DNA of 64,000 bases from an uncultured Verrucomicrobiae bacterium (lineage in GTDB: Bacteria; Verrucomicrobiota; Verrucomicrobiia; Chthoniobacterales; Terrimicrobiaceae): NCBI GenBank assembly GCA_963706955.1, contig CAVPOC010000001.1, forward strand, positions 64,001 to 128,000. The letters are read 5' to 3'. Position numbers and translations under genes: made by a program. This document shows, one piece after another, positions 1 through 64,000 of this stretch (positions are counted from its first letter, which is position 1; every line of letters starts with the position of its first letter). The notes beneath the pieces were generated by a model. It had not been told where the DNA came from, searched no databases, and saw only the letters and a program-made list of their open reading frames with translations.

Positions 1-226
1 ACTCGCGTTCGAAGCGCTCGCGAAAGCCTGTGCCGCCAAGCCAGCTGAGCGCGGGATCAAGCCACCCCCAGCTGTCCCATTCCGAGATGGCGACCGGACT
101 GATGCGCATTCGCATTGCCGTCGCCGCGGCGAGCAGGAGGAGAAGAACGATCCAACCGAGAAGTCCGGGCAGCCTAACTACCCATCCCTCCCAGGAGCGA
201 GGGTTGGCGGAACGATCGACGCTCAA
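1..226 (-). CDS. N-terminal fragment of a putative integral membrane protein (runs off the window edge)
   Basis: Read by hand: TTG at 226, open to position 1 (LSVDRSANPRSWEGWVVRLPGLLGWIVLLLLLAAATAMRMRISPVAISEWDSWGWLDPALSWLGG...). It has a hydrophobic helix and follows the co-directional gene ending at 236. Confidence 0.5.
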   Translation of the reverse strand, partial: MSVDRSANPRSWEGWVVRLPGLLGWIVLLLLLAAATAMRMRISPVAISEWDSWGWLDPALSWLGGTGFRERFERE

Positions 227-235
227 AGGCGATGC

Positions 236-775
236 CTAGTAGTCTGGCATCAAGGCAAGTCCCTTGAGCGTGTTTTCATCGAACCGTCCGGTCTGGCGAA
301 ACCCAGCGCTGCGTTGCCAAGCTTTCAGCGACGCGACCAGCGTGCGGCTGGGCAGGCCATCGATCGGCCCTCGATAGTAACCGAGTAAGTTTAGATTCTT
401 TTGCGCCTGTCGAATGACAGTGATCTGGGTTTCGGGACCAACTGAAATAAAGGGACCACCCCTGAAAATCGTCGCAAGATCAACATAGCCCGGAGGAGCA
501 GAGCTCGGTCTTTTCAAGGGGCGCCATCTGGGGACCGCCACGCCCAACCGGCGAAGAGTTTGTGAGTTCAGTTCGCCGGTTACTTTCAACCGTTGGGCGA
601 TTTGAAAGCGGCGGATGGCTGCGGCGGTTTGGCTGCCCATTTGTCCATCAACGACGCCGCTATAGTAACCGAGTTGCTTAAGTTTGGTTTGGACGCCAAA
701 GACAATGTCATCCGCAACCGCGTTGGAGAGGGAAAGAGCGGCCAGGCAGACGAAAAGCCACACAAGCATCTTCAT
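236..775 (-). CDS. Secreted protein with two peptidoglycan-binding (PG_binding_1-like) domains
   Basis: Signal peptide MKMLVWLFVCLAALSLSNAVA, then two repeats of the Q..L..LGYY.G..DG..G..T..AI..FQ....L..TG motif; no catalytic domain seen. Confidence 0.85.
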   Translation of the reverse strand: MKMLVWLFVCLAALSLSNAVADDIVFGVQTKLKQLGYYSGVVDGQMGSQTAAAIRRFQIAQRLKVTGELNSQTLRRLGVAVPRWRPLKRPSSAPPGYVDLATIFRGGPFISVGPETQITVIRQAQKNLNLLGYYRGPIDGLPSRTLVASLKAWQRSAGFRQTGRFDENTLKGLALMPDY

Positions 776-785
776 AGTCGCGTTT

Positions 786-3278
786 CTAACTGTAGCTGCC
801 AGAGCGCGCAAGTCGCGGAGAGGCAGCTCCCGATCGGCAGAGAAGCAAAGTTCCGGGGGTGATCACCAGCACGGAGGCCAGCAGGCACCAGGCAACGCCG
901 ATCGCGCAGATGGTGCCCAGACCGGAAAGGGCAACGTTCTGCGCAAGCATGAGTGAACCAAAGCCGGTGGCCGTGGTCAAACCGCTCAGCACTATGGGTT
1001 TCAGCACGCCAGAAAGATTTGAGACGATATCGCCGCCTTCCTTCGCTGCCAGAATCAGATGTGTCCCATAGTCGACGCCCACCCCTAGCATCAAGGGAAA
1101 TGCCAAGACGTTCAGCAAGTTGATGGGAACGTCGACAAGCTTTAAAGTGGCAATGGTTCCCGCGCCAGCGGCGAGCAGGGAAATTGCGTGCAAAAGCCAG
1201 AATTGCGCGTTGCGGTAAACAATGCCCAAAATGATGAGGATGATGACAGAGACGGCTCCGCCGAATACGAAGAGCTCTCTGCGTGCCCAGGCAGTCAGAC
1301 TCGTGAGTGCCTGGCTCCAGCCAGTCACCAGGGCGGAGGGCACAGCCGCCTCCACCAGCTCGGCGATCCGTTCGCGTTGCATTCCGGTAATCTGGGGCTG
1401 AGTGCGAGCATAAGCGATCGCCGCACGCGAATCCGGCGAAAGCATCCTGTCGAAAAGAAACCACCACGGAGAGGTGGATGACAAGAACCGCGACCAGGAG
1501 AGGCTCGAGTTGTCAATCTCTCCAAGACCTTCGAGAACTTTGAACGTTTCGGTGAAAGCGGAGGCGGTCAATCCGGAATCCGCGATGGCCTGCTCGAAGG
1601 CCCTTCGAGAGGCGATCAGGTCGCTCGAGCGTGCATATTCCGCGTTTGTTCGGATACGTTCGGGATCGAGGACAAGAGCCGAGGGCGACGAACTCGTCTC
1701 AATGAGATCTTCATCCTTGAGTTGCTTGAGGACGCGGCCCAGCGCTGCTAAGTCGCGAGGTTCCGCGTTGGGCAGGACAATCATCACCGGTTCGAGCGTC
1801 GCCGGGAATTTTTGCATCATCAGCGCCAGCGCCTTTGCGGCGGGGATGTTGCGCGGTTCTAAGGAGGCTGGTGAAATATCAAAGCGAAGGGTGCGCCATG
1901 GCGCAAAGCTGAGGATCGTCGCACAGACGAAAAGAATGAGTGCATAGAGAAGGATGCGGCCTGGCGCCTGCAGGCAGTGGCGAACAAACGCGCGGGCCGC
2001 TCCCACTGAAGCGGAAGTGGGCGTCGGTCTATTTCCGAGGAATAGAAACAGAAAGAGCGGCATGAGCACGGCGCAGAGGAACACGCCCAGCGCGACCAGA
2101 ACTCCCAATTGGGCGAAGCCATTCGACCCACTAAAGCAGAGCGCGAGAAAACCGATCCCCGTGGTGATAGCCACCCAGAGAATCCCCGGCGCGCAATGGC
2201 TGATAGACTCGGTAATGGCGCCTTCGCGGCTGATGCCTCCGTTTCGCGACTGGTAATAACGTTGACAAAGAAGCAAGCTAAAATCATCACCAAGTCCAAA
2301 GAGGATCGAGCAAAAGCTGATCGCAATGATGTTGAGCCTGTCGAAATAAAGGGTCCCGCAGGCCATCGTGGCGATGGCAGTGAGCGCCAGGAGCAACGCA
2401 ATGCCGATCAGTGGGAGAAGCCGGCGAAAGCCCACCCAAAACAGCCCGGTGACGCAAAGAAGCGAAACCACTGAAGTGGTAGCTATGTCGCGCTGCATGC
2501 TCGCTTCAATCTCGTCGACATAGGCGGACCGGCCGGTGACGGCAATTTCCGGACCGTTGCGCCCGAGCTCATGGTTGATTTCAGTGATGAATTGACGCAC
2601 TTGCCGCATGGTTGCGCGGCACGCTTCGGCTGATAATTCACTCTGATTTGTAATCACGGGAATGATCATCGTCGTCCCGTCGGCAGAGGTAAGATTGAAT
2701 GTCTCGGAGATGGCGACGGACTCCCAGACCGGGTGGGCAGCACGAACCGCTAGGCCGAGTGGATCGTTTTCGAGCTCGAAGCGTGCTCGCGGTGAGCCGG
2801 CCGCCATTTGCGCCGCAAGCCGTCCAATCCGCTCTTGAATTGCCTCCGGCGAAAGGTCGTGTATCGCATCCGCAAACTGCTCGGCAGGGAGATTGAGCAA
2901 GAGCGGAACCAGGATCTCATGAATACTCTTGCGGCCGGCAGATGCTTCCAGCGGTGGAGCATCGAGCACTCGATGCACCCATGATTGGCTGCGAAGACGC
3001 TCCACGAAGATCTCGCGGAATGCATCGCCATCCGCAGGAGCGTTTTCCCAAGTGAGCAGGAAAGCGAGTTCGCGTGCTTGGGTGAACGCGCTGTTGTAGA
3101 TCTTCAGGCCTTGAACGGCTGGATTGTTGGCCGGCAAGAGATTCAAGATGTCCGAGTCGAAGGCCTTCTGCGAGGTGATGATTGTCGCGGAACCTGCGGC
3201 CAGCAATAACCCAGCCATCGCCATCACCATCGGTCGGCGGACGACCAGGTGAGCAATGACAGCAGCGACGCGATGCAT
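786..3278 (-). CDS. MMPL/RND-family lipid exporter (HpnN-like)
   Basis: 830 aa; two halves of TM, large loop, then 5 TMs; RND motifs GLGDDFS and GVGVDYG; TTxxGF motifs. Confidence 0.85.
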   Translation of the reverse strand: MHRVAAVIAHLVVRRPMVMAMAGLLLAAGSATIITSQKAFDSDILNLLPANNPAVQGLKIYNSAFTQARELAFLLTWENAPADGDAFREIFVERLRSQSWVHRVLDAPPLEASAGRKSIHEILVPLLLNLPAEQFADAIHDLSPEAIQERIGRLAAQMAAGSPRARFELENDPLGLAVRAAHPVWESVAISETFNLTSADGTTMIIPVITNQSELSAEACRATMRQVRQFITEINHELGRNGPEIAVTGRSAYVDEIEASMQRDIATTSVVSLLCVTGLFWVGFRRLLPLIGIALLLALTAIATMACGTLYFDRLNIIAISFCSILFGLGDDFSLLLCQRYYQSRNGGISREGAITESISHCAPGILWVAITTGIGFLALCFSGSNGFAQLGVLVALGVFLCAVLMPLFLFLFLGNRPTPTSASVGAARAFVRHCLQAPGRILLYALILFVCATILSFAPWRTLRFDISPASLEPRNIPAAKALALMMQKFPATLEPVMIVLPNAEPRDLAALGRVLKQLKDEDLIETSSSPSALVLDPERIRTNAEYARSSDLIASRRAFEQAIADSGLTASAFTETFKVLEGLGEIDNSSLSWSRFLSSTSPWWFLFDRMLSPDSRAAIAYARTQPQITGMQRERIAELVEAAVPSALVTGWSQALTSLTAWARRELFVFGGAVSVIILIILGIVYRNAQFWLLHAISLLAAGAGTIATLKLVDVPINLLNVLAFPLMLGVGVDYGTHLILAAKEGGDIVSNLSGVLKPIVLSGLTTATGFGSLMLAQNVALSGLGTICAIGVAWCLLASVLVITPGTLLLCRSGAASPRLARSGSYS

Positions 3279-3324
3279 GATGGCAGTCAGAGGGCTCGGG
3301 AGATACGTTGCCGTTCCCGTGGTC

Positions 3325-4453
3325 TTAGACGTTGAAGCGAAACTCCATCACGTCTCCGTCTTGGACAAGATAGTCTTTGCCTTCGATGCGAAGCTTGCCA
3401 GCCTCGCGCGCTTTAGTTTCCGAGCCGAAAGCAATCAGTTCATCGAAAGCGATGGTTTGAGCGGCGATAAATCCTCGTTCGAAATCGCTGTGAATCACTC
3501 CCGCAGCAGCAGGTGCCTTGTCGCCCGCATGAATTGTCCAAGCCCGTGTTTCTTTCGGACCGGTTGTAATATAGGTGCGCAGTCCGAGAAGGTGATACAC
3601 CGCACGGATCAACTGGCTGACTCCGCTGTCGGCGACACCAAGATCAGCGAGAAACTCGCGCGCCTCATCAGCCGGGAGTTCGGCCAACTCGCTCTCGATC
3701 TGTGCGCTGATCACAATTGTCTCCACTTGAGGCATATTGTCTGCCACAGCGCCCGCATTCTGCGCCGTCGCGAACTCGCGAACGGCTTGGATATGTTTGC
3801 TTTCAGGTTGCGAAAGCTCGCTTTCCGCGACATTGCAGGCATAGATCGTCGGCTTTGAGGTCAGGAGGAAGAAGCCGCGCAAAATGGCTCTTTCGTTCTC
3901 GCTGAACGGCGCGGTGAGCGCAGATCTGCCCGCATTGAGATGCGGGCAGGATCTTTTCGCACAAGCTGAGTTCGGCCTTGGCGATCTTGTCCCCGGCGCG
4001 AGCGCCCTTTTGGAGGCGCTCAGAACGCTTCCTCACCGAGACAAGGTCAGCCAGAATGAGTTCCGTGGCGATTATTTCAATGTCACGAACAGGATCGATC
4101 GATCCGGTGACATGGTGGATGTCGGCATTCTCAAAACAGCGGACTACCTGAACAATTGCGTCGACCTCACGAATGTGGCTAAGAAACTGATTGCCGAGTC
4201 CCTCGCCCTCACTGGCTCCCTTCACCAGGCCCGCGATATCGACGAATTCGATCGCTGTCGGAATGATCTTCTGGGATTTCGAGAGCGCGGCGAGCTTTTC
4301 CAGACGTTCGTCGGGCACGCTGACGATGCCGAGATTTGGCTCGATTGTGCAGAAGGGAAAATTTGCGGCATGGGCCTTCCGGGTGCGAGTGACTGCATTG
4401 AAGAGAGTGGACTTGCCAACGTTGGGTAGTCCGACGATTCCGGCTTTGAGCAT
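3325..4453 (-). CDS. ychF: Redox-regulated ATPase YchF (one frameshift near 3945)
   Basis: [32 protein letters not shown] and C-terminal [19 protein letters not shown]. Removing one base near 3945 restores LPHLNAG. Confidence 0.95.
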
Positions 4454-4540
4454 CAGGCGGGGAAAGCTACCGAATCGCAGACCAGAGGCAAGTGCGAGGA
4501 ATATGGCGGCACCCTTGATCAGGTGTGTGATACTCGCCGG

Positions 4541-5281
4541 ATGAAGTTACAAGAAATCGTCAGCTATCAAAATGATTTGCTGCGCATCACGGAATTCGAC
4601 GACTACCCGAATGCGCTCAACGGCCTGCAACTGCAAAACTCCGGAATGGTCACGAAGGTTGCCGTGGCGGTGGATGCATGCGAGCCCGTCCTCGAGATGG
4701 CTGTCGCCGACGGGGCGGATCTCCTCATCGTGCATCACGGGCTCCTTTGGGGAGGCCTGCAGAGTTTTACTGGGCCGTTCTATCGCAAGCTGAAGCTGGC
4801 GATCTCGAACAACATCGCCATCTACAGTGCTCACCTTCCGTTGGACGCTCATCCCCGTTACGGAAATAATGCCTTGCTCTGCGACGCACTCTGCTTTCCA
4901 GAGGCGCGGAGTAGCTTTCTCCAGATCGGATTTCAAGTTGACCTGCAAATCGAACGCGACCTGCTTAGAAAAAATCTCGAGAGAGCCGTTGCCGGGAAAG
5001 TGCACCTTGCTCCCGGTGGGCCGGCAGTCAGCCGGAGAATCGGCCTGGTGACTGGAGCAGCGGGTGGAGAGGTCGTCAAGGCCGCCGAAGAAGGCATCGA
5101 TACTTTCATCACCGGTGAAGGCCCTCATTGGTCGTTTACCGCCGCCGAAGAACTCGGCGTGAATCTATTTTACGCTGGACACTACGCGACTGAAGTCTTC
5201 GGAGTGCAAGAGCTTGGCAGGTTATTGGAAGTAAAATTCAATCTTCCATGGATGTTCCTGCATCACCCGACAGGACTGTAG
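4541..5281 (+). CDS. Nif3-like dinuclear metal-centre protein (YbgI/DUF34 family)
   Basis: [36 protein letters not shown] motifs. Confidence 0.92.
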
Positions 5282-5352
5282 TTTTAGTCTCGCGCAAGCC
5301 GATTCTGTGTTCACCTGCCGCTAGCTGAGCATGCGTTCTGATCCGGACTCAG

Positions 5353-5391
5353 AAAAAAGGACGGGAGCGGCGCCTTGCGGCGTCACTCCCG
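5353..5391 (-). terminator. Rho-independent terminator downstream of rnpB
   Basis: Minus strand reads CGGGAGTGACGCC-GCAA-GGCGCCGCTCCCG followed by TCCTTTTTT. Confidence 0.75.
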
Positions 5392-5396
5392 CTGAT

Positions 5397-5840
5397 TTGA
5401 TGGCTATAAGCCGGATTTTGTTCTCCACCCGTTTTCGACGAAATGGAGAGGCGGTCATTTATCTTGCTCCGGCACTTTGAGGGACCGGAGCAGCTCTTGA
5501 GAGCCGCGACTATTACCCGAAGGTGGTCTCCCGTTAATGGGACCGGGCAGGCGACCCATCCCTTCTGTTTTGTCTTGCACCGCGGAGGGTTTGTCGTGCC
5601 CCCGTGCTTACGCTTGGGGCGGTGGGCTCTTACCCCGCCGTTTCACCCTTGCTTTCTCGGCCTGCTCTAGCGATCGCTCGCCAGGGTCCGGCGCGATGAA
5701 GCGGTCTGTTTTCTGTGACACTTTCCGTCGCAAAGAACTTTCGTTCAGCGCGCCCTTGCTTTCGCAAGGTGGGCTGCCTTATGGTGTCCGGACTTTCCTC
5801 TCCGGTTTCTTGCGTCCCCGGAGCGACCGCCCGCCAACAA
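5397..5840 (-). ncRNA. rnpB: RNase P RNA, bacterial type A
   Basis: Minus strand carries the conserved regions in order: GAGGAAAGUCC (~5790-5800), GGAAAGUGUCACAG, GGGUGAAACGG..GGUAAGAGC and 3' GAACAAAAUCCGGCUUAU. Ends are approximate. Confidence 0.95.
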
Positions 5841-5955
5841 GATGAGCATACCTGCGCGCTGCGATCATTCAAGGGAGAGGTTCGTAAGCTGGAAAACCGG
5901 GATGCTTGGTGGCGCGTAAGAAGAGGATTGACTCGCGAGGCGTCGCCATTGAGCG

Positions 5956-7789
5956 TTGCCGATCCAAGATCCGTCCCATTGGAGAGTGTTGGAAATTCAA
6001 CGACCGCGAAATCTTGATTGGCAGCGTGCCTCGGCGCTGCTCTATGGCGACTGGGGAACCAGCAAGGCCTATGTCATTGGTCTGGCCTTCGTGGCCGCCG
6101 GCTATTCGTCGCTTCCGATCATCCTGGCGGTTTGCCTTTTGACGGCTCTCGTCGGGTTCAACTACGTGGTTGTCTGCCGCGCTTTCCCGGAAGGCGGCGG
6201 AGTCTACTCTGCGGCGAAGGCACAAGGGAGGTTGCTGGCGGTGGTGGGAGCTTTGTTGCTTGTCGCGGATCTCACGGTCACCGCGGCATTGAGCGGCTGG
6301 GCTGCGCTGAGCTACCTCGGCGTTCCGCAAGACCGGGTGATGGTGAGCACGATCGCCTCCATTTTTCTGGTCGGAGTTCTCAACTATTTCGGTCCGCGCC
6401 ATAGTGGAAGTGTTGCCATTGCGTTGGCGATTCCCACGGTGGTCGTGGTGGCCGCCATCATCCTCGTGGCGGGGCCGCACTTTACCTTGCGATATCTCGA
6501 GCCTCCGCACGAGGATTTCGGAAATGCGTGGGTGGCTTTTGTGGGTGTAATCCTGGCCCTGAGCGGCGTGGAAGCCATCGCCAATCTCACGGGCACGCTG
6601 AAGCCAGATCGCGGCTCGGTGATTGGCCATCCGAAGGTTGGTCGATCCGCTTTCAAGGCCATCTTGCCTGTAGCCATCGAAGTGAGTCTCGGAACTGCGC
6701 TGCTCGGCTGGGCAATGTTGTCCCTGCCAAAACACTTTGCTCCGCAGATGGTGGAACGAAAGGAGGACATGCTGCGGTTCCTTGCGGAGACGTATGGCAC
6801 GATGAATTTCGGCATCGCCTTTGGCCACATCTTTGGCTTCATCGTGGGGCTGGTCTTTGCATTTACTGTTGCTCAGCGCGGTGAACACGGCCATCGCCGC
6901 CTTGATCGGGCTGTTGTTTATGATGTCTCGCGAAGGCGATATGCCACGTTCATTCGCGCAGCTCAGCTCGCATGGCGTTCCGCTGATTCCGTTGGCCATT
7001 GCGGTGGGGATGCCGATTATCGTTCTGCTGGTCACCGACAATTTCGAAGCGCTGGCCGGCTTGTATGCCATCGGCGTGGTGGGTGCGATCTGTGTGAACC
7101 TGGGGTCCTGCTCGTTCAACATGAAGATCGAGATGCATTGGTTTGAGCGGGTGACGATGATAGCGACCTTTCTCATCCTCATCGCCGTCGAGCTGACGCT
7201 CGCGAAGACAAAGCACGAAGCTCTCTTTTTCGTGACGTGTGTGCTCGTTGTCGGATTGTTCCTGTGGGCATACTCTCAGCGCCTGAGCGGGACACGAACG
7301 CTGACGGTCACCAAGGAGTTCGCCGATATTGTCAAACCTGAGGTCGTCGAGCGGATGTCGCAGATCTCAGGCGGAACCGAGAAGATCCTCGTCTGCGTGC
7401 GAGGTCTAACGCCGGTGCTTCGTTTTGCCTTCGATGAAGCAAAGCTTCGCGACGCGTCACTTTACGTTCTCTACATTCGCGAGATCGCGGTGCTCTACAC
7501 GGGGGGATCGGTGCCGGGGGCCAACTGGAAGGAGGATCCCGAGGCAAGCGCGATTCTCGGCACCGCGATTCAAATTGGAAAGCATCGTGGTGTGGCGACG
7601 ATCCCTTTGTTTGTGAGCGCTCCGAACGCGGCATCGATCATTGTGGATATGGCTGCGACGCTCGGGGTCGATTTCCTGATGTTGGGTGGAACCCATCGCG
7701 GGGCGATGAGCAAGTTGCTGCGAGGAAGCGTCGTCTCAGAGGTAGCTTCAAGTCTTCCCGATAACATCGAGCTGATCATTTACGGCTGA
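5956..7789 (+). CDS. APC-superfamily permease with C-terminal USP-like domain, KimA/Kup-like (frameshift near 6862)
   Basis: About 12 TM; LYGDWGTSKAY, FPEGGGVY, ADLTVTAALS, LSGVEAIAN; USP-like tail (GGTHRGAMSKLLRGSV). Removing one T at 6861-6863 joins the two ORFs. Confidence 0.85.
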
Positions 7790-8478
7790 TCGGCGCCAAA
7801 CAGCTTAGCCTTCACGGCTGCCTCAGAACCGTCGGAGAAAGATTCGGCACGCTTTGCAAGAAAAGCGTCGGTCAAAATCGCCGCGGTCTGCTCAACAGTC
7901 CATGATCGGCCGGTCTCGCCCTCCAGGCAGGTCATCTCTACGCCGACAATTCCACACGGCGTGATGTGCTGAAAAGGTTCCAGCGAGCACCGTTCCACAT
8001 TGAGGGCCAGTCCGTGCATGGTCACCCAGCGTCGGACGCCAATTCCAATCGAGGCAATTTTCTTACTGCCGACCCACACACCTGTGAGCCCGTCGCGGCG
8101 ATTGGCTGCCACGCCCAGTTCGCTACAGGTGCGAATGATAATCTCCTCTAGAAACCGCATGTAGCGGTGCAGGTCGCGTCCGCGGCATTCGAGGTCCAGG
8201 ATTGGGTAGGCGACCAACTGCCCTGGGCCGTGCCAGGTGGCTTGTCCGCCTCGATTAATCTCGAAGACGGGGTAGGGGAGAGCCTTCGAACCGCCAAGGC
8301 TGGATTGATTGCGGGTTCGGCCGATCGTATAAACTGCTTCGTGTTCAAGCAGGAGAAGCTTTTCGCTACCGGCGCCAGCGAGATAGTCAGCAACGACCCG
8401 GTTTTGCAGATCCAGGGCGCTTCCGTACTCCACGCGACCAAGCCAGCGCACGTCGATCGACTTCATTGTATCCTCCAT
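7780..8478 (-). CDS. lipB: Lipoyl(octanoyl) transferase
   Basis: LLEH..VYTIG, RGGQATWHGPGQLV.YP, KIASIG, HGLALNV, ITPCG. Confidence 0.95.
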   Translation of the reverse strand: MEDTMKSIDVRWLGRVEYGSALDLQNRVVADYLAGAGSEKLLLLEHEAVYTIGRTRNQSSLGGSKALPYPVFEINRGGQATWHGPGQLVAYPILDLECRGRDLHRYMRFLEEIIIRTCSELGVAANRRDGLTGVWVGSKKIASIGIGVRRWVTMHGLALNVERCSLEPFQHITPCGIVGVEMTCLEGETGRSWTVEQTAAILTDAFLAKRAESFSDGSEAAVKAKLFGADQP

Positions 8479-8540
8479 TCGTAAACCTGGAGATCAGGCG
8501 TTCGCAAAATGATCGCACATTGTGGTGGTCAACGCTTGTC

Positions 8541-8567
8541 CGGCGGTGGGGGGAGACCGCCGCTACA
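8541..8567 (-). repeat. GTAG-type REP palindrome
   Basis: Minus strand reads TGTAG + CGGCGGT-N8-ACCGCCG hairpin in the ruvC-lipB gap. Confidence 0.6.
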
Positions 8568-8610
8568 TCAACGATCGGCTACGCATTTCGGAGTGTCTCA
8601 CGAGGACAAT

Positions 8611-9123
8611 TCAGATCGTAGAAAGATTTGTTTTCCTGGCCCGAGCGGCATCGAGGGCTTGGAAATGGGTTATACCGATGGCGATGGCATCGGCAGCATC
8701 TGCAGGGGGAGTATCTCGCATCCCCAAAAGCACGCGCACCATGAAGGCCACCTGGCGCTTGTCTGCGGCGCCGCGTCCCACCACCGCCTGCTTTACGCGG
8801 CGCGGCGCGTATTCATGCACTGGCAAGCTCCGCATCGACGCGGCCAGAATGACGGCGGCACGAGCAGCTCCGAGAGTGATTGCCGTCTGATAGCTTTGCA
8901 CGTAAATAATGCCTTCGACGGCCATGGCTTGCGGTGCATGCTGGCGAATGATTGCGCTGATCCCTTCGTGAAGCGCGAGCAGGCAATCGGAGGCTGGCCT
9001 GCGCGCGTCATTTCGTATCACACCAAATGTCGTGCAAGCCACTTTGTCGCGGTCGCGTGTGAGCACGGCAAAGCCGGCTGCACGCAATGCCGGATCAACA
9101 GCCACTATTGTTTCGAAGCCCAT
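8611..9123 (-). CDS. ruvC: Holliday junction resolvase RuvC
   Basis: IVAVDP (catalytic D), MAVEG (E), EYAP..VKQAVVG.G.ADK.QV..MV, DAADAIAI. Confidence 0.93.
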   Translation of the reverse strand: MGFETIVAVDPALRAAGFAVLTRDRDKVACTTFGVIRNDARRPASDCLLALHEGISAIIRQHAPQAMAVEGIIYVQSYQTAITLGAARAAVILAASMRSLPVHEYAPRRVKQAVVGRGAADKRQVAFMVRVLLGMRDTPPADAADAIAIGITHFQALDAARARKTNLSTI

Positions 9124-10054
9124 CGTCAAGGAACTCGTCGATTCTGGCAAGGACGGTCAAAGTTTCCAAATCCGAAAGTTGCCCACTTGGAGGCTGAAGC
9201 ACGCAGACTCCGCGGTTCGCCGGTCTCCACACTTGCGAGTCGGTCGGTCCAAAGAGAAGCAGACACGAAGCTCCCGCTGCTGCTGCGAGATGTGAGATGC
9301 CGCTATCGTGGCCGACGAAGAACGCAGATTGGGAAAGGATAGCCCCAAGCAACGGAAGCGGCAGGTTTTTCAGGAAGCTCTGTCGTTTCGTCCCGATCGC
9401 CAGCCTCATTTGCGCAAGTTGTTGCGAGTCGCTCTCTCCGCCAATGACTAAGAGGTGACCGATGCGGTCATCCTCAAGAATTTTCCTCTGCACCGCAAGC
9501 CAACCCTCAACGGGCCAGTTCTTTCTCTGGCCTCCACTACCTGGATGGATGGTCATGAGCGGTCTGCGAAGTGTTGCGAGAAGGTCCTGGGCGGCGGCGA
9601 GATCTTTGCTCGAAGGAAAGATTCGCGCCGCCGGATCCTGCAGCTTCAATCCTAATCGCTCCAATGGTGCAGCAAGTTGGAGCGCTGCATGCCGGTGCTC
9701 AGCGATTTTCGGCGAAGCACAAATAAGATTTCGCGCACCGGCGCGTCGCAGACCCGCTTCGAAGAGTCCATCCGGATCATAGATATAACTGACGATCTGC
9801 CCAAATCCGGCAAAGTAGTCGCATAGTTCCTGGTCCAGAGAGGCGCGAGGATTGAAGAGGCCGGCGAGAGGTCCATAATCAATCGACCGGATGGAATCGG
9901 CATAGTATCCCTCAGCCAAGATCGCAATGTGGCGATAACCGAGGATGTGGAGCGCGCAGTTGCGAAAGTTGTCGCGGAGCAGCCGGATGGCCGGCAAGGT
10001 CAGAATGAAATCGCCCAAGGCTCCGCCGCGAATCACCAGAATGCGGCCAGGCAT
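9095..10054 (-). CDS. Glycosyltransferase family 9 (ADP-heptose:LPS heptosyltransferase-like)
   Basis: ILVIRGGALGD, IHPGSG..KNWP, VGHDSGISHLAAA, LFGPT. Confidence 0.9.
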   Translation of the reverse strand: MPGRILVIRGGALGDFILTLPAIRLLRDNFRNCALHILGYRHIAILAEGYYADSIRSIDYGPLAGLFNPRASLDQELCDYFAGFGQIVSYIYDPDGLFEAGLRRAGARNLICASPKIAEHRHAALQLAAPLERLGLKLQDPAARIFPSSKDLAAAQDLLATLRRPLMTIHPGSGGQRKNWPVEGWLAVQRKILEDDRIGHLLVIGGESDSQQLAQMRLAIGTKRQSFLKNLPLPLLGAILSQSAFFVGHDSGISHLAAAAGASCLLLFGPTDSQVWRPANRGVCVLQPPSGQLSDLETLTVLARIDEFLDDGLRNNSGC

Positions 10055-10070
10055 GAGCGCTGACGAAACT

Positions 10071-10244
10071 CTATGGTGTTCCCTGGATTTGCGTGCCGAT
10101 CATGCCGGGACCTTCCCAGGACTGCGGCCTGTTCCACGGAAGAGTGCCTCCGGCTTCTTGGGCAGCGCGTCTCTCTTCGTCTTGCGCACAGCCGACGAGC
10201 CACAGCGCCAGGACGCTGCACAAGGTCAGACAAATCAAACGCAT
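10071..10244 (-). CDS. Small lipoprotein, 57 aa, absent from the ORF track
   Basis: Hand translation: MRLICLTLCSVLALWLVGC-AQDEERRAAQEAGGTLPWNRPQSWEGPGMIGTQIQGTP*. Lipobox LVGC; it fills the gap between two co-directional genes. Confidence 0.75.
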   Translation of the reverse strand: MRLICLTLCSVLALWLVGCAQDEERRAAQEAGGTLPWNRPQSWEGPGMIGTQIQGTP

Positions 10245-10247
10245 GAA

Positions 10248-11031
10248 CTACTGGTCGACCGATTGGTAGATAACGTTGTCCCCGGGCGAAATCGTCGTGC
10301 CTTGTGGCACGCTATTGCCGACGATGTCTGCGATGGACGTAGAGGGCTCTACGGAGGTCACACGAACCTTGCCGATGTATTGCGAGCCGCGTTTGACGAG
10401 AAGCTCAGCGTTATTCACAACCCCGTTCTTGTCGCCCAGGCTGAGGACGACGAAGTTCCACGCAGGATTGACGGCCAGCACTCTCCCGGATAGTCCGTTC
10501 CGCATCTTCTGCTGCAGTGCGGTCGTCCTTCTCCTTTTGCAATGTGGCCAATTGGAAGCGAGCCGAGTCGAGATCACCTTGCAATTTGGAAATTAAGGTT
10601 TGCTGTTCGGCAACCTGGGCCTGTTGGTCACCTCCCCCTTCGGTCGGGCTGGCAGAACCGGGCGTGCTCTTCTGTTCAAGCTCTTGAGTTTTCGCCTGCA
10701 GATCCGCGGTCAGTTGACTGATCTGCGCTTCCAAGGAAGTTCTGTCGTTGGTCAGTTGCGCCACCTGCGATTTGCTCTTTTCCAGATCGGTCTGCACTCC
10801 CGAGAGCCGCGACGTGAGCTGATCCTTTTCGGTAACCGTGGTCGACAGATTCTGGGCTGCTGTTTTGAGATCGCCCTGCGCCTTGGCCAATTGCGTCTTC
10901 GTCTGACTGACGGTAGTCTCCGCGTCCGCAGCCCGCTTCTTCACCTCAGCGAACTTCACCTGATTCAAATACCCCAAACCAGCGGATACAGCGGTCAGGA
11001 GTATCGCAAGGATAACCAGAAATTTTCCCAT
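10248..11031 (-). CDS. Membrane-anchored coiled-coil protein with C-terminal beta domain (frameshift near 10518)
   Basis: N-terminal TM MGKFLVILAILLTAVSAGLGYL, long heptad region, then in a shifted frame GRVLAVNPAWNFVVLSLG...KVRVTSVEPSTSIADI. Confidence 0.75.
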
Positions 11032-11103
11032 AGTTGCAGGAGGCGATCGATTCGGAGAAAACGCAAGCGGATCGGTAACAGATCCCTTTAGGTACCGCAA
11101 GAG

Positions 11104-11127
11104 GCAAAATCACACAAATGATTTTGC
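11104..11127. promoter_or_regulatory. Perfect inverted repeat, candidate operator in a divergent promoter region
   Basis: GCAAAATCA-cacaaa-TGATTTTGC. Confidence 0.45.
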
Positions 11128-11297
11128 AATTGCCAGACCATCCTAGCTGGTTAGCTTTGACATTGCCAGGGACTATGGATTGCAGACGGAAGAACCCCGC
11201 CAGGGCAGGAATGCAGCAACGGTATTTCGCTTTGCTTTGCTGTAGTTCTCTGGCGCTTTCTTGACTCCTCCATGGGGACAAGTACTCTTCAAGTGAG

Positions 11298-11780
11298 ATG
11301 GACGCAACTGTGTTAGAGCGCGTGCGCGAGAGCCTGCAGGAGTTTCTCACCAGCAAGGGCATGCGCCGAACGATCCAGCGCGAGGCGATCATCGATGCAG
11401 CCTTCGGAACAAAGGAGCATTTCACTGCTGAGGAGCTGCTCTCCATGGCCAGACGCATCGAGAAGTCCGTTTCGCGCGCCACGGTTTATCGGACCTTGCC
11501 GCTGCTGGTGAAAAGCGGCTTGCTCCATGAACTAGACCTCGGGTCAGACACCAAGATTTACGATCCAAATTTCGTCGAGCATCCCACCCACAACCACCTG
11601 ATATGCGTGGATTGCAACCGAATCATCGAGTTCGAAGATACCAACATCGAGCTTCTCGAAAATTGTATCTCGCGACGGCTCGGGTTTTCTCCTTCAAGCA
11701 AAGCGGTGACCATTGAGGGTCACTGTGACGAATTGAAACTGAAGGGAACTTGTCGCAACCGTCGACGCCCGACTTCGTAA
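11298..11780 (+). CDS. Fur-family transcriptional regulator
   Basis: HFTAEEL, VSRATVYRTL, HNHLICVDC..IIEF; possible TTGACT-N16-TACTCT promoter at 11261-11288. Confidence 0.92.
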   Translation: MDATVLERVRESLQEFLTSKGMRRTIQREAIIDAAFGTKEHFTAEELLSMARRIEKSVSRATVYRTLPLLVKSGLLHELDLGSDTKIYDPNFVEHPTHNHLICVDCNRIIEFEDTNIELLENCISRRLGFSPSSKAVTIEGHCDELKLKGTCRNRRRPTS

Positions 11781-11785
11781 GCGTC

Positions 11786-13153
11786 ATGTGGCAGGGACGC
11801 TTCCGGCAGGCGCCCTCCAGCCTGCTCAAATCATACAGCGAATCAGTATCCTTCGACTGGCGGCTCTATCGCCAAGACATTCGCGGCAGCATCGCTCACG
11901 CTCGGGCCTTGCAGAGAGCAGGAATTCTCTCCGCGGAGGAGTTCGGGCAGATCGAGGGCACCTTGCGCGTAATCAAGGAAGAGATCGACGACGGCCACTT
12001 TGTTTTTGATCCGGAGCTCGAGGACGTGCACATGAATATCGAAGCGGAGTTGACCCGGCGGATTGGAGCGACCGGGGCCAAGTTGCACACGGCGCGTAGC
12101 CGCAACGATCAGGTCGCGCTCGACCTTCGGCTCTACTTGCGCGACGAAACCGAGGTCTTGCAGGGAGCGATCGTTTCCTTTCAAAGAGCCTTGGTCGATT
12201 TGGCCCAGAGACATGTCAATGCCCATGCGCCAGGTTACACACACCTTCAACGGGCCCAGCCCATTTTCATTGCTCATCATTTACTTGCCTACGTAGAAAT
12301 GGCTGCACGTGACTCAAACCGATTGAGCGATTGCGCAGCGCGCCTGGATGAAATGCCCTTGGGAGCCGGCGCGCTTGCCGGTTCAACGATCGTGTTGGAT
12401 CGCGAGGCAGTGGCGCGCGAGCTGGGATTTTCGGCGGTCGCACAAAATAGCATCGATGCAGTCTCCGATCGGGATTTCGCCTGCGAGCTGCTCGCCGCAC
12501 TGGCGATCTTGGGCATGCATCTCTCCCGACTCAGTGAAGACGTGGTTCTTTGGAGTTCGGCGGAGTTCGGCTATCTCGAGCTGAGCGACCGACACACCAC
12601 CGGCTCAAGTTTAATGCCGCAAAAGAAAAACCCTGATGTGGCTGAGCTCACGCGCGGCAAGACCGGGCGACTCTATGGCAACCTGATCTCCCTCCTCACT
12701 ACGATGAAGGGTTTGCCGCTCGCCTACAACCGCGATATGCAGGAAGATAAGGAAGCGATCTTCGACTCTGTGGACACCGCCAAGGCCGCCTTGCAGATCT
12801 TCGCCGAGATGATGGAGGGCGCCAGCTTTCGAGAGGATGTGATGGCACGAGCGGCTGCCGATCCGAATCTGCTCGCCACCGATCTCGCCGACCGCTTGGT
12901 GCTTGCGGGCATCCCTTTTCGACAGGCGCACGAGATTGTCGGCAAACTAGTGTCGCTGGCCGCGCAGAGAAACGTCTCCCTGGCCGAGCTTGATCCCGAT
13001 GTGTTCATGGATGCTGCGCCAGTGCTCACGCCGCAGGTGGTGCGGGAAGTCTTTCGCGTGGATAACGCTTTGGCGGCACGCCGGGCACCGGGCGCTCCCT
13101 CGAGCGAAAATGTTGCTCAAAGGATGGCTTATTGGAAACGTGTGCTGGCATGA
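11786..13153 (+). CDS. argH: Argininosuccinate lyase
   Basis: MWQGRF, EDVH, LHTARSRNDQ, PGYTHLQRAQP, GSSLMPQKKNPD, YNRDMQEDKE. Confidence 0.97.
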   Translation: MWQGRFRQAPSSLLKSYSESVSFDWRLYRQDIRGSIAHARALQRAGILSAEEFGQIEGTLRVIKEEIDDGHFVFDPELEDVHMNIEAELTRRIGATGAKLHTARSRNDQVALDLRLYLRDETEVLQGAIVSFQRALVDLAQRHVNAHAPGYTHLQRAQPIFIAHHLLAYVEMAARDSNRLSDCAARLDEMPLGAGALAGSTIVLDREAVARELGFSAVAQNSIDAVSDRDFACELLAALAILGMHLSRLSEDVVLWSSAEFGYLELSDRHTTGSSLMPQKKNPDVAELTRGKTGRLYGNLISLLTTMKGLPLAYNRDMQEDKEAIFDSVDTAKAALQIFAEMMEGASFREDVMARAAADPNLLATDLADRLVLAGIPFRQAHEIVGKLVSLAAQRNVSLAELDPDVFMDAAPVLTPQVVREVFRVDNALAARRAPGAPSSENVAQRMAYWKRVLA

Positions 13154-13719
13154 GCTCTGATCAACAGTGGCGCATTCTTCGCAGTGAGAGCCTGTGCGAC
13201 ACTCCCTATTTGCGCGTCAATCGTCAGCACGTGGCCACGCCGTCACGCCCGGAGGGGGTCACGTGGATGGTGGCCAGGCGCCACACGGCCGCGGTGGTAG
13301 CCCCGCAGACGATTGACGGAAAGTTTATCCTGATTCGCCAGGAGCGAATCGCGGTGCAGAGAGTTCTTTGGGAGTTTCCGGCCGGCCAGGTGGATGGTGA
13401 AGTCAATGCAGCGTCCATATATCAGACGGCCTTGCGTGAACTCGGGGAAGAGGCTGGTGTTTCCTGTTCGAGCGAGCTGATTCCCTTGGGCTATTTTTTC
13501 TCCTCGGTCGGATTTACGGACGAATGTTGCCACCTCTTCCTGGCTCGGGATGTCATTCCCCGCGCCGAAGGCTTCGATCATGACGAACATGAAGCGATCG
13601 TCGAGGTGCACGCGTTTTCCGAGAGCGAACTGACTGAATTGATCGGTTCTGGCGAAATTGTCGATTCGAATACTCTGGCCACCTATGCCAGATTGAAAGC
13701 GCGGAGATTGATTGAATGA
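13150..13719 (+). CDS. NUDIX hydrolase (ADP-ribose pyrophosphatase-like)
   Basis: Nudix box EFPAGQVD...ALRELGEEAG; ATGA overlap with argH. Confidence 0.88.
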   Translation: MSSDQQWRILRSESLCDTPYLRVNRQHVATPSRPEGVTWMVARRHTAAVVAPQTIDGKFILIRQERIAVQRVLWEFPAGQVDGEVNAASIYQTALRELGEEAGVSCSSELIPLGYFFSSVGFTDECCHLFLARDVIPRAEGFDHDEHEAIVEVHAFSESELTELIGSGEIVDSNTLATYARLKARRLIE

Positions 13720-14510
13720 ATTGGCGCCGCTTTTTTGACTTTCGGGAGCTGAGAGACGAACCGAAGCCTTTTCTCGAGCACATCGAGGATCTTCGGCGGA
13801 TGCTCATCAAAATGCTTGTTGTCCTCGCTTTGATGATGGCGGTGGCGTTTGCATTTCAAAAGAGGATCGTCGAGCTGATTGAGCGGCCCTTGCTGGCGTT
13901 CGATCCGGAACGCACCAGCCTGACCAACTTTGGCGTCGCGGATCCGTTGACCATTGCGATTGAGCTCTCTTTTTATGCCGGGTTGGTCCTGGCCTTCCCA
14001 TTTCTGGTGCTTTTTCTGGCCGAGTTTATCCTGCCGGCGCTCACGCCAAAGGAGAGGCGCCTGCTTTATCCGGCAGCGGTCGTCTCGTTCGGCTTGTTCC
14101 TGGTCGGCGTGTTCTTCGCCTACTATTGCGTGCTGCCCCCAACGCTCGACTATTTCTTCAACTACTCAAAGGCGCTCAATTGGAAGCCACTCTGGAGTGT
14201 GCGCGAGTATTTTTCCTTCACGACTCAGTTTGTCGTCTCGTTTGGTCTCGCGTTCGAGCTTCCGCTGGCTGTCTTGCTGCTGGTGAAGCTGGAAATATTG
14301 AGCTACGAAGTGTTGCAGAAGACGCGCGCGTTTGCGGTCATCATTATCCTTTTCCTGGCGGCAATTATCACGCCGACAACGGATATGTTGACGTTAATCC
14401 TGATGGCAGGGCCGATGTATCTGCTCTATGAGGGATGCATCCTGATCGCCTGGCTGATGGAAAGGAAAGTTCGGCGTCAATCTCTCGCGGCGAATTCGAC
14501 ACGCGGATGA
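13716..14510 (+). CDS. tatC: Twin-arginine translocase subunit TatC
   Basis: PFLEHIEDLRR, FILPAL, FGLAFELP, AAIITP..D, PMYLLYE. Confidence 0.95.
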   Translation: MNWRRFFDFRELRDEPKPFLEHIEDLRRMLIKMLVVLALMMAVAFAFQKRIVELIERPLLAFDPERTSLTNFGVADPLTIAIELSFYAGLVLAFPFLVLFLAEFILPALTPKERRLLYPAAVVSFGLFLVGVFFAYYCVLPPTLDYFFNYSKALNWKPLWSVREYFSFTTQFVVSFGLAFELPLAVLLLVKLEILSYEVLQKTRAFAVIIILFLAAIITPTTDMLTLILMAGPMYLLYEGCILIAWLMERKVRRQSLAANSTRG

Positions 14511-16312
14511 ACCTGGAGGTGGGCGGCAATCTCCGCCGCAAAAGCGTTGCCAAATTCCTGAAGTTTGCGTTGCCCGACTCCAAAGATTCCCCCGAGAGCC
14601 TCTCTTGTTGCCGGGTATCGGCGCGCCATCTCGCGTAAGGTTGCATCGCCAAAGATGACGTAGGCAGGGACGCCACGCTCGTCGGCCAACCGTTTGCGGA
14701 CCGCGCGCAGTCGACCAAAGAGGGCTTCGTCGCATTCGATCTCTCCGGCGCGTCGCGGTGGGGGCTTTGTTTTGGGTCGCGCCATCGGGCGTGCCAGCAT
14801 GATGATCGTGCGTGAGCGCAAGGCACTCAGGCCAGAGGGTGTAATCTCCACGACGGGGAACTCGCTGTCTGACTGCAGGAGATAACCTTGGCGGAGAAGT
14901 TCCCGACCGACCGCCGCCCATTCTTTGCGGTCAACATCTGCACCGATCCCGTAGGTGGTCAATGTATGGTGATTCCAGCGACGAACTTTCTCGGTGCTGG
15001 CACCGGTCAAAACATCGATGACGTGGTTCATTCCCGTGCTCAGTTGGCTCGCTTCCCGAATACGAAAGACGCAGGAGAGCAACTTTTGGGAGACAGTTGT
15101 CCCGTCGTAGCTGGCGCGTGGTGCGAGGCAATTGTCGCATGCATCGCACTGCGTGGCGGATTGCTCTCCGAAGTAGGCAAGGAGTGCGTGCCTCCGGCAG
15201 GCGGATGATTCCGAGTAAGAGATCATCTCGCGCAGTTGTCGCCGAGCGACCCGCTGTTCCTGCGGCGTGGACATTCCATTGATGAAATGAGCCTGCTTGG
15301 CTGCATCTCCCGCGCTGAACAGCAGCAGGCAATCTGCCGGCAGACCATCGCGTCCGGCTCGGCCTGTTTCCTGATAGTAGGCTTCAAGATTTTTTGGAAG
15401 ATCGTGATGGATCACCCACCGCACGTTCGGTTTGTTGATCCCCATCCCGAAAGCGATGGTCGCACAGATGATGTGGACTTCGTCGCGCAGGAAGAGTTCC
15501 TGCGTCGCGGTCCGGACATCGATCGGCAAGCCTGCGTGATAAGGCCGCGTGGCCAGTCCGCGAGCTGCCAGCGACGCAGCCAAACGTTCGGTGGTCGCGC
15601 GTGTCGCGCAATAGACGATGCCGCTCTCCTGTTTGCGCTTGCCCGCGAAATCAAGAATTTGCCGAAGCGGCTGATCCTTCGGAATCACCTGGTAGGCGAG
15701 ATTCGGACGATTGAAGCTCGCGATGAAAACGGCTGGATCAGTTAGGTTCAGATGGCTACTGATGTCTGTTCTCACCCCAGGGGTCGCGGTGGCGGTTAAC
15801 GCCAGAATTGGGACTTCGGGTAGCAACGCTCGGAGTTCACCGAGTTGACGGTATTCCGGCCGGAAGTCGTGCCCCCACTCGGAAATGCAATGCGCTTCAT
15901 CGATGACCAGGGCTCTGACGTTCCAGGCGCGAAGGTTATCCTTCCAATCATCAAGCAATAACCGTTCCGGTGCAGCGTAAAGCAGACAGTATTCCCGTTG
16001 GTGTAAGCGGCGAAGCCGTGCCCGGGCCTCGCCAACCTCGAGGGTGGAGTTGAGAAAGGTTGCCGCGACGCCGGCCGTCTGCAGTTGGTCGACCTGGTCT
16101 TTCATCAGGGCAATCAGCGGGGACACCACCACGGTGAGACCATTGCGAATTAATGCCGGGAGCTGAAAACATAGCGATTTTCCCCCTCCCGTCGGCAGCA
16201 AGGCTAACACGTCCCGACCTTCGAGGGTTGCTTCGATGATCTGCCGCTGCAAAGGCCGAAACTCGCGGTAACCAAATGTCCGATTCAGCGTGTCGAGCAG
16301 AAGGTCAGGCAT
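14477..16312 (-). CDS. recQ: DNA helicase RecQ
   Basis: LPTGGGKSLCFQLP, DEAHCISEWGHDFRP, QETGRAGRDG, Zn-binding CRR..CDACDNC, RQC and HRDC domains. Confidence 0.97.
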   Translation of the reverse strand: MPDLLLDTLNRTFGYREFRPLQRQIIEATLEGRDVLALLPTGGGKSLCFQLPALIRNGLTVVVSPLIALMKDQVDQLQTAGVAATFLNSTLEVGEARARLRRLHQREYCLLYAAPERLLLDDWKDNLRAWNVRALVIDEAHCISEWGHDFRPEYRQLGELRALLPEVPILALTATATPGVRTDISSHLNLTDPAVFIASFNRPNLAYQVIPKDQPLRQILDFAGKRKQESGIVYCATRATTERLAASLAARGLATRPYHAGLPIDVRTATQELFLRDEVHIICATIAFGMGINKPNVRWVIHHDLPKNLEAYYQETGRAGRDGLPADCLLLFSAGDAAKQAHFINGMSTPQEQRVARRQLREMISYSESSACRRHALLAYFGEQSATQCDACDNCLAPRASYDGTTVSQKLLSCVFRIREASQLSTGMNHVIDVLTGASTEKVRRWNHHTLTTYGIGADVDRKEWAAVGRELLRQGYLLQSDSEFPVVEITPSGLSALRSRTIIMLARPMARPKTKPPPRRAGEIECDEALFGRLRAVRKRLADERGVPAYVIFGDATLREMARRYPATREALGGIFGVGQRKLQEFGNAFAAEIAAHLQVHPRVEFAARD

Positions 16313-16387
16313 GAAAATCTCGACTATAGCGCCTCGGCCTTGGTTGAGGAATGAAGAAGCGATTCGCGGGGGCCGCGCTCTCCAGCG

Positions 16388-16424
16388 AAAAAGGCCCCGG
16401 CGCTAACAGCGACCGGGGCCTTTT
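16388..16424. terminator. Bidirectional Rho-independent terminator
   Basis: AAAAAGGCCCCGG-cgctaacagcga-CCGGGGCCTTTT. Confidence 0.8.
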
Positions 16425-16448
16425 CCGCGGGAGGGAAATTCCTGCCGA

Positions 16449-16784
16449 TTACAGCTTCATTTTGACCATCGCCTCATGTTCCTCGTCGCTACAAGGCGCG
16501 TTCAAAGGAATGTCTGTGGACTTCTCGGTTGAACCAACCAGCCCATTCTCAAGGAGATATCCTTCTAGCTCTTCGCCGCTAATGTCGGCGAGCATTGTGC
16601 CGTTGACGACTACACAAGGTGAGAGCGGTTGGCCGCTCAGTTGTTCCATCTCAAAGCGGAATTCCGGGTTCTTGATGATGTCCTTTTCCTGATAGGGAGT
16701 GTTATACTTCGCAAGGACGGCGCGGACGCCTCTGCTCCATCCACAGTGGGTCTTCAAGTAAGCCGTGATTTCAATGTTAGCCAT
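16449..16784 (-). CDS. Glutaredoxin-like protein (monothiol CGWS)
   Basis: Thioredoxin fold YLKTHCGWS..., SGQPLSPCVVVNG. Confidence 0.8.
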   Translation of the reverse strand: MANIEITAYLKTHCGWSRGVRAVLAKYNTPYQEKDIIKNPEFRFEMEQLSGQPLSPCVVVNGTMLADISGEELEGYLLENGLVGSTEKSTDIPLNAPCSDEEHEAMVKMKL

Positions 16785-16822
16785 GGTTGTAGAATCTACC
16801 TGAACTTCGCCGAAGACGCTCG

Positions 16823-18517
16823 TTATTTCTTTCTCTTGGAGTCGCCGGGACGGTATTCCTCCTCGGCCACTTCGAAGGCTTGGGCCAATCCGACCATGTC
16901 CTCCCCGGGCCTCAAGGTGTCAAGGGTCTCGGCCTCACGGCGGAGAGCGTCCTGGTCATAATTTGCCGCCTTGATAGAGAGACCGATGCGGCGTTCGGCC
17001 TTGTCTACCTTGATCACACGCGCCTCGACCTCCTGACCGACTTTAAGAGCGTCTTTGACCTTCTCGACGCGATCTTCGCTGATTTGGGAAATGTGGACCA
17101 AGCCATCGATGTCGTCCTGAAGTTGGACAAACGCCCCGAAATTCGTGATTTTGGTGACCGTTCCCTTGACCAGGTCGCCGATCTTGAAGCGCGTATCGAT
17201 TTCCTTCCACGGATCGTCCTCGAGTTGCTTGGTTCCCAGACTGATCCGCTGGTTAACCTTGTCGATATCGATGACCACTGCCTCGATTTCGTCGCCCTTT
17301 TTCAGCACTTCGCTCGGATGATTGATCTTGCGGGTCCATGAAAGATCCGAGACGTGGATCATGCCATCGATGCCTTCTTCCAATTCCACGAAGGCACCGT
17401 AAGCCGTCATGTTGCGGACCGTGCCCTTGACCTGCTTCCCGATCATGTAGCGGACTTCGATTTCGTCCCACGGATTCGGCTCGAGCTGACGGACCCCCAG
17501 CGAGATTTTTTGCTCGTCCTTATTTACTCCGAGGACCACTGCCTCGATCTCCTGTCCCAGCGTAAGAACATCGGAAGGGCGCGCGACGCGCTTGGTCCAG
17601 GACAGCTCCGAGACGTGAATGAGGCCCTCGACGCCTTCCTCGATTTGAACGAATGCCCCGTAAGGCATTAGGCTGATAACTTTGCCTTTGACTCTCTGAC
17701 CGACAGGGAAGCGCTCTTCAATCCGATCCCACGGATTGGACTGCATTTGTTTCATTCCCAAGGAGACGCGCTCCTTGTCTCGGTTGATATCGAGGACTTG
17801 GACTTCAACGTGCTGGCCGACCTTCAGCATTTCCCCCGGATGGGTCAGCCGCGCCCACGACATGTCGGTGACATGCAGGAGACCGTCGATGCCGTCCAGA
17901 TCGATGAAGGCCCCGAAATCAGTGATATTCTTGACCGTTCCATTGACTCGATCGCCGATGTTGACGCTGCTCAGAAATCTCTGCCGCTTTTCCGCGCGCT
18001 CCTGCTCGATGATTTCTCGCCGACTCAGGACGACGTTTTTGCGCTCTTCGTTGATCTTGACGATCTTAAAATCGTAGGTGTTGCCGACAAACCCCTGTAA
18101 ATCTTTGGGAGGAACGATGTCGATTTGAGACGCGGGAAGAAAGGCCTCTACGCCTACATTAACGGTCAGCCCACCTTTGACGACGGCTTTTACTTTTCCC
18201 TTGATCAGGCCCTCGCCCTTGAAGACAGAAACGATCTTTTCCCAGTTCTGGCGGGCCGCGGCCTTCTCCTTGGACAAAACCACCATGCCCTCGTCATTTT
18301 CCAGCCGTTCGAGAAGCACCTCGATCTCGTCGCCAACTTCCACGTCTGAGGGGTCTTCGAATTCGCTCGCCGGGATCACCCCTTCACTCTTGTAACCGAT
18401 ATCCACCAGAAATTCTCGAGGGCGGACTTCGAGGATATGTCCCTTGACGATGCTACCCTCGCGGTAGTTCTTGACCGACTTGGCGATCAGTTCCTGCAGT
18501 TCTGCCATAATGGCCAT
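16823..18517 (-). CDS. rpsA: 30S ribosomal protein S1
   Basis: Six S1 repeats (FGAFIDL.GIDGLLHVTDMSW etc.), DIGYKSEG. Confidence 0.98.
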   Translation of the reverse strand: MAIMAELQELIAKSVKNYREGSIVKGHILEVRPREFLVDIGYKSEGVIPASEFEDPSDVEVGDEIEVLLERLENDEGMVVLSKEKAAARQNWEKIVSVFKGEGLIKGKVKAVVKGGLTVNVGVEAFLPASQIDIVPPKDLQGFVGNTYDFKIVKINEERKNVVLSRREIIEQERAEKRQRFLSSVNIGDRVNGTVKNITDFGAFIDLDGIDGLLHVTDMSWARLTHPGEMLKVGQHVEVQVLDINRDKERVSLGMKQMQSNPWDRIEERFPVGQRVKGKVISLMPYGAFVQIEEGVEGLIHVSELSWTKRVARPSDVLTLGQEIEAVVLGVNKDEQKISLGVRQLEPNPWDEIEVRYMIGKQVKGTVRNMTAYGAFVELEEGIDGMIHVSDLSWTRKINHPSEVLKKGDEIEAVVIDIDKVNQRISLGTKQLEDDPWKEIDTRFKIGDLVKGTVTKITNFGAFVQLQDDIDGLVHISQISEDRVEKVKDALKVGQEVEARVIKVDKAERRIGLSIKAANYDQDALRREAETLDTLRPGEDMVGLAQAFEVAEEEYRPGDSKRKK

Positions 18518-18655
18518 CTTATTGTTATTGTGTTTATTAAATCGGCCCGAACGCCTTTTTCACAAGAGTGAGGACGTCGGCCAGACAACGGCATCCGACC
18601 GCTAACGGGTTTGCAAGATTAAAGAGCCTGGGTCAGAAAGCAAATACAAAAAGCG

Positions 18656-19537
18656 CTATTGCCAGCGTTTGAGCGACTCCTCGTGCATGTGACGCTTGCG
18701 AAGCCATTTCGAGGTAATCCCGTATTTCGGTCCGAAGAGGTAAGCGCCGACAAAGAGAGTTCCAAGCACGAGAATAATGGCGGGGCCGGATGGAATGTTC
18801 GCCCAAAACGAGATGTGTAGCCCTGCGATTGCGCTTAAGGCGCCGATGACCCCACCTCCCCAAGACATTGCAGCGTAGGAATCACAGAGCAGATAGATAG
18901 TGGCTGCCGGGAGGACAAGAAGGCCAAGCGAAAGAAGCACGCCAATCGCCTGGAGCGATGAAACCATCGCCAACACAATGAGAATGACCAGCAAGGCAAG
19001 AAGAAGGCCGACTCGGATACCCTGGGTGCGGGCGACTGAGGCCTCGAAGAGCGCCAGCAGCAAGGGTCGCTGAAGCGCCACGAGAGAAAGCAACGTGACC
19101 ACGCTGATCAAATAGCTGGTCAGGAGGTCGGTGTCGGCAATACCGAGAACGTTTCCGAAGAGGAAGTGCTCGAGGCTAATTTTGACGCGAGCATACTTGA
19201 TGAGAGCGATGCCAAGGGCGAAGGCGAAGATGTAGAGCGCCGCCACGGCCGTCTCATCCTTGACGCGCGAGCTGCTGGCAATCACATGCCCGCCGAGTGC
19301 CACAAAAATCGCGGCAAAGAGTCCCCCCAGCAGCAGGCCGCCGGGGTTCAGGCCAATCATCATCGCGGCCAATGCGAGTCCTGGCAGCATCGAATGGGAG
19401 AGCGCGTCTGCCACGAGCGCAAGGCGTCGCAAGACGACGTATGCTCCGAGAAAGCCATTGGTAAAGCCGATCAGCACGCATGCCACCAGGGCCCTGCGCA
19501 TGAACTCGTATTCAAACGGCTCTACGATCCAGTTCAT
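18656..19537 (-). CDS. Zn/Mn ABC transporter permease (ZnuB/MntB family)
   Basis: LRRLALVADALSHSMLPG, LFGNVL, IPSGPAII; His-containing tail. Confidence 0.92.
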   Translation of the reverse strand: MNWIVEPFEYEFMRRALVACVLIGFTNGFLGAYVVLRRLALVADALSHSMLPGLALAAMMIGLNPGGLLLGGLFAAIFVALGGHVIASSSRVKDETAVAALYIFAFALGIALIKYARVKISLEHFLFGNVLGIADTDLLTSYLISVVTLLSLVALQRPLLLALFEASVARTQGIRVGLLLALLVILIVLAMVSSLQAIGVLLSLGLLVLPAATIYLLCDSYAAMSWGGGVIGALSAIAGLHISFWANIPSGPAIILVLGTLFVGAYLFGPKYGITSKWLRKRHMHEESLKRWQ

Positions 19538-20262
19538 CGCTTGCGTCCGGTGAAGATCCGAGTCGAAAAGGCTCGATCGATATTCTCGCTAGTGAGCGTC
19601 TGATCGGTGGGCCCGAACGCCACCAATTCGCCGTTGAGAATGAGCACGTGGTCGAAAAGCTCCCGCGCGTCGACAAGATTGTGGTGCGAGACGATGAGCA
19701 GTTTGCCGGAATCTCGCAATCGGTGAATGGCCGCCGCAAACGCCTGGGAAGCATTCTTGTCCAATCCCCCAAATGGCTCGTCCAGCAGATAGATTTCGGC
19801 CTGTTGCGCCCACGCGCGAGCGAGAAAGGCGCGCTGCTGCTGTCCGCCCGAAAGCGCCTTAAGTTGCCGATTGGCGAAAGCGGTTAGATCGGCGACCTGA
19901 AGAGCTTCACCAACGATGGCTTGGTCCTGCACGCCGAACGGCCTCCAGAGACCGAGCACCGAGTAGCGTCCCATCTCGGCCAGCCCGCGCACCGTGATCG
20001 GAAAATCCCAGTCTATGGCTTCGCGTTGGGGGACATAAGTAATCAGACGCGCATCGGCAGTCCGATGGCCGTTGAAACTGATCTGCCCGGTTTCGATGGG
20101 TAACAATCCTGCCAGCGCTTTCAGCAAGGTAGTCTTGCCGGCTCCGTTGGGTCCAAGCAATCCGATGCACGAGCCACTTGCCAGCTGAACGTCCAGGTGA
20201 TGGACAGCGGGAATTCGGTGATACGAGACCGTCAAATCTTCGATGAGCAGCCGGCCGGTCAC
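19534..20262 (-). CDS. Zn/Mn ABC transporter ATP-binding protein (ZnuC/MntA family)
   Basis: GPNGAGKTT, YVPQRE.IDWDFP, LSGGQQQR, LLDEP; GTG start overlaps the upstream stop. Confidence 0.92.
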   Translation of the reverse strand: MTGRLLIEDLTVSYHRIPAVHHLDVQLASGSCIGLLGPNGAGKTTLLKALAGLLPIETGQISFNGHRTADARLITYVPQREAIDWDFPITVRGLAEMGRYSVLGLWRPFGVQDQAIVGEALQVADLTAFANRQLKALSGGQQQRAFLARAWAQQAEIYLLDEPFGGLDKNASQAFAAAIHRLRDSGKLLIVSHHNLVDARELFDHVLILNGELVAFGPTDQTLTSENIDRAFSTRIFTGRKR

Positions 20263-20681
20263 GGCGCGGATTCCGGTATGGTAAAAACGTCCTGAACGCG
20301 ATCGGTGCCCCAATAGGATGCTTCGGCAATTGGTCCGTCCTCGTTCGAAACTTGCAGGTGCACGGCAGCGTGCTGGGTGCCCCGCCATGTCGCCTTGACT
20401 ACCAAATCTGCCGGAGAGCTCGAAGGCAATCGGAGCGTCCCCGAATAGCTGCCTTGCTGGTCTTCCGAAACGAGCTCTTGCCCAAGATAACTCACGCGGA
20501 TGGAGTCGGCGGTGGGTGCACTGACAATTTCAAGCGTCAATTGTCGCTCAGCCTGCATTGGAGGAGCTGGCTTCGGGTGAGTGGTAGGTGCGTCAGATCG
20601 CATCAGGCGCCATACCGGGATAGCTGCCAAAGCGAGGGCAATGGTCATAAGTGCAAACCGAAGCCAGGGCGTGCCGCGCAT
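20259..20681 (-). CDS. Hypothetical membrane-anchored beta-rich protein (140 aa)
   Basis: MRGTPWLRFALMTIALALAAIPVWRLM TM, Pro-rich linker, beta-rich domain; coupled to the ABC ATPase by a GTGA overlap. Confidence 0.7.
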   Translation of the reverse strand: MRGTPWLRFALMTIALALAAIPVWRLMRSDAPTTHPKPAPPMQAERQLTLEIVSAPTADSIRVSYLGQELVSEDQQGSYSGTLRLPSSSPADLVVKATWRGTQHAAVHLQVSNEDGPIAEASYWGTDRVQDVFTIPESAP

Positions 20682-20797
20682 CGAAATTCTAGTTTTGCGC
20701 CTCCGCGACAATTTCCAGCGCCCCGAGCACGGCACCGATTGATTCACGCACCGGAAGAGCCGTGGCCATCCGCAAGAAATTGGCTGCCTCGACGCGA

Positions 20798-20816
20798 AAT
20801 GCAAGTCCATTGCATT
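20798..20816. promoter_or_regulatory. Palindromic operator candidate (metal-regulator-like)
   Basis: AATGCAA-GTCCA-TTGCATT, about 115 bp upstream of the metal ABC operon. Confidence 0.5.
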
Positions 20817-21130
20817 AAAATGATCGACCCTTGCGGAAAACACTTGGTCGCGGTATATGCGCGTTTGACTTCTGGAATTTTCTGCTGTGGTATCGATTGG
20901 GCCATGGTTAAGAAAAGGCCTCTTCCCCGAGGCACCGGATGAATGTCTCTGCCAACACACCAAAGCGTCAGTTCATTACGTCCTTCCGGGCGCGGACCCT
21001 CTACTTACATGACGGCGACCTCGCCCGATCGGGCTTGCATCTCTGTTCAGCAGCGCGTCCTCCTGACGCTTCTCGGCTGGCATGATCAGAGGTCCAGTCG
21101 CAAGAATCCACAATTCCTGAACCGTTCTGT

Positions 21131-22960
21131 ATGAAAAAAATCATTGCTGTCACCTCCTGTCCTACTGGCATTGCGCACACCATAATGGCGGCGGAAGCGC
21201 TCAAAAAGGTCGCTACTTCTCTGGGTCATCAAATCAAGGTTGAGACCCAGGGCTCGGCGGGCAAGAAAGGGGTTTTCACAGAGGAGGATATTGCCAACGC
21301 CGATGTCGTCATCTTGGCGACTGATATCCGAATCGAGCCGGCACGATTTGCGGGCAAGCCAGTTTTGGAAACATCCACCAGCGAGGCGATCCGCAACACC
21401 CGCGGAGTTATTGGGTCGGCGTTGGCACTGCTCCCGCCGGAGACGACTGCTGGAGTGCTAGCACAGGAAAAGGCACCCGCAGTTGCCGCTCTTAAACCAG
21501 CCGCGGCGCCTGCCGCCGCCGGCGCCGCTCCTGCTGCCTCGGTTGGCGGCAAACGATTCGTGGGCATCACCTCTTGCCCGACTGGCATTGCACATACCTT
21601 TATGGCAGCGGCAGCTCTCGAGAAGGCTGCCAAAGCCTTAGGTCACACCATTAAAGTGGAGACTCAGGGTTCGGTAGGGGCCAAGAACCAGCTGACGCCC
21701 GAGGATATTGCCGCCGCAGACGCGGTCGTCATCGCCGCCGAGACCAATGTTGACACCTCGCGGTTTGGCGGGAAGCGCGTCTACATGACGGGCACCAAAC
21801 AGGCGATGCACGCCGGTAAAGACGTCCTTACGAAAGCCCTCGAGGAGCCGATCGGGGATGCGGGTGGTGGGGCAGGCGGCGACCTCGCCGGAGCGGTCGA
21901 AAAAGCCAAAGCCGCGCGAGCCAAAGCGCGAACCGGCCCGTACAAGCATTTGATGACCGGGGTCTCCTATATGCTCCCATTAGTCGTTGCCGGCGGCTTG
22001 GCGATCGCGCTGGCCTTCGCCATTGGCGGGATCCAGGAGGGCGCATATCCTGAGGGAACGCTCCCGGCCGCACTCATGAAAATCGGGGGAGACACAGCTT
22101 TTCGCCTCTTCATCGCGGTATTTTCTGGCTTTATCGCCTATTCGATAGCGGATCGACCCGGCATTGCCCCCGGCTTGGTTGGCGGGTTTCTGGCGCAGTC
22201 GCTCGGTGCTGGCTTCATTGGTGGAATTTTTTCAGGATTTCTGGCGGGCTATTTCACGAAGTTTCTCGCGGATAAGATTCGCCTGCCGGCAACCCTGGAA
22301 GGATTGAAGCCGGTGTTGATTTTGCCGTTTCTCTCGACCCTGGGAATCGGCCTCTTGATGATCTATTTGATCGCTCCGCCGGTGAAATGGCTCAACGATG
22401 CGATGAATGCATGGCTTCTCGGCATGCAAGGCGCGAACGCTGTTGTTCTCGGCATCATCCTGGGGGCGATGATGGCGTTTGACATGGGCGGGCCGATCAA
22501 CAAGGCGGCCTATGCTTTCGCGGTCGGACTCCTCGCGAGCAAGATCTACGCACCGATGGCGGCAGTAATGGCAGCGGGAATGACGCCGCCTCTCGGCCTG
22601 GCGCTGGCATGCTTCCTGTTCAAGAACAAATTCGACCTCGAGGAACGAGAAGCGGCGGGGCCGGCTCTGGTCCTGGGAATATCCTTCATTACGGAGGGAG
22701 CGATTCCGTTTGCCGCCAAGGACCCGATTAGGGTCATTCCAGCGCTGATTGCGGGCTCTGCGGTCGCTGGGGCCATCTCAATGGTCAGCAACGTGCAGCT
22801 TCTCGTTCCGCACGGCGGAATCTTCGCGTCCCTCATTCCTGGCGCGGTCACCAATCTCCTTGCCTATGGGATTGCGATCATCGCGGGAACTGTCGTGACC
22901 GCGGGGGTGCTTTTCTTCCTCAAGCGTCCCATCACCGAGCCGATGCCCGCCCTGGCCTGA
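21131..22960 (+). CDS. fruA: PTS fructose-specific EIIB-EIIB-EIIC
   Basis: Two CPTGIAHT..KVETQGS IIB domains; IIC motifs HLMTGVSYMLP.VVAGG, FDMGGPINK, FITEGAIPFA, PHGG. Confidence 0.95.
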   Translation: MKKIIAVTSCPTGIAHTIMAAEALKKVATSLGHQIKVETQGSAGKKGVFTEEDIANADVVILATDIRIEPARFAGKPVLETSTSEAIRNTRGVIGSALALLPPETTAGVLAQEKAPAVAALKPAAAPAAAGAAPAASVGGKRFVGITSCPTGIAHTFMAAAALEKAAKALGHTIKVETQGSVGAKNQLTPEDIAAADAVVIAAETNVDTSRFGGKRVYMTGTKQAMHAGKDVLTKALEEPIGDAGGGAGGDLAGAVEKAKAARAKARTGPYKHLMTGVSYMLPLVVAGGLAIALAFAIGGIQEGAYPEGTLPAALMKIGGDTAFRLFIAVFSGFIAYSIADRPGIAPGLVGGFLAQSLGAGFIGGIFSGFLAGYFTKFLADKIRLPATLEGLKPVLILPFLSTLGIGLLMIYLIAPPVKWLNDAMNAWLLGMQGANAVVLGIILGAMMAFDMGGPINKAAYAFAVGLLASKIYAPMAAVMAAGMTPPLGLALACFLFKNKFDLEEREAAGPALVLGISFITEGAIPFAAKDPIRVIPALIAGSAVAGAISMVSNVQLLVPHGGIFASLIPGAVTNLLAYGIAIIAGTVVTAGVLFFLKRPITEPMPALA

Positions 22961-23001
22961 TCACACGATCCAAACGAATCCTCCACTAGAGAACTCGACC
23001 C

Positions 23002-25470
23002 ATGATTCAACTCACGCCTCAAAACATCAGGATTGGTGCTCGCGCCGGAAGTAAGAACGAAGCCATTCGCGCGGCAGGGCAGGTCCTTGTCGAATCCGGC
23101 TTCATCGAACCCGGCTACATCGAAAGTATGATCGGGCGGGAAGGTCAGGCGAACACCTATTTGGGCAATGGTATTTCTATCCCGCACGGCATGGCCAAGG
23201 ATCGCGAGCTGATCCGAGCCACTGGCATTTCCGTCGTCCAGTTGCCTGAAGGAGTAGAGTGGGGACCAGGAAAAGTCGCTCACCTCATTGTGGGGATCGC
23301 TGCCAAATCTGATGAGCACTTAGGGGTGCTCGCGGCGCTGACGGACGTGCTCGATGACCCGGCCCAGGCCGAACTCCTCGCGAAAACCAAGGACGCCAAC
23401 GACATCATCGCAGGATTGAGCCGCGAAACGGGGCAGCCAAGCGCTGAGCCGGAGGGCGTTCCACCGCCGCCGGGAGCGCACCACGTCGATGCTAAGATCG
23501 TGGGCAGCGCCGGGATGCATGCACGACCGGCCACGGTGTTCTCGGATCTTGCCACCCAGTTCGAATCGGATATTCGCGTTCAATATGGCACCAAGATCGC
23601 GAACGGAAAATCGATGGCAGCCATTCTCAAGCTCGGCACTCCCGGCGGGCAGTCGATCCGTATTATTGCCTCGGGTCCCGACGCCGAAGCGGCCTTAAAG
23701 GCGCTCAAGGAGGCCGTTGATAGTGGACTTGGCGATGTCGAGGAAACCAGAGAAGTGATAACCGAGGCGGACAAATGGGTTCCCGTGTCGGGCGGCCATG
23801 CCCTGACGGGGGTGTCGGCTTCCCCAGGGATCGCGATCGGTCCCGTCTATCAGTTCCAGACGACTCACATCGTCATCGAGGATAAGCCTGGTGACCCCGA
23901 ATCCGAGAAGCTGGCTCTTAAGCGCGCCATCGCGACCGCGAACGAGCAAATAACGGACATCTATGACCAAGTCTCAAAGCAGTCGGGCAAAGGTCAGGCG
24001 GCTATTTTCCGCGCGCACTTGGCGCTCCTGAACGACGCAGAAATCTTTCAAGAGGTCGCCACGCACGTCGATTCCGGCCACAGTGCGGCTTGGTCGTGGC
24101 AACATGCCATTGAACGTCGTTCGATGGAGTTAAAGCAAATCGAGAACGAGCGGCTCGCCGAGAGAGCTGCGGACCTCCACGACATCGGCCAGCGCGTCTT
24201 GCGTCTGCTCGCGGGCGCCGAGCACGGGGCGCCACGCTTGCCCGATCATCCTGTTATCCTCGTCGCCGATGACTTGACTCCCTCGGATACCGCCCAACTC
24301 GATCCAAAGCGCATCCTCGGGCTTTGCACCGCCTCCGGCGGGCCGACGGCGCACACGGCTATCATCGCGCGGTCGCTCGACATCCCCTGCGTCGTGGGCT
24401 CCGGCGCCGCAGTCTTGGAAGTCACCTCCGAGCGGACCTGTATCCTGGATGGTTCCGCTGGTAAACTCTACATCGAGCCGAACGCGGAAGACGTCGAGGC
24501 TGCCAAGCGCTTCCAGGTCGATCTCGGGAATCGCCGAAATGAAGAATATGCGACGCGTTACGAACCTGCAGTCTTCACCGATGGGCATCGCGTCGAAGTC
24601 GTCGGCAACATTGGGAAGGCAGCCGAAGCAGCTGCCGCAGTCGAGGCCGGTGCCGAGGGCATTGGATTGATGAGAACGGAATTTCTTTTCCTGGACCGGG
24701 AGACGCCGCCGTCCGAGGATGAGCAGTTTGAAGCCTATAGCGAGATGACCCGCGCGCTAAACGGTCTCCCGTTGATCTTGAGGACGCTGGACATCGGCGG
24801 AGACAAGATCGCTTCCTACATCTCCCTGGCAAAAGAGGAAAACCCTTTCTTGGGGGTCCGTGGAATCCGTCTCTGCTTGCGGCAGCCCGGGATCTTTCTG
24901 CCGCAATTGCGGGCCATTTATCGGGCGTCGACCACGGGGCCGATCAAGATCATGTTCCCCATGATCAGCACTCTCGAAGAACTTCATGAGGCCAAGCAAG
25001 TGGCGGAGCAAGTCAGGCAGGAACTCGGAGTAGCTCCGGTGGAAATCGGCATCATGGTCGAGGTTCCTTCCACCGTTCTGATGGCGGCAGAGTTTGCCAA
25101 GCACGTCGATTTCTTTTCCATTGGAACGAACGACCTCACCCAATACACGCTGGCGATGGATCGCATGCACGCGGCGCTCGCCAAGAATGTTGACGGTCTG
25201 CATCCGGCCATCTTGCGCATGATCGATATGACGGTTCGGGCGGCAAAGGGCGCCGGCAAGTGGGTCGGCGTCTGCGGTGGGGTTGCCGGTGACCCGCTCG
25301 GCGCGGCGATCCTCAGCGGACTCGGGGTAACTGAGTTGAGCATGAGCCTGCCGAGTATCGCGGCAGTGAAATCCTCGCTGCGAAAAATCAAGCGAGCTGA
25401 TGCGGAGAATTTGGCCCGTCGAGCCTTGGCGTGCTCAACCGCTGCCGAAGTGCGGCAACTTAACCACTGA
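23002..25470 (+). CDS. fruB: Multiphosphoryl transfer protein (EIIA-HPr-EI fusion)
   Basis: EIIA GISIPHG; HPr GMHARPA and NGKS; EI GGPTAHTAIIARS, RTLDIGGDK, FSIGTNDL, GVCG. Confidence 0.95.
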   Translation: MIQLTPQNIRIGARAGSKNEAIRAAGQVLVESGFIEPGYIESMIGREGQANTYLGNGISIPHGMAKDRELIRATGISVVQLPEGVEWGPGKVAHLIVGIAAKSDEHLGVLAALTDVLDDPAQAELLAKTKDANDIIAGLSRETGQPSAEPEGVPPPPGAHHVDAKIVGSAGMHARPATVFSDLATQFESDIRVQYGTKIANGKSMAAILKLGTPGGQSIRIIASGPDAEAALKALKEAVDSGLGDVEETREVITEADKWVPVSGGHALTGVSASPGIAIGPVYQFQTTHIVIEDKPGDPESEKLALKRAIATANEQITDIYDQVSKQSGKGQAAIFRAHLALLNDAEIFQEVATHVDSGHSAAWSWQHAIERRSMELKQIENERLAERAADLHDIGQRVLRLLAGAEHGAPRLPDHPVILVADDLTPSDTAQLDPKRILGLCTASGGPTAHTAIIARSLDIPCVVGSGAAVLEVTSERTCILDGSAGKLYIEPNAEDVEAAKRFQVDLGNRRNEEYATRYEPAVFTDGHRVEVVGNIGKAAEAAAAVEAGAEGIGLMRTEFLFLDRETPPSEDEQFEAYSEMTRALNGLPLILRTLDIGGDKIASYISLAKEENPFLGVRGIRLCLRQPGIFLPQLRAIYRASTTGPIKIMFPMISTLEELHEAKQVAEQVRQELGVAPVEIGIMVEVPSTVLMAAEFAKHVDFFSIGTNDLTQYTLAMDRMHAALAKNVDGLHPAILRMIDMTVRAAKGAGKWVGVCGGVAGDPLGAAILSGLGVTELSMSLPSIAAVKSSLRKIKRADAENLARRALACSTAAEVRQLNH

Positions 25471-25476
25471 GCATCC

Positions 25477-26404
25477 ATGTCCAACAACCGGTACGAGTGC
25501 CTTGCGATCACCTTGAACCCTGCGATCGATCGCACGATCACGATCCAAAATTTCCAGGCAGGAAAGGTTAACCGAGTTCAGAGCGAGTATTCGAACGCCG
25601 GAGGCAAAGGTGTTAATGTGGCTTCCTCACTCGCAGATGCGGGTCACAGAGTTGCCGTTACCGGTTTTCTTGGCCGAGAAAACGTCACCTTGTTCGAGCG
25701 GCTTTTCGCGCGCAAACGCATTTCCGATTACTTCGTGCGGTTGGATGGAGAGACGCGCGTTGGGATCAAGATTACAGATCCTGTGCAGAAGGAGACAACC
25801 GATATCAATTTTCCAGGGGCGGAGCCGCTTCCCAGCGATATGACCTCTCTACGGGCTACTATCGAACAGACTGACGCGGAATGGTTTGTGATCGCCGGTA
25901 GTCTTCCACCAGGGGTCGAAACAACCATTTACCGCGATCTCACCCAAGCATTAAAGGCGCAAGGTCGCAACGTCGCTTTGGATACCAGCGGAGAGACGCT
26001 GAACCACGCGATCGAAGCACTGCCCGCGTTCATCAAGCCCAACATCCATGAGCTGGAGGGGCTGGTAGGTCGGGAGCTCTCCAGCCGTGACGAGGTCGCG
26101 GCTGCGGCACGCGAGCTGGTATCGCGAGGAATCGATACAGTCGTAGTATCGATGGGAGAAGAGGGGGCTTGTTTTGTCAGCGAGGAGGGAGTTCTTTTCG
26201 CGACACCACCTTCCATTGAGGTCCGCAGTACCGGTCGGCGCCGGGGATGCGATGGTTGCAGGGGTTCTGTCGGGCAAGCTGCGCAGGCTCTCTCTTGCCG
26301 AGATGGCTCGGCTCTCAACGGCTTTTTCCGTCCGCGCCATCGGCAAGTTCGAAGGCGAAGTATCCATTGACGAAATTGCACAGAAGGTCAGCGTGCGCAG
26401 CTGA
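25477..26404 (+). CDS. fruK: 1-phosphofructokinase (frameshift near 26234)
   Basis: TLNPAID, AGGKGVNVA, IKPN..EL. Removing one G restores STVGAGDAMVAG. Confidence 0.92.
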
Positions 26405-26405
26405 G

Positions 26406-26431
26406 GTAGTGGCGGCGTCCTTATCGCCGCG
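26406..26431 (+). repeat. GTAG-type REP, degenerate
   Basis: GTAG-TGGCGGCG-TCCT-TATCGCCGCG directly after the fruK stop; same family as 35646. Confidence 0.5.
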
Positions 26432-26546
26432 ATGCGCTTCCAGGCCCACTTTGCCGGAGCGAGCTGTTGTCGGAAATGAATTCTCACACGCAGAACGCAC
26501 CGTTTCAGCTTGATTGATGCCCGTGCAAACGGGACCTTCCGCCGCG

Positions 26547-27449
26547 ATGAATCGAAGCATCGTTGGCCTGCTTGGAGTTTTGATTCTCGCAGGTTGCGCC
26601 ACGCACGAGCCCGCGCCGGTCCCGGTGCGCAGAGCAGAACTTTGGCGCTCGCCAGTCGCCGACTCGCCGCCCGGCGCAAGTCAGGTATGGCCTTCACAAG
26701 CGCCGGCCATCCACGCGCGTGCGGCGATCATGATCGACGCGCGAAGTGGGCTCACACTTTATCAGAAGCATGCCGATGCTCACATTCAAGTTGCGAGCAC
26801 CCAAAAATTGCTCACCGCATTGATCATCCTCAGGCGCGGAAACCTTGATGGACGTCTCGTCGTGGCGGTGCCGGACACCTATGTAGAACCGTCCAAACTT
26901 GGGCTGCGCCCCGGGCAGGCCTATTCGCGGCGGATGTTGCTATCTGCCATGATGGTGAAGAGTGAAAATGACGCCGCCGCCGCGCTGGCTCGCGATCATT
27001 CGGGAAGCGTTCCTGCTTTCGCCGCTAACATGAACAACGCCGCCTGGCAGCTTGGCGCCCACAACTCCCATTTTGCCAATCCCCACGGGCTTCCAGCCTA
27101 TCAATACTCAACGGCCCGCGACATGGCACGAATTGCGTTCCGAGCCTATCGGGAACCGTTCCTGCGTCGCTTGATGAACAGCCGCTACTACACGTTCGTC
27201 TACTCCAGCGGCCGGACAACGACTTTGGAAAACACCAACAAGCTTTTGGCGCGCTCGGCGATGTTCAACGGCATGAAAACCGGCTATACCTTTGCCGCCG
27301 GACGCTGTCTGATCTCCAGCGCCGCGGCCGGCGGACGCGAGGTAATCTTGGCCCAATTTGGAAGCAAGACGCGCTACATTTTTGACGATGCAGAACGGAT
27401 GATGCGCTGGGGGCTCAGCCACGGGCGCTTTCTGAACCTTTCCTACTGA
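26547..27449 (+). CDS. D-alanyl-D-alanine carboxypeptidase (peptidase S11), lipoprotein
   Basis: Lipobox LAGC; SxxK (STQK), SxN (SEN), NPHGL, KTG. Confidence 0.92.
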   Translation: MNRSIVGLLGVLILAGCATHEPAPVPVRRAELWRSPVADSPPGASQVWPSQAPAIHARAAIMIDARSGLTLYQKHADAHIQVASTQKLLTALIILRRGNLDGRLVVAVPDTYVEPSKLGLRPGQAYSRRMLLSAMMVKSENDAAAALARDHSGSVPAFAANMNNAAWQLGAHNSHFANPHGLPAYQYSTARDMARIAFRAYREPFLRRLMNSRYYTFVYSSGRTTTLENTNKLLARSAMFNGMKTGYTFAAGRCLISSAAAGGREVILAQFGSKTRYIFDDAERMMRWGLSHGRFLNLSY

Positions 27450-28249
27450 TCGGCGCGCGCCGCTGCGAGAACCTGATCGAGGATGACCTCGGCCATCATG
27501 GGTTCGGTGCCAATCGCGCTGGCGTAAAAGAGCCTCTTGCCATGCAGCAAGTAAGGGTTGCGCCGAAACACTCCGCCCTGGCTCGCGGCGGAGCCGGACT
27601 CCGTTCCAATTCCGATGAGAACAGGAATGTCCTGAAAGCTGTGAAGACCATCCGCGATAAAAAACGGCACGATGACAACATTGGGTTGCTGGGAAATTTC
27701 GTGCCAATCTGAGATCAGAGGGGGCTCCTCCATGTAAGAGGAGACCACTTGGGCGTAGTCGCCAATGGCACGAATGCGCGCCGCCTGTTCTTTCGCCGCT
27801 CTTGCCGAATTGTCATTGAGGTCAGTGCCATGTCCGACAATGAACAGGCTCGTCAGTTCGGGAGGGACGTCGGGGGCTACCTGGCGGGCGCGATGAAGGA
27901 GCACTTCCGTCATTCGCGGGTGGCTGCCCACCGGATCGCAATAGTAGATTTCTCTTCCATCGCGCCGGGTTAGGCGATCCTGCAGTTCCAACTCCCGCGG
28001 AATGACTGTCTGGGTAAAATATCCCTCGCTGATAAAGACGGGGACAATATAGATCTTGGCGCTTCCGATCATGCGCAACACCTCGCGCATCGACGGCTCT
28101 TCTTTCCAAAAGCAGCTATGCACCTCGCGAAAGATTCCACGCGTCCGCAGTGAGCGCGCATGGGCATGCGTCGGGGCACTGGAATCGGGATTCAATGTCG
28201 AGCCATGCCCGACTAGAACCAGGGCACAATCTGAAAACGACTGCGTCAC
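27443..28249 (-). CDS. CbiX/SirB-family chelatase-like protein with two CbiX domains
   Basis: LVLVGHGS...FWKEEP...VPVFISEGYF and IVGHGT...YMEEPP...VPFFIADGLHS. Confidence 0.85.
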   Translation of the reverse strand: MTQSFSDCALVLVGHGSTLNPDSSAPTHAHARSLRTRGIFREVHSCFWKEEPSMREVLRMIGSAKIYIVPVFISEGYFTQTVIPRELELQDRLTRRDGREIYYCDPVGSHPRMTEVLLHRARQVAPDVPPELTSLFIVGHGTDLNDNSARAAKEQAARIRAIGDYAQVVSSYMEEPPLISDWHEISQQPNVVIVPFFIADGLHSFQDIPVLIGIGTESGSAASQGGVFRRNPYLLHGKRLFYASAIGTEPMMAEVILDQVLAAARADQ

Positions 28250-29403
28250 TCGAGAAGTTCTCGGCAGACCTTCGCTGCGTCAAAATGAGTTTGAGCGTAG
28301 GCGCGTGCCGCCGCGCAATGGTGAGAATAGTTGCGTGCGACCCTCTCAATTGCGTCAGCAGCTTCCGCCGGAGTTGAAAATCGGAGAGCCCCATCTCCCG
28401 ATGGCAAATGGTTGCTCCAGCCAGTATCCTGAACCACTACTGGCTTGCCGGCAGCTAGGTAGCAGGCACTCCGGCAACTGAACCAACCGCTGAGCGACTT
28501 GACATAACCATTTTTGGCAATGCTCCATTCGCCTTTGGAGTTGCTCAGGAAATCGTGATAGCTCGCGTAGTCCGGGACGTGGACGTCTGGCTCAATGATT
28601 CTCCACCCTAACGACTCCAGGTAAGCGGTGGGTCGGTTCCTTCCCGGTCCCTGCCCCATGGCGAGCACGAACTTTTCCGAGGTGAGGGCCGGGAGTGTCA
28701 TGAATTTCTCAAACTCGATATCTTTCTGACCGTATGTCTCCCCTCCAAACTCCTCTGGTTTGTAGCTCGCCCAATTCATTACGGTCGTCCACGCTCCGGT
28801 GGCATGGTGGTCGGCTTGCAGAGGTATGAGGGTTTGTTCCCACCAGTCGAGGGCGATCGGCTGAACCGTGGGGCGCCACTCAATGCCGGTGAGCGGAATT
28901 TTGCATCCTGATTTTCCAATATTTAGGCCAAAGGTAAAGTGGCGTTCATGAGCGCGCACGCGATCAAGGTATCCGCGTTCTACGGTCAGCCGAATGTGCG
29001 TAAACATCGGATCTCCATCGAGAAATAGCTTCGTCTTAATTCCAGCGGTAACCGGCCGAAGCCAGCAGGCGCCCGAAACGTTCACAAGAACGTCAGCCTC
29101 GGCGATCGTCTTCTCGGCCATTCTCTGGTCCGTGATGCCGTAGTATTTGCCGTCTGCTTCGTTTCGATAGATCCAGCGATCACCCATATCGAACATCCGC
29201 ATGATCCGCTCTAAGTAGTTGACATTGTGCGTACAATCTGCACTCGGTTCTTCCTTCACCGGATCGTAAGCCCAGGTGGCCGAGTCCTCCAGGTACCAGA
29301 CATCGTGACCTAATGCGCGGAACCCAAGGGCGTATTGAATGTAGTCCCAGGTGACCCCGCCAAAGGCATATTGCCCGATCAGTCCGCTTACCAAAACACG
29401 CAT
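28246..29403 (-). CDS. Putative GT-B-fold glycosyltransferase-like protein
   Basis: GGVTWDYIQY..G.RALGHDV, DGDPMFT, GWFSCRSACYLAAGKPVVVQDTG, YAQTHFDA. Confidence 0.65.
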   Translation of the reverse strand: MRVLVSGLIGQYAFGGVTWDYIQYALGFRALGHDVWYLEDSATWAYDPVKEEPSADCTHNVNYLERIMRMFDMGDRWIYRNEADGKYYGITDQRMAEKTIAEADVLVNVSGACWLRPVTAGIKTKLFLDGDPMFTHIRLTVERGYLDRVRAHERHFTFGLNIGKSGCKIPLTGIEWRPTVQPIALDWWEQTLIPLQADHHATGAWTTVMNWASYKPEEFGGETYGQKDIEFEKFMTLPALTSEKFVLAMGQGPGRNRPTAYLESLGWRIIEPDVHVPDYASYHDFLSNSKGEWSIAKNGYVKSLSGWFSCRSACYLAAGKPVVVQDTGWSNHLPSGDGALRFSTPAEAADAIERVARNYSHHCAAARAYAQTHFDAAKVCRELLE

Positions 29404-29832
29404 GGCACCAATTCCCGCCGTCGATCTGCGCCGATTCTTGCCGAACTCGCTTCTTCTAGGATCTCCCCACTGGAAAAAACGGTCATCAACGTCCGATTCA
29501 TCCCAACCCCACTAGTTTGCGGCAAACGGCAATCGCGACCATCTCATCGGTCGTCTCCCGTGATCAACTCGCAAACGGAGAAATATTTTTGGGCTCTTCT
29601 CGAAAACGAAGCCCGATCCAACGCACGGAAATATCGCCAATTTGTGCGTCGGCACCACGTAGATAATAGATTAATGATAACAGACTTACGTGTAAAACCG
29701 AAGGCCCCGTTTTTTTTGACATTTTTTGAACGCTCCTCCATGCGAACTGTCTAAGTGGTTAACCTCATTAAGTAACTTAATTTTTGCAACCTGGCACTTT
29801 ACCAAAAACGTATTAGTTAAGAGGATTAAACG

Positions 29833-30678
29833 ATGGCATTGGAAGATAACGAGACAGGCTTTCAGCTGTATCTGAGAGAGATTGCACAATTTCCGCTGTT
29901 GACTCCTGAACAGGAAGTCAAGCTCGCGCGTCGGATTAAGCGCGGGGATCAAAATGCGCGGTCGGAAATGGTGCGTTCGAACTTGCGTCTCGTGGTCAAG
30001 ATTGCTCGCGACTACGCAAATCTTGGTTTGCCGCTGCTTGATCTTATTTCGGAAGGAAATATTGGCCTGATGAAGGCGGTGGAGCGCTTCGACCCGAAGA
30101 AGGGGGGCAAACTGAGCACGTATGCGGCGTGGTGGATCAAGCAGTCGATCAAGCGGGCTCTCGCGAATCAAAGCAAGACGATTCGGTTGCCGGTTCACTT
30201 GGTGGACAAAATTTCGAAGATGCGCCGGGTGGCGATGCAGATGACTGAAGAACTGGGCCGAGAGCCGACCGATGACGAATTGGCCGAGGAGATTGGCCTT
30301 TCCGCTTCGAAGGTTACACAGTTGAAGAGCGCCGCGGTGCGTCCTGCGTCACTTGATCAGCCGATCGGCGACGATGATTCAACCGAATTCGGCGAGATTG
30401 TGGGCGATGATGAAGCCGACGACCCTTTTGAGACCTTGCGCGACAAAGATCTTCGGGAGGAAGTCGGCGAGCTGCTCGACGTCCTCGATGATCGGGAGCG
30501 CCGGATCATAAACTCCCGATTCGGATTGGATGGTCAGAAGCCAAAGACGCTCGAGGAAGTGGGCGAGAAATTTGGGGTGACGCGCGAGCGAATCCGTCAG
30601 CTGCAGAACATCGCGCTGCACAAGCTTCGCAAGGCGCTTAGCAAGAAAGAGCGCCCAAAGGTCGAAGCCGTCATCTGA
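29833..30678 (+). CDS. Sigma-70 factor of the RpoD/RpoS family (281 aa, no region 1.1)
   Basis: LYLREI..PLLT, SNLRLVVKIA, DLISEGNIGLMKAVERFDP, STYAAWWIKQ, TLEEVG..FGVTRERIRQ. Confidence 0.95.
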   Translation: MALEDNETGFQLYLREIAQFPLLTPEQEVKLARRIKRGDQNARSEMVRSNLRLVVKIARDYANLGLPLLDLISEGNIGLMKAVERFDPKKGGKLSTYAAWWIKQSIKRALANQSKTIRLPVHLVDKISKMRRVAMQMTEELGREPTDDELAEEIGLSASKVTQLKSAAVRPASLDQPIGDDDSTEFGEIVGDDEADDPFETLRDKDLREEVGELLDVLDDRERRIINSRFGLDGQKPKTLEEVGEKFGVTRERIRQLQNIALHKLRKALSKKERPKVEAVI

Positions 30679-30738
30679 TCTCGCGACCAGCGAGGTCAGC
30701 GCCGCCGGGTGATTTTAGCGCCGACCGGGGCTAGAGCT

Positions 30739-32151
30739 GTGAAGAGGGCGCTCGTTTGGTTTCGTCGCGACCTACGAATTACCGACAACACGGCGCTTTG
30801 GGCAGCCGTGAGGCAGGCCGCGGAAGTGGTGCCCGTCTACATTCTCAGCGAATGGAACGGTTCGCATCGTTGGACAGGTGCCAATCGCCAGCAGTTCTTG
30901 TGCGGCTGCTTGTCGTCGCTGGCGCAAGATTTGACGGCGATCGGAGGGTGGTTAACCATTCGCCGAGGAAGGGCGGTCCAGGAACTCGCCACTCTCGCCA
31001 ACGAAATCGGGGCGCAGGCGATCTTTTTCAACCGGGATCCCGATCCGTTTGGACGGCAGATTGAGGGCGAACTTCTTGCGTTTGGCGAGAAGACGGGTGT
31101 CGAGATTGTTGGATTCTCCGACGCGACCGTCCACGAATCGGGCGAAGTCCTCAATTCCTCTGGCGAGCCTTTCCGGGTTTTTACGGCATATGCAAGAGCA
31201 TGGGTGAAAGCAGGGAAGGTCAAGTCGCAGGGTCGAGTTCGGACCATCAAGGTTCCCGAGGGTATTGCTTCGTTGGCCTTGCCGACCTTGGCGACGTGGG
31301 GGTTGCAGCCGGAGGCGGACGTGCTCGAGGCAGGCGAGAAGGCGGCACGCAGCCGGATGAAGCGATTCATCGAACATGGACTGGCCTCGTATGGGCGCCT
31401 GCGAAATTCACTTGCTGGGGATTTTACCTCGCGACTTTCTCAAGACCTTCGTTTCGGACTCCTGTCCATTCGCGAGCTCGTGGAAAGGTGTCAAGAGCGG
31501 GCTGCCCTATTGTCGGCGGGCGTAAGGAAGAATGCCGAGAAATTCATCAGTGAACTCATTTGGCGCGAGTTCTATTTCAGCATCCTCTGGCACTATCCCG
31601 ACGTCCTCGACACGGAATTCAATCCAAAATTCCGCGGAATGAAGTGGCCGGGGACTCGAGTGCATTTTGATCGGTGGCGCGCCGGCGAAACTGGCTTTCC
31701 GATTGTCGACGCGGCCATGCGGCAACTTGCTCAAACGGGCTTTATGCCCAATCGGGCGCGGATGATCGTCGCGATGTTTCTGACCAAGGACCTCCTCGTC
31801 GACTGGAGGCTGGGAGAAAGCTATTTCATGCAGAAACTAACCGACGGCGAAATCGCCAGCAACAACGGTGGGTGGCAATGGAGCGCCGGGACTGGTGCCG
31901 ACGCCGCGCCTTATTTTCGAATCCTGAATCCCTGGACACAAAGTGCGCGCTGCGATCCGGAGGGAGCATATGTAAAACAATGGGTGCCCGAGCTGAGGAG
32001 TATTGCTGCTCAATGCCTGCACCAGTCGCCACCGTCGGGCGAGCGCCTCGCGCCCGATTATCCCGCCCCTTTGGTGGACCACGCGCGGGCTCGTGAGAAG
32101 GCGCTGGAGCTCTTCGCGAAGAACCGGGAGGCATACGCGCCCCGCGTATGA
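30739..32151 (+). CDS. phrB: Deoxyribodipyrimidine (class I CPD-type) photolyase
   Basis: WFRRDLR..DN.AL, TSRLS..L.FG, ELIWREFY, G.TGFPIVDAAMRQL, NNGGWQWSAGTG.DAAPYFRI.NP. Confidence 0.93.
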   Translation: MKRALVWFRRDLRITDNTALWAAVRQAAEVVPVYILSEWNGSHRWTGANRQQFLCGCLSSLAQDLTAIGGWLTIRRGRAVQELATLANEIGAQAIFFNRDPDPFGRQIEGELLAFGEKTGVEIVGFSDATVHESGEVLNSSGEPFRVFTAYARAWVKAGKVKSQGRVRTIKVPEGIASLALPTLATWGLQPEADVLEAGEKAARSRMKRFIEHGLASYGRLRNSLAGDFTSRLSQDLRFGLLSIRELVERCQERAALLSAGVRKNAEKFISELIWREFYFSILWHYPDVLDTEFNPKFRGMKWPGTRVHFDRWRAGETGFPIVDAAMRQLAQTGFMPNRARMIVAMFLTKDLLVDWRLGESYFMQKLTDGEIASNNGGWQWSAGTGADAAPYFRILNPWTQSARCDPEGAYVKQWVPELRSIAAQCLHQSPPSGERLAPDYPAPLVDHARAREKALELFAKNREAYAPRV

Positions 32152-32280
32152 GGTTCCGGCGTCCTCGCCGGACCTGTCTTTTGAACCCTCAGATCGACCA
32201 TGGAAATTGTCTTCGGCCAGCCGCTCCGGCGGCGGCCGGGCAGCTGCCGGACGAGGATTCGCCTCGGCGAATGCGCTACC
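32152..32280. repeat. Cluster of REP-like hairpins between convergent phrB and tilS
   Basis: CCGGCG-TCCT-CGCCGG hairpin at ~32156-32171; minus strand GTAG-CGC-ATTCGCC-GA-GGCGAAT at 32257-32279. Confidence 0.5.
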
Positions 32281-32309
32281 AAGAGTTAGCGACGCCAGTC
32301 TAGCTGTCT

Positions 32310-34522
<2,213 letters not shown>

Positions 34523-34639
34523 ATCGAGAGAAGCAAAAGCAAACTGGTTAGCAGGATTTGCATGATGAACAAGAATGGCCGTGCCGTAAATTATCGCTCT
34601 GGAATCCTTCCAATCTTCCTGTAATTGCTAAATAGCTCT

Positions 34640-35590
34640 ATGCCCGTCCAATTTCGCGACTACTACCAGACTTTAGGCATCTCGAAGAGCGCCACGCAGG
34701 ATGAAATTAAGAGCGCCTTTCGAAAGCTCGCGCGCAAATACCATCCTGACACCGCTCAGGACAAGAAATCGGCTGAAGAGAAATTCAAGGAGATAAACGA
34801 AGCCTATGAGGTCTTGAGCGATCCCGAGAAACGGAAAAAATACGACGAATACGGCGCCAACTGGCAGCAGGGCGGCTTTCAGCCTCCGCCTGGGCAAGGC
34901 AATACCTGGGGGGAATTCTCTGGCCGCCCTGGTGACGGCGGAATGGAGTTCCATTTCGGAGGGACGGGATTCAGCGACTTTTTCGAGCAGCTGTTTGGTT
35001 CAAGACGCCAGCGCGGTCGGGGGTTTGGGGAGGAAAGTTTTGGCGAGATTCCGATGCAGGGCCAGGATGCCGAGGCCGATATCCTGGTAGCCCTCGAAGA
35101 GGCACTGCACGGCTCGACGCGGCAGATTTCTTTTCGTCGTGGAGCTTCCGGGAAGGCCCAAACCTACACCGTTAAAATTCCCAAGGGCGTGCGCGAGGGA
35201 CAGCGCATCCGCCTGGCGGGGCTGGGAGAAGAGGGTGGGGGAGGCGGTCACGCCGGTGATTTGTACCTGAGGATCAAACTCGAGAAGCATCCCGACTTCG
35301 AAGTTCAGGATAGCGATCTCTTCTATGATCTCGAAGTTCCGGCTTGGCAGGCGGTCTTGGGTGGTGATGTCGAGATTCCCACCCTTGATGGCCGAGCGAA
35401 ACTCCACCTCCCTCCAGGTGCGCAGAGTGGCCAAAAATTCCGGCTTACTGGGCGGGGTCTTGCCCAGAAGGGAGGCGGACGGGGAAACTTTTATGCGGTT
35501 CTTCGGCCGACGCTACCCCGCGACATCAGCCAGCGGGAGAGAGAGCTTTGGCAAGAAATCGCCTCCCTGGAGCAAAAACATAATCGCTGA
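34640..35590 (+). CDS. cbpA: DnaJ-class chaperone without Zn finger (CbpA-like)
   Basis: J domain with [14 protein letters not shown], DnaJ_C domain; no CxxCxGxG repeats. Confidence 0.88.
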
Positions 35591-35644
35591 TGTCTCTTGC
35601 AGCATTCCTCGCAATCATCGCCGAAAAGCTCGCTCTTGGCTTGT

Positions 35645-35704
35645 TGTAGCGACGATGTCCTCATCGTCGAAAGGTTCGTTGGCGGCGGGGACGCCGTCGC
35701 GACA
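35645..35704. repeat. Inverted REP doublet (REPIN/BIME-like)
   Basis: TGTAG-CGACGATG-TCCT-CATCGTCG, a 10-bp spacer, then an inverted copy reading TGTCG-CGACGGCG-TCCC-CGCCGCCA on the minus strand. Confidence 0.7.
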
Positions 35705-35730
35705 ATACCGTTGTCCTCTAAGAATCGACT

Positions 35731-37720
35731 CTAGCTGGCGTCTGGCAGGATTTCCTTGGTGAGACGGTCAACTCCCTGTCGTGCGAAGTCACTGGGAGGG
35801 TAGACTTTCTGGGCTTTGAGGTACCACGCGAGGCTCGAGCCCGGCTGTTTTTTCTGTTCCAGTTCCTCGGCCTCCCGAATGGCGTGGACGAAATCGGCGG
35901 CTTTCGTTGTCAGGTTCGCGCGGACCTGGTTTAGCTTGTTGTCATCGGGGAAATTGCGGAATGCTTTTTCCGCGCTTTCCCACGCTCCCGCATAGTCGCC
36001 GCGCTTTTCGATTTCCTGAGCTTGAATGAGCGCTGTTTCGATGACCTGCATGTCTTCGAGGACCTTGCGAAGTTGCTCTTGCTTTTCCGGATACATGGCG
36101 GTCGCGGCGATAAAGCGCATCCTGTCCTCGTAGATTTGCCGGTAATTCTTTTGGCTGACCAGTTGGTCAAAATCAACCATCGCCCGCGATTGCACATCCG
36201 CCTGAGAGAAGATCACTTTGGAGACTTCGGTCAGCGAGGGATTGCGGGGCCATATTTCCGTGGCGGCTTTTAGCTCGGCTTCGAGAGTGTTCTTGTCACC
36301 GCTTACGGCAGCGTTGCGTGCCTTGGCGATGTGCATGGCAGAGATCTGTTTCGCGGTCTCAATGGCTGCCATTGGTTTGGAGGCGTCAAAATCCTTCGCT
36401 GTTTCCCCCAGCTCGGCGACGATCTTTTCGGCGAGGGCGTAGTCCTTGACCTCGATGGCGCTGATTAGTTGATTCGACTTGTGGACGAACGCGAGAGCCT
36501 TGCGTTTGTCTTCCCGGTCAAGCGTGCGCACATCGGGAAGGTACTCTCCGAGCATAAAGGTTTCGGCGAGCCGCTTGGTTGCGCTTTCCAGCTCGTTTTT
36601 CTCAAGCAAAAACCTGAACGCCTGGATGCCTTCACGGACGTCACGCATGATCTCGTTGGCCAAAGAATCGATCGTTCCCATATTTGGAGGAAGGCCGCTC
36701 GTTTTAGCGAAAAGACTTTTTGCATCCTCACCGATGCGCAGCTGGCTGTCGCCATCTGCAAAGATGTTGCGATAGAAGCGCGTGCCGATAACCGCATGCT
36801 GAAAACGCCTCTGCAGGAAGTGCTGCACAATGAGGGACTGGAAGTCGATCTTGACCTGGAGTTCAGCCACTTCACGTTTGAGCTGGTTTGCTCGAATGAG
36901 CGCGTTGACCTCCGCGAGCCGTGTGACGATGGGCTGCATCTGCATGTCGCGACTAAGCTGCTGCTGTTGCTGCTGCGGATTCGGGCCTCCTCCTCCATCT
37001 TTCGACTTGCTCGACCCGCCGCCGCCCTCGAGCTTTGTTCCCTCCGCCGTTATGCGCGCGTTCCATTCGAGGCGCTTTCGTTCGTCCTCGAGACTCTTGC
37101 TGGCGGCGTTTAGGCGGTCATTACTCTTGCGGGCCAACCACGCGGAGTAGACCTGGCTCGCGATGGAATCGCAAAGATGTGCGTCCTGTTCAAATCGCGA
37201 GGCCTTTGCCAAAAACTGGAAGGCCTGATCGGTCGACTGAGGGGTCACCTTGCCAGGCGCAAGCTTGTCCATGATTTGAGCAAGCAGAGCCTGATATTCG
37301 CTATCGGATTCGGTGGTGGCTGCCGGCGCGTTCAGATATTTCTCAAAACGAGCCTGGAAGAGTGCATTATTGTTAATGCTCCAGTTCTTGCCATCCCAGC
37401 TGGCGATGTTGCTCCCCGGGTCGAAGAACGGAACGTCTTTGCCCAGAAAATTCGAACCACCACCGGGCGCGGCCGATTGCGATTGTCCACCCGACCCCTG
37501 CGCCGGAGCACCGCCGCCCTGTGCTGGCGCTGGTTTCGATGGAACTGCCAGTGTGGGTTGGAGGACGTTTTGGACCGGCTGCTGAGGAGCAGCTTGCTGC
37601 TGGGGGGCAGCTTGTTGCCGCGGGGCCTGTTGTGGAGGGGCAGAAGGTTCCGTCCGGTGGATTTTCCTGGGCAGCCACCAGCGCTGCGGAGCTTAACAAA
37701 GCAGAGAGAACGCGTTTCAT
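35731..37720 (-). CDS. Secreted all-helical (TPR-like) hypothetical protein, ~660 aa (frameshift near 37654)
   Basis: Signal MKRVLSALLSSAALVAA. Removing one G joins it via a Q/P/A-rich linker (QAAPQQ x2) and FLGKDVPFFDPGS..WDGKNW in frame to the 513-aa ORF. Confidence 0.7.
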
Positions 37721-38115
37721 GATTTCGTCATGTCTTTGGTGCGCAATATACCTTTGTCATCGACCTCCAGCAGAAAAATAAATCGTTGGCCCCTTTGGAT
37801 GTTGATGTGGCTGAAATCCGTGGTGACCAACACGGGGACGACTTGACTGCCATTGTCCACACCGACGGCGATTAAGCGGCCTTTGGTTGGCGACCATCCC
37901 AGGGAATTCAGCACCTCGCCCTGCAGCCTATAGACATTTCCTCGCAAGCTATTGGCGTTCTCCAAGTACGTCGCCACATCCAGCGGCGTGGCCGTCCGAA
38001 ACGGTTGCGAGCTCGTCGTGATAAAGAAGCGGGAGCCAAGAAATGCCGCCACGATCAGAACAATGGCCACGACGATTCCCAAGGGGAGTCGGGATTTCTT
38101 ACTGCGCCGCGCCAC
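37717..38115 (-). CDS. Membrane-anchored hypothetical protein, OB-fold-like (132 aa)
   Basis: Basic N-terminus plus TM, then LRGNVYRLQGEV...NIQRGQRFIFLLEV; 4-bp overlap with the downstream gene. Confidence 0.7.
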   Translation of the reverse strand: MARRSKKSRLPLGIVVAIVLIVAAFLGSRFFITTSSQPFRTATPLDVATYLENANSLRGNVYRLQGEVLNSLGWSPTKGRLIAVGVDNGSQVVPVLVTTDFSHINIQRGQRFIFLLEVDDKGILRTKDMTKS

Positions 38116-38179
38116 GCTCCTGATTACCTTTTCCTTAGGCCTAACATCAACCGGAAACTATAAGCGAGTTTTGGCGTTG

Positions 38180-38557
38180 CTAAAACGGCGCGTCGCTTCC
38201 CGGGCCCACAACTTCGTAAGCCAAGTCTTGGAAGTAGCGTCGGACACGTTCCGCTTGATCGCCTTGAATCTCGATCTCTCTCCCGCGAACGGCACCCCCG
38301 CAAGCAAGATGGCGGCGGACGCCGCGCGCCAACTCCTCGAGTTCGAAAATTGAAAGATGCGGCGGCAGTTGGCTGACCACGATCACGGTCTTCCCTCCGC
38401 GCTGGGCCCGTTCTCGCCTCAAGACAATCCGAAATTTTTTCTTTGCACTTAAGGGAGCCGAATCTGCCGGAACCTCCGGCAAACCGACGCTGCTAAGAGT
38501 AGAAAACGGGGATTGCAGAGGCTGCTGCGGCGCTGAGATGGGGATCTTCTTGCTCAT
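38180..38557 (-). CDS. yciH: Translation initiation factor SUI1/eIF1-like protein
   Basis: RGGKTVIVV, LACGGAV, IEIQGD. Confidence 0.85.
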   Translation of the reverse strand: MSKKIPISAPQQPLQSPFSTLSSVGLPEVPADSAPLSAKKKFRIVLRRERAQRGGKTVIVVSQLPPHLSIFELEELARGVRRHLACGGAVRGREIEIQGDQAERVRRYFQDLAYEVVGPGSDAPF

Positions 38558-38592
38558 CGGCTCTGAGTCTCAGCACTAGTTTGGCACGGCTC

Positions 38593-40424
38593 TTAGGACC
38601 GTTCAGCTGCAGGGGCCACCCGCGCGGCGGCACGTTTGCGCGCCGTCGCATCGAGAATCTTCTTTCGCAGGCGCAACGACTTTGGGGTGGCCTCCACGTA
38701 TTCGTCGGGCGCAATGAATTCGATCGATCGCTCCAGGCTCATGATTACAGGGGGCGCCAGCGAGATGCCTTTGCCATCACCCTGGCTTCGCATATTGGTT
38801 AGTTTTTTCGCCTTGCAGGGATTCACCGGCATGTCGTCGGGGCGAGAATTTTCGCCGACGATCATTCCCTCATAAATCTCCTCCTGGGGGCCTATGAAGA
38901 GTCTGCCGCGCTCCTGAATGGAGTCGAGGGCGTAAGCCATGCTGATCCCGGCTTCCATTGAAACGAGCACGCCCCTGCCTCGACTCGGGATCTCACCCCT
39001 GTAGGGCGCCATATTCCTTGAAGAGATGGCTGGCGATGCCATGCCCTTTGGTGAGGTTCACAAGATCAGTTTCGAAGCCGATCAGTCCACGCGTCGGGAT
39101 GATCGCTTCCACAAGCACGGTATGGGGATTGTGTTGCATGGCAGCAATCTCAGCCTTCCGGCTGGCCAGCGATTGAAGAATGTCGCCCAAATTCTCGGCA
39201 GGCACGTCAACATAGACGGTCTCGAGGGGCTCCAGGAGAGAGCCATCCTCGGCGTGTTCGTAGATCACCTCTGGACGTGAGACGAGAATCTCAAATCCTT
39301 CCCGTCGCATTTGTTCTACCAGAATGGCTATCTGCATCTCGCCGCGGGCCTTCACCTCGAAATGGCCGGCCGTTTCGGTCTCCGTAACCTGCAAGGAAAC
39401 GTTCGTGCGTGTTTCCCGAACGAGACGATCTTTAATCTGGCGCGCGGTGAGGAGCTTTCCCTCGCGCCCCGCGAGCGGCGAATCATTGACGCAGAGCCTC
39501 ATGGTTATCGTCGGCGGATCGATATGGATGAAGGGAAGCGCCTCGCGGTCTTCGGAATCGGTGATTGTCTCGCCAATAAAGACGTTCTCGAAACCGGAGA
39601 TTCCCACGATGTCGCCTTCGCTCGCGCTCTCGACTTGAACCTTGTCAAGTCCTTCATGGCTGAAGACCGCCGTGACATTCGCCCGCGTCTTCTTCCCGCT
39701 TGTGTGAAAGCAAACGACGCTTTGCCCGACCGCCACGCGACCGCTGACGATTCGCCCATAGGCGATCCGGCCGAGGTAATCGCTATAGTCGAGATTGGAC
39801 ACGAGGAATTGCAGATAGTCGACATCGGACTTCTTCGGCGGCCGGAATGTGCCAGGCGATGGCCTCATAGAGCGGAAGCATTGTCTGGCTGGGATCGACC
39901 AGCTCCCGCTTCGCAAAGCCCTGCTTCGCACTTGCGTAAATATGCGGAAAGTCGAGCTGCTCATCCGTCGCATTGAGCTCGAGAAACAGCTCGAAGACCA
40001 TGTCGAGCACTTTGTGCGGGCGGGCATTCTCCCGGTCGATCTTGTTGATCACGACCACTGGCTTCAGGCCGTTTTCCATGGCTTTCCGCAAAACAAACTT
40101 CGTTTGCGCCTGCGGTCCGTCGTGAGCATCCACGACCAGAAGGACGCCATTAACCATCTTCATGATCCGCTCGACCTCCCCTCCAAAATCAGCGTGTCCG
40201 GGAGTATCGACGATATTCACATGATAACCGTTCCAGCGAAAAGCCGCGTTTTTTGCGCGAATGGTTATGCCCTTTTCTCTTTCGAGATCCATGGAATCCA
40301 TCACCCGCTCGTCAACCTTCTGGTTTGCGCGAAATGTCCCCGACTGCTTGAGCAGTTGGTCCACGAGTGTCGTCTTGCCGTGGTCCACGTGCGCAATGAT
40401 GGCTATGTTACGAATGTTCTCCAT
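38593..40424 (-). CDS. typA: Translational GTPase TypA/BipA (frameshifts near 39840 and 39009)
   Basis: [69 protein letters not shown]. Confidence 0.97.
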
Positions 40425-40490
40425 GTGCTCCGCTCGGCGAGGCCGTGAACTATGGGTGCGGTCCCCCGCGGTGTCAACAGGAGCGCCGCA

Positions 40491-40904
40491 TCAAGCTTCC
40501 ACGAGCACTTCCGAACTGGCGATCGCTTCAATCAAGAGCCACGCGCCCGGGCGGAACCACCGGAACTCTCCGGAGGAAAGAACGACATCTTCGCCGCCGC
40601 CATCGGCGGTGATCCAAACGCTGCCGGCCCCACAGGTGATTCTGCCCCCCTTCGGAAGATGCGCGCTCTCCACCATCCCTTTTCGAAGCTGATGCAAACC
40701 GTTGACCAAGGTCGACTCGGTGTTCCTCCGCGCCACGCTCCGAGCCAACCGAATCGCCCGCTGCATCAACCCTTCGCCAGGGATCACGGTTGGTGAGAGT
40801 TTGGGAGTGCGAGTAAGTTCGGCGATGGCCGCGGAAACGCCGCTCCTTCCCTTGGCGCCGGATGCCAATGTCTGCCGCCCATCGTTGAAAACAGCTTCGG
40901 TCAT
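40491..40904 (-). CDS. DUF2917-like small cupin protein
   Basis: C-terminal ITC..GSVWIT..G..EDVVL..GE.......LLIEA; divergent from a MocR regulator. Confidence 0.7.
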   Translation of the reverse strand: MTEAVFNDGRQTLASGAKGRSGVSAAIAELTRTPKLSPTVIPGEGLMQRAIRLARSVARRNTESTLVNGLHQLRKGMVESAHLPKGGRITCGAGSVWITADGGGEDVVLSSGEFRWFRPGAWLLIEAIASSEVLVEA

Positions 40905-40936
40905 AAAGTGGATTTTCGCACCAGTTCGCAGAAATA

Positions 40937-41053
40937 ACAGATTCAGAGAATCAAATTTATATCCTGTACAGATGTGCTGAACGCCGCATCTGTTATGTCT
41001 CAAAGAAGTCGCATCTGTGTATAGCCGCGCTCGAGCAGCTGTGTTATTCTGTG
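40937..41053. promoter_or_regulatory. Array of ATCTGT/ACAGAT direct and inverted repeats (candidate MocR operators)
   Basis: ACAGAT at 40937 and 40968; CGCATCTGT at 40985 and 41010; AGCTGT at 41037; inverted pair ACAGATG-N12-CATCTGT. Confidence 0.55.
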
Positions 41054-41061
41054 CAGTGAGA

Positions 41062-42483
41062 ATGTTAGAGGAAAAGCCACTGTACTTGCAGGTAGCCGAC
41101 AATGTCGCCGACCTGATCACCATGGGCAGCCTGAGGGCTGGAGATCGCGTTCCGTCGGTCCGGCGCTTGAGCGGTCAGCAGAACGTCAGCATTCCCACCG
41201 TGTTGCAGGCTTATATGGTTTTGGAAAATCGACGCATGATCGAGGCGCGGCCCAAATCGGGCTTCTTCGTCAAGCCAAGGCTTTCCGACGCGCTGGCCGA
41301 ACCCGTTGCATCGGCACGGACGTCGAAGGTGCCCTGGGCCGATTTTCACCCCTCCATTCCAATTGTTCGTGATCTGGTCAATCCCGACTTGGTGCCCCTT
41401 GGCGGAGCGATTCCCAGCCCGGAATTACTCCCCGGCGCGAAGCTCGCCCGTATCGTCGGGAAGCTGGCCCGAGAGCAGACCGCGGAAACGATCAACTACG
41501 ATCCGGTGCCAGGCTGCCTTAAACTGCGCCGTGAGATTAGCCGGCGCTCGTTGGATTGGGGCTGCCACTTGAGCAGCGAAGAACTGTTGATCGTCAATGG
41601 CGCGACCGAGGGCGTCCATCTTGCCTTGCGAGCGATCACCAAGCCGGGCGATACAGTTCTCATCGAGTCACCGACCTATTATGGTCTCGTTCACATCCTC
41701 AATCAGATCGGACTGAAAGCGGTCGCCGTGCCAGCTTCGGCCCGCGAGGGGTTGAGTATCGAGGAAACCGAGCGTGCGCTCAGCCGAAATAAGGTTGCCG
41801 CCATGACTTTGATTCCGAGCTTTAACAACCCGCTGGGGAGTTTGATGCCCGAGGAGAATCGCCTCGCTCTTTTACACCTCGCCAAGCGACACGGGGTTCC
41901 GATCATCGAAGACGACATCTACGGAGACCTTCAGCATGACGGCACCCGGCCGCGTTGTCTCAAGGCTCTCGACAAGGACAATCTGGTGATCCTTTGCGGC
42001 TCCTTTTCTAAGACGCTCGCTCCAGGCTATCGCATCGGCTACATCTCGCCGGGCCGCTTTTACGACAAGGTGGTCGAGCTCAAAATCGCCACGAATTGGG
42101 GAGGCGCCGCGCTGCCCGCCTTGGCAGTGGCCGAATTTCTCCGTAATGGCGGATACGATAACCATCTCCGCAGAATTCGTCGGACCTATCGAGAGCAGGT
42201 CCAGAAGATGCGCGAGGCGATCGCGACAGGATTTCCCAAGCCACTCCGAATCAGTAACCCGCAAGGCGGCTTTGTGCTCTGGGTCGAGCTCCCTGCCACC
42301 ATCGATGCCATGCAACTCTGCGCGGAGGCTCGCAAGGTCGGGATCAGCATCGCACCAGGCCCGATCTTCTCGCCGGTCGGCGACTTCCGCAATTACATCC
42401 GCCTGAGCTGCGGCTTTCCCTGGACCAGCAAAATCGAACGCGCCATCGGTGTCCTGGGGCGCCTGGCTGCGCGGCTGGCTTGA
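41062..42483 (+). CDS. MocR/GabR-family regulator (GntR wHTH plus PLP aminotransferase domain)
   Basis: PSVR.L....VS..TV.QAY..LE HTH; ESPTY, NNPLG, IIEDDIYG, SFSKTLAPG.RIG. Confidence 0.95.
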   Translation: MLEEKPLYLQVADNVADLITMGSLRAGDRVPSVRRLSGQQNVSIPTVLQAYMVLENRRMIEARPKSGFFVKPRLSDALAEPVASARTSKVPWADFHPSIPIVRDLVNPDLVPLGGAIPSPELLPGAKLARIVGKLAREQTAETINYDPVPGCLKLRREISRRSLDWGCHLSSEELLIVNGATEGVHLALRAITKPGDTVLIESPTYYGLVHILNQIGLKAVAVPASAREGLSIEETERALSRNKVAAMTLIPSFNNPLGSLMPEENRLALLHLAKRHGVPIIEDDIYGDLQHDGTRPRCLKALDKDNLVILCGSFSKTLAPGYRIGYISPGRFYDKVVELKIATNWGGAALPALAVAEFLRNGGYDNHLRRIRRTYREQVQKMREAIATGFPKPLRISNPQGGFVLWVELPATIDAMQLCAEARKVGISIAPGPIFSPVGDFRNYIRLSCGFPWTSKIERAIGVLGRLAARLA

Positions 42484-42516
42484 TCCTCGATCTCCACGTC
42501 GTCGCGGGGGTAATCT

Positions 42517-42632
42517 GGAGCAGCGATCTCCTCATCGTCGAAGGCCCTTGAAGCGTGATCGTCCTCACGGTCGCGGGCGGCCGGCGGGGGGCCCACCACC
42601 TCGGTGCGCCAGGCGGGGACACGCCGCGACAT
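42517..42632. repeat. Degenerate REP copies
   Basis: GGAGCAGCGATCTCCTCATCGTCGAAGG resembles 35646-35674; minus strand TGTCGCGGCGTGTCCCCGCC resembles the right copy at 35680-35704. Confidence 0.45.
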
Positions 42633-42941
42633 TGTTCTGATACCGCCGAGCAGTTTCTCCGTGAATATGAACAGCGTTCATGTTTTCGATGAAGGGATGA
42701 TGTGGCGTTTCCAAGCGAGCGCGGGATGTCTATGCGTCCGCCTTGGGTTTCGTGTGTTCGACTGGATGTGGATAATTGCTCACTGAACTGTGTATCTTTG
42801 CACAGAAATCGCCTCTCGTCGGATCCCCACTCCCAAAGCTTCACAAATCTCAGCGTCCCGGCAGACCAATCACGGTCTTTGCAAATCATGAATTACGTTC
42901 ATCGAAGTGTTATCGAGTGGGAGAGCGGCTGGGTCTCTAAT

Positions 42942-43910
42942 TCAACGCATCGGCGCAGAGGGATGTCGATGGAAGGCCGCTCTGATTGCCGGTTCAGCTC
43001 CGGAGCGTCGGCCGAGATTGGCAACCGCCATACGGCAGAGGCCGATAAACGTTTGCTCTGGCTTCCGAAGTTCACGATTGCCTTGGTGAATGACCGCCCA
43101 TTGCCGCACGATTTTGGAACGTGGTGTCGGCCGCATGATCAGCGAACCTTCGGAGAGTTCCTTCTCGGCCACCCAGGGTGCCATCAGCGCGACGCCAAGC
43201 CCAAGCTTTGCCAGTTGCTTCATGATCTCGAAACTCGGAATTTCAACGTAAGAGGAGAGTCCCACGCCGCTGCGGAGAAAGAAATCCTCCGCCCTTCGAA
43301 AGGTGATACTCTTGCGGTGGTAAAGCAGAAAGTGCTCCTTCGTCAGATCCGTCGTCGTGACCGCGTCCTTCTCCGCCCACGGATGCAATGGAGAGAACAG
43401 GAGATAGAGACGGTCGCGGAAAAGCGGGTGCGCCTTGAGCCCTGCGGGCAGCTTGTCCTCAACAACCACGGCGAGGTCTGCCCGCCCCTCTTCAATTTTG
43501 CTGACCGCCGTTGGGCTGTCTTCAAGACCGACAATAATTGAGACCGTTGGATACGATTCTCGGAACTCCCTCAAAATCGGTGCGAGGACGATCTGCGCCA
43601 TGGCAGTGCTGAAAATTACCGTTAGCTTCGCATGGAACTCCCTGCGGCTGGAGACTGACTCGGTCGCGCGATCGAGGCTGTCGAGAATGCGAAGAACCTG
43701 TCCGAGAAAATGCCGCCCCTCCGGGGTAAGGTGGGTAGTTTTGCCTTTCTTGTAGACCAGGCTGCAACCGAGTTGTTCTTCCAGTCGCCGCATGCCGTGG
43801 CTGATCGCAGATTGCGTTAGGTTGAGCAGAGCTGCCGTTCTGGTGAAACTCCCTACCTGGGCGAGAGTAGCAAAGACCCGCAGCAAGCGAAGGTCGATTT
43901 CTGCCGCCAT
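42942..43910 (-). CDS. LysR-family transcriptional regulator
   Basis: LRLLRVF......GSFTRTA..LNLTQSAIS HTH, LTPEG, substrate-binding domain with LGLGVAL. Confidence 0.95.
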   Translation of the reverse strand: MAAEIDLRLLRVFATLAQVGSFTRTAALLNLTQSAISHGMRRLEEQLGCSLVYKKGKTTHLTPEGRHFLGQVLRILDSLDRATESVSSRREFHAKLTVIFSTAMAQIVLAPILREFRESYPTVSIIVGLEDSPTAVSKIEEGRADLAVVVEDKLPAGLKAHPLFRDRLYLLFSPLHPWAEKDAVTTTDLTKEHFLLYHRKSITFRRAEDFFLRSGVGLSSYVEIPSFEIMKQLAKLGLGVALMAPWVAEKELSEGSLIMRPTPRSKIVRQWAVIHQGNRELRKPEQTFIGLCRMAVANLGRRSGAEPAIRAAFHRHPSAPMR

Positions 43911-43912
43911 AC

Positions 43913-43958
43913 ATGCACTCTATTCATCATTATCCTGAAAAACAATCACTGTGTTCAT
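43913..43958. promoter_or_regulatory. LysR T-N11-A box(es) in the divergent promoter
   Basis: ATGCA-CTCTA-TTCAT at 43913-43927 and a weaker AATCA-CTGTG-TTCAT at 43944-43958. Confidence 0.55.
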
Positions 43959-44004
43959 GGGAAATTTCCGTGCATCGCGCGCTCTGGCGGACTACCTCAT
44001 CGCG

Positions 44005-45084
44005 ATGGCATCACGAGGTCGATCGGCACGCAGGTCACCAGGCCGATTGGTCGGAGCCTTCCGGCTTGGTTACGTCCCGCTGGTTGACGCCGCGCCCTTG
44101 CTGGTGGCGGAAGCGCTAGGTCTCTTTGCCGATCGAGGCCTGACCGTAGAGCTGAGTGCCGAGCTCGGCTGGGGATCGATTCGCGAAAAACTGGTCTACG
44201 GCGAGTTGGACGTCGCTCATGCTCCGGGTCCCCTTGTCTTTTCGATCCTCTTGGGCACGGATTCGAAGGCGTGCCCGGTGAGCACCGACTTTGTGCTCAG
44301 CTTGCAGGGCAACGCGATAACATTATCACGCCGTTTCTGGGACCGTGGCGTTCGCGACGTCCCTACTTTTCAAGCAATGGTGCGAAACGAAGCACCTCAC
44401 AAACCGGCTTTTGCCGTGGTGGCACGTTTTTCGAGTCATCATTTCTTGTTGCGCAGGTGGTTACGGAGCACGGGCCTAGACCCAGATCGCGATGTCCGTA
44501 TGGTCGTTTTGCCGCCGCCCCTGGTTGCCGAGCATCTAAAGGAGGGGCAGATCGACGGGTTCTGTGCGGGCGAGCCGTGGAACTCTGCGGCGGCGCTTTC
44601 CGGAGAGGGTTGGGTGGTTGCAACGAGCCTTTCACTCGCTCCGCGGCATCCTGAGAAGGTCCTGCTCGTCCGCGACGAACTGATTTTTCGTCAGCCGGAA
44701 GCCTATGGCATCTTGCGAACGGCGATGACGGAAGCCTGTCGTTTCTGTGATCAAAGTGAGAACCGCCGGAGTGTGGCGGACATTCTTCACGAGGCACGCA
44801 TCTTTCCTGTCTCGAAAGAAGTTCTGATGAACTCGCTCGTCGGACCGTTCCACACGGGTGTTGCCGATTTGGGTTCGGCAGAGCCATTTCTCGTCTTTTA
44901 TAGGGATGGCGCGAACGAAGCGACGGAGGAGCGTGCCAAATGGTGCCTGGAGGCCGTCTTGGAGACCGGCGCCTTAAAGGCCGACAGTCGAACTCGTAAA
45001 CTTTGCCTGGAGGCATTCCTCGACAAGCGCGAGCGGAGCCTTCCGCCGTCCGCGCGGACTACCCCGCATTCGACTGCTAAGTAA
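44005..45084 (+). CDS. Cytoplasmic CmpA/NrtA-family protein, NasS-like nitrate/nitrite sensor
   Basis: LGYVPLVDAAPL, GNAITLS, LPPP, DGFCAGEPWN, HPEKVL; no signal peptide. Confidence 0.8.
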   Translation: MASRGRSARRSPGRLVGAFRLGYVPLVDAAPLLVAEALGLFADRGLTVELSAELGWGSIREKLVYGELDVAHAPGPLVFSILLGTDSKACPVSTDFVLSLQGNAITLSRRFWDRGVRDVPTFQAMVRNEAPHKPAFAVVARFSSHHFLLRRWLRSTGLDPDRDVRMVVLPPPLVAEHLKEGQIDGFCAGEPWNSAAALSGEGWVVATSLSLAPRHPEKVLLVRDELIFRQPEAYGILRTAMTEACRFCDQSENRRSVADILHEARIFPVSKEVLMNSLVGPFHTGVADLGSAEPFLVFYRDGANEATEERAKWCLEAVLETGALKADSRTRKLCLEAFLDKRERSLPPSARTTPHSTAK

Positions 45085-45110
45085 TCTAAAGTCTCAGGTT
45101 GGCGAGAAAA

Positions 45111-45126
45111 AGGCACGAAACGTGCT
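45111..45126 (+). promoter_or_regulatory. Putative sigma-54 (-24/-12) promoter of the nrt-nir-nas operon
   Basis: AGGCACG-AAAC-GTGCT, i.e. GG-N10-GC spacing. Confidence 0.55.
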
Positions 45127-45339
45127 CTAGCCTAAGCACGACAACGGCAATTGCGCAGGGCATGAACTTCGAAACTCGCCAGGAGTGGGCTGGAGAGGGG
45201 ACTCACCTCTGGCGTGCCAGCCTCATCTTAGAACTGTCTGGCGCGCAGTTAATCGAGGGGAAAGGGAACCACCGCAGGAACGTTACCTGCTCTTATCCCA
45301 GCTCCTCCACGAGAATTAGGGAAGGGAAATTTATTAACC

Positions 45340-46659
45340 ATGGATAAAGACAGGAATCGGGAACTCTCCACGAGTCGCGGCACGTTGAGGGTCGAGGGAC
45401 ACTCGGGCATCACGCGGCGTCGATTTCTGTCGGGATCGGCCAAGGGAATTGGCCTGTCGGCCTTACTGAGTGGACTGCCGACCGGGTGGGTCGGCTCCGT
45501 GTTTGCAAGCGATGCCCCGGAAACGTCGGACCTTAAGATTGGCATCATTGCGTTAACAGATTGTTCAACCATCGTCATCGCGCATGAGAAGGGCCTCTTC
45601 AAAAAGTATGGGATCAGTTCGGTGGTGAGCAAGGGAGCCAGCTGGGCAGCCATTAGGGATGCCCTCTCCAACGGCGATATCCAAGCGACGCACATGTTGT
45701 TAGGCATGCCGATCGCTTCGACGATGGGGCTGGCCGGATCACCAAAGAAGCCGATGATCGTTCCATGGCTGCTAAACCGCAACGGGCAAGCCATCACGTT
45801 ATCAAACAAGTATAAGGGGAAAATCACCGAGGATCCGGCAACGCTCAAGCCGTTCGTTGACGAAGCGAAGGCCAGCGGGATGCCACTTTCGTTTGCCATG
45901 ACCTTTCCGCCGGGGACGCACGCGATGTGGATACGCTATTTTCTCGGCGCAGGTGGGATAAACCCGGATGCCGACGTCGCCCTCATTACCGTTCCACCGC
46001 CGCAGATGGTTGCCAATATGAAGATCGGCAAGATGGATGGGTTCTGTGTGGGCGAACCATGGAACGCTCGCGCGATCGCGGACGATGTTGGTTTTACCGG
46101 CATCACCACCCAGGCAATCTGGAAAGACCATCCTGAGAAGGTCTGCGCGTTCACGGCAGAGTTTGCGGACGCCAATCCAAAAACCATCAAAGCCGTGGTG
46201 AAGGCGTTGCACGAAGCGAGCGTTTGGGCAGACGATTTGAACAACCGGCCGGAATTGGCGAGGATCGTAGCCTCTCCCACCTACATCAATTGCCCGGAAG
46301 ACGTTATTCTAAGCCGCCTCCAGGGGAAATACATCATGGGTGACGGCCGCAAATTTCGCGATCCCAACTACATGATTTTTAGTGAGCGCAACTGCAACTA
46401 TCCGCAACCGAAATACGCCAAGTGGTGGCTGACGCAGTTTCGTCGTTGGGGGTTCGTTGAAGCAGCCCCCGACTACGAAGGCATATCTAAGCAGGTGATG
46501 CGGGCAGACATCTATGAAGAGGCGATGAAGGAGCTTGGCTATTCTCATGCGGGCCTTAGCGATGCGTCGGAAACGCTCTTCGACAACGTTCCGTTTGATC
46601 CCAAAGGCGACCTGGAAGCCTATGCTAAGAGCTTTTCCGTTCATAACCTAAAGGGTTAA
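45340..46659 (+). CDS. nrtA: Nitrate/nitrite ABC substrate-binding protein, Tat-exported
   Basis: TRRRFL twin-arginine signal plus h-region; IALTDC, NRNGQAIT, FAMTFPPGTH, DGFCVGEPWN, HPEK. Confidence 0.9.
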   Translation: MDKDRNRELSTSRGTLRVEGHSGITRRRFLSGSAKGIGLSALLSGLPTGWVGSVFASDAPETSDLKIGIIALTDCSTIVIAHEKGLFKKYGISSVVSKGASWAAIRDALSNGDIQATHMLLGMPIASTMGLAGSPKKPMIVPWLLNRNGQAITLSNKYKGKITEDPATLKPFVDEAKASGMPLSFAMTFPPGTHAMWIRYFLGAGGINPDADVALITVPPPQMVANMKIGKMDGFCVGEPWNARAIADDVGFTGITTQAIWKDHPEKVCAFTAEFADANPKTIKAVVKALHEASVWADDLNNRPELARIVASPTYINCPEDVILSRLQGKYIMGDGRKFRDPNYMIFSERNCNYPQPKYAKWWLTQFRRWGFVEAAPDYEGISKQVMRADIYEEAMKELGYSHAGLSDASETLFDNVPFDPKGDLEAYAKSFSVHNLKG

Positions 46660-46661
46660 AG

Positions 46662-47978
46662 ATGGCGGACCTCGCTCATCCCCAGGGAAGCGGACACAGG
46701 TCCGATAAGCCGGTTTCCCTTCGTTCGACGGAGCTTTTGGCCCGACGCGGCGAAGCTCTCGACCTTTCCCGGCTGCTTGCACGAAGTCGCTCGCCTCAGC
46801 TGTCGGTAGCTGGCGATCCCGAACTCGAGCACCTCACGTTCGGAATTCTCCCGTTGACCGATTGCGCCCCCATTGTCATCGCGCATGAAAGGAAGTTGTT
46901 CGAACGGTCGGGCATCACCTCAAGCGTGGCCAAATTTGGGAGCTGGACAGCCAGCCGGGATGAGCTCTTAAGCGGAAGAGCGCACGCAGCGCAGATGCTC
47001 TTCGGCATGCCTGTCGCCGCGGCCGTCGGCAAACTCGGCACGGAGCATAGACCGCTCGTTATTCCCTGGATCCTTAATCGGAACGGCCAGGCGGTCACCA
47101 TATCGGTCAGACACTCTCGGCGGGTAAGTTCAAGCGCCCGCGACCTTCGCGCCTTCGCGCAGGAGTGTCGCGAGAAGGGTCGGCCGATGGTCTTTGCCAT
47201 GACGCTTCAACCGGGGACGCACGCTATGTGGCTTCGCTATTGGCTCGCGTCCGGAGGCATCAATCCGGATACCGATGTTGCTCTGATCACGATCCCCCCG
47301 CCCATGATGGTCGCGAACATGCGGGCGGGGCGGCTTGACGGATTTTGCGCGGGCGAACCATGGAATGTGAGGGCCATCGAGGAGGAACTTGGTTTTACGG
47401 CGGTGCTCAGCGAGGAAATCTGGCCCGATCATCCCGAAAAGGTCCTCGCGTTCACGGAGGATTTTTCCGAGGCCTACCCGAATTCGGTGAAGGCAGCTCT
47501 CAAAGCCCTCCACGAAGCTTCCCTCTGGTGCGACGAGGAAAGTAACCGCGATGAGTTGGCAGCAATTCTCGAGCAACCCCAATACCTTGCTTGTCCTGCC
47601 AAAACCATCAAGTCACGCCTGGGCCCGGTGGTCGACTGGGCGGGCGGTCGCACCGCGCAGAATCTGCGCGGTTTGACGTTCTCTCGTCGCGAATGCAACT
47701 ATCCACAGCCGAAATTTGCCGTCTGGTGGTTGTCGCAATTTCGCCGCTGGGGCATGCTGCCCGCCGCGCCTGATTATCTCGGGGTGGCCACGCGCGTGAT
47801 GCGCCCCGATTTTTACGAGGCTGCCATGAACGAGCTGGGCGTCCCACATGGGCGGCCGGAATTTACTTCCGAAACCCTCTTCGATGGCAAGGTTTTCGAT
47901 CCGGCGCAGCCGGAGAAATACGCCGCAGAATTCGAGATTACCGCTCTCAAGCGAAAGCCGGCACTCCATGAATCATGA
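46662..47978 (+). CDS. Second NrtA-like protein without a recognisable export signal
   Basis: Closely parallels 45340 (LPLTDC, NRNGQAVT, PGTHAMW, GEPWN, HPEK, NYPQPK..WWL.QFRRWG) but has a hydrophilic N-terminus. Confidence 0.85.
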   Translation: MADLAHPQGSGHRSDKPVSLRSTELLARRGEALDLSRLLARSRSPQLSVAGDPELEHLTFGILPLTDCAPIVIAHERKLFERSGITSSVAKFGSWTASRDELLSGRAHAAQMLFGMPVAAAVGKLGTEHRPLVIPWILNRNGQAVTISVRHSRRVSSSARDLRAFAQECREKGRPMVFAMTLQPGTHAMWLRYWLASGGINPDTDVALITIPPPMMVANMRAGRLDGFCAGEPWNVRAIEEELGFTAVLSEEIWPDHPEKVLAFTEDFSEAYPNSVKAALKALHEASLWCDEESNRDELAAILEQPQYLACPAKTIKSRLGPVVDWAGGRTAQNLRGLTFSRRECNYPQPKFAVWWLSQFRRWGMLPAAPDYLGVATRVMRPDFYEAAMNELGVPHGRPEFTSETLFDGKVFDPAQPEKYAAEFEITALKRKPALHES

Positions 47979-48859
47979 AAGAATCAATCCTTAAGAAAAT
48001 TGATTGGCTGATCCTCCCGGCGATCGGCATCGCCGTTTGCATCCTGCTTTGGAACTTGATTGCCGGCAAGGAAGTGAGGAAGGAAGCCCTGGATGACTTT
48101 GGGGACAAGGTGGTCAAGGTCCAGCGGGTTGGAGTTTCCGCGGACCTTCCCTCGCCAGCCGAAACGTGGATGAAGAGCAAGCCCTACATCCTTGAGCCGT
48201 TCGCCAAGCGCGGCGAGTTGGATCAGGGGATTCTAAGCTTTACGTGGCTCTCCTTGAAATTGGTCGCGCAAGGCTACGTCATCGCTCTGCTTGTCGGCAC
48301 GCCGATCGGATTCTTGCTGGGTCTTTCCAGGACCTTCGCGAAAATGTTCGACCCGATCTTCCAAGTGCTTCGTCCGGTCTCCCCTTTGGCATGGCTGCCG
48401 CTTGGGATGGTGCTCTTTCTTGGCGCGAAGCTAACGATTCCCGGGGTTGGCCTCAGTTACTCGGCCTCGGACCTCGCCGCCATTTTCACGATTGCGATCT
48501 GTTCGATGTGGCCAACGGTTCTAAATACCGCGGTGGGCGTCCGCGCAATTCCTCAGGATTACCTTAACGTTGCCAAAGTCCTTAAACTCTCGAGGACCAA
48601 GACGCTTTTCAAGGTCCTCTTGCCGGCCACATTGCCGTACATGTTTACGGGATTTCGCCTTTCCCTGGGGATCGCCTGGCTCGTCATCGTGGCTGCGGAA
48701 ATGCTCACGGGGAAGCCGGGAGTCGGCGGCTTTCTCTGGCAGCAGTACAATGCCCTAAGCTATGCCCACATTATCTTGTGCATCCTCACGATCGGCATCG
48801 TCGGCTTCGTGCTCGACCGGTTAATGAGCATGGTCGAAGCGCAGTTTAAGACCGCTTGA
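47975..48859 (+). CDS. nrtB: Nitrate ABC permease
   Basis: DPIFQVLRPVSPLAWLP, NTAVGV, EAA-like loop, GIAWLVIVAAEMLTG. Confidence 0.93.
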   Translation: MKESILKKIDWLILPAIGIAVCILLWNLIAGKEVRKEALDDFGDKVVKVQRVGVSADLPSPAETWMKSKPYILEPFAKRGELDQGILSFTWLSLKLVAQGYVIALLVGTPIGFLLGLSRTFAKMFDPIFQVLRPVSPLAWLPLGMVLFLGAKLTIPGVGLSYSASDLAAIFTIAICSMWPTVLNTAVGVRAIPQDYLNVAKVLKLSRTKTLFKVLLPATLPYMFTGFRLSLGIAWLVIVAAEMLTGKPGVGGFLWQQYNALSYAHIILCILTIGIVGFVLDRLMSMVEAQFKTA

Positions 48860-48863
48860 GATC

Positions 48864-49781
48864 ATGACCGTGCTCGAAGTTAAGAACGTCTCCAAGGGGT
48901 TTGGTCCAAAGGGCAAGCGCACCGAGGTGCTCGAAGACATTACCCTTCAAGTCGAACGGGGGGAATTTCTCGCAATCATCGGCTATTCCGGCGCCGGCAA
49001 AACGACGCTGATGTCCCTGCTGGCCGGCTTGATCAAGCCAGACACCGGTTCGATCAAGTTGCACGGCAAACCGATGGAAGGACCTGGGCCAGACCGTGGG
49101 ATAGTTTTTCAAAACTACTCGCTGCTCCCGTGGCTGACCGTCTATGACAACATTGCGCTGGCGGTGGACCAGGTTTTCTCCAACTGGTCCGCTGAGCGAC
49201 GCCGTCAGCACATCGAAAAGCAAATTGCCACGGTGAAGCTGACCCCGGCGCGCGACAAGATCCCTCGCGAACTCTCCGGCGGAATGCGCCAACGAGTATC
49301 CGTGGCACGGGCGCTCTCCCTCCAGCCCGAGCTGCTTTTGCTTGATGAACCGCTCAGCGCTCTGGATGCGCTCACCCGCGCTAATCTGCAGGATGAAATC
49401 AACCGGATTTGCCAGGAAGAGAGGAAGACGGTCATTCTGATCACCAATGATCCCGATGAAGCCATCCTTCTGGCGGATCGGGTCATTCCGCTGACCGCCG
49501 GACCGCGCGCCACCCTCGGACCTTCCATCCCCGTAACCATCCCCCGTCCGCGCTCGCGCAGGCTGATCAACGAGAGCTACGATTTCAAACAGACGCGCAA
49601 TGAGGTGATCGAGTACCTTCTCATGGCCACCGATAAGCGCAAGGTCGCTATAAGTAAGAAGCTTATCTTGCCGGATCTTTTGCCTGAGGACCTCACCGAG
49701 CCGCGCTCGATCTTTGGCAGAAAACGCCGACCGCGCAGGCGCAGTGAGCAGAAGCGCGAGACGGTCGAGGTGGCCGTATGA
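48864..49781 (+). CDS. nrtC: Nitrate ABC ATP-binding protein (no C-terminal NrtA-like domain)
   Basis: [39 protein letters not shown]. Confidence 0.88.
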
Positions 49782-50642
49782 GTGATCGGGCTTATCTCGA
49801 ACTGTGGGATCTTACCAAGAGCTATCCCACCCGACAGGGTGAGGCGGTGATCGTTAAGAACATTAGCTTCAAATTCCGCAAGGGAGAGTTCGTTACGATT
49901 ATCGGCCACTCCGGTTGCGGCAAATCAACGATCCTAATGATGGTGGCCGGACTAAGCACGGTGACTTCCGGCGGCATCGTTCTGGCGGGGAAGGAGCTCA
50001 ACGGGCCTGGTCCTGACCGCGGTGTTGTTTTCCAGTCGCCTTCGCTTCTTCCATGGATGAGCGCCTTCGAAAACGTCATGCTCGGGGTAGATCAGGTATT
50101 CCACACGGCCGAACGTCACGAGCGGCGACTTATCGGCGAATACTACCTGACTCTCGTCGGACTCGCCGACTCGATGCATAAGCTTCCCGCAGAGCTTTCC
50201 CAAGGCATGCGCCAGCGGGTGGGCATCGCGCGTGCCTTTGCCCTTGCTCCGAAAATGTTGTTGCTCGACGAGCCATTTGGAATGCTCGATTCCCTCACGC
50301 GATATGAGCCTTCAGGAAGTTCTGATCAGTCTTTGGCGTCGAGAGCGGATTACGGCCATGATGGTCACCCACGATGTCGATGAAGCGCTCTTTCTCAGCG
50401 ACCGGATCGTTTGCATGACCGATGGGCCAGCGGCCGGTATTGGCGAGATCGTGGAAGTCGATTTCCCCCGACCTCGCTTTCGCAAGGAAGTGATGGAGCA
50501 TCCCGATTATTACAAGCTTCGCGCACAGCTCATCGAATTTCTCGAGCTTCGCGCGCATCGTCCGTCTGGAGGGGTTGCCCCACCCGGTGTTGAGAGGAGC
50601 CCGGAGTCGAAACAAGAGCAGCGCGCGATTGCGATGACCTAG
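49778..50642 (+). CDS. nrtD: Nitrate ABC ATP-binding protein (frameshift near 50310)
   Basis: [30 protein letters not shown], then in a shifted frame LQEVL...[14 protein letters not shown]. Confidence 0.88.
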
Positions 50643-50659
50643 CATCTGAGTCTCACGCG

Positions 50660-52304
50660 ATGACTAAGATACCTGTGATTCCCGAAACGGCACCATTCGA
50701 TGCCATGCAGCGCATGTGGCTGAACGGCTTTCTCGCGGGTCTGTTCAGCTCAGAGCCCACCGCGATCGCGGTGTCGGCGGCCACCTCGTCGTCGCTGGGT
50801 CCATTGCTCTTTTTGTTCGGCTCTCAAACGGGAACTTCCGAGGGACTCGCACGACGCTTCGCGAAGGAAGCCAAGAAGGTGGGCTTTGAGACGCGCGTCA
50901 TCGGAATGGAGAGCTATTCGACCGATCGATCTTACTAAGGAAAAGCGTCTGATCATCATCACAAGCACCTACGGAGATGGGGAGATGCCCGATAATGCGC
51001 AAACCTTTTGGGACTATCTAAAGAACGGGACCGCTCCGCGCCTTGAGCATCTGGAATTTTCGGTCCTGGCCCTCGGCGATCGCAACTACTCTCAATTCTG
51101 TCAGGCAGGCAAGGCCTTCGACGCGCGGCTTGAGGATTTGGGAGCCAAGCGGATCCATCCTCGCACCGATTGTGACGTGGATTGCGAGGGTCCTTCAGTG
51201 GAGTGGTTCAACGGTTTACTCAGGTCGTTGGAGGGTGCTGTCCCTTCTGCGGGGACGAGTCAAAACGCCGTCACTTCCACCTCAACGGTTGAGAGCACGC
51301 CTTCCTTTGGCAAGGCCAACCCATTCCTTGCGGTTCTGAAGACGAATCGCGTTTTGAATGCCCCAGGTTCTGCAAAGGAGACGCGGCACCTCGAGATCAT
51401 CCTCGAAGGTTCCGGACTCGAGTATGAGGTCGGCGATGCCTTGGGAGTCGTGCCGACCAACTGTCCGGATTTTGTCCGCGAGATCTTAGACGCTGCCGGT
51501 CTTGACGGTGAGGAGGCCGTGAAGGCCCCCGATAACGAGGAGATGCCTTTACGGATGGCCCTGTTACGAAAGTTTGACCTGAAGTCCTTTTTGGCCGATC
51601 TGCCGGCAAAGGCTGCCTCAGCGGCGGATTTTGCGGCGCCGTTGCGAAAGCTGCAGCCGCGTCTCTATTCGATTTCCTCAAGCTCGAAAGCCCATCCGGG
51701 AGAAGTGCATCTCACCGTGGCCGTCGTCCGCTATGAATTGAATGGTCGTGCTCGCAAGGGCGTCTGCTCGACGTTCTTTGCCGATCGGGTCGGAGCGGAC
51801 ACTAAGGTCCCTGTATTCGTGCACCGGTCGCCGAGCTTCAAACTTCCCGCCGATGGATCCAGGCCCATCATCATGGTGGGCCCCGGCACGGGCGTTGCTC
51901 CATTCAGGGCCTTTCTCGAGGAGCGCCGGGCAGTCGCCGCGACCGGAAGGAACTGGCTTTTCTTCGGAGATCAGAAAGCTCTCTGCGACTTTCTCTATCG
52001 TGAGCAGCTCGAGGCGATGAAGCAGGATGGACTACTGACGAGGCTCGACACCGCCTTCTCCCGCGATCAACCAGAGAAGATCTATGTTCAAGATCGGATG
52101 ATCGAAAACGCTGGTGAGATCTGGTCGTGGCTGCAGGAAGGAGGATACTTCTATGTCTGCGGCGATGCTCAGCGCATGGCTAAGGACGTCGATGCCGCGC
52201 TCCACAAGATCGCCGAAACGGCCGGTCAGCTCTCAACGAACAGGCCGGGGAGTATCGTCAAGCAACTTAAGTTTGAGAAGAGATATTTGCGTGATGTGTA
52301 TTAG
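50660..52304 (+). CDS. CysJ-like NADPH diflavin (FMN/FAD) reductase (frameshift near 50922)
   Basis: Flavodoxin GSQTGT and STYGDGEMPDNA; RLYSISS, GVCS, GPGTGVAPFR, AFSRDQ.EKIYVQ, YVCGDA..MAKDV, RYLRDVY. Confidence 0.9.
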
Positions 52305-52379
52305 AAAACAAAGCCAGGCTGGCCTGTTGTTGGGGACGTGTGCGCTCCCTCACGTGCTCTTTATGCCATGTGAGAATCG

Positions 52380-54120
52380 ATGACGATTACGCCGATCAAA
52401 GAGATTGCGGGGAAACCATTGAACGAGGAGCAGACGACTTATCTGACGGGCTTCTTCGCAGGGATGGCGCAGCGTGCGGTCGTCTTTGCCGATTTCCTCT
52501 CCGAAGCTAAGGGCGCGGCAAACTCTTCCTAAAGCCCCAGGGGAGAAAACAGTGAGGAGGAAGTCCAGCTCACCGCGGAGGAGCGCATTAAGAATGAGGA
52601 ACACCCTCTCGATTCTTACTATCGCCTCCTCGAAAATGCGAGAAGCAACCAGGCGCCGGACAAGGAGGAAACTTATCGATTCAAATGGAATGGCCTTTTT
52701 TATCTCTCTCCTGTGAAGGACGCCTTCATGGCGCGCCTTCGAATTCCGGGAGGGATCGTGAAAACGTATCAGCTTCGCGGCCTTGCCCAGACAGCAAAGG
52801 ATCTGACGAGCGGTTACTGCCAGATTACCACGCGCGCAAACTTCCAGATGCGTCTGATTCAGCCCAAGGATGCCCCCGAAGTGCTTAGACGCATCCAAGC
52901 CGTTGGACTTCATACCCGCGGCACCGGAGCTGACAATATCAGAAACCTGACGTCGAACCCGACGGCCGGAATCGATCCGCAAGAGCTAATCGATTGCACC
53001 CCCTATGTGCGCGAACTCGCAGACTTCATCCTTTCGCATCGCGAATTCTATAATCTGCCGCGCAAGTTCAACATTGCGTTCGACGGAGGAGGGTTGATCG
53101 GGTCGGTTGAGGATACGAACGACATCGGTGTGAAGGCCGTCAAGGTCGAAGACGATGTTTTCTTCCGCGTTGCCCTTGGAGGGGCGACCGGCCACAAGTC
53201 GTTTGCGCGTGATCTCGGCGTGATCGTGCCACCGCAGGAGATTGTCAAGGTAGTCATCGCCATTGTTCGCGTCTATGTGAGGAACGGCAATCGCGGAGAT
53301 CGAAAGAAGGCGCGCCTTAAGCATCTTCTCGATAAATGGACCATGGAGGAATACCTCGCGCGAGACGGAGAAAGTCCTCGGCGGCCAGCTTAAGCCGCAG
53401 TCCCTTCGACCCGAGGGCGATTGTCTACCCTGGCGCTGAATTGCCGCATAGCCATATCGGTGCTTACCCTCAGAAACAAACGGGTCTGCACTATCTCGGT
53501 GTGGCATTGCCGGCGGGACAGATTACGCCCGCGCAGATGTTTCGCGATTGCCGATCTGGCGGATAACTACGCCTCCGCCGAGATCCGGCTGACCGTCTGG
53601 CAGAACTTTATCATTCCAAACATTCCCGAGGCCTATGTCGAAACTGTCAAGAAAGCAGTCCGCAAGATGGGCTTTGACTATCAGCAATCGAATATTGCCA
53701 GCGGCGTCATCGCGTGCACGGGCAACAAGTATTGCAAGTTTTCCTCCACAGATACCAAAGGACATGCCTTAGCTTTGATCAAATATCTCGAGAAGCGGAT
53801 CAAACTCGATCAGCCGGTGAATATCCATTTTACCGGCTGTCCGAACTCATGCGCCCAACACTATATGGGGGACATCGGGATGTTGGGAGCGAAAACCCGA
53901 GACGGTCGAGAGGCGTATCATGTCTTTGTTGGCGGAGGATTTGGGACGAACGCGGCGTGCGGGAGACAGATTTACCAAGCCCTGCCGTTCGACGAATTGA
54001 ACGGTGCTGTGGAAAAGATTCTCCTCGCTTACCTCAAGCACCGCCAGGGCTACCGAGTCATTTCAGTCCTTTACGATGCGACACGATGTAAACTCTCTGC
54101 AAGTGCTTTTCCAGGAATGA
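52380..54120 (+). CDS. nirA: Siroheme/[4Fe-4S] nitrite reductase of the NirA family (in-frame TAA at 52530 and about 4 frameshifts)
   Basis: [51 protein letters not shown]...TGCPNSC; ends LFQE* overlapping the next ATG. Confidence 0.88.
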
Positions 54121-55725
54121 CCGGACTTAGCCTTGAAGTTAATCTCATTGATGAACTTCTTGCCGAGCAACAACGGCTCACGCCTGTTGAACGCTTCGCG
54201 AAAAGGCACGATCGTGCAGATTTTCCTGCTCAGGCGCACTACTATCGCGATTTAATCCCCTCCTCGCTGCCTGCACGGCGGCAACAATACGCGTTTGCCG
54301 TCGATCTCGACGTCTGCTCCGGCTGCAAGGCTTGTGTCAGTGCTTGCCATTCGCTGAATGGACTTGAGGAGGACGAAACCTGGCGCGACGTCGGACTGAT
54401 TACCGGCTCCGAAGCCGGAAAGCCGTATCTGCAGACGGTCACCACGGCTTGCCATCATTGCCTTGAACCCGCCTGCCTCGAGGGTTGCCCGGTTCTCGCT
54501 TACGATAAGCATCCCGAAACCGGAATTGTGCGCCATCTCGATGACCAATGTATCGGCTGCCAATACTGCACCATGAAGTGCCCCTACGACGTGCCGAAGT
54601 ATTCGCACCGTCTCGGGATCGTCAGGAAGTGCGACATGTGCACGGATCGTCTGGCTAGTCGGTGAGGCTCCCGCTTGTGTGCAGGCTTGCCCGCACGAAG
54701 CGATCGCCATTCGGCTGGTGGATGTTGCCGAAATCAACGCAGCGGCGTCGGCGGGCGCGCAGATCGTTCCGGGCGCATTTGATTCCGGCTATACCAAACC
54801 GACGACGAAGTATTTCTCGAAGAGAGGAATTCCGAAGAATGCCGAACCCGCCGACGCACATGCGCTGCGTCTGGAACACCCCCACTGGCCATTGATTATC
54901 ATGCTTCTCTTCTCGCAGCTCGCCGTGGGTATGTTTGTCACGAGTGCAGTCGATGGCGATGGTGAGTGGATCGTCGTCACTGTCCTGTGGCTTTGGCAGC
55001 GACAATCGGGTTTGCTACGCTTAACGCCGGGCTGGGTGCATCGGTTTTTCACCTGGGACGGCCGCTCGGCGCCTGGAGGTTTTTCCTTGGCCTGCGGACA
55101 TCATGGATGAGCCGGGAGATTCTGGCATTTGCAATTTTTGCGGCCGTCGCATTTCTTGGCACCGCGCTTTGCTGGATTGCTCCGGCCAGCGCTCTACGCC
55201 CGAGCCGGGCTGGCCGGCGCAGCCGCTGGTCGGCCTCCTGGCGGTCTTTACTTCGGTAATGATCTACGCGGATACACGCCGCGCGTGGTGGGCGCTAACT
55301 TCGACTGCGGCGAGATTCTACGGTGCGACCGTTATCCTGGGCTTAACCGCGGTCGCTGCGGTCTTGAGTCCGATCGCGGCGTCTGAGGCGGCGTTTCGCG
55401 TCGCTATGGCTCTCTCGATCGCGGCGCGGACAATATTTTTCGTCTGGGAAACACTAAGCAGCGTGCGAGCCGTGGCGGATCCTTCCAGTCCGATTCACCG
55501 CTCCGAGAAAACGATCCGCACGCTGCTGCCGTGGTTTGGTCGCGTCCGCGTGACCGTATTTGTTCTAGGAACACTTGTTTCCGTGGATGGCGCTCATCAC
55601 GAGCGCACCGGTGGCAATCGCTGCCGCAGGTCTGGCGCTGGCGCTTTCAGTGCTCGGTCATGTGCGTCGAGCGCTTCGGATTTTTTACAGCTGTGACGGC
55701 CCCCCGCATGCCCGGAGGCGTATGA
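54117..55725 (+). CDS. Fused 4x[4Fe-4S] ferredoxin (DmsB-like) and DmsC/NrfD-type membrane anchor (at least 5 frameshifts)
   Basis: [47 protein letters not shown]; then [28 protein letters not shown] and TM segments; ends RMPGGV*. Confidence 0.82.
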
Positions 55726-57984
55726 CGCAACTCAGGGAAAAAAGGGATAGCGTTGCGCGATTGGAACCGCTGCGTGAAGCGTTTGCCCTTCGAGCTTGGA
55801 ACGGACCTTTAACCGAAGAACTCATCCGCAACCCTGGTAAATTTGGGCTTGGGCAGGTGCCGGCACGACTGGCGCCGGATGCGACCACGACGATGGTCTG
55901 TGGCTTCTGTTCGACTGGCTGCGGCCTTAATATTCATATGCGCAACGGACAGGCGATCAACCTAAGTGCGGACAGCAGCTACCCAGTCAATCTGGGAATG
56001 GCCTGTCCCAAGGGATGGGAGGCGCTCACCCCACTGTCCGCTCCCGATCGCGGCACCACCCCAATGGTCCGGGCGGTCCGCGGCGGTCCCCTTGAAGCGT
56101 GCGATTGGGAGCGCGCCCTGATCTTGTTCTGCGAGCGATTCAAAGAGCTTCGGCGCAACTATGGTCCGGAGTCGGTTGCTTTCCTGAGCACAGGACAGAT
56201 CACTACTGAGGAGATGGCCTTCCTCGGATGTCTGTTCAAGTTCGGCATGGGATTTGTGCACTGTGACAGTAACACCCGCCAGTGCATGGCCACATCGCAT
56301 GTCGCCTACAAAGAGTCCTTCGGCTTCGACGCGCCGCCCTTTACCTATGCGGATTTTGAACTCTCGGATGTGTTGGTCTTTGTCGGGGCGAATCCGTGTC
56401 TTGCTCATCCCATCATGTGGCAGCGCGTCATGCGCAATCCGAAAAAGCCTGAAATTCTCGTGGTCGATCCTCGCACCACCGAAACTTCGATGGCGGCGAC
56501 GCAGCACTTTTCCATTCGGCCGAAGTCGGACCTGGTGCTGCTTTACGGTCTTGCGAATCTGCTGATCGCCAGCGATTCGATCGACCGCCCTTTCATTGAT
56601 GCGCACACTTCCGGCTTCGAAGAATTTGCTCGCTTTGTCAGCGCGTTCACCCCGGAGCGTGTCGCTCGGGAAACCGAACTGAGTGTCGCCCAGTTGGAGC
56701 GATTTGCCCGAACAATTGGACAGGGACAGGCCGTCTCCTTTTGGTGGACGATGGGAGTGAATCAGGGCCACGAATCGACGCGGACGGCGCAGGCGATCAT
56801 CAATCTGGCGCTAATGACGGGCAACATCGGCCGCCCTGGAACTGGTGCAAATTCGATTACCGGGCAGTGTAATGCGATGGGCTCGCGGCTGTTCGCAAAC
56901 ATCACCAGCCTTCTCGGTGGCCACAACGTGGACGAAGAGATGCACCGCCGTAAGATCTCGAGAGTATTGGGAATTCGAGAAGAAGCTATCCCTCGTGGCC
57001 CTTCGATGGCCTACGATCAAATCGTGCGAAGCATCGCCGATGGCAGGATCAAAGGTCTCTGGGTCATCGCGACCAACTCATCCCACTCGTGGATCCATCA
57101 AGATGACTTTAACAACCTCATCAACAAACTCGATTTCCTCGTTGTGCAGGACATGTATCCTACCACCGAGACCGCACAGCGAGCGGATCTCTACTTTCCG
57201 GCAGCGGGCTGGGGCGAAAAGGAAGGCACCTTGATCAACTCCGAGCGCCGAATCGGACTCGTCAAGAAAGTGCGACGCGCGCCGGGGCGGGCACTTTCCG
57301 ATTTCCATATTTGCCAGTTGATCGCGCACTATTGGGGATGTGAGGGGATGTTTGCACGGTGGACTTCGCCCGAAGCTGTCTTTCAAACCTTGAAAGCAGT
57401 TTCTGAAGGGATGCCCAACGATATCACTGGCGTCCGCGACTATGGCATGATCGATGAATGTGGCGGCATCCAATGGCCGCTCAGCGATGCCGATGTCTCT
57501 CGATTTGCCAGTGCTAAGTTTCAAGTTCCGTCGGAAAGGCGATTGTTCGAGGACGGCAAGTTCTTTACCCCTGATCGTCGGGCACGTTTCGTTTTCGAAC
57601 AACCACGCATGGCACCGGAGCAAGTCGATGCAGAATATCCTTTTCTCCTCATGACCGGACGCGGGACATCGTCGCAGTGGCACACCAACACCCGGACGGG
57701 CAAATCGGATGTGCTGCGCAAGCTTTATCCCCCCAACTGCTATGTGGAAATAAATCCTCACGATGCTGAGAAGTTGGGCATTCGGAAAAACATCCGTCGT
57801 GAGAATCGCATCCCGGCGTGCGCAGGTTCGAGCGACGGCATTTGTGACGCCGACGATCCGACCTGGGCAGCTCTTCATTCCCATGCACTATCGCGAAGCA
57901 AACCGGTTGACCTTTCCGTCCTTTGATCCCTACTCCCGTCAGCCGTCTTACAAGGCATGCGCGGTGCAGGTTGAAGCGATTTGA
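55722..57984 (+). CDS. nasA: Molybdo-bisPGD assimilatory nitrate reductase catalytic subunit (frameshift near 57790)
   Basis: CGFCSTGC...MACPKG, NTRQCM (Mo-ligand Cys), [45 protein letters not shown]; no Tat signal. Confidence 0.9.
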
Positions 57985-58057
57985 AGACGTGAAACGACTG
58001 CTTTTTTGCAGCGCTTAACGGCATAGTCTTGTGGACGAATCGGCGGAACCTAGGCCG

Positions 58058-58624
58058 CTACAAATCGTCAGGGGAGTTCCAGTTGGTAAACAGAGCCGAT
58101 TGCGAATCGGAAATCTCCTTTGCGTTCATCATTCCTGCTTTAAGAGCTTCGTCAATGAGACGCTGAAACGAGCGATCGTTGCCTGCGAGAATCTCTTCGA
58201 CAAGCGGAAGGATTTTGAGCGGGTAGACCGCAGCTGTCCCGCAATAAAATCCCTCATGGAGCGGCACAGTTCCGGCGCATTCAGATTCTTCGATTAATTC
58301 CCGAAGAAAGTTGACCGTTATTCGTGGCATGTCCACGGCCAGCGTCACCAAAAAGCCGGAGGCAGTCTGCCGCAAAGCGGCTTCAAGACCACCAAGAGGC
58401 CCGAGGCCGGCAACCCGATCATGAACGAACGTCCACGGTCCTGGTGGGAATTCCATACCCGACTGCACTGAGAAGAAGAGCTGATCCGGACCGAGTTTGG
58501 CCAACTTGTCGATCTGAAAGCGCCACATTGGCATGCCTTCATACTCGATCGAAGCCTTGTTAGTTCCCATGCGACTCGATCGGCCACCGGCGAGCAAGAC
58601 AGCGGCGAATTTTTCATGGTTCAT
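58058..58624 (-). CDS. mobA: Molybdenum cofactor guanylyltransferase
   Basis: LLAGGRSSRMG.NKA, GPLGG, AVDMP, NWNSPDD. Confidence 0.9.
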   Translation of the reverse strand: MNHEKFAAVLLAGGRSSRMGTNKASIEYEGMPMWRFQIDKLAKLGPDQLFFSVQSGMEFPPGPWTFVHDRVAGLGPLGGLEAALRQTASGFLVTLAVDMPRITVNFLRELIEESECAGTVPLHEGFYCGTAAVYPLKILPLVEEILAGNDRSFQRLIDEALKAGMMNAKEISDSQSALFTNWNSPDDL

Positions 58625-59087
58625 CGACCTTGAGGATTCCATCGGTGAGGATTCTCGCGCGGAGGCCGCCGCGCCCTTTCATGGCGGCTTCCGCGCCTTC
58701 GCAAAAGGCCTGATTCATCCAGGAACAGGGCGCAGATTCCTGCGTTCCTTCAAAGAACACTCCTTGAACCTCGAACTCTTTACCAATCCAGAAGTTTAGA
58801 TCAATGCCACGCGTTATAACATTACGGCGGAAGGCGCCGGGATTTTTGTCTGTGACCCCGAAGCGACGGCAGAGATCCACATACGTCTCCCACGCGAAAA
58901 AGGTGATCTGGCCCTTGTAATCGTTCTTATGGTCGAAATAACGATCGCCGACGAGTCCCTTGCCAGCAATGCACTCGACCTGAGCCACCGAAACGCTAGG
59001 ATGCTCGCCCGCGGGAAGACCGTAATGTCCGACAAAATTGTGAGCCGGCGAAATATAGATGGCGGCAATTTGCACGTGTGAAGCCAT
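58614..59087 (-). CDS. MOSC-domain protein
   Basis: GLVGDRYF, QITFF, FRRNVI..GIDL, SAPCSWM, GRGGLRARIL..G. Confidence 0.85.
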   Translation of the reverse strand: MASHVQIAAIYISPAHNFVGHYGLPAGEHPSVSVAQVECIAGKGLVGDRYFDHKNDYKGQITFFAWETYVDLCRRFGVTDKNPGAFRRNVITRGIDLNFWIGKEFEVQGVFFEGTQESAPCSWMNQAFCEGAEAAMKGRGGLRARILTDGILKVDEP

Positions 59088-59279
59088 GCTAAAAAAACTA
59101 TTTGATTCTCGGCAAACTGCGCCGTTTTTCTTGAGAAGTTGTTCGAGCTTGTCCTTGGTTCCTCTGCGAACTCCTTGTCCGCTCTTCTGAAGCACCTTCA
59201 GCTCCAGCGACTTTAGACCGGACGGGGATTCTTTGAACTTTACGGGAGTGGGCTTAGAGCGAAAATTGCACTGCATTCG

Positions 59280-60431
59280 ATGAAACGTCCAGAGGCCGGC
59301 AACTTCCCACGGCGAGATCCTGAGAGGCAGACCTTCGCCGGCCTTATCGTCCGCGAACGAAATCCAGAGAACCTCGAGTTTCCTTTTTCTACCCTAAATA
59401 GTTTTCTCACTTCCAAGGAACAGTTCTTCGTTCGCAGTCACTTCGGAGTTCCGAAACTGGAGCTGGACGCTTGGCGACTCGTGATCGAGGGACGGGTGGA
59501 GGAGCCGTATGAGATCGGCTTCGATGAATTGCTTCGGATGCCATCGCGCACCGTGACGATGACCTTAGAATGTGCGGGCAACAGCCGGATTTTTCTTTCA
59601 CCGAAGGTAGGAGGGGTGCAGTGGGAACTTGGTGCGGTCAGCACTGCAGAGTGGACCGGCGTGCCGCTCGCAGCTATGCTCAAACGAGCTGGAGTCAAAG
59701 CGGGAGCGACGGAGGTCGTGCTCGAAGGCGCGGACAATGGTGCTATCGCGAAGGAACCTGTATCGCCGGGGAAAATCCACTATGCGCGCAGCCTTCCACT
59801 GGCCAAGGCGCTGATGCCCGAAGTGATTCTCGCCTACCGCATGAACAGCGAGCCTTTGCCGCCTTCGCACGGTTTTCCGCTGCGCGCGATTGTGCCTGGA
59901 TGGTATGGAATGGCATCAGTCAAATGGTTGACGCGCGTCGTTGTCACGGATGGTACTTTCCGCGGCTACTTTCAAACTTCAGATTACTCCTTCTGGGAGC
60001 AGCGTGACGAACTGCCCATCCAATTGCTGCCCGTGAGCGAGGTTGAAGTGAAGGCTGAAGTCGCCCGGCCTGCCTTGCACGAAATCATCGGGGCCGACAC
60101 GATCTACCGGGTTTATGGCGCGGCATGGACGGGAGAGTCTGAGATAAGCAGAGTGGAGATGAGCACTGATGGAGGAAACCGTTGGGAAGAGGCGCAACTG
60201 TTAGGTGAATCAGTGCCATATGCCTGGCGTTTTTGGGAGTATTATTGGCGGACGCCAGGACAAGCTGGAATCTACACGCTGATGGCGCGCGCGACGGATG
60301 CACGCGGTAACGTGCAGGCCATGCAACGCGACGCTCATCGTGGATCATACATGATCAGCCATGTGCAGCCGATCGAGGTCGAGGTTCGAAAGCTCTCTGC
60401 ATTACCCTCAACCGACAGCTACGCAATATGA
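59280..60431 (+). CDS. Sulfite-oxidase-family molybdoenzyme, no export signal and no heme domain
   Basis: FFVRSH, LECAGN.R, WTGVPL, MN.EPL...HGFPLR..VPGWYG..SVKWL, C-terminal dimerisation domain. Confidence 0.9.
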   Translation: MKRPEAGNFPRRDPERQTFAGLIVRERNPENLEFPFSTLNSFLTSKEQFFVRSHFGVPKLELDAWRLVIEGRVEEPYEIGFDELLRMPSRTVTMTLECAGNSRIFLSPKVGGVQWELGAVSTAEWTGVPLAAMLKRAGVKAGATEVVLEGADNGAIAKEPVSPGKIHYARSLPLAKALMPEVILAYRMNSEPLPPSHGFPLRAIVPGWYGMASVKWLTRVVVTDGTFRGYFQTSDYSFWEQRDELPIQLLPVSEVEVKAEVARPALHEIIGADTIYRVYGAAWTGESEISRVEMSTDGGNRWEEAQLLGESVPYAWRFWEYYWRTPGQAGIYTLMARATDARGNVQAMQRDAHRGSYMISHVQPIEVEVRKLSALPSTDSYAI

Positions 60432-60624
60432 GGATGAGCCGTGCAGGGTTTGATCGGTCTGACAAGAGCATAAGCGAGGTGAAACCTGGCGACCGTCTCC
60501 AAACGTAAAAAAGGTGCTCTTGATTGGAGGGAAATGTCTGCGTTCGACGAACACGCAAAAAAATTTGCCGGCGGTAGCATGAAAAGGGCAGCGAGCCTTC
60601 GATGTCGACGGGAGAGATCATAGG

Positions 60625-61896
60625 ATGGCACATTTTGGACTGATTTGTCCCGAATTGAGCGGGCATCTCAATCCAATGACGACGCTGGGTCGTGAACTCA
60701 AGCGGCGTGGGCACCGTGTGACACTCATTGGTCGACCGGATGCGCAGAAGAAGACCGAAACCGCCGGCCTTGAATTTGCCGTCGTCGGCGAAAAGGAGTT
60801 CCCTGCGGGTTCGCTGGTTCAGACCACGGCAAAGCTCGGACGTTTGGCCGGATTGAATGCGATTCGATTTACAGCCGAGTTGCTGCGGCGCGCCGCAGTC
60901 ACAGTCTTGGATCAGGCGCCGGACGCCGTTAGGACTGCAGGTGTCGACGCATTGCTGGTGGATCAGGTCACCCCTGCCGGAGAGACGGTCGCGGAGATGC
61001 TGCATTTGCCATTTGTTTCGGTTTGCAATGCGCTGGCGCTAAATCCGGACCGAGCTCTTCCCCCAGCAGTGACACCGTGGCGTTACCGTCGAGGCACAAT
61101 CTGGCGCTGGCGCAATGCGCTTGGCGATTCGATTCTGCGGATAGCCGCCCGACCGATCATTCGCGAGATCAACGCGCGGCGTGTCCGACACGGGCTATCA
61201 GAAATGGCAGTGCGGATCTCGGATGGTGTGGGGTCGGCGCAAATCGCCCAGCAGCCAGCCTTTTTCGACTACCCGCGTGAGCGTCTGCCAAACAACTTCC
61301 ATTACACAGGTCCCTGGCACGCGCTTGAGTCCGGCGATAAAATGGAGTTCCCGTGGGAGAAATTAGACGACCGCCCATTAATATACGCTTCGATGGGAAC
61401 TCTGCAGAACCGACAAGCGCCCATCTTTCAGGCGATCGCTTCCGCCTGCGCAGGGCTAAACGCGCAGCTCGTTTTGTCACTGGGAAGCCACGATCAACGC
61501 ATCGACCTAAAATTGGCAGGCGCGGCCATTGTCGTCCCGTTCGCTCCGCAACTTGAGTTGCTGGGACGTGCCGCGCTAACGATTACGCACGCCGGACTGA
61601 ACACCGCCCTCGAGTCTTTGGCCCAAGGTGTGCCGATGGTGGCTATTCCCATTACAAATGACCAACCGGGAGTCGCCAGTCGTCTCGAATGGCTGGGTGT
61701 TGCCAGGATCGTGCCGCCAGCGCGGCTGACTGCCCATCGTTTGCGTGCCAGCGTGAGGACCGTTCTCGATGAGCCTTACTACCGTGCACGGGCTCGGCAA
61801 TGGAAGTTGACTCTCGCCAGCATTGAGGGCCTTCGACTTGCCGCCGATATCGTCGAGCGTGCCATCAAGAGCGGGCAACCCGTGCGGCGGCCGTAA
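60625..61896 (+). CDS. GT1 UDP-glycosyltransferase (MGT/CrtX-like)
   Basis: HFGLICP..GHLNP, YASMGT, FAPQLELL, ITHAGLNT.LE, PMV.IP..NDQP. Confidence 0.9.
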   Translation: MAHFGLICPELSGHLNPMTTLGRELKRRGHRVTLIGRPDAQKKTETAGLEFAVVGEKEFPAGSLVQTTAKLGRLAGLNAIRFTAELLRRAAVTVLDQAPDAVRTAGVDALLVDQVTPAGETVAEMLHLPFVSVCNALALNPDRALPPAVTPWRYRRGTIWRWRNALGDSILRIAARPIIREINARRVRHGLSEMAVRISDGVGSAQIAQQPAFFDYPRERLPNNFHYTGPWHALESGDKMEFPWEKLDDRPLIYASMGTLQNRQAPIFQAIASACAGLNAQLVLSLGSHDQRIDLKLAGAAIVVPFAPQLELLGRAALTITHAGLNTALESLAQGVPMVAIPITNDQPGVASRLEWLGVARIVPPARLTAHRLRASVRTVLDEPYYRARARQWKLTLASIEGLRLAADIVERAIKSGQPVRRP

Positions 61897-61943
61897 GCCC
61901 GTTGCAATTGGCTTTTTTAGAGGGTATTATCAATGGGCCGACG

Positions 61944-62252
61944 ATGCCAGTTCACCGGGTCGCTTCTACCAACGAATTGCCGCCGGGCAGCGCACTTGCT
62001 GTTGAGGTTGCCGGCAGGACGATCGGTTTGTTCAACGTGGATGGTGCGATCTACGCCATCGACAACATTTGCACGCACGATAGCGCGCCCCTGAGCGAAG
62101 GCGTGGTCACCGACGGGTGCGTCGTCTGTCCCTGGCATGGAGCCCAGTTCGACCTCGCTACGGGTCAAGCGCTCACCCCTCCCGCCGTTGAAGACGTCAG
62201 GACCTACGAGGTCGTCGTGTCCGGCGACGATGTCTGCCTGCAAATTGATTAG
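61944..62252 (+). CDS. Rieske-type [2Fe-2S] ferredoxin
   Basis: CTH...CPWHG.QFD..TG; 102 aa. Confidence 0.9.
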   Translation: MPVHRVASTNELPPGSALAVEVAGRTIGLFNVDGAIYAIDNICTHDSAPLSEGVVTDGCVVCPWHGAQFDLATGQALTPPAVEDVRTYEVVVSGDDVCLQID

Positions 62253-62536
62253 CTTGAGGCGGCGGCCATTTGGTTTCCGAATTGAACTCAGTAAGGGCTT
62301 GGAATGGCACGTGGTTGAGCTCCCACCGGGCCTCCAGCGGATCTAAACTCGATCAACACCTGGCGCGTCTTCTGGATAAGGATTCTTCTGTCTGGGTAAT
62401 CAGAAAGTCGATTAGGCCTCCTAAGCAAAGGCGTGGTGACTCCGCAGCTTCAACGGCCTTGTGAGGTCTTGCGGGGATAAGCGGGTGGGGCGAACCGGCA
62501 CCAGCGCAGAGGGTGCGCGTCCTCGCCGATTTGATA

Positions 62537-63671
62537 TCAACGTTCGTCGTTTGGATTACGAGCAAGCTCCACCTCGAGGTTGCCATTCTGCAAGTTGACT
62601 CTTGTTCCGAACTGTCGGCTCTCACGAGTGAGAACTTTGCTAAGCCAGGCGGCGTCGGCCTCTGAAGCATGCCGCAGGCGGAATTGGAAGATCTGAAGCG
62701 GAACGATCCTTAGGCGAACGAGCTGACCGGTCTGCGCGTCGAGCGTCGGGAAGTACATCAGCGCAAGGTCGTCGCGATAGGATTCGTTTCCCTCAATGCC
62801 TTCGTAGTCATTCAGGAAATCTCCGGCGCCATAAACGATGAGTTTGCCTTTGTAGACATCCAACGGACGAACGTGGTGTGACGAATGGCCGTGAACAATA
62901 TCGACCGCCCCGGAATCGATCAGCGCGTGAGCGAACTCGATCTGTTCATCGGGAACGTCATATCCCCAGTTGCTTCCCCAGTGCACGGAGAAGATCACCA
63001 GATCCTCGGGGCGGCTTTGCCGTCTGATTGAGTCGACGGTCGTGGCGCGCGTTTCCGCTGAAAGGTCACTAAGGAAATTCACTCCTGGAGAAGAGGGACC
63101 AGCCGCCCACGATTCCGGCACGCCGGCGGAATCCATTGCATATCCAAAGACGAGCAGCCTCGTGCCAGGCGCCACTTCAAGAATCGCTGGAGCAGCCGCC
63201 TCCGCCGCTGTCTCGCCCGCTCCGGCGGACTTGATGTTCGCCCGGCGGAGAGTTTCAAGGGTTTCACCGAGTCCACGGAAACCGAGGTCTGCCGTGTGGT
63301 TGTTAGCAACAACGCAGCAGTCGATTGCGGCTGCCTTGAGCACGCTCGACGTTCTCTGGGTGCATTCGGTAATGAATTCCCTTGCCCGGCCAGAAATCAT
63401 CGCTCCGGGTGATACTTGTTTCCAGATTGACGATTCGTGCGGCAGGCCGGATCTCCTTGAGGATCTCGAGTGCTGACCCCCAGACATAACGGTGGTCCAC
63501 GTTGCGCGGAATGAGGCCGTTGCGCTTCTCGGCGAGCGTTACGTAGATCCGTGCGTCCCTCACGTAGGGTTCAAAAAGCTGTGGCGGACTGGCTACGGGC
63601 AGAATTTGATCGATTCCGCGACCGGTCATAAGATCTCCGCAGAAAAATAATGTAACCAGCGCGCGCGTCAT
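62537..63671 (-). CDS. CapA/PgsA-family metallophosphoesterase (frameshift near 63347)
   Basis: GDLMTGRGIDQ, NLET, ANNH..D.G, SVHWG, HGHSSHH, YGAGDF.NDY. Confidence 0.88.
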
Positions 63672-63807
63672 TTTTGGTGTCTCACCTCAGCGGCGGGGGG
63701 TAATTCGCTTACCCGTAATCGTATCACGAAATAGAGCGTCGGGCGTGGAGAATCATGGGCGCCGAGAAACCTCGACTTCGTGTCCTCGCCGATTTTTCAT
63801 TGGAGGC

Positions 63808-64000
63808 GTGCGTGATCCGTTTCTGCAGGCGGCGATCGATGAAGCCAGGCGGGGGTTGGCCGAGGGAGGCATCCCGATTGGTTCGGTGATTGTCCACCGC
63901 GAAACGATTATCGGGCGGGGTCACAACATGCGCGTGCAAAAGGGGGATCCATTGCTTCATGGAGAAATGAGCGCGCTCCAGCAAGCCGGTCGCCAGCCGG
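63808..64000 (+). CDS. Nucleoside/cytosine deaminase, N-terminal part (runs off the window edge)
   Basis: Hand translation: VRDPFLQAAIDEARRGLAEGGIPIGSVIV...GRGHNMRVQKGDPLLHGEMSAL, with the HxE Zn-deaminase motif. Confidence 0.85.
   Translation, partial: MRDPFLQAAIDEARRGLAEGGIPIGSVIVHRETIIGRGHNMRVQKGDPLLHGEMSALQQAGRQP

Follow-up and report, generated by a model that had tools for sequence, protein, structure and literature searches.

Assimilatory nitrate reductases are known as soluble proteins that draw electrons from ferredoxin or NAD(P)H, and the nitrate cluster of a soil bacterium at positions 42942..57984 of the window (the whole 64,000-nucleotide stretch analysed) raises the question of where such an enzyme obtains its electrons when it is encoded directly behind a membrane anchor, and of what controls its synthesis. 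Gene identities and order were established with Pfam, NCBIfam and tblastn searches using intact proteins of relatives; they bear out the order from lysR to nasA given in the initial annotation, whose limits proved exact at both ends, as well as its remark that the usual partners are missing, there being no nasT/nasR, nirB or ferredoxin gene within the operon. On the minus strand, lysR (42942..43910; Pfam) encodes a LysR-type regulator belonging to a group that goes with nitrate loci of Verrucomicrobia. Divergent from it, on the plus strand, follow a nasS-like gene (44005..45084; Pfam) whose product lacks a signal peptide, nrtA (45340..46659) for an exported binding protein that bears a twin-arginine signal and, among solved structures, matches Synechocystis NrtA (2G29) best, and nrtA2 (46662..47978), a paralogue restricted to some lineages, whose product lacks the twin-arginine signal, is 52% identical to NrtA and finds its best solved match in the NrtC regulatory domain. 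Next come the permease gene nrtB (47975..48859; passing TIGR01183), the ATPase genes nrtC (48864..49781) and nrtD (49778..50642), both assigned by NCBIfam, a cysJ-like diflavin reductase gene (50660..52304; PRK06214 family), nirA for a siroheme/[4Fe-4S] nitrite reductase (52380..54120; PRK09567 family), a dmsB-dmsC fusion (54117..55725) and nasA for the Mo-bisPGD catalytic subunit of a nitrate reductase (55722..57984). ATGA overlaps couple nrtA2/nrtB, nrtC/nrtD, nirA/dmsBC and dmsBC/nasA, and the gene order, whose conservation had been proposed as a test, is kept in relatives to an extent that far exceeds chance in a survey of their loci. A mobA plus MOSC-domain gene segment for molybdenum cofactor maturation (58058..59276, minus strand; Pfam) lies just beyond nasA; such genes often adjoin the nitrate cluster in relatives. 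With a probability of roughly two in three, we read the cluster as an assimilatory nitrate pathway of three modules, NrtABCD, DmsBC–NasA and NirA with the CysJ-like protein, under gated LysR/sigma-54 transcription, the electron routes and regulator roles being what we infer from these genes.

In the window, nrtD, cysJ, nirA, dmsBC and nasA are frameshifted, mostly by one-base insertions. The frames of nrtD, cysJ and nirA are intact in a 95%-identical short-read MAG, and in short-read contigs from four studies the extra base is absent at 52254, 52519, 53361, 53382, 54052, 54982, 55194 and 55222/3 in all four runs, and at 50307 (nrtD) and 50925 (cysJ) in three of four. For the breaks near 54657 in dmsBC and 57790 in nasA, neither of which is among the short-read matches listed, the evidence consists of intact relatives. 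Most frameshifts in nrtD, cysJ, nirA and dmsBC are thus assembly errors; typA and rpoN are broken in like manner in the same assembly.

The strongest new element of the cluster is dmsBC-nasA. DmsBC and the NasA clade, the commonest nitrate-reductase-like enzyme in our Verrucomicrobiota sample, were found in the identical 43 of 400 genomes, and their genes are adjacent in 38/40 and 67/69 loci; in the genomes G139 and G380, nirA and dmsBC are adjacent and the nasA and cysJ-like genes lie elsewhere. Across 150 DmsBC sequences, the 16 cysteines of four [4Fe-4S] motifs are invariant or nearly so, as are H312, S329 and E334 (150/150) and the helix-8 arginine R518 (149/150) of the NrfD-type anchor. 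The first three align with H65, S82 and E87 of E. coli DmsC, of which H65 and S82 are quinol-site residues according to the available part of PMC8076601. The predicted structure (pLDDT 90.5) has 8 membrane helices and resembles ActC (Z 22.2, rmsd 3.2, 277 aligned) and PsrC (Z 18.9, rmsd 4.2, 246 aligned). Lys and Arg residues average 16.3 on the DmsB side versus 2.1 on the far side, with the DmsB side higher in all 150 sequences, as against 4 versus 6 in E. coli DmsC, and no Tat motif was detected in any of the 150 DmsBC or 101 NasA sequences. By this predicted topology, the anchor faces the cytoplasm, with the quinol-site His/Ser/Glu on the cytoplasmic side. No more than 20 aa extend the C-terminus in these 101 NasA sequences, and NasA has no electron-input domain there. 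NrtABCD is a nitrate importer, and nitrate brought in by it would meet cytoplasmic NasA docked on the DmsB–DmsC fusion; menaquinol, for which the host genome encodes futalosine pathway genes, would be oxidised at the inward-facing DmsC site, and electrons would reach the molybdenum centre by way of the four [4Fe-4S] clusters, reducing nitrate to nitrite. Anatomy and one-to-one co-occurrence thus favour the quinol-fed nitrate reduction that had been suggested for this locus.

For nitrite, the suggested route from NADPH through the CysJ-like protein to NirA found support in co-occurrence, though not as a design special to this lineage. The CysJ-like protein has flavodoxin, FAD and NADPH domains and shares an N-terminal helix motif with NirA. 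It passes PRK06214 and falls below TIGR01931, the family of E. coli-type CysJ (602 versus 668 bits); as CysI is not its neighbour either, an E. coli-type CysJ was rejected. NasA is devoid of an input domain and the operon does carry this flavoprotein, which nonetheless tracks NirA: the two are neighbours in 8 of the 10 genomes in which NirA occurs and the DmsBC–NasA pair does not, so that the CysJ-like protein co-occurs with NirA and not with NasA. Counter to this, NirA occurs without CysJ, despite room for the gene, at three loci (L038, L092, L093). NirA would reduce nitrite to ammonium with NADPH electrons delivered by the diflavin reductase in ferredoxin's place, the two proteins possibly docking through their shared helices. 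The pair is not new to the lineage because it is also present in Alphaproteobacteria, where NirA (PRK09567) and the 'sulfite reductase subunit alpha' (PRK06214) belong to the same named NCBI families, are adjacent and likewise resemble each other in an N-terminal helix, as in a Methylocystis nas operon and on a Sulfitobacter plasmid. The Methylocystis operon differs in being under NasS–NasT control and in having a nitrate reductase with a FAD partner.

As to regulation, the idea of LysR-based sensing stands in part. The LysR group is present in 12/12 class-level genomes with DmsBC–NasA versus 1/16 without. A palindrome, ATGCA-N5-TTCAT, with the T-N11-A of a LysR-type box, lies beside the lysR start (43913..43927), followed by a weaker repeat 22 bp downstream, and a sigma-54-like -24/-12 element, AGGCACGAAACGTGCT, lies upstream of nrtA (45111..45126, plus strand) and is kept in 5/5 same-genus genomes examined. 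In this genus the nasS palindrome comes without a sigma-54 element, none being found 65 bp downstream of it, and the nrtA element comes without a palindrome. Elsewhere the two are combined: in 29 of 40 loci a sigma-54-like promoter is preceded, at a distance of about 55 or 65 bp, by a palindrome ATGAA-N5-TTCAT, compared with 2, 2 and 0 of 40 at off-phase control spacings, where the 55/65-bp spacings were picked after data inspection and the 40 loci include related, non-independent genomes. The GG-N10-GC motif occurs in 25/36 cases against a shuffle mean of 2.0, but with TT before GC in only 1/55. The host genome encodes rpoN and four enhancer-binding proteins, and amtB-glnK has a similar sigma-54-like promoter. 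What the sensing proposal left out is that sigma-54-like elements imply an enhancer-binding activator, which is therefore probably also needed, and since the palindrome is in phase with these promoters, control is probably exerted by LysR plus sigma-54 and not by LysR alone. Transcription would start from weak sigma-54 promoters requiring a nitrogen-responsive enhancer-binding protein, and the dedicated LysR would gate them by binding the palindrome that precedes them by 55 or 65 bp, probably in answer to nitrate or nitrite, with either LysR or the NasS-like protein as the sensor. The latter may be a nitrate sensor, judging from its retained nitrate-site W, H, P, G and K. Of the 7 perfect palindrome copies in the 4.16-Mb genome, two fall between gntR and lysR, one (ATGAA-N5-TTCAT) at 42667..42681 and another at 42888..42902; the former probably survives from the promoter of an OprB-type porin gene carried there by relatives.

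These assignments have to hold against automatic annotation, under which the molybdoenzyme would be a formate dehydrogenase or NirA a sulfite reductase. Public names label DmsBC 'formate dehydrogenase iron-sulfur subunit' and the flavoprotein 'sulfite reductase subunit alpha', and the top NCBIfam score of NasA is that of formate dehydrogenase alpha (451.8 bits versus 439.3 for archaeal NasA, neither passing its cut-off); NasA stays below the curated cut-offs for NasA, NasC and NapA (439/1000, 402/1100 and 326/904 bits). Such names are hard to reconcile with the active site, where all 101 NasA sequences carry the nitrate-reductase motifs RQCM and GQCNAMG, that is, Cys-Met at the Mo-ligand position together with GQxNAxG, without the His/Arg of FdhF-type enzymes, while the formate dehydrogenases in the same alignment have Cys-His and RGQNNVQG. 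NirA, for its part, passes PRK09567 (701 versus 523 bits), matches plant nitrite reductases (1e-80) better than sulfite reductases (1e-36 to 1e-23), and shows in 39/39 sequences the four siroheme/cluster cysteines and RKFN, whose Asn we take as the mark of nitrite-type enzymes, in agreement with a PDB alignment and with the RKFK of the genome's own CysI, encoded with cysH elsewhere. NirA, for which the comparison with sulfite reductases had been set as a test, is thus nitrite-type, and the annotated names are very improbable as functions. Quite improbable, too, is a route in which NasA receives its electrons through the DmsB clusters from the CysJ-like reductase or a different soluble donor, with DmsC serving only as a membrane tether. 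NasA–CysJ fusions exist in Tsukamurella and Alphaproteobacteria (see also the accessible portion of PMC4013037), cysJ directly follows nasA instead of adjoining nirA in 10/37 loci, and the nearest outgroup of NasA works with a 4Fe-4S subunit plus a FAD protein; yet the quinol-site residues stay invariant against a mean column identity of 49%, and DmsBC–NasA is kept without NirA or CysJ beside NirB/NirD in six loci and without either nearby in two further genomes (G393, G372), four such genomes having no NirA of the present type at all.

Improbable as well is that quinol-fed DmsBC–NasA serves mainly as a respiratory or fermentative electron sink when oxygen is low and contributes to assimilation only as a side effect. 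Its architecture does match respiratory iron-sulfur molybdoenzymes, some loci hold globin and NO-related genes, and the sister enzyme from Cetobacterium sits in a gene set resembling the Clostridium ljungdahlii nar cluster, called dissimilatory in the available text of PMC9124969, a likeness judged by gene composition. Against this, 40 of the 43 genomes combine a high-affinity ABC importer and assimilatory NirA alongside, the sigma-54-like promoters resemble that of amtB-glnK, and an inward-facing quinol site would be electroneutral. The likeliest of the alternatives, though still unlikely, accepts the enzymes as proposed and alters the control: another factor may bind the palindrome, or LysR may be only autoregulatory, with the NasS-like gene regulating transport and not transcription. 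The closest solved relative of the NasS-like protein is indeed the transport-regulating C-terminal domain of cyanobacterial NrtC, LysR lacks a NasS-like neighbour at several loci, and G139 and G380 have LysR without the module in the regions read. We prefer gating by LysR: lysR and the NasS-like gene are divergent in 39 of the 41 loci that have room for both, the module turns up again in front of nirA, narK and porin genes at a distance from lysR, and it is absent from 13/13 non-verrucomicrobial loci, with the LysR group missing in the four such genomes tested.

Among known systems, DmsBC–NasA comes closest to SoeABC of Allochromatium vinosum and Aquifex aeolicus, which, as far as the part of PMC8076601 at hand describes it, combines a cytoplasm-facing molybdoenzyme and iron-sulfur subunit with an inverted DmsC-type anchor and an inward quinone site; SoeC and SoeA are likened here by description, not by sequence. 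The charge bias and the lack of Tat motifs give DmsBC–NasA the same inverted anchor and cytoplasmic catalytic subunit, but it differs in the fusion of B and C, in a catalytic subunit of nitrate-reductase type, in the proposed direction of electron flow, which is from quinol to substrate, and in its setting in nitrogen assimilation. E. coli DmsABC and Thermus thermophilus PsrABC share the four-cluster B subunit, the 8-helix NrfD-type C subunit and the conserved His/Ser/Glu/Arg; those are Tat-exported and outward-facing, and the absent Tat motifs together with the opposite charge bias rule out a DmsABC or PsrABC proper. With cyanobacterial NarB, Klebsiella NasA, Paracoccus/Bradyrhizobium NasC and Bacillus NasC, the clade shares the cytoplasmic Mo-bisPGD Cys-Met site and the proximity of a siroheme nitrite reductase and of NrtABC(D) or NarK. 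Those enzymes draw on ferredoxin or NAD(P)H flavoproteins, whereas the present clade has a membrane partner, falls below their family cut-offs and lacks an input domain; in a quick midpoint-rooted tree, of unsure root, it does not join proteobacterial NasA. In Bradyrhizobium japonicum, the accessible text of PMC4724949 has Flp as NAD(P)H flavoprotein donor and draws NirA as ferredoxin-dependent. The nearest outgroup, the Cetobacterium enzyme (42.6% identity), has the same GQCNAMG and a 4Fe-4S partner, but this type, like the three-gene C. ljungdahlii cluster (CLJU_c23710-30), has a FAD oxidoreductase and no membrane anchor. With NasS–NasT and NasR antitermination the cluster shares a NasS-like sensor; ANTAR proteins were absent from 52/52 genomes searched, with the positive control found, and RNA antitermination would give way to a palindrome in the DNA that keeps a fixed phase to a sigma-54-like promoter. 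LysR proteins do act on nitrogen-regulated genes elsewhere, as with cyanobacterial NtcB and Pseudomonas AtzR.

NasA on an inward quinol-binding membrane protein, under what appears to be LysR/sigma-54-type control, is a common arrangement among Verrucomicrobia and apparently undescribed. Tentatively, and with less confidence than in the three-module pathway, we consider it possible that these loci form an undescribed verrucomicrobial nitrate regulon in which an inverted assimilatory complex oxidises quinol, NirA docks to an NADPH diflavin reductase via matching N-terminal helices, and a NasS-type nitrate sensor has exchanged its RNA antiterminator for a LysR protein, which acts from a fixed helical phase as co-activator of weak sigma-54 promoters. 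If NasA is quinol-fed, the boundary between assimilatory and respiratory enzymes is blurred, and the proton pumping of the NADH-to-quinone step would be retained while nitrite is made for growth. The clade clears no curated family threshold, and its partner often bears the name of a formate dehydrogenase subunit, so that nitrogen-cycle surveys of soil and water probably misread it. The palindrome/sigma-54 module offers a precise case of candidate LysR action at sigma-54 promoters, and the verrucomicrobial loci one in which a NasS-like sensor has no ANTAR protein to work with; at two Planctomycetota loci, the same enzymes adjoin NasT. Spartobacteria LR76 and Rubritalea profundi are cultured carriers.

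DmsBC-NasA appears from its sequences and a predicted structure to be an inverted DmsABC/SoeABC-type complex that serves nitrate assimilation; although its parts are of known kinds, no named family holds it. The window corresponds to C1:64001–128000 of a 4.16-Mb genome (92.5% complete); among named relatives, a Terrimicrobium MAG comes closest, at 95% DNA identity. Pfam, NCBIfam and tblastn searches bore out the eleven nitrate genes in the order claimed by the initial annotation: lysR on the minus strand, then a nasS-like gene, nrtA, an nrtA-like copy, nrtB, nrtC, nrtD, a cysJ-like gene, nirA, dmsBC and nasA. Five of these eleven genes carry frameshifts in this assembly, in which typA and rpoN are likewise broken. 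The differences from a short-read relative are mostly single extra bases, and ten extra bases are missing from short-read contigs of four studies, eight of them in every run and the other two in three of the four. On the relative's intact frames and these contigs, a pseudogene reading was rejected for the frameshifted genes; we handled the operon as intact and analyzed the proteins of a same-genus locus (L034).

NasA (55722–57984), the catalytic subunit, was examined in 101 distinct sequences at ≥55% identity. The motifs RQCM and GQCNAMG are present in all 101, a Tat motif in none, and the C-terminal extension beyond the core never exceeds 20 residues. Among solved structures, Desulfovibrio NapA matches best. 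NasA passes no NCBIfam family cut-off, and its top raw score in that collection is to formate dehydrogenase alpha; formate dehydrogenases of the same set, however, have Cys-His and RGQNNVQG in place of the NasA motifs, and on its Cys-Met and GQCNAMG motifs a reading of NasA as a formate dehydrogenase was rejected. A quick 45-row tree (SH-aLRT support, midpoint root, root position unsure) places the NasA clade apart from proteobacterial NasA, NapA and FdhF. The enzyme nearest to it, on a long branch and with the same reservation about the root, comes from Cetobacterium, where its gene is accompanied by genes for a 4Fe-4S protein and an FAD protein; this gene set resembles the C. ljungdahlii nar cluster (PMC9124969). 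The literature searched, with most subscription journals and supplements outside its scope, yielded no description of DmsBC-NasA or its regulon; a figure legend in a 2026 paper on Limisphaera labels the enzymes of that genus simply as NarB and ferredoxin-dependent NirA.

Two further enzyme groups were encountered. Genomes G129 (L195, L196) and G438 (L204) encode a second, more distant DmsBC-NasA subfamily (35–38% identity, NTTLCMSS motif), which in G129 adjoins nif-like genes, near an intermediate NasA. The window genome itself has a second nitrate-reductase-like cluster (G000:C6:103500–111700, L115) with a flavohaemoglobin, a Crp/Fnr-like regulator, a 374-aa membrane protein without Pfam match, a 4Fe-4S protein, a Rieske protein and NarK; its molybdoenzyme is Bacillus NasC-like (854 bits versus a cut-off of 1100) and belongs to a clade also present in G311, G224 and G404.

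DmsBC (54117–55725) is a DmsB-DmsC fusion, which we aligned in 150 sequences, 67 from the loci and 83 of 120 listed homologues. Its N-terminal part holds four [4Fe-4S] motifs. In the membrane part, H312, S329, W330 and E334 are kept in 150/150 sequences and R518 in 149; H312, S329, E334 and R518 align with H65, S82, E87 and R271 of E. coli DmsC, whose quinol site includes H65 and S82 and in which changes of H65 block quinol oxidation, according to PMC8076601. The predicted model (pLDDT 90.5) has eight membrane helices and resembles ActC (Z 22.2, rmsd 3.2, 277 aligned) and PsrC (Z 18.9, rmsd 4.2, 246 aligned), with the reservation that bd-oxidase subunits give similar scores. Lys+Arg averages 16.3 in the loops on the DmsB side and 2.1 in those opposite, with the DmsB side higher in 150/150 sequences, whereas E. 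coli DmsC has 4 versus 6 (helix limits set by the analyst). Since, in addition, a Tat motif is found in none of the 150 DmsBC sequences, the anchor appears to be inverted in the membrane, as was proposed likewise for SoeC (PMC8076601). For menaquinone synthesis, the window genome has genes of the futalosine pathway, and no menD scored above the cut-off. A less likely wiring, for which the NasA-CysJ fusions described in PMC4013037 speak, would have the CysJ-like reductase, or another soluble donor, feed NasA via the DmsB clusters, with DmsC acting only as a tether.

The coupling of the genes bears on this wiring as well. In a survey of 400 Verrucomicrobiota genomes (≥90% complete), the DmsBC fusion was present in 43, the same 43 that carry the NasA clade (≥827 bits versus ≤541, two fragments set aside). 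The gene order, on whose conservation the initial annotation had staked its proposal, is indeed kept: nasA lies directly 3' of dmsBC in 38/40 survey loci (exceptions in G139 and G380), and in 67 of the 69 top-hit loci with room, 11 loci without room being left out and the remaining two falling barely under the distance cut-off. Going by record titles, the pair is further present in 12 Planctomycetota loci and one Myxococcota locus; we treated L068, titled Bifidobacterium, as the verrucomicrobial locus it looks to be. DmsBC-NasA is thus confirmed for Verrucomicrobiota and Planctomycetota and for a single Myxococcota record only, while a lead points to clusters in Pseudomonadota. Among cultured bacteria, Spartobacteria LR76 and Rubritalea profundi carry it. 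A full-length DmsBC fusion was not found on plasmids. NirA was detected in 50/400 genomes, including 40 of the 43 with DmsBC-NasA. Among the 10 genomes with NirA and no DmsBC-NasA pair, cysJ-like adjoins nirA in eight; of the other two, one is cut off within nirA by the end of its contig and the second has a distant NirA with no cysJ-like gene. Six loci combine DmsBC-NasA with NirB/NirD and lack NirA and CysJ, and NirA of this type is absent from four of five further genomes checked. CysJ therefore tracks NirA, and DmsBC tracks NasA, with related genomes entering these counts as non-independent samples. Against the CysJ-NirA coupling stand three top-hit loci with NirA and no CysJ despite room, and the position of cysJ after nasA in 10/37 loci.

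NirA is nitrite-type rather than sulfite-type, as the initial annotation had held: it scores above the PRK09567 cut-off, is far closer to plant nitrite reductases than to sulfite reductases, and carries RKFN, whereas the separate CysI of this genome has RKFK. On these grounds a reading as sulfite reductase was rejected. The CysJ-like flavoprotein passes PRK06214 and fails TIGR01931. Both proteins share a similar N-terminal helix (QxxW/YLxGFxAG). Docking through these helices is offered purely as a hypothesis, because in E. coli the octamer is assembled through the N-terminus of CysJ, whereas CysI attaches to the FNR domain (PMC11947256); a complex prediction of NirA with CysJ 1–400 scored 0.21 and 0.02 at a mark of 0.32, which counts neither for nor against pairing. 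A Methylocystis nas operon that includes nasT and nasS also contains the NirA-CysJ pair, as does a Sulfitobacter plasmid. Bradyrhizobium NirA is treated as ferredoxin-dependent in the accessible sections of PMC4724949, which make no mention of the term bll4570. In G372 (C2, approximately 1346139–1353600, minus strand, L245) and G393 (C2, near 1023000), we noted open frames of ~2,485 aa; in that of G372, this CysJ-like diflavin module is joined to a glutamate synthase large subunit, which hints that the module may be a general stand-in for ferredoxin. The other cysJ-like gene of the window genome (G000:C8:828229–829383, L114; 384 aa) encodes the FAD/NADPH part only, and a flavodoxin-like match lies far off at G000:C8:438900, so that the housekeeping CysJ may be split into two genes.

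As to regulation, lysR and the NasS-like gene are transcribed divergently in 39/41 loci with room (two of the 39 from one genome). Of 36 de-duplicated lysR-nasS-like gaps, 31 contain the palindrome ATGAA-N5-TTCAT (≤2 mismatches; shuffle mean 3.9, maximum 9) and 25 a sigma-54-type GG-N10-GC element (mean 2.0, maximum 7). Across nitrate loci, palindrome and downstream promoter are 55, 64, 65 or 66 bp apart in 59/74 pairs; at spacings of 54–56 and 64–67, picked after the data were seen, this module occurs in 29/40 loci, compared with 2, 2 and 0 for equally large off-phase sets. It also precedes nirA, narK and porin genes, and was found in 0/13 non-verrucomicrobial loci. The canonical TT before GC is present in only 1/55 module promoters, in contrast to the amtB-glnK promoter, which has it, suggesting that the module promoters may be weak and in need of help. 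The layout is rearranged in the window's genus, with palindromes at 42667, 42888 and 43913 and a sigma-54 element at 45111, before nrtA; the window genome has no complete module. Palindrome matches in the window alone are marginal (4 versus 1.64 expected; 5/100 shuffles reach 4). Four enhancer-binding proteins are encoded in the genome, as is rpoN, whose frame is broken in the assembly. In relatives (L117, L130, L131, L128), the gntR-lysR gap contains an OprB-family porin gene that has a palindrome module of its own; this gene is decayed in genome G001 and gone from the window (42484–42941), where two perfect palindromes remain. At 40491–42483, a MocR/GntR regulator gene lies divergent from a DUF2917 gene; the regulator is kept upstream of lysR across the genus.

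ANTAR domains were found in 0/52 cluster-carrying genomes, with a control plasmid detected; a NasT protein query gave weak matches only (best E 4e-6), mostly to the NasT N-terminal part. Two Planctomycetota loci do have NasT, and NasR adjoins NirA-CysJ in G341, indicating that the enzymes can move between regulators. The LysR tree had two outgroups only. A LysR-group profile, run on 44 genomes chosen with their DmsBC-NasA status known, matched 12/12 class-level genomes with DmsBC-NasA, 3/4 with NirA-CysJ only, 1/16 without DmsBC, 0/8 outside the class, 0/3 whose NasC is of a different kind, as well as one genome carrying a NasA fragment. In the NasS-like proteins, nitrate-site W, H, P, G and K, with the site numbered after NrtA, are kept in 45–48 of 48.

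NrtA best matches Synechocystis NrtA and has a twin-arginine signal in 24/24 scored sequences. The second copy lacks this signal in 4/4 scored and best matches the NrtC regulatory domain, on which grounds it may act in the cytoplasm, on its own, to restrain the transporter. After the cluster, 59280–62252 holds a SorA-like sulfite oxidase-family gene, a glycosyltransferase gene and a Rieske ferredoxin gene, in the same genus only. The Rieske gene (61902–62252) was rejected as a NasG-like donor since it occurs in only three same-genus loci and is therefore not a general part of the system. In nitrate loci including L058, L147 and L163, narK repeatedly has a PP2C phosphatase-protein kinase fusion as its neighbor, and nrtD is repeatedly followed by an alginate-export-family porin. 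Some nitrate clusters (L043, L045, L046, L051, L090, L152, L153, L195) contain a single-domain globin, which in several of them comes after an FAD oxidoreductase, recalling the Bjgb-Flp nitric oxide detoxification of Bradyrhizobium (PMC4724949).

Follow-up and report, generated by a model that had tools for sequence, protein, structure and literature searches.

In textbook assimilatory nitrate reductases, the electron donor is ferredoxin, flavodoxin or NAD(P)H; for those of NarB size which lack C-terminal clusters, it is ferredoxin or flavodoxin. NarGHI, by comparison, is a quinol:nitrate oxidoreductase with a cytoplasmic active site. An earlier sequence-only reading of the locus described here had started from the view that DmsBC modules normally serve Tat-exported enzymes, but a precedent facing the cytoplasm exists: according to the available part of the source, SoeABC of Allochromatium and Aquifex comprises a molybdenum (Mo) subunit without Tat signal, a four-cluster subunit and a DmsC-family anchor which is expected to be inverted, with a quinone site on the N-side (PMC8076601).

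A functional study of the gene pair treated here was not found in the literature, and its only mention is one sentence in the 2020 description of the planctomycete Lacipirellula parvula, where the enzyme is named NapA (PMC6995999). In the accessible text of that description, a NapA-like subunit and an Fe-S subunit fused to an NrfD-like protein have NarK and a nitrite reductase of the NAD(P)H type as neighbours, a layout which by description, not by sequence, matches one of the loci compared here (L075); topology, distribution and mechanism are absent from that text. The available parts of five further articles (PMC4013037, PMC10732223, PMC13608581, PMC11266412, PMC10609526) do not describe the module, and as far as the accessible part of a family-wide phylogeny of 2020 goes, no member of the enzyme lineage has four-cluster or membrane-anchor subunits (PMC7331816).

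Here, we present an analysis of a stretch of 64,000 nt (the window) from the genome of an uncultured Verrucomicrobiae bacterium from soil. Two overlapping genes in this window probably encode a two-chain, membrane-bound menaquinol:nitrate oxidoreductase which faces the cytoplasm and serves assimilation (Table 1).

Table 1. Features of the nitrate locus (positions in the window)
Feature	Position	Strand	Remarks
Presumed LysR-type regulator gene (42942-43910, -) and divergent NMT1_2 gene (43951-45084, +)	42942..45084		
Sigma-54-like -24/-12 site upstream of nrtA	45111..45126	+	similar place in 3 of the 4 closest loci
NrtABCD-type ABC uptake system: two NMT1_2 binding-type proteins, permease, two ATPases	45340..50642	+	
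CysJ-like NADPH diflavin protein	50639..52304	+	likely donor to NirA; one frameshift
NirA-family siroheme nitrite reductase	52380..54120	+	frameshifted here; ATGA overlap onto fusion
Fusion of DmsB-like 4x[4Fe-4S] domain and DmsC/NrfD-family 8-helix anchor	54117..55725	+	533 aa read through; 7 single-base insertions in assembly
Four-cluster ferredoxin domain of fusion	54282..54720	+	16 invariant Cys
Membrane domain of fusion, 8 predicted helices	54883..55695	+	predicted N-in (inverted); quinol-site His (55050), SWMSRE Ser and Glu, TM8 Arg
Mo-bisPGD nitrate reductase catalytic subunit, NasA/NapA lineage	55722..57984	+	one extra base near 57793
Family-specific N-terminal arm of Mo subunit	55722..55885	+	conserved; unfolded when modelled alone; candidate fusion-binding arm
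MobA-like molybdenum cofactor guanylyltransferase and MOSC protein	58058..59276	-	convergent with operon

The fusion gene and its reading frame

Four 4Fe-4S motifs followed by a membrane domain of the DmsC/NrfD type had been reported in the sequence-only reading, and both parts could be located. The motifs provide 16 Cys within residues 67-191 of the read-through protein, all of them invariant in 58 of 58 fusion homologues, and the membrane domain includes HWPL (54883), SVFHLGRP, with its His at 55050, and SWMSRE, which occupy different frames of the window as assembled. Fer4_11 and DmsC from Pfam both match the fusion, and PF04976 scores 59 bits on the membrane domain against a cut-off of 22.3.

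The assembled gene contains seven extra single bases, at about 54656, 54953, 54982, 55194, 55223, 55584 and 55664. Six of them are absent from short-read contigs of 95-99% identity (four runs from four studies), each being missing in at least three of the four runs, and the seventh is absent from a relative with 94% identity. After correction of the frameshifts with the help of relatives, as the earlier reading had proposed, the fusion is one frame of 533 aa which shows 76-77% identity to intact relatives; a loose motif test finds it unbroken, as a single frame, in 74 of 80 related loci. At the level of sequence comparison, the DmsB-DmsC fusion gene is confirmed as real and as broken in this assembly by single-base insertions. 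Separate dmsB and dmsC genes are ruled out by the intact fused relatives, the near-identical contigs and the read-through. Another apparent fusion, of NirA to an Fe-S domain (ORF 53421-54665), is an artefact of an extra base near 54052. A search of the plasmid collection gave no full-length fusion.

Frame switches are denser in the operon (9 in 15 kb, counted in overlapping rows) than elsewhere in the genome (7 in 60 kb, with 47 other genes), a clustering which speaks for a decay of the operon into pseudogenes in this strain while the family remains functional elsewhere. We consider such decay very unlikely, however, as each of the 12 listed indels adds one base that near-identical contigs lack, and their removal leaves no stop codon and all motifs intact.

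The molybdenum subunit

The stop codon of the fusion and the start of the Mo gene form the ATGA overlap already noted from the sequence (55722-55725), and such stop/start overlaps of the two genes occur in 50 of 80 loci (44 ATGA, 6 of one base). The extra base at about 57793 is absent from the 95-99% identical contigs of the four runs and four studies, and the read-through protein of 753 aa ends at 57984. It comprises the domains Molybdop_Fe4S4, Molybdopterin and Molydop_binding, an N-terminal CxxCxxxC cluster, the motif GQxNAMG (here GQCNAMG) and the funnel Arg. Formate dehydrogenase, the top-scoring NCBIfam assignment and a common database name, is ruled out by Cys-Met at the ligand position and by GQCNAMG, in contrast to Cys-His or Sec-His and GQNNVQG in formate dehydrogenases.

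The best solved match is NapA of Desulfovibrio (E 1.5e-93; structural TM 0.85), and in our own tree the clade is sister to long NasA and far from SoeA and DmsA. The subunit scores below all NCBIfam Nas cut-offs (NF041323 424 of 1000 bits, NF047855 384 of 1100), below those of the NapA models (328 of 904 and 319 of 930 bits) and reaches 114 of 777.7 bits with the DmsA model TIGR02166. These data suggest a clade separate from the curated Nas families which would nevertheless work like Nas. With NasA, NasC and NarB it shares the features of a predicted cytoplasmic Mo-bisPGD enzyme with one N-terminal [4Fe-4S] cluster, a Cys ligand and an operon including nitrite reductase and transporter, but the conserved N-terminal arm and the four-cluster/membrane-anchor partner set it apart, as do the scores below the Nas cut-offs. 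Differences to NapA are, beside the scores, the lack of a Tat signal and the predicted non-periplasmic location.

An RR signal and a C-terminal BFD or [2Fe-2S] domain were looked for in the Mo subunit and are absent, in agreement with the earlier reading. The missing [2Fe-2S] domain is not unusual alone, since enzymes of NarB/NasC size comprise about 710 aa (PMC7331816). Tat-like motifs were found in none of 71 N-termini of Mo subunits and none of 79 N-termini of fusions, and twin arginines are present in five of five DmsA-type control subunits.

Quinol site and membrane orientation

Residues H312, S329, E334 and R518 of the fusion align with H65, S82, E87 and R271 of E. coli DmsC and do not vary among the 58 homologues, an invariance which could reflect a need of folding instead. 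In DmsC, replacement of His65 blocks quinol oxidation (PMC8076601). Conservation is higher in TM1-4, the bundle on the quinone side, than in TM5-8 (0.54 vs 0.38). The eight-helix model of the membrane domain matches ActC, with Z 21.8 and rmsd 3.2 for 277 aligned positions, and PsrC, with Z 20.1 and rmsd 4.5 for 245; a sequence search of solved structures with this domain gave zero matches. The four-cluster wire, the 8-helix fold of the NrfD family and the equivalents of H65, S82, E87 and R271 are common to the fusion and to E. coli DmsABC and PsrABC. Unlike in DmsABC, a B-C fusion precedes the A gene, a Tat signal is missing, the predicted orientation is opposite and the catalytic subunit is a Cys-ligand nitrate reductase, not DmsA.

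In the topology prediction, as suggested in the earlier reading, the ferredoxin domain faces the cytoplasm. The mean number of K+R is 14.7 on the Fe-S side and 1.6 on the opposite side, all 58 homologues lean the same way, and the read-through fusion of the window has 14 and 0. Six DmsC/YnfH controls show the opposite lean (2-6 vs 6-9), whereas two controls of the SoeC type, a label which is itself inferred, lean like the fusion (20-21 vs 1-2). Because of this positive-inside bias in 58 of 58 proteins, the Fe-S side is predicted to be cytoplasmic and the anchor to be inverted relative to DmsC. The resemblance to SoeABC is limited by several differences: B and C are one chain here, the Mo subunit belongs to the NasA/NapA lineage, far from SoeA, and the predicted electron flow runs from quinol to substrate in a context of nitrogen assimilation.

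An orientation towards the periplasm like that of DmsABC or NapA, with export by an unrecognised signal, is highly improbable. It could draw on NapA as the closest solved relative and as the label in print, and on a TatC gene in the genome, but a Tat-like motif is present in neither chain, the charge bias is opposite to that of DmsC in 58 of 58 cases, and an import system would be needless for the nitrate step.

Genomic context and distribution

By its gene content, the neighbourhood of the fusion and the Mo gene is assimilatory. Among 43 long loci, 40 contain a nitrite reductase and 39 a transporter. Scans of the locus for sigma-70 promoters and terminators gave nothing informative. A strict sigma-54 pattern occurs at chance level, a looser one, counted without shuffle control, near a gene start in only some loci, and folding of the nrtA leader is no better than that of shuffles (z -0.96). 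The genome carries genes of the futalosine pathway and NuoH.

The fusion might anchor and wire an enzyme that is fed by a soluble low-potential donor (CysJ-like protein, NirB or ferredoxin), its quinol site being idle or minor. We regard this as unlikely, although ferredoxin or flavodoxin serves NarB-size enzymes lacking C-terminal clusters, and a CysJ-like or NirB protein is present in 38 of the 43 long loci. NasA-CysJ fusions are known elsewhere (PMC4013037, available part), and one clade member (L108) has neither the N-terminal arm nor an adjacent fusion; a fusion of the second subfamily is located about 12 kb away. Such a donor is hard to reconcile with the invariant His, Ser and Glu (58 of 58) and the better conserved TM1-4. 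Moreover, the partner varies by locus (CysJ, NirB or none) while the fusion is constant; the CysJ-like protein is absent from 10 of the 43 long loci, in all of which the fusion is retained.

It is quite unlikely that the same quinol-fed enzyme acts mainly in redox balancing or, comparable to Nap or Nar, in the respiration of nitrate at low oxygen, and that ammonium is a by-product. The chemistry would be that established for NarGHI, and no NarG over the cut-off was found in the genome. Lacipirellula parvula, which carries such an operon, is nitrate-reduction positive and is discussed under anaerobic respiration in the accessible part of its description (PMC6995999). However, the ABC uptake system, NirA or NirB, a NasS-like gene (43951-45084, which we take to be NasS/CmpA-like) and the sigma-54-like site suggest a control by nitrogen supply. 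A nitrite reductase is missing nearby in 3 of the 43 long loci, yet two of these keep the transporters.

Of 151 genomes of the phylum, 12 contain the fusion, and these are also the 12 with the Mo clade (above 1000 bits), a count which overstates the association because related genomes are not independent. In a second phylum, 14 of 14 Mo enzymes over 700 bits adjoin a fusion. The two genes lie on different contigs in one genome (G119), and a long NasA from a genome without fusion has its own FAD and BFD domains. The predicted nitrate route is widespread, and cultured carriers of the fusion include Adhaeretor mobilis, Rubritalea profundi, Oceaniferula spumae and Singulisphaera sp. Database names of related genes are NapA, NarB, DMSO reductase anchor and formate dehydrogenase subunit.

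Proposed mechanism and implications

Since the Mo subunit is unexported and the anchor is predicted to be inverted, the reduction of nitrate for growth is likely to take place in the cytoplasm and to draw on the respiratory quinone pool. The sequence data thus support the earlier reading, in which such an enzyme may blur the border between assimilation and respiration. Nitrate would enter via the ABC transporter. In the complex that both chains may form, menaquinol would give up its electrons at the His/Ser/Glu site, which in the inverted DmsC domain would lie close to the cytoplasmic face, and the electrons would pass through the four fused [4Fe-4S] clusters and the cluster of the Mo subunit to Mo-bisPGD, where nitrate would be reduced to nitrite. 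NirA, fed from the CysJ-like NADPH flavoprotein, would convert nitrite to ammonium. Quinol oxidation would set protons free on the very side on which nitrate reduction takes them up, which would make the enzyme itself non-electrogenic, but proton pumping by complex I further upstream could continue.

The enzyme would work like NarGHI as a quinol:nitrate oxidoreductase with a cytoplasmic active site, but its catalytic subunit is of another lineage and a dihaem cytochrome b anchor is missing, so that a redox loop as in NarGHI is not expected. The redox centres of cyanobacterial NarB lie at about -150 to -190 mV, compared with -74 mV for menaquinol; uphill steps or retuning would therefore be needed, which counts against a quinol-fed enzyme.

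More tentatively, the nitrate reductases of bacteria may include a fourth kind, in which an enzyme of the Nas lineage sits on an inverted quinol oxidase and assimilation becomes a branch of the respiratory chain, with at least two co-inherited subfamilies in Verrucomicrobiota, Planctomycetota and some Myxococcales. In this view, menaquinone would be reduced by NADH or succinate, with complex I still pumping protons, and the first assimilatory step would cost neither ferredoxin nor NADPH; it might even bring a gain of energy, or turn into an electron sink at low oxygen. Since cultured strains carry the fusion system, it is testable now. If true, the quinol-fed version would be a new donor route for assimilatory nitrate reduction and would provide, after SoeC, the second case of an upside-down anchor of the NrfD family, which is easily testable. 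Many genes of Verrucomicrobiota and planctomycetes which carry the names NapA, NarB, DMSO reductase anchor or formate dehydrogenase subunit would then be wrongly assigned in surveys of the nitrogen cycle, and if the mechanism holds in at least two subfamilies across phyla, a major route of nitrate in soils and seas would have been overlooked.

Reading frames at the fusion locus

The DmsB-DmsC fusion and the molybdenum (Mo) subunit are encoded by two overlapping genes (54117-57984) at the 3′ end of an operon ordered ABC transporter, CysJ-like flavoprotein, NirA, fusion and Mo enzyme; mobA and MOSC genes lie next to it in convergent orientation. As assembled, the fusion is split across three frames. 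Single bases at 54953, 54982, 55194, 55223, 55584 and 55664 are missing from 95-99% alike contigs, each in at least three of four runs from four studies among the matches listed; a base of the Mo gene near 57793 is likewise absent from such contigs, and the base at 54656 from a 94% identical relative. Read through without these bases, as the sequence-only reading had suggested with homologues or reads as guides, both genes are open: the fusion comprises 533 aa with 16 cysteines and is 70-77% identical to three intact relatives, the Mo subunit comprises 753 aa, and the ATGA overlap noted there is present at 55722-55725. Frame switches are denser in the operon than in 47 genes used for comparison, so the operon may be decaying in the source strain; assembly error, however, accounts for the extra bases more simply. 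The assembly carries many single-base errors. Further frameshifts affect the second ABC ATPase, cysJ-like and nirA genes and a gene which we take to be TypA/BipA-like. Verrucomicrobiae of the Terrimicrobium/Chthoniobacterales type are the nearest relatives with a name, and sequencing runs containing the sequence stem mostly from soil and rhizosphere.

Coordinates of the genes and modules discussed
Feature	Location	Remarks
Fusion	window 54117-55725 (+)
Mo subunit	window 55722-57984 (+)
Presumably TypA/BipA-like gene	window 38993-40424	frameshifted
Further frameshifts	window 50308, 50924, 52500-54060
NirA and CysJ-like pair	window 50639-54120
Sulfite-oxidase-family Mo enzyme, glycosyltransferase, Rieske ferredoxin	window 59280-62252	after mobA/MOSC
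PP2C phosphatase-kinase fusion / alginate-export-family genes	L047:4783-6480; L070:6172-7944; L037:3643-5211
Second-subfamily fusion and Mo enzyme	L128:5479-9367; L149:8706-12485; L150:8674-12294; L151:9013-12944	NTTLCM motif, different N-terminal arm
Fusion beside unrelated Mo enzyme	L152:9442-12833 (minus)	445 aa
Armless main-clade Mo enzyme	L127:7835-9961 (minus)	no adjoining fusion
Second Tat-less nitrate-reductase-like module	L131:5576-13644 (G000:C6, about 103600-111600)	window's genome

Distribution of the fusion and its partner

The architecture is well supported as real and conserved. At least 7996 of 8000 candidate proteins matched the fusion at E≤1e-20, with 96-100% query coverage in all of the best 120 of these 7996, and a genome scan confirmed at least 561 of 600 candidate stretches. 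Among the 80 loci kept, chiefly from Verrucomicrobiota but including Planctomycetota and two Myxococcales records, 74 hold both domains in a single frame by a loose motif test, rather than in separate genes; three others leave the contig end and three fail the test. The fusion stop overlaps the start of the Mo gene in 50 of the 80. Alignments were made from 58 loci with both proteins complete.

Fusion and Mo clade (above 1000 bits) occur in the same 12 of 151 genomes drawn evenly from Verrucomicrobiota, adjacent in ten; G119 carries them on separate contigs, and in G109 an armless enzyme lies about 12 kb from a second-subfamily pair. Two fusion-free genomes of this phylum encode a NasA of about 1180 aa, with its own FAD and BFD domains in the one scanned. 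A set of 151 genomes from the phylum of Adhaeretor contains 11 first-subfamily and three second-subfamily fusions, each adjoining its own Mo enzyme; a fifteenth fusion adjoins an unrelated one, and no Mo enzyme above 700 bits occurs without a fusion. As related genomes are not independent, these counts are support, not statistics. The second-subfamily pair of L128 has a multihaem cytochrome c gene on one side and a presumably nitrogenase-like gene cluster on the other. In L152 the fusion (13 versus 1 K+R) stands beside an unrelated Tat-less Mo enzyme; inverted B-C fusions thus serve other enzymes too.

Catalytic subunit

The best solved relative of the Mo subunit is Desulfovibrio NapA. The subunit carries the cluster motif; at the Mo-ligand position it has Cys-Met, and it shows GQCNAMG, in place of the Cys-His and GQNNVQG of the formate dehydrogenases used for comparison. 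It scores below the curated cut-offs of the NasA, NasC, NapA and Fdh models. In 57 of 58 sequences at most 27 residues follow the last motif, too few for a BFD domain, which bears out the lack of C-terminal [2Fe-2S] domains noted from the sequence. In a FastTree analysis of 34 sequences rooted on DmsA and SoeA, a set without characterised NarB or NapA sequences, all fusion-linked enzymes group with one armless relative in a single clade (support 1.0), whose sister is long NasA. The N-terminal arm (residues 27-56) is conserved, with a column identity of 0.68 versus 0.74 in the core, and is unfolded when modelled alone (pLDDT under 50); we infer that it is a candidate binding segment for the partner.

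Membrane domain and orientation

The modelled membrane domain (mean pLDDT 87.9, eight membrane helices) matches ActC (Z 21.8, rmsd 3.2, 277 aligned) and PsrC (Z 20.1, rmsd 4.5, 245 aligned), and a related bd-oxidase fold about as well (Z 20.6). Profile alignment to E. coli DmsC (probability 95.7) places H312, S329, E334 and R518, invariant in 58 of 58, on H65, S82, E87 and R271. According to Calisto and Pereira (PMC8076601), His65 and Ser82 of DmsC belong to the quinone site, on the peripheral-subunit side, and Arg271 to the ion path; they expect SoeC to be inverted.

When the helix borders of the model are applied, the Fe-S side has on average 14.7 K+R in its loops versus 1.6 opposite, a lean shared by 58 of 58 fusions (14 versus 0 in the window read-through). 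Four second-subfamily fusions are similarly inverted (16-19 versus 0-4). Six DmsC/YnfH controls lean the opposite way, and the A subunits examined, those of five of these controls, have twin-arginine leaders; two controls taken as SoeC, with Tat-less partners, lean as the fusion does. Because of this excess and the positive-inside rule, the clusters, quinol site and docked enzyme are predicted to face the cytoplasm, which addresses the topology question raised from the sequence. As noted there for NasA, no Tat-like motif was found in 71 Mo-subunit N-termini, nor in those of 79 fusions.

Proposed role

In 33 of the 43 loci that span 20 kb or more, NirA is paired with the CysJ-like NADPH diflavin protein, as in sulfite reductase; five of the 43 carry NirB, two NirA alone and three neither. 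An ABC or MFS transporter is present in 39. Three second-subfamily loci also carry NirB or NirA. A sigma-54-like site lies upstream of nrtA in the window and in three of the four closest loci. The PP2C phosphatase-kinase fusion and porin-like alginate-export-family genes recur in nitrate operons of other genomes. The window's genome has two futalosine-pathway matches and NuoH, and no NarG above cut-off.

Together with the assimilatory neighbourhood, these features lead to a proposed path in which menaquinol would be oxidised at the inverted DmsC site, electrons would pass through four clusters and the catalytic cluster to Mo and nitrate, and NirA, fed by NADPH, would take the next step. Menaquinol-driven nitrate reduction is downhill overall, as in NarGHI; NarB-type low-potential centres would require uphill hops. 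The quinol-fed, cytoplasm-facing mechanism, and with it the quinol-driven assimilation first proposed, is probably correct.

Relation to known systems

Wells et al. (PMC7331816) state that four-cluster or membrane-anchor subunits accompany no member of the FDH/Nas/Aio/Nap clade. For Lacipirellula parvula, Dedysh et al. (PMC6995999) mention a NapA subunit together with a fusion of iron-sulfur and NrfD-like subunits, next to NarK and a nitrite reductase; judged from this description, the pair very likely belongs to the same family. We found no functional study of the fusion or its enzyme in the main texts of mostly open-access literature.

In the second module of the window's genome (L131), the Mo enzyme is NasC-like (854 of 1100 bits). 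It is flanked on one side by a membrane protein of 374 aa and on the other by a 4Fe-4S protein, a Rieske protein and an MFS transporter, and Crp/Fnr-type and flavohaemoglobin-like genes adjoin the module. The membrane protein matches no Pfam family, and 22% of the proteins in a look-alike cluster bear NarI-gamma. The module is possibly a further nitrate reductase wired to the membrane, and its presence would confound assays of the organism. The armless L127 enzyme, near Nrt/MFS genes, a truncated NirB-like flavoprotein and a multihaem cytochrome, is a natural control on the role of the arm. Alike in proposed chemistry to NarGHI, in architecture to SoeABC and in probable purpose to Nas, the fusion and its Mo enzyme belong to none of these systems as defined.
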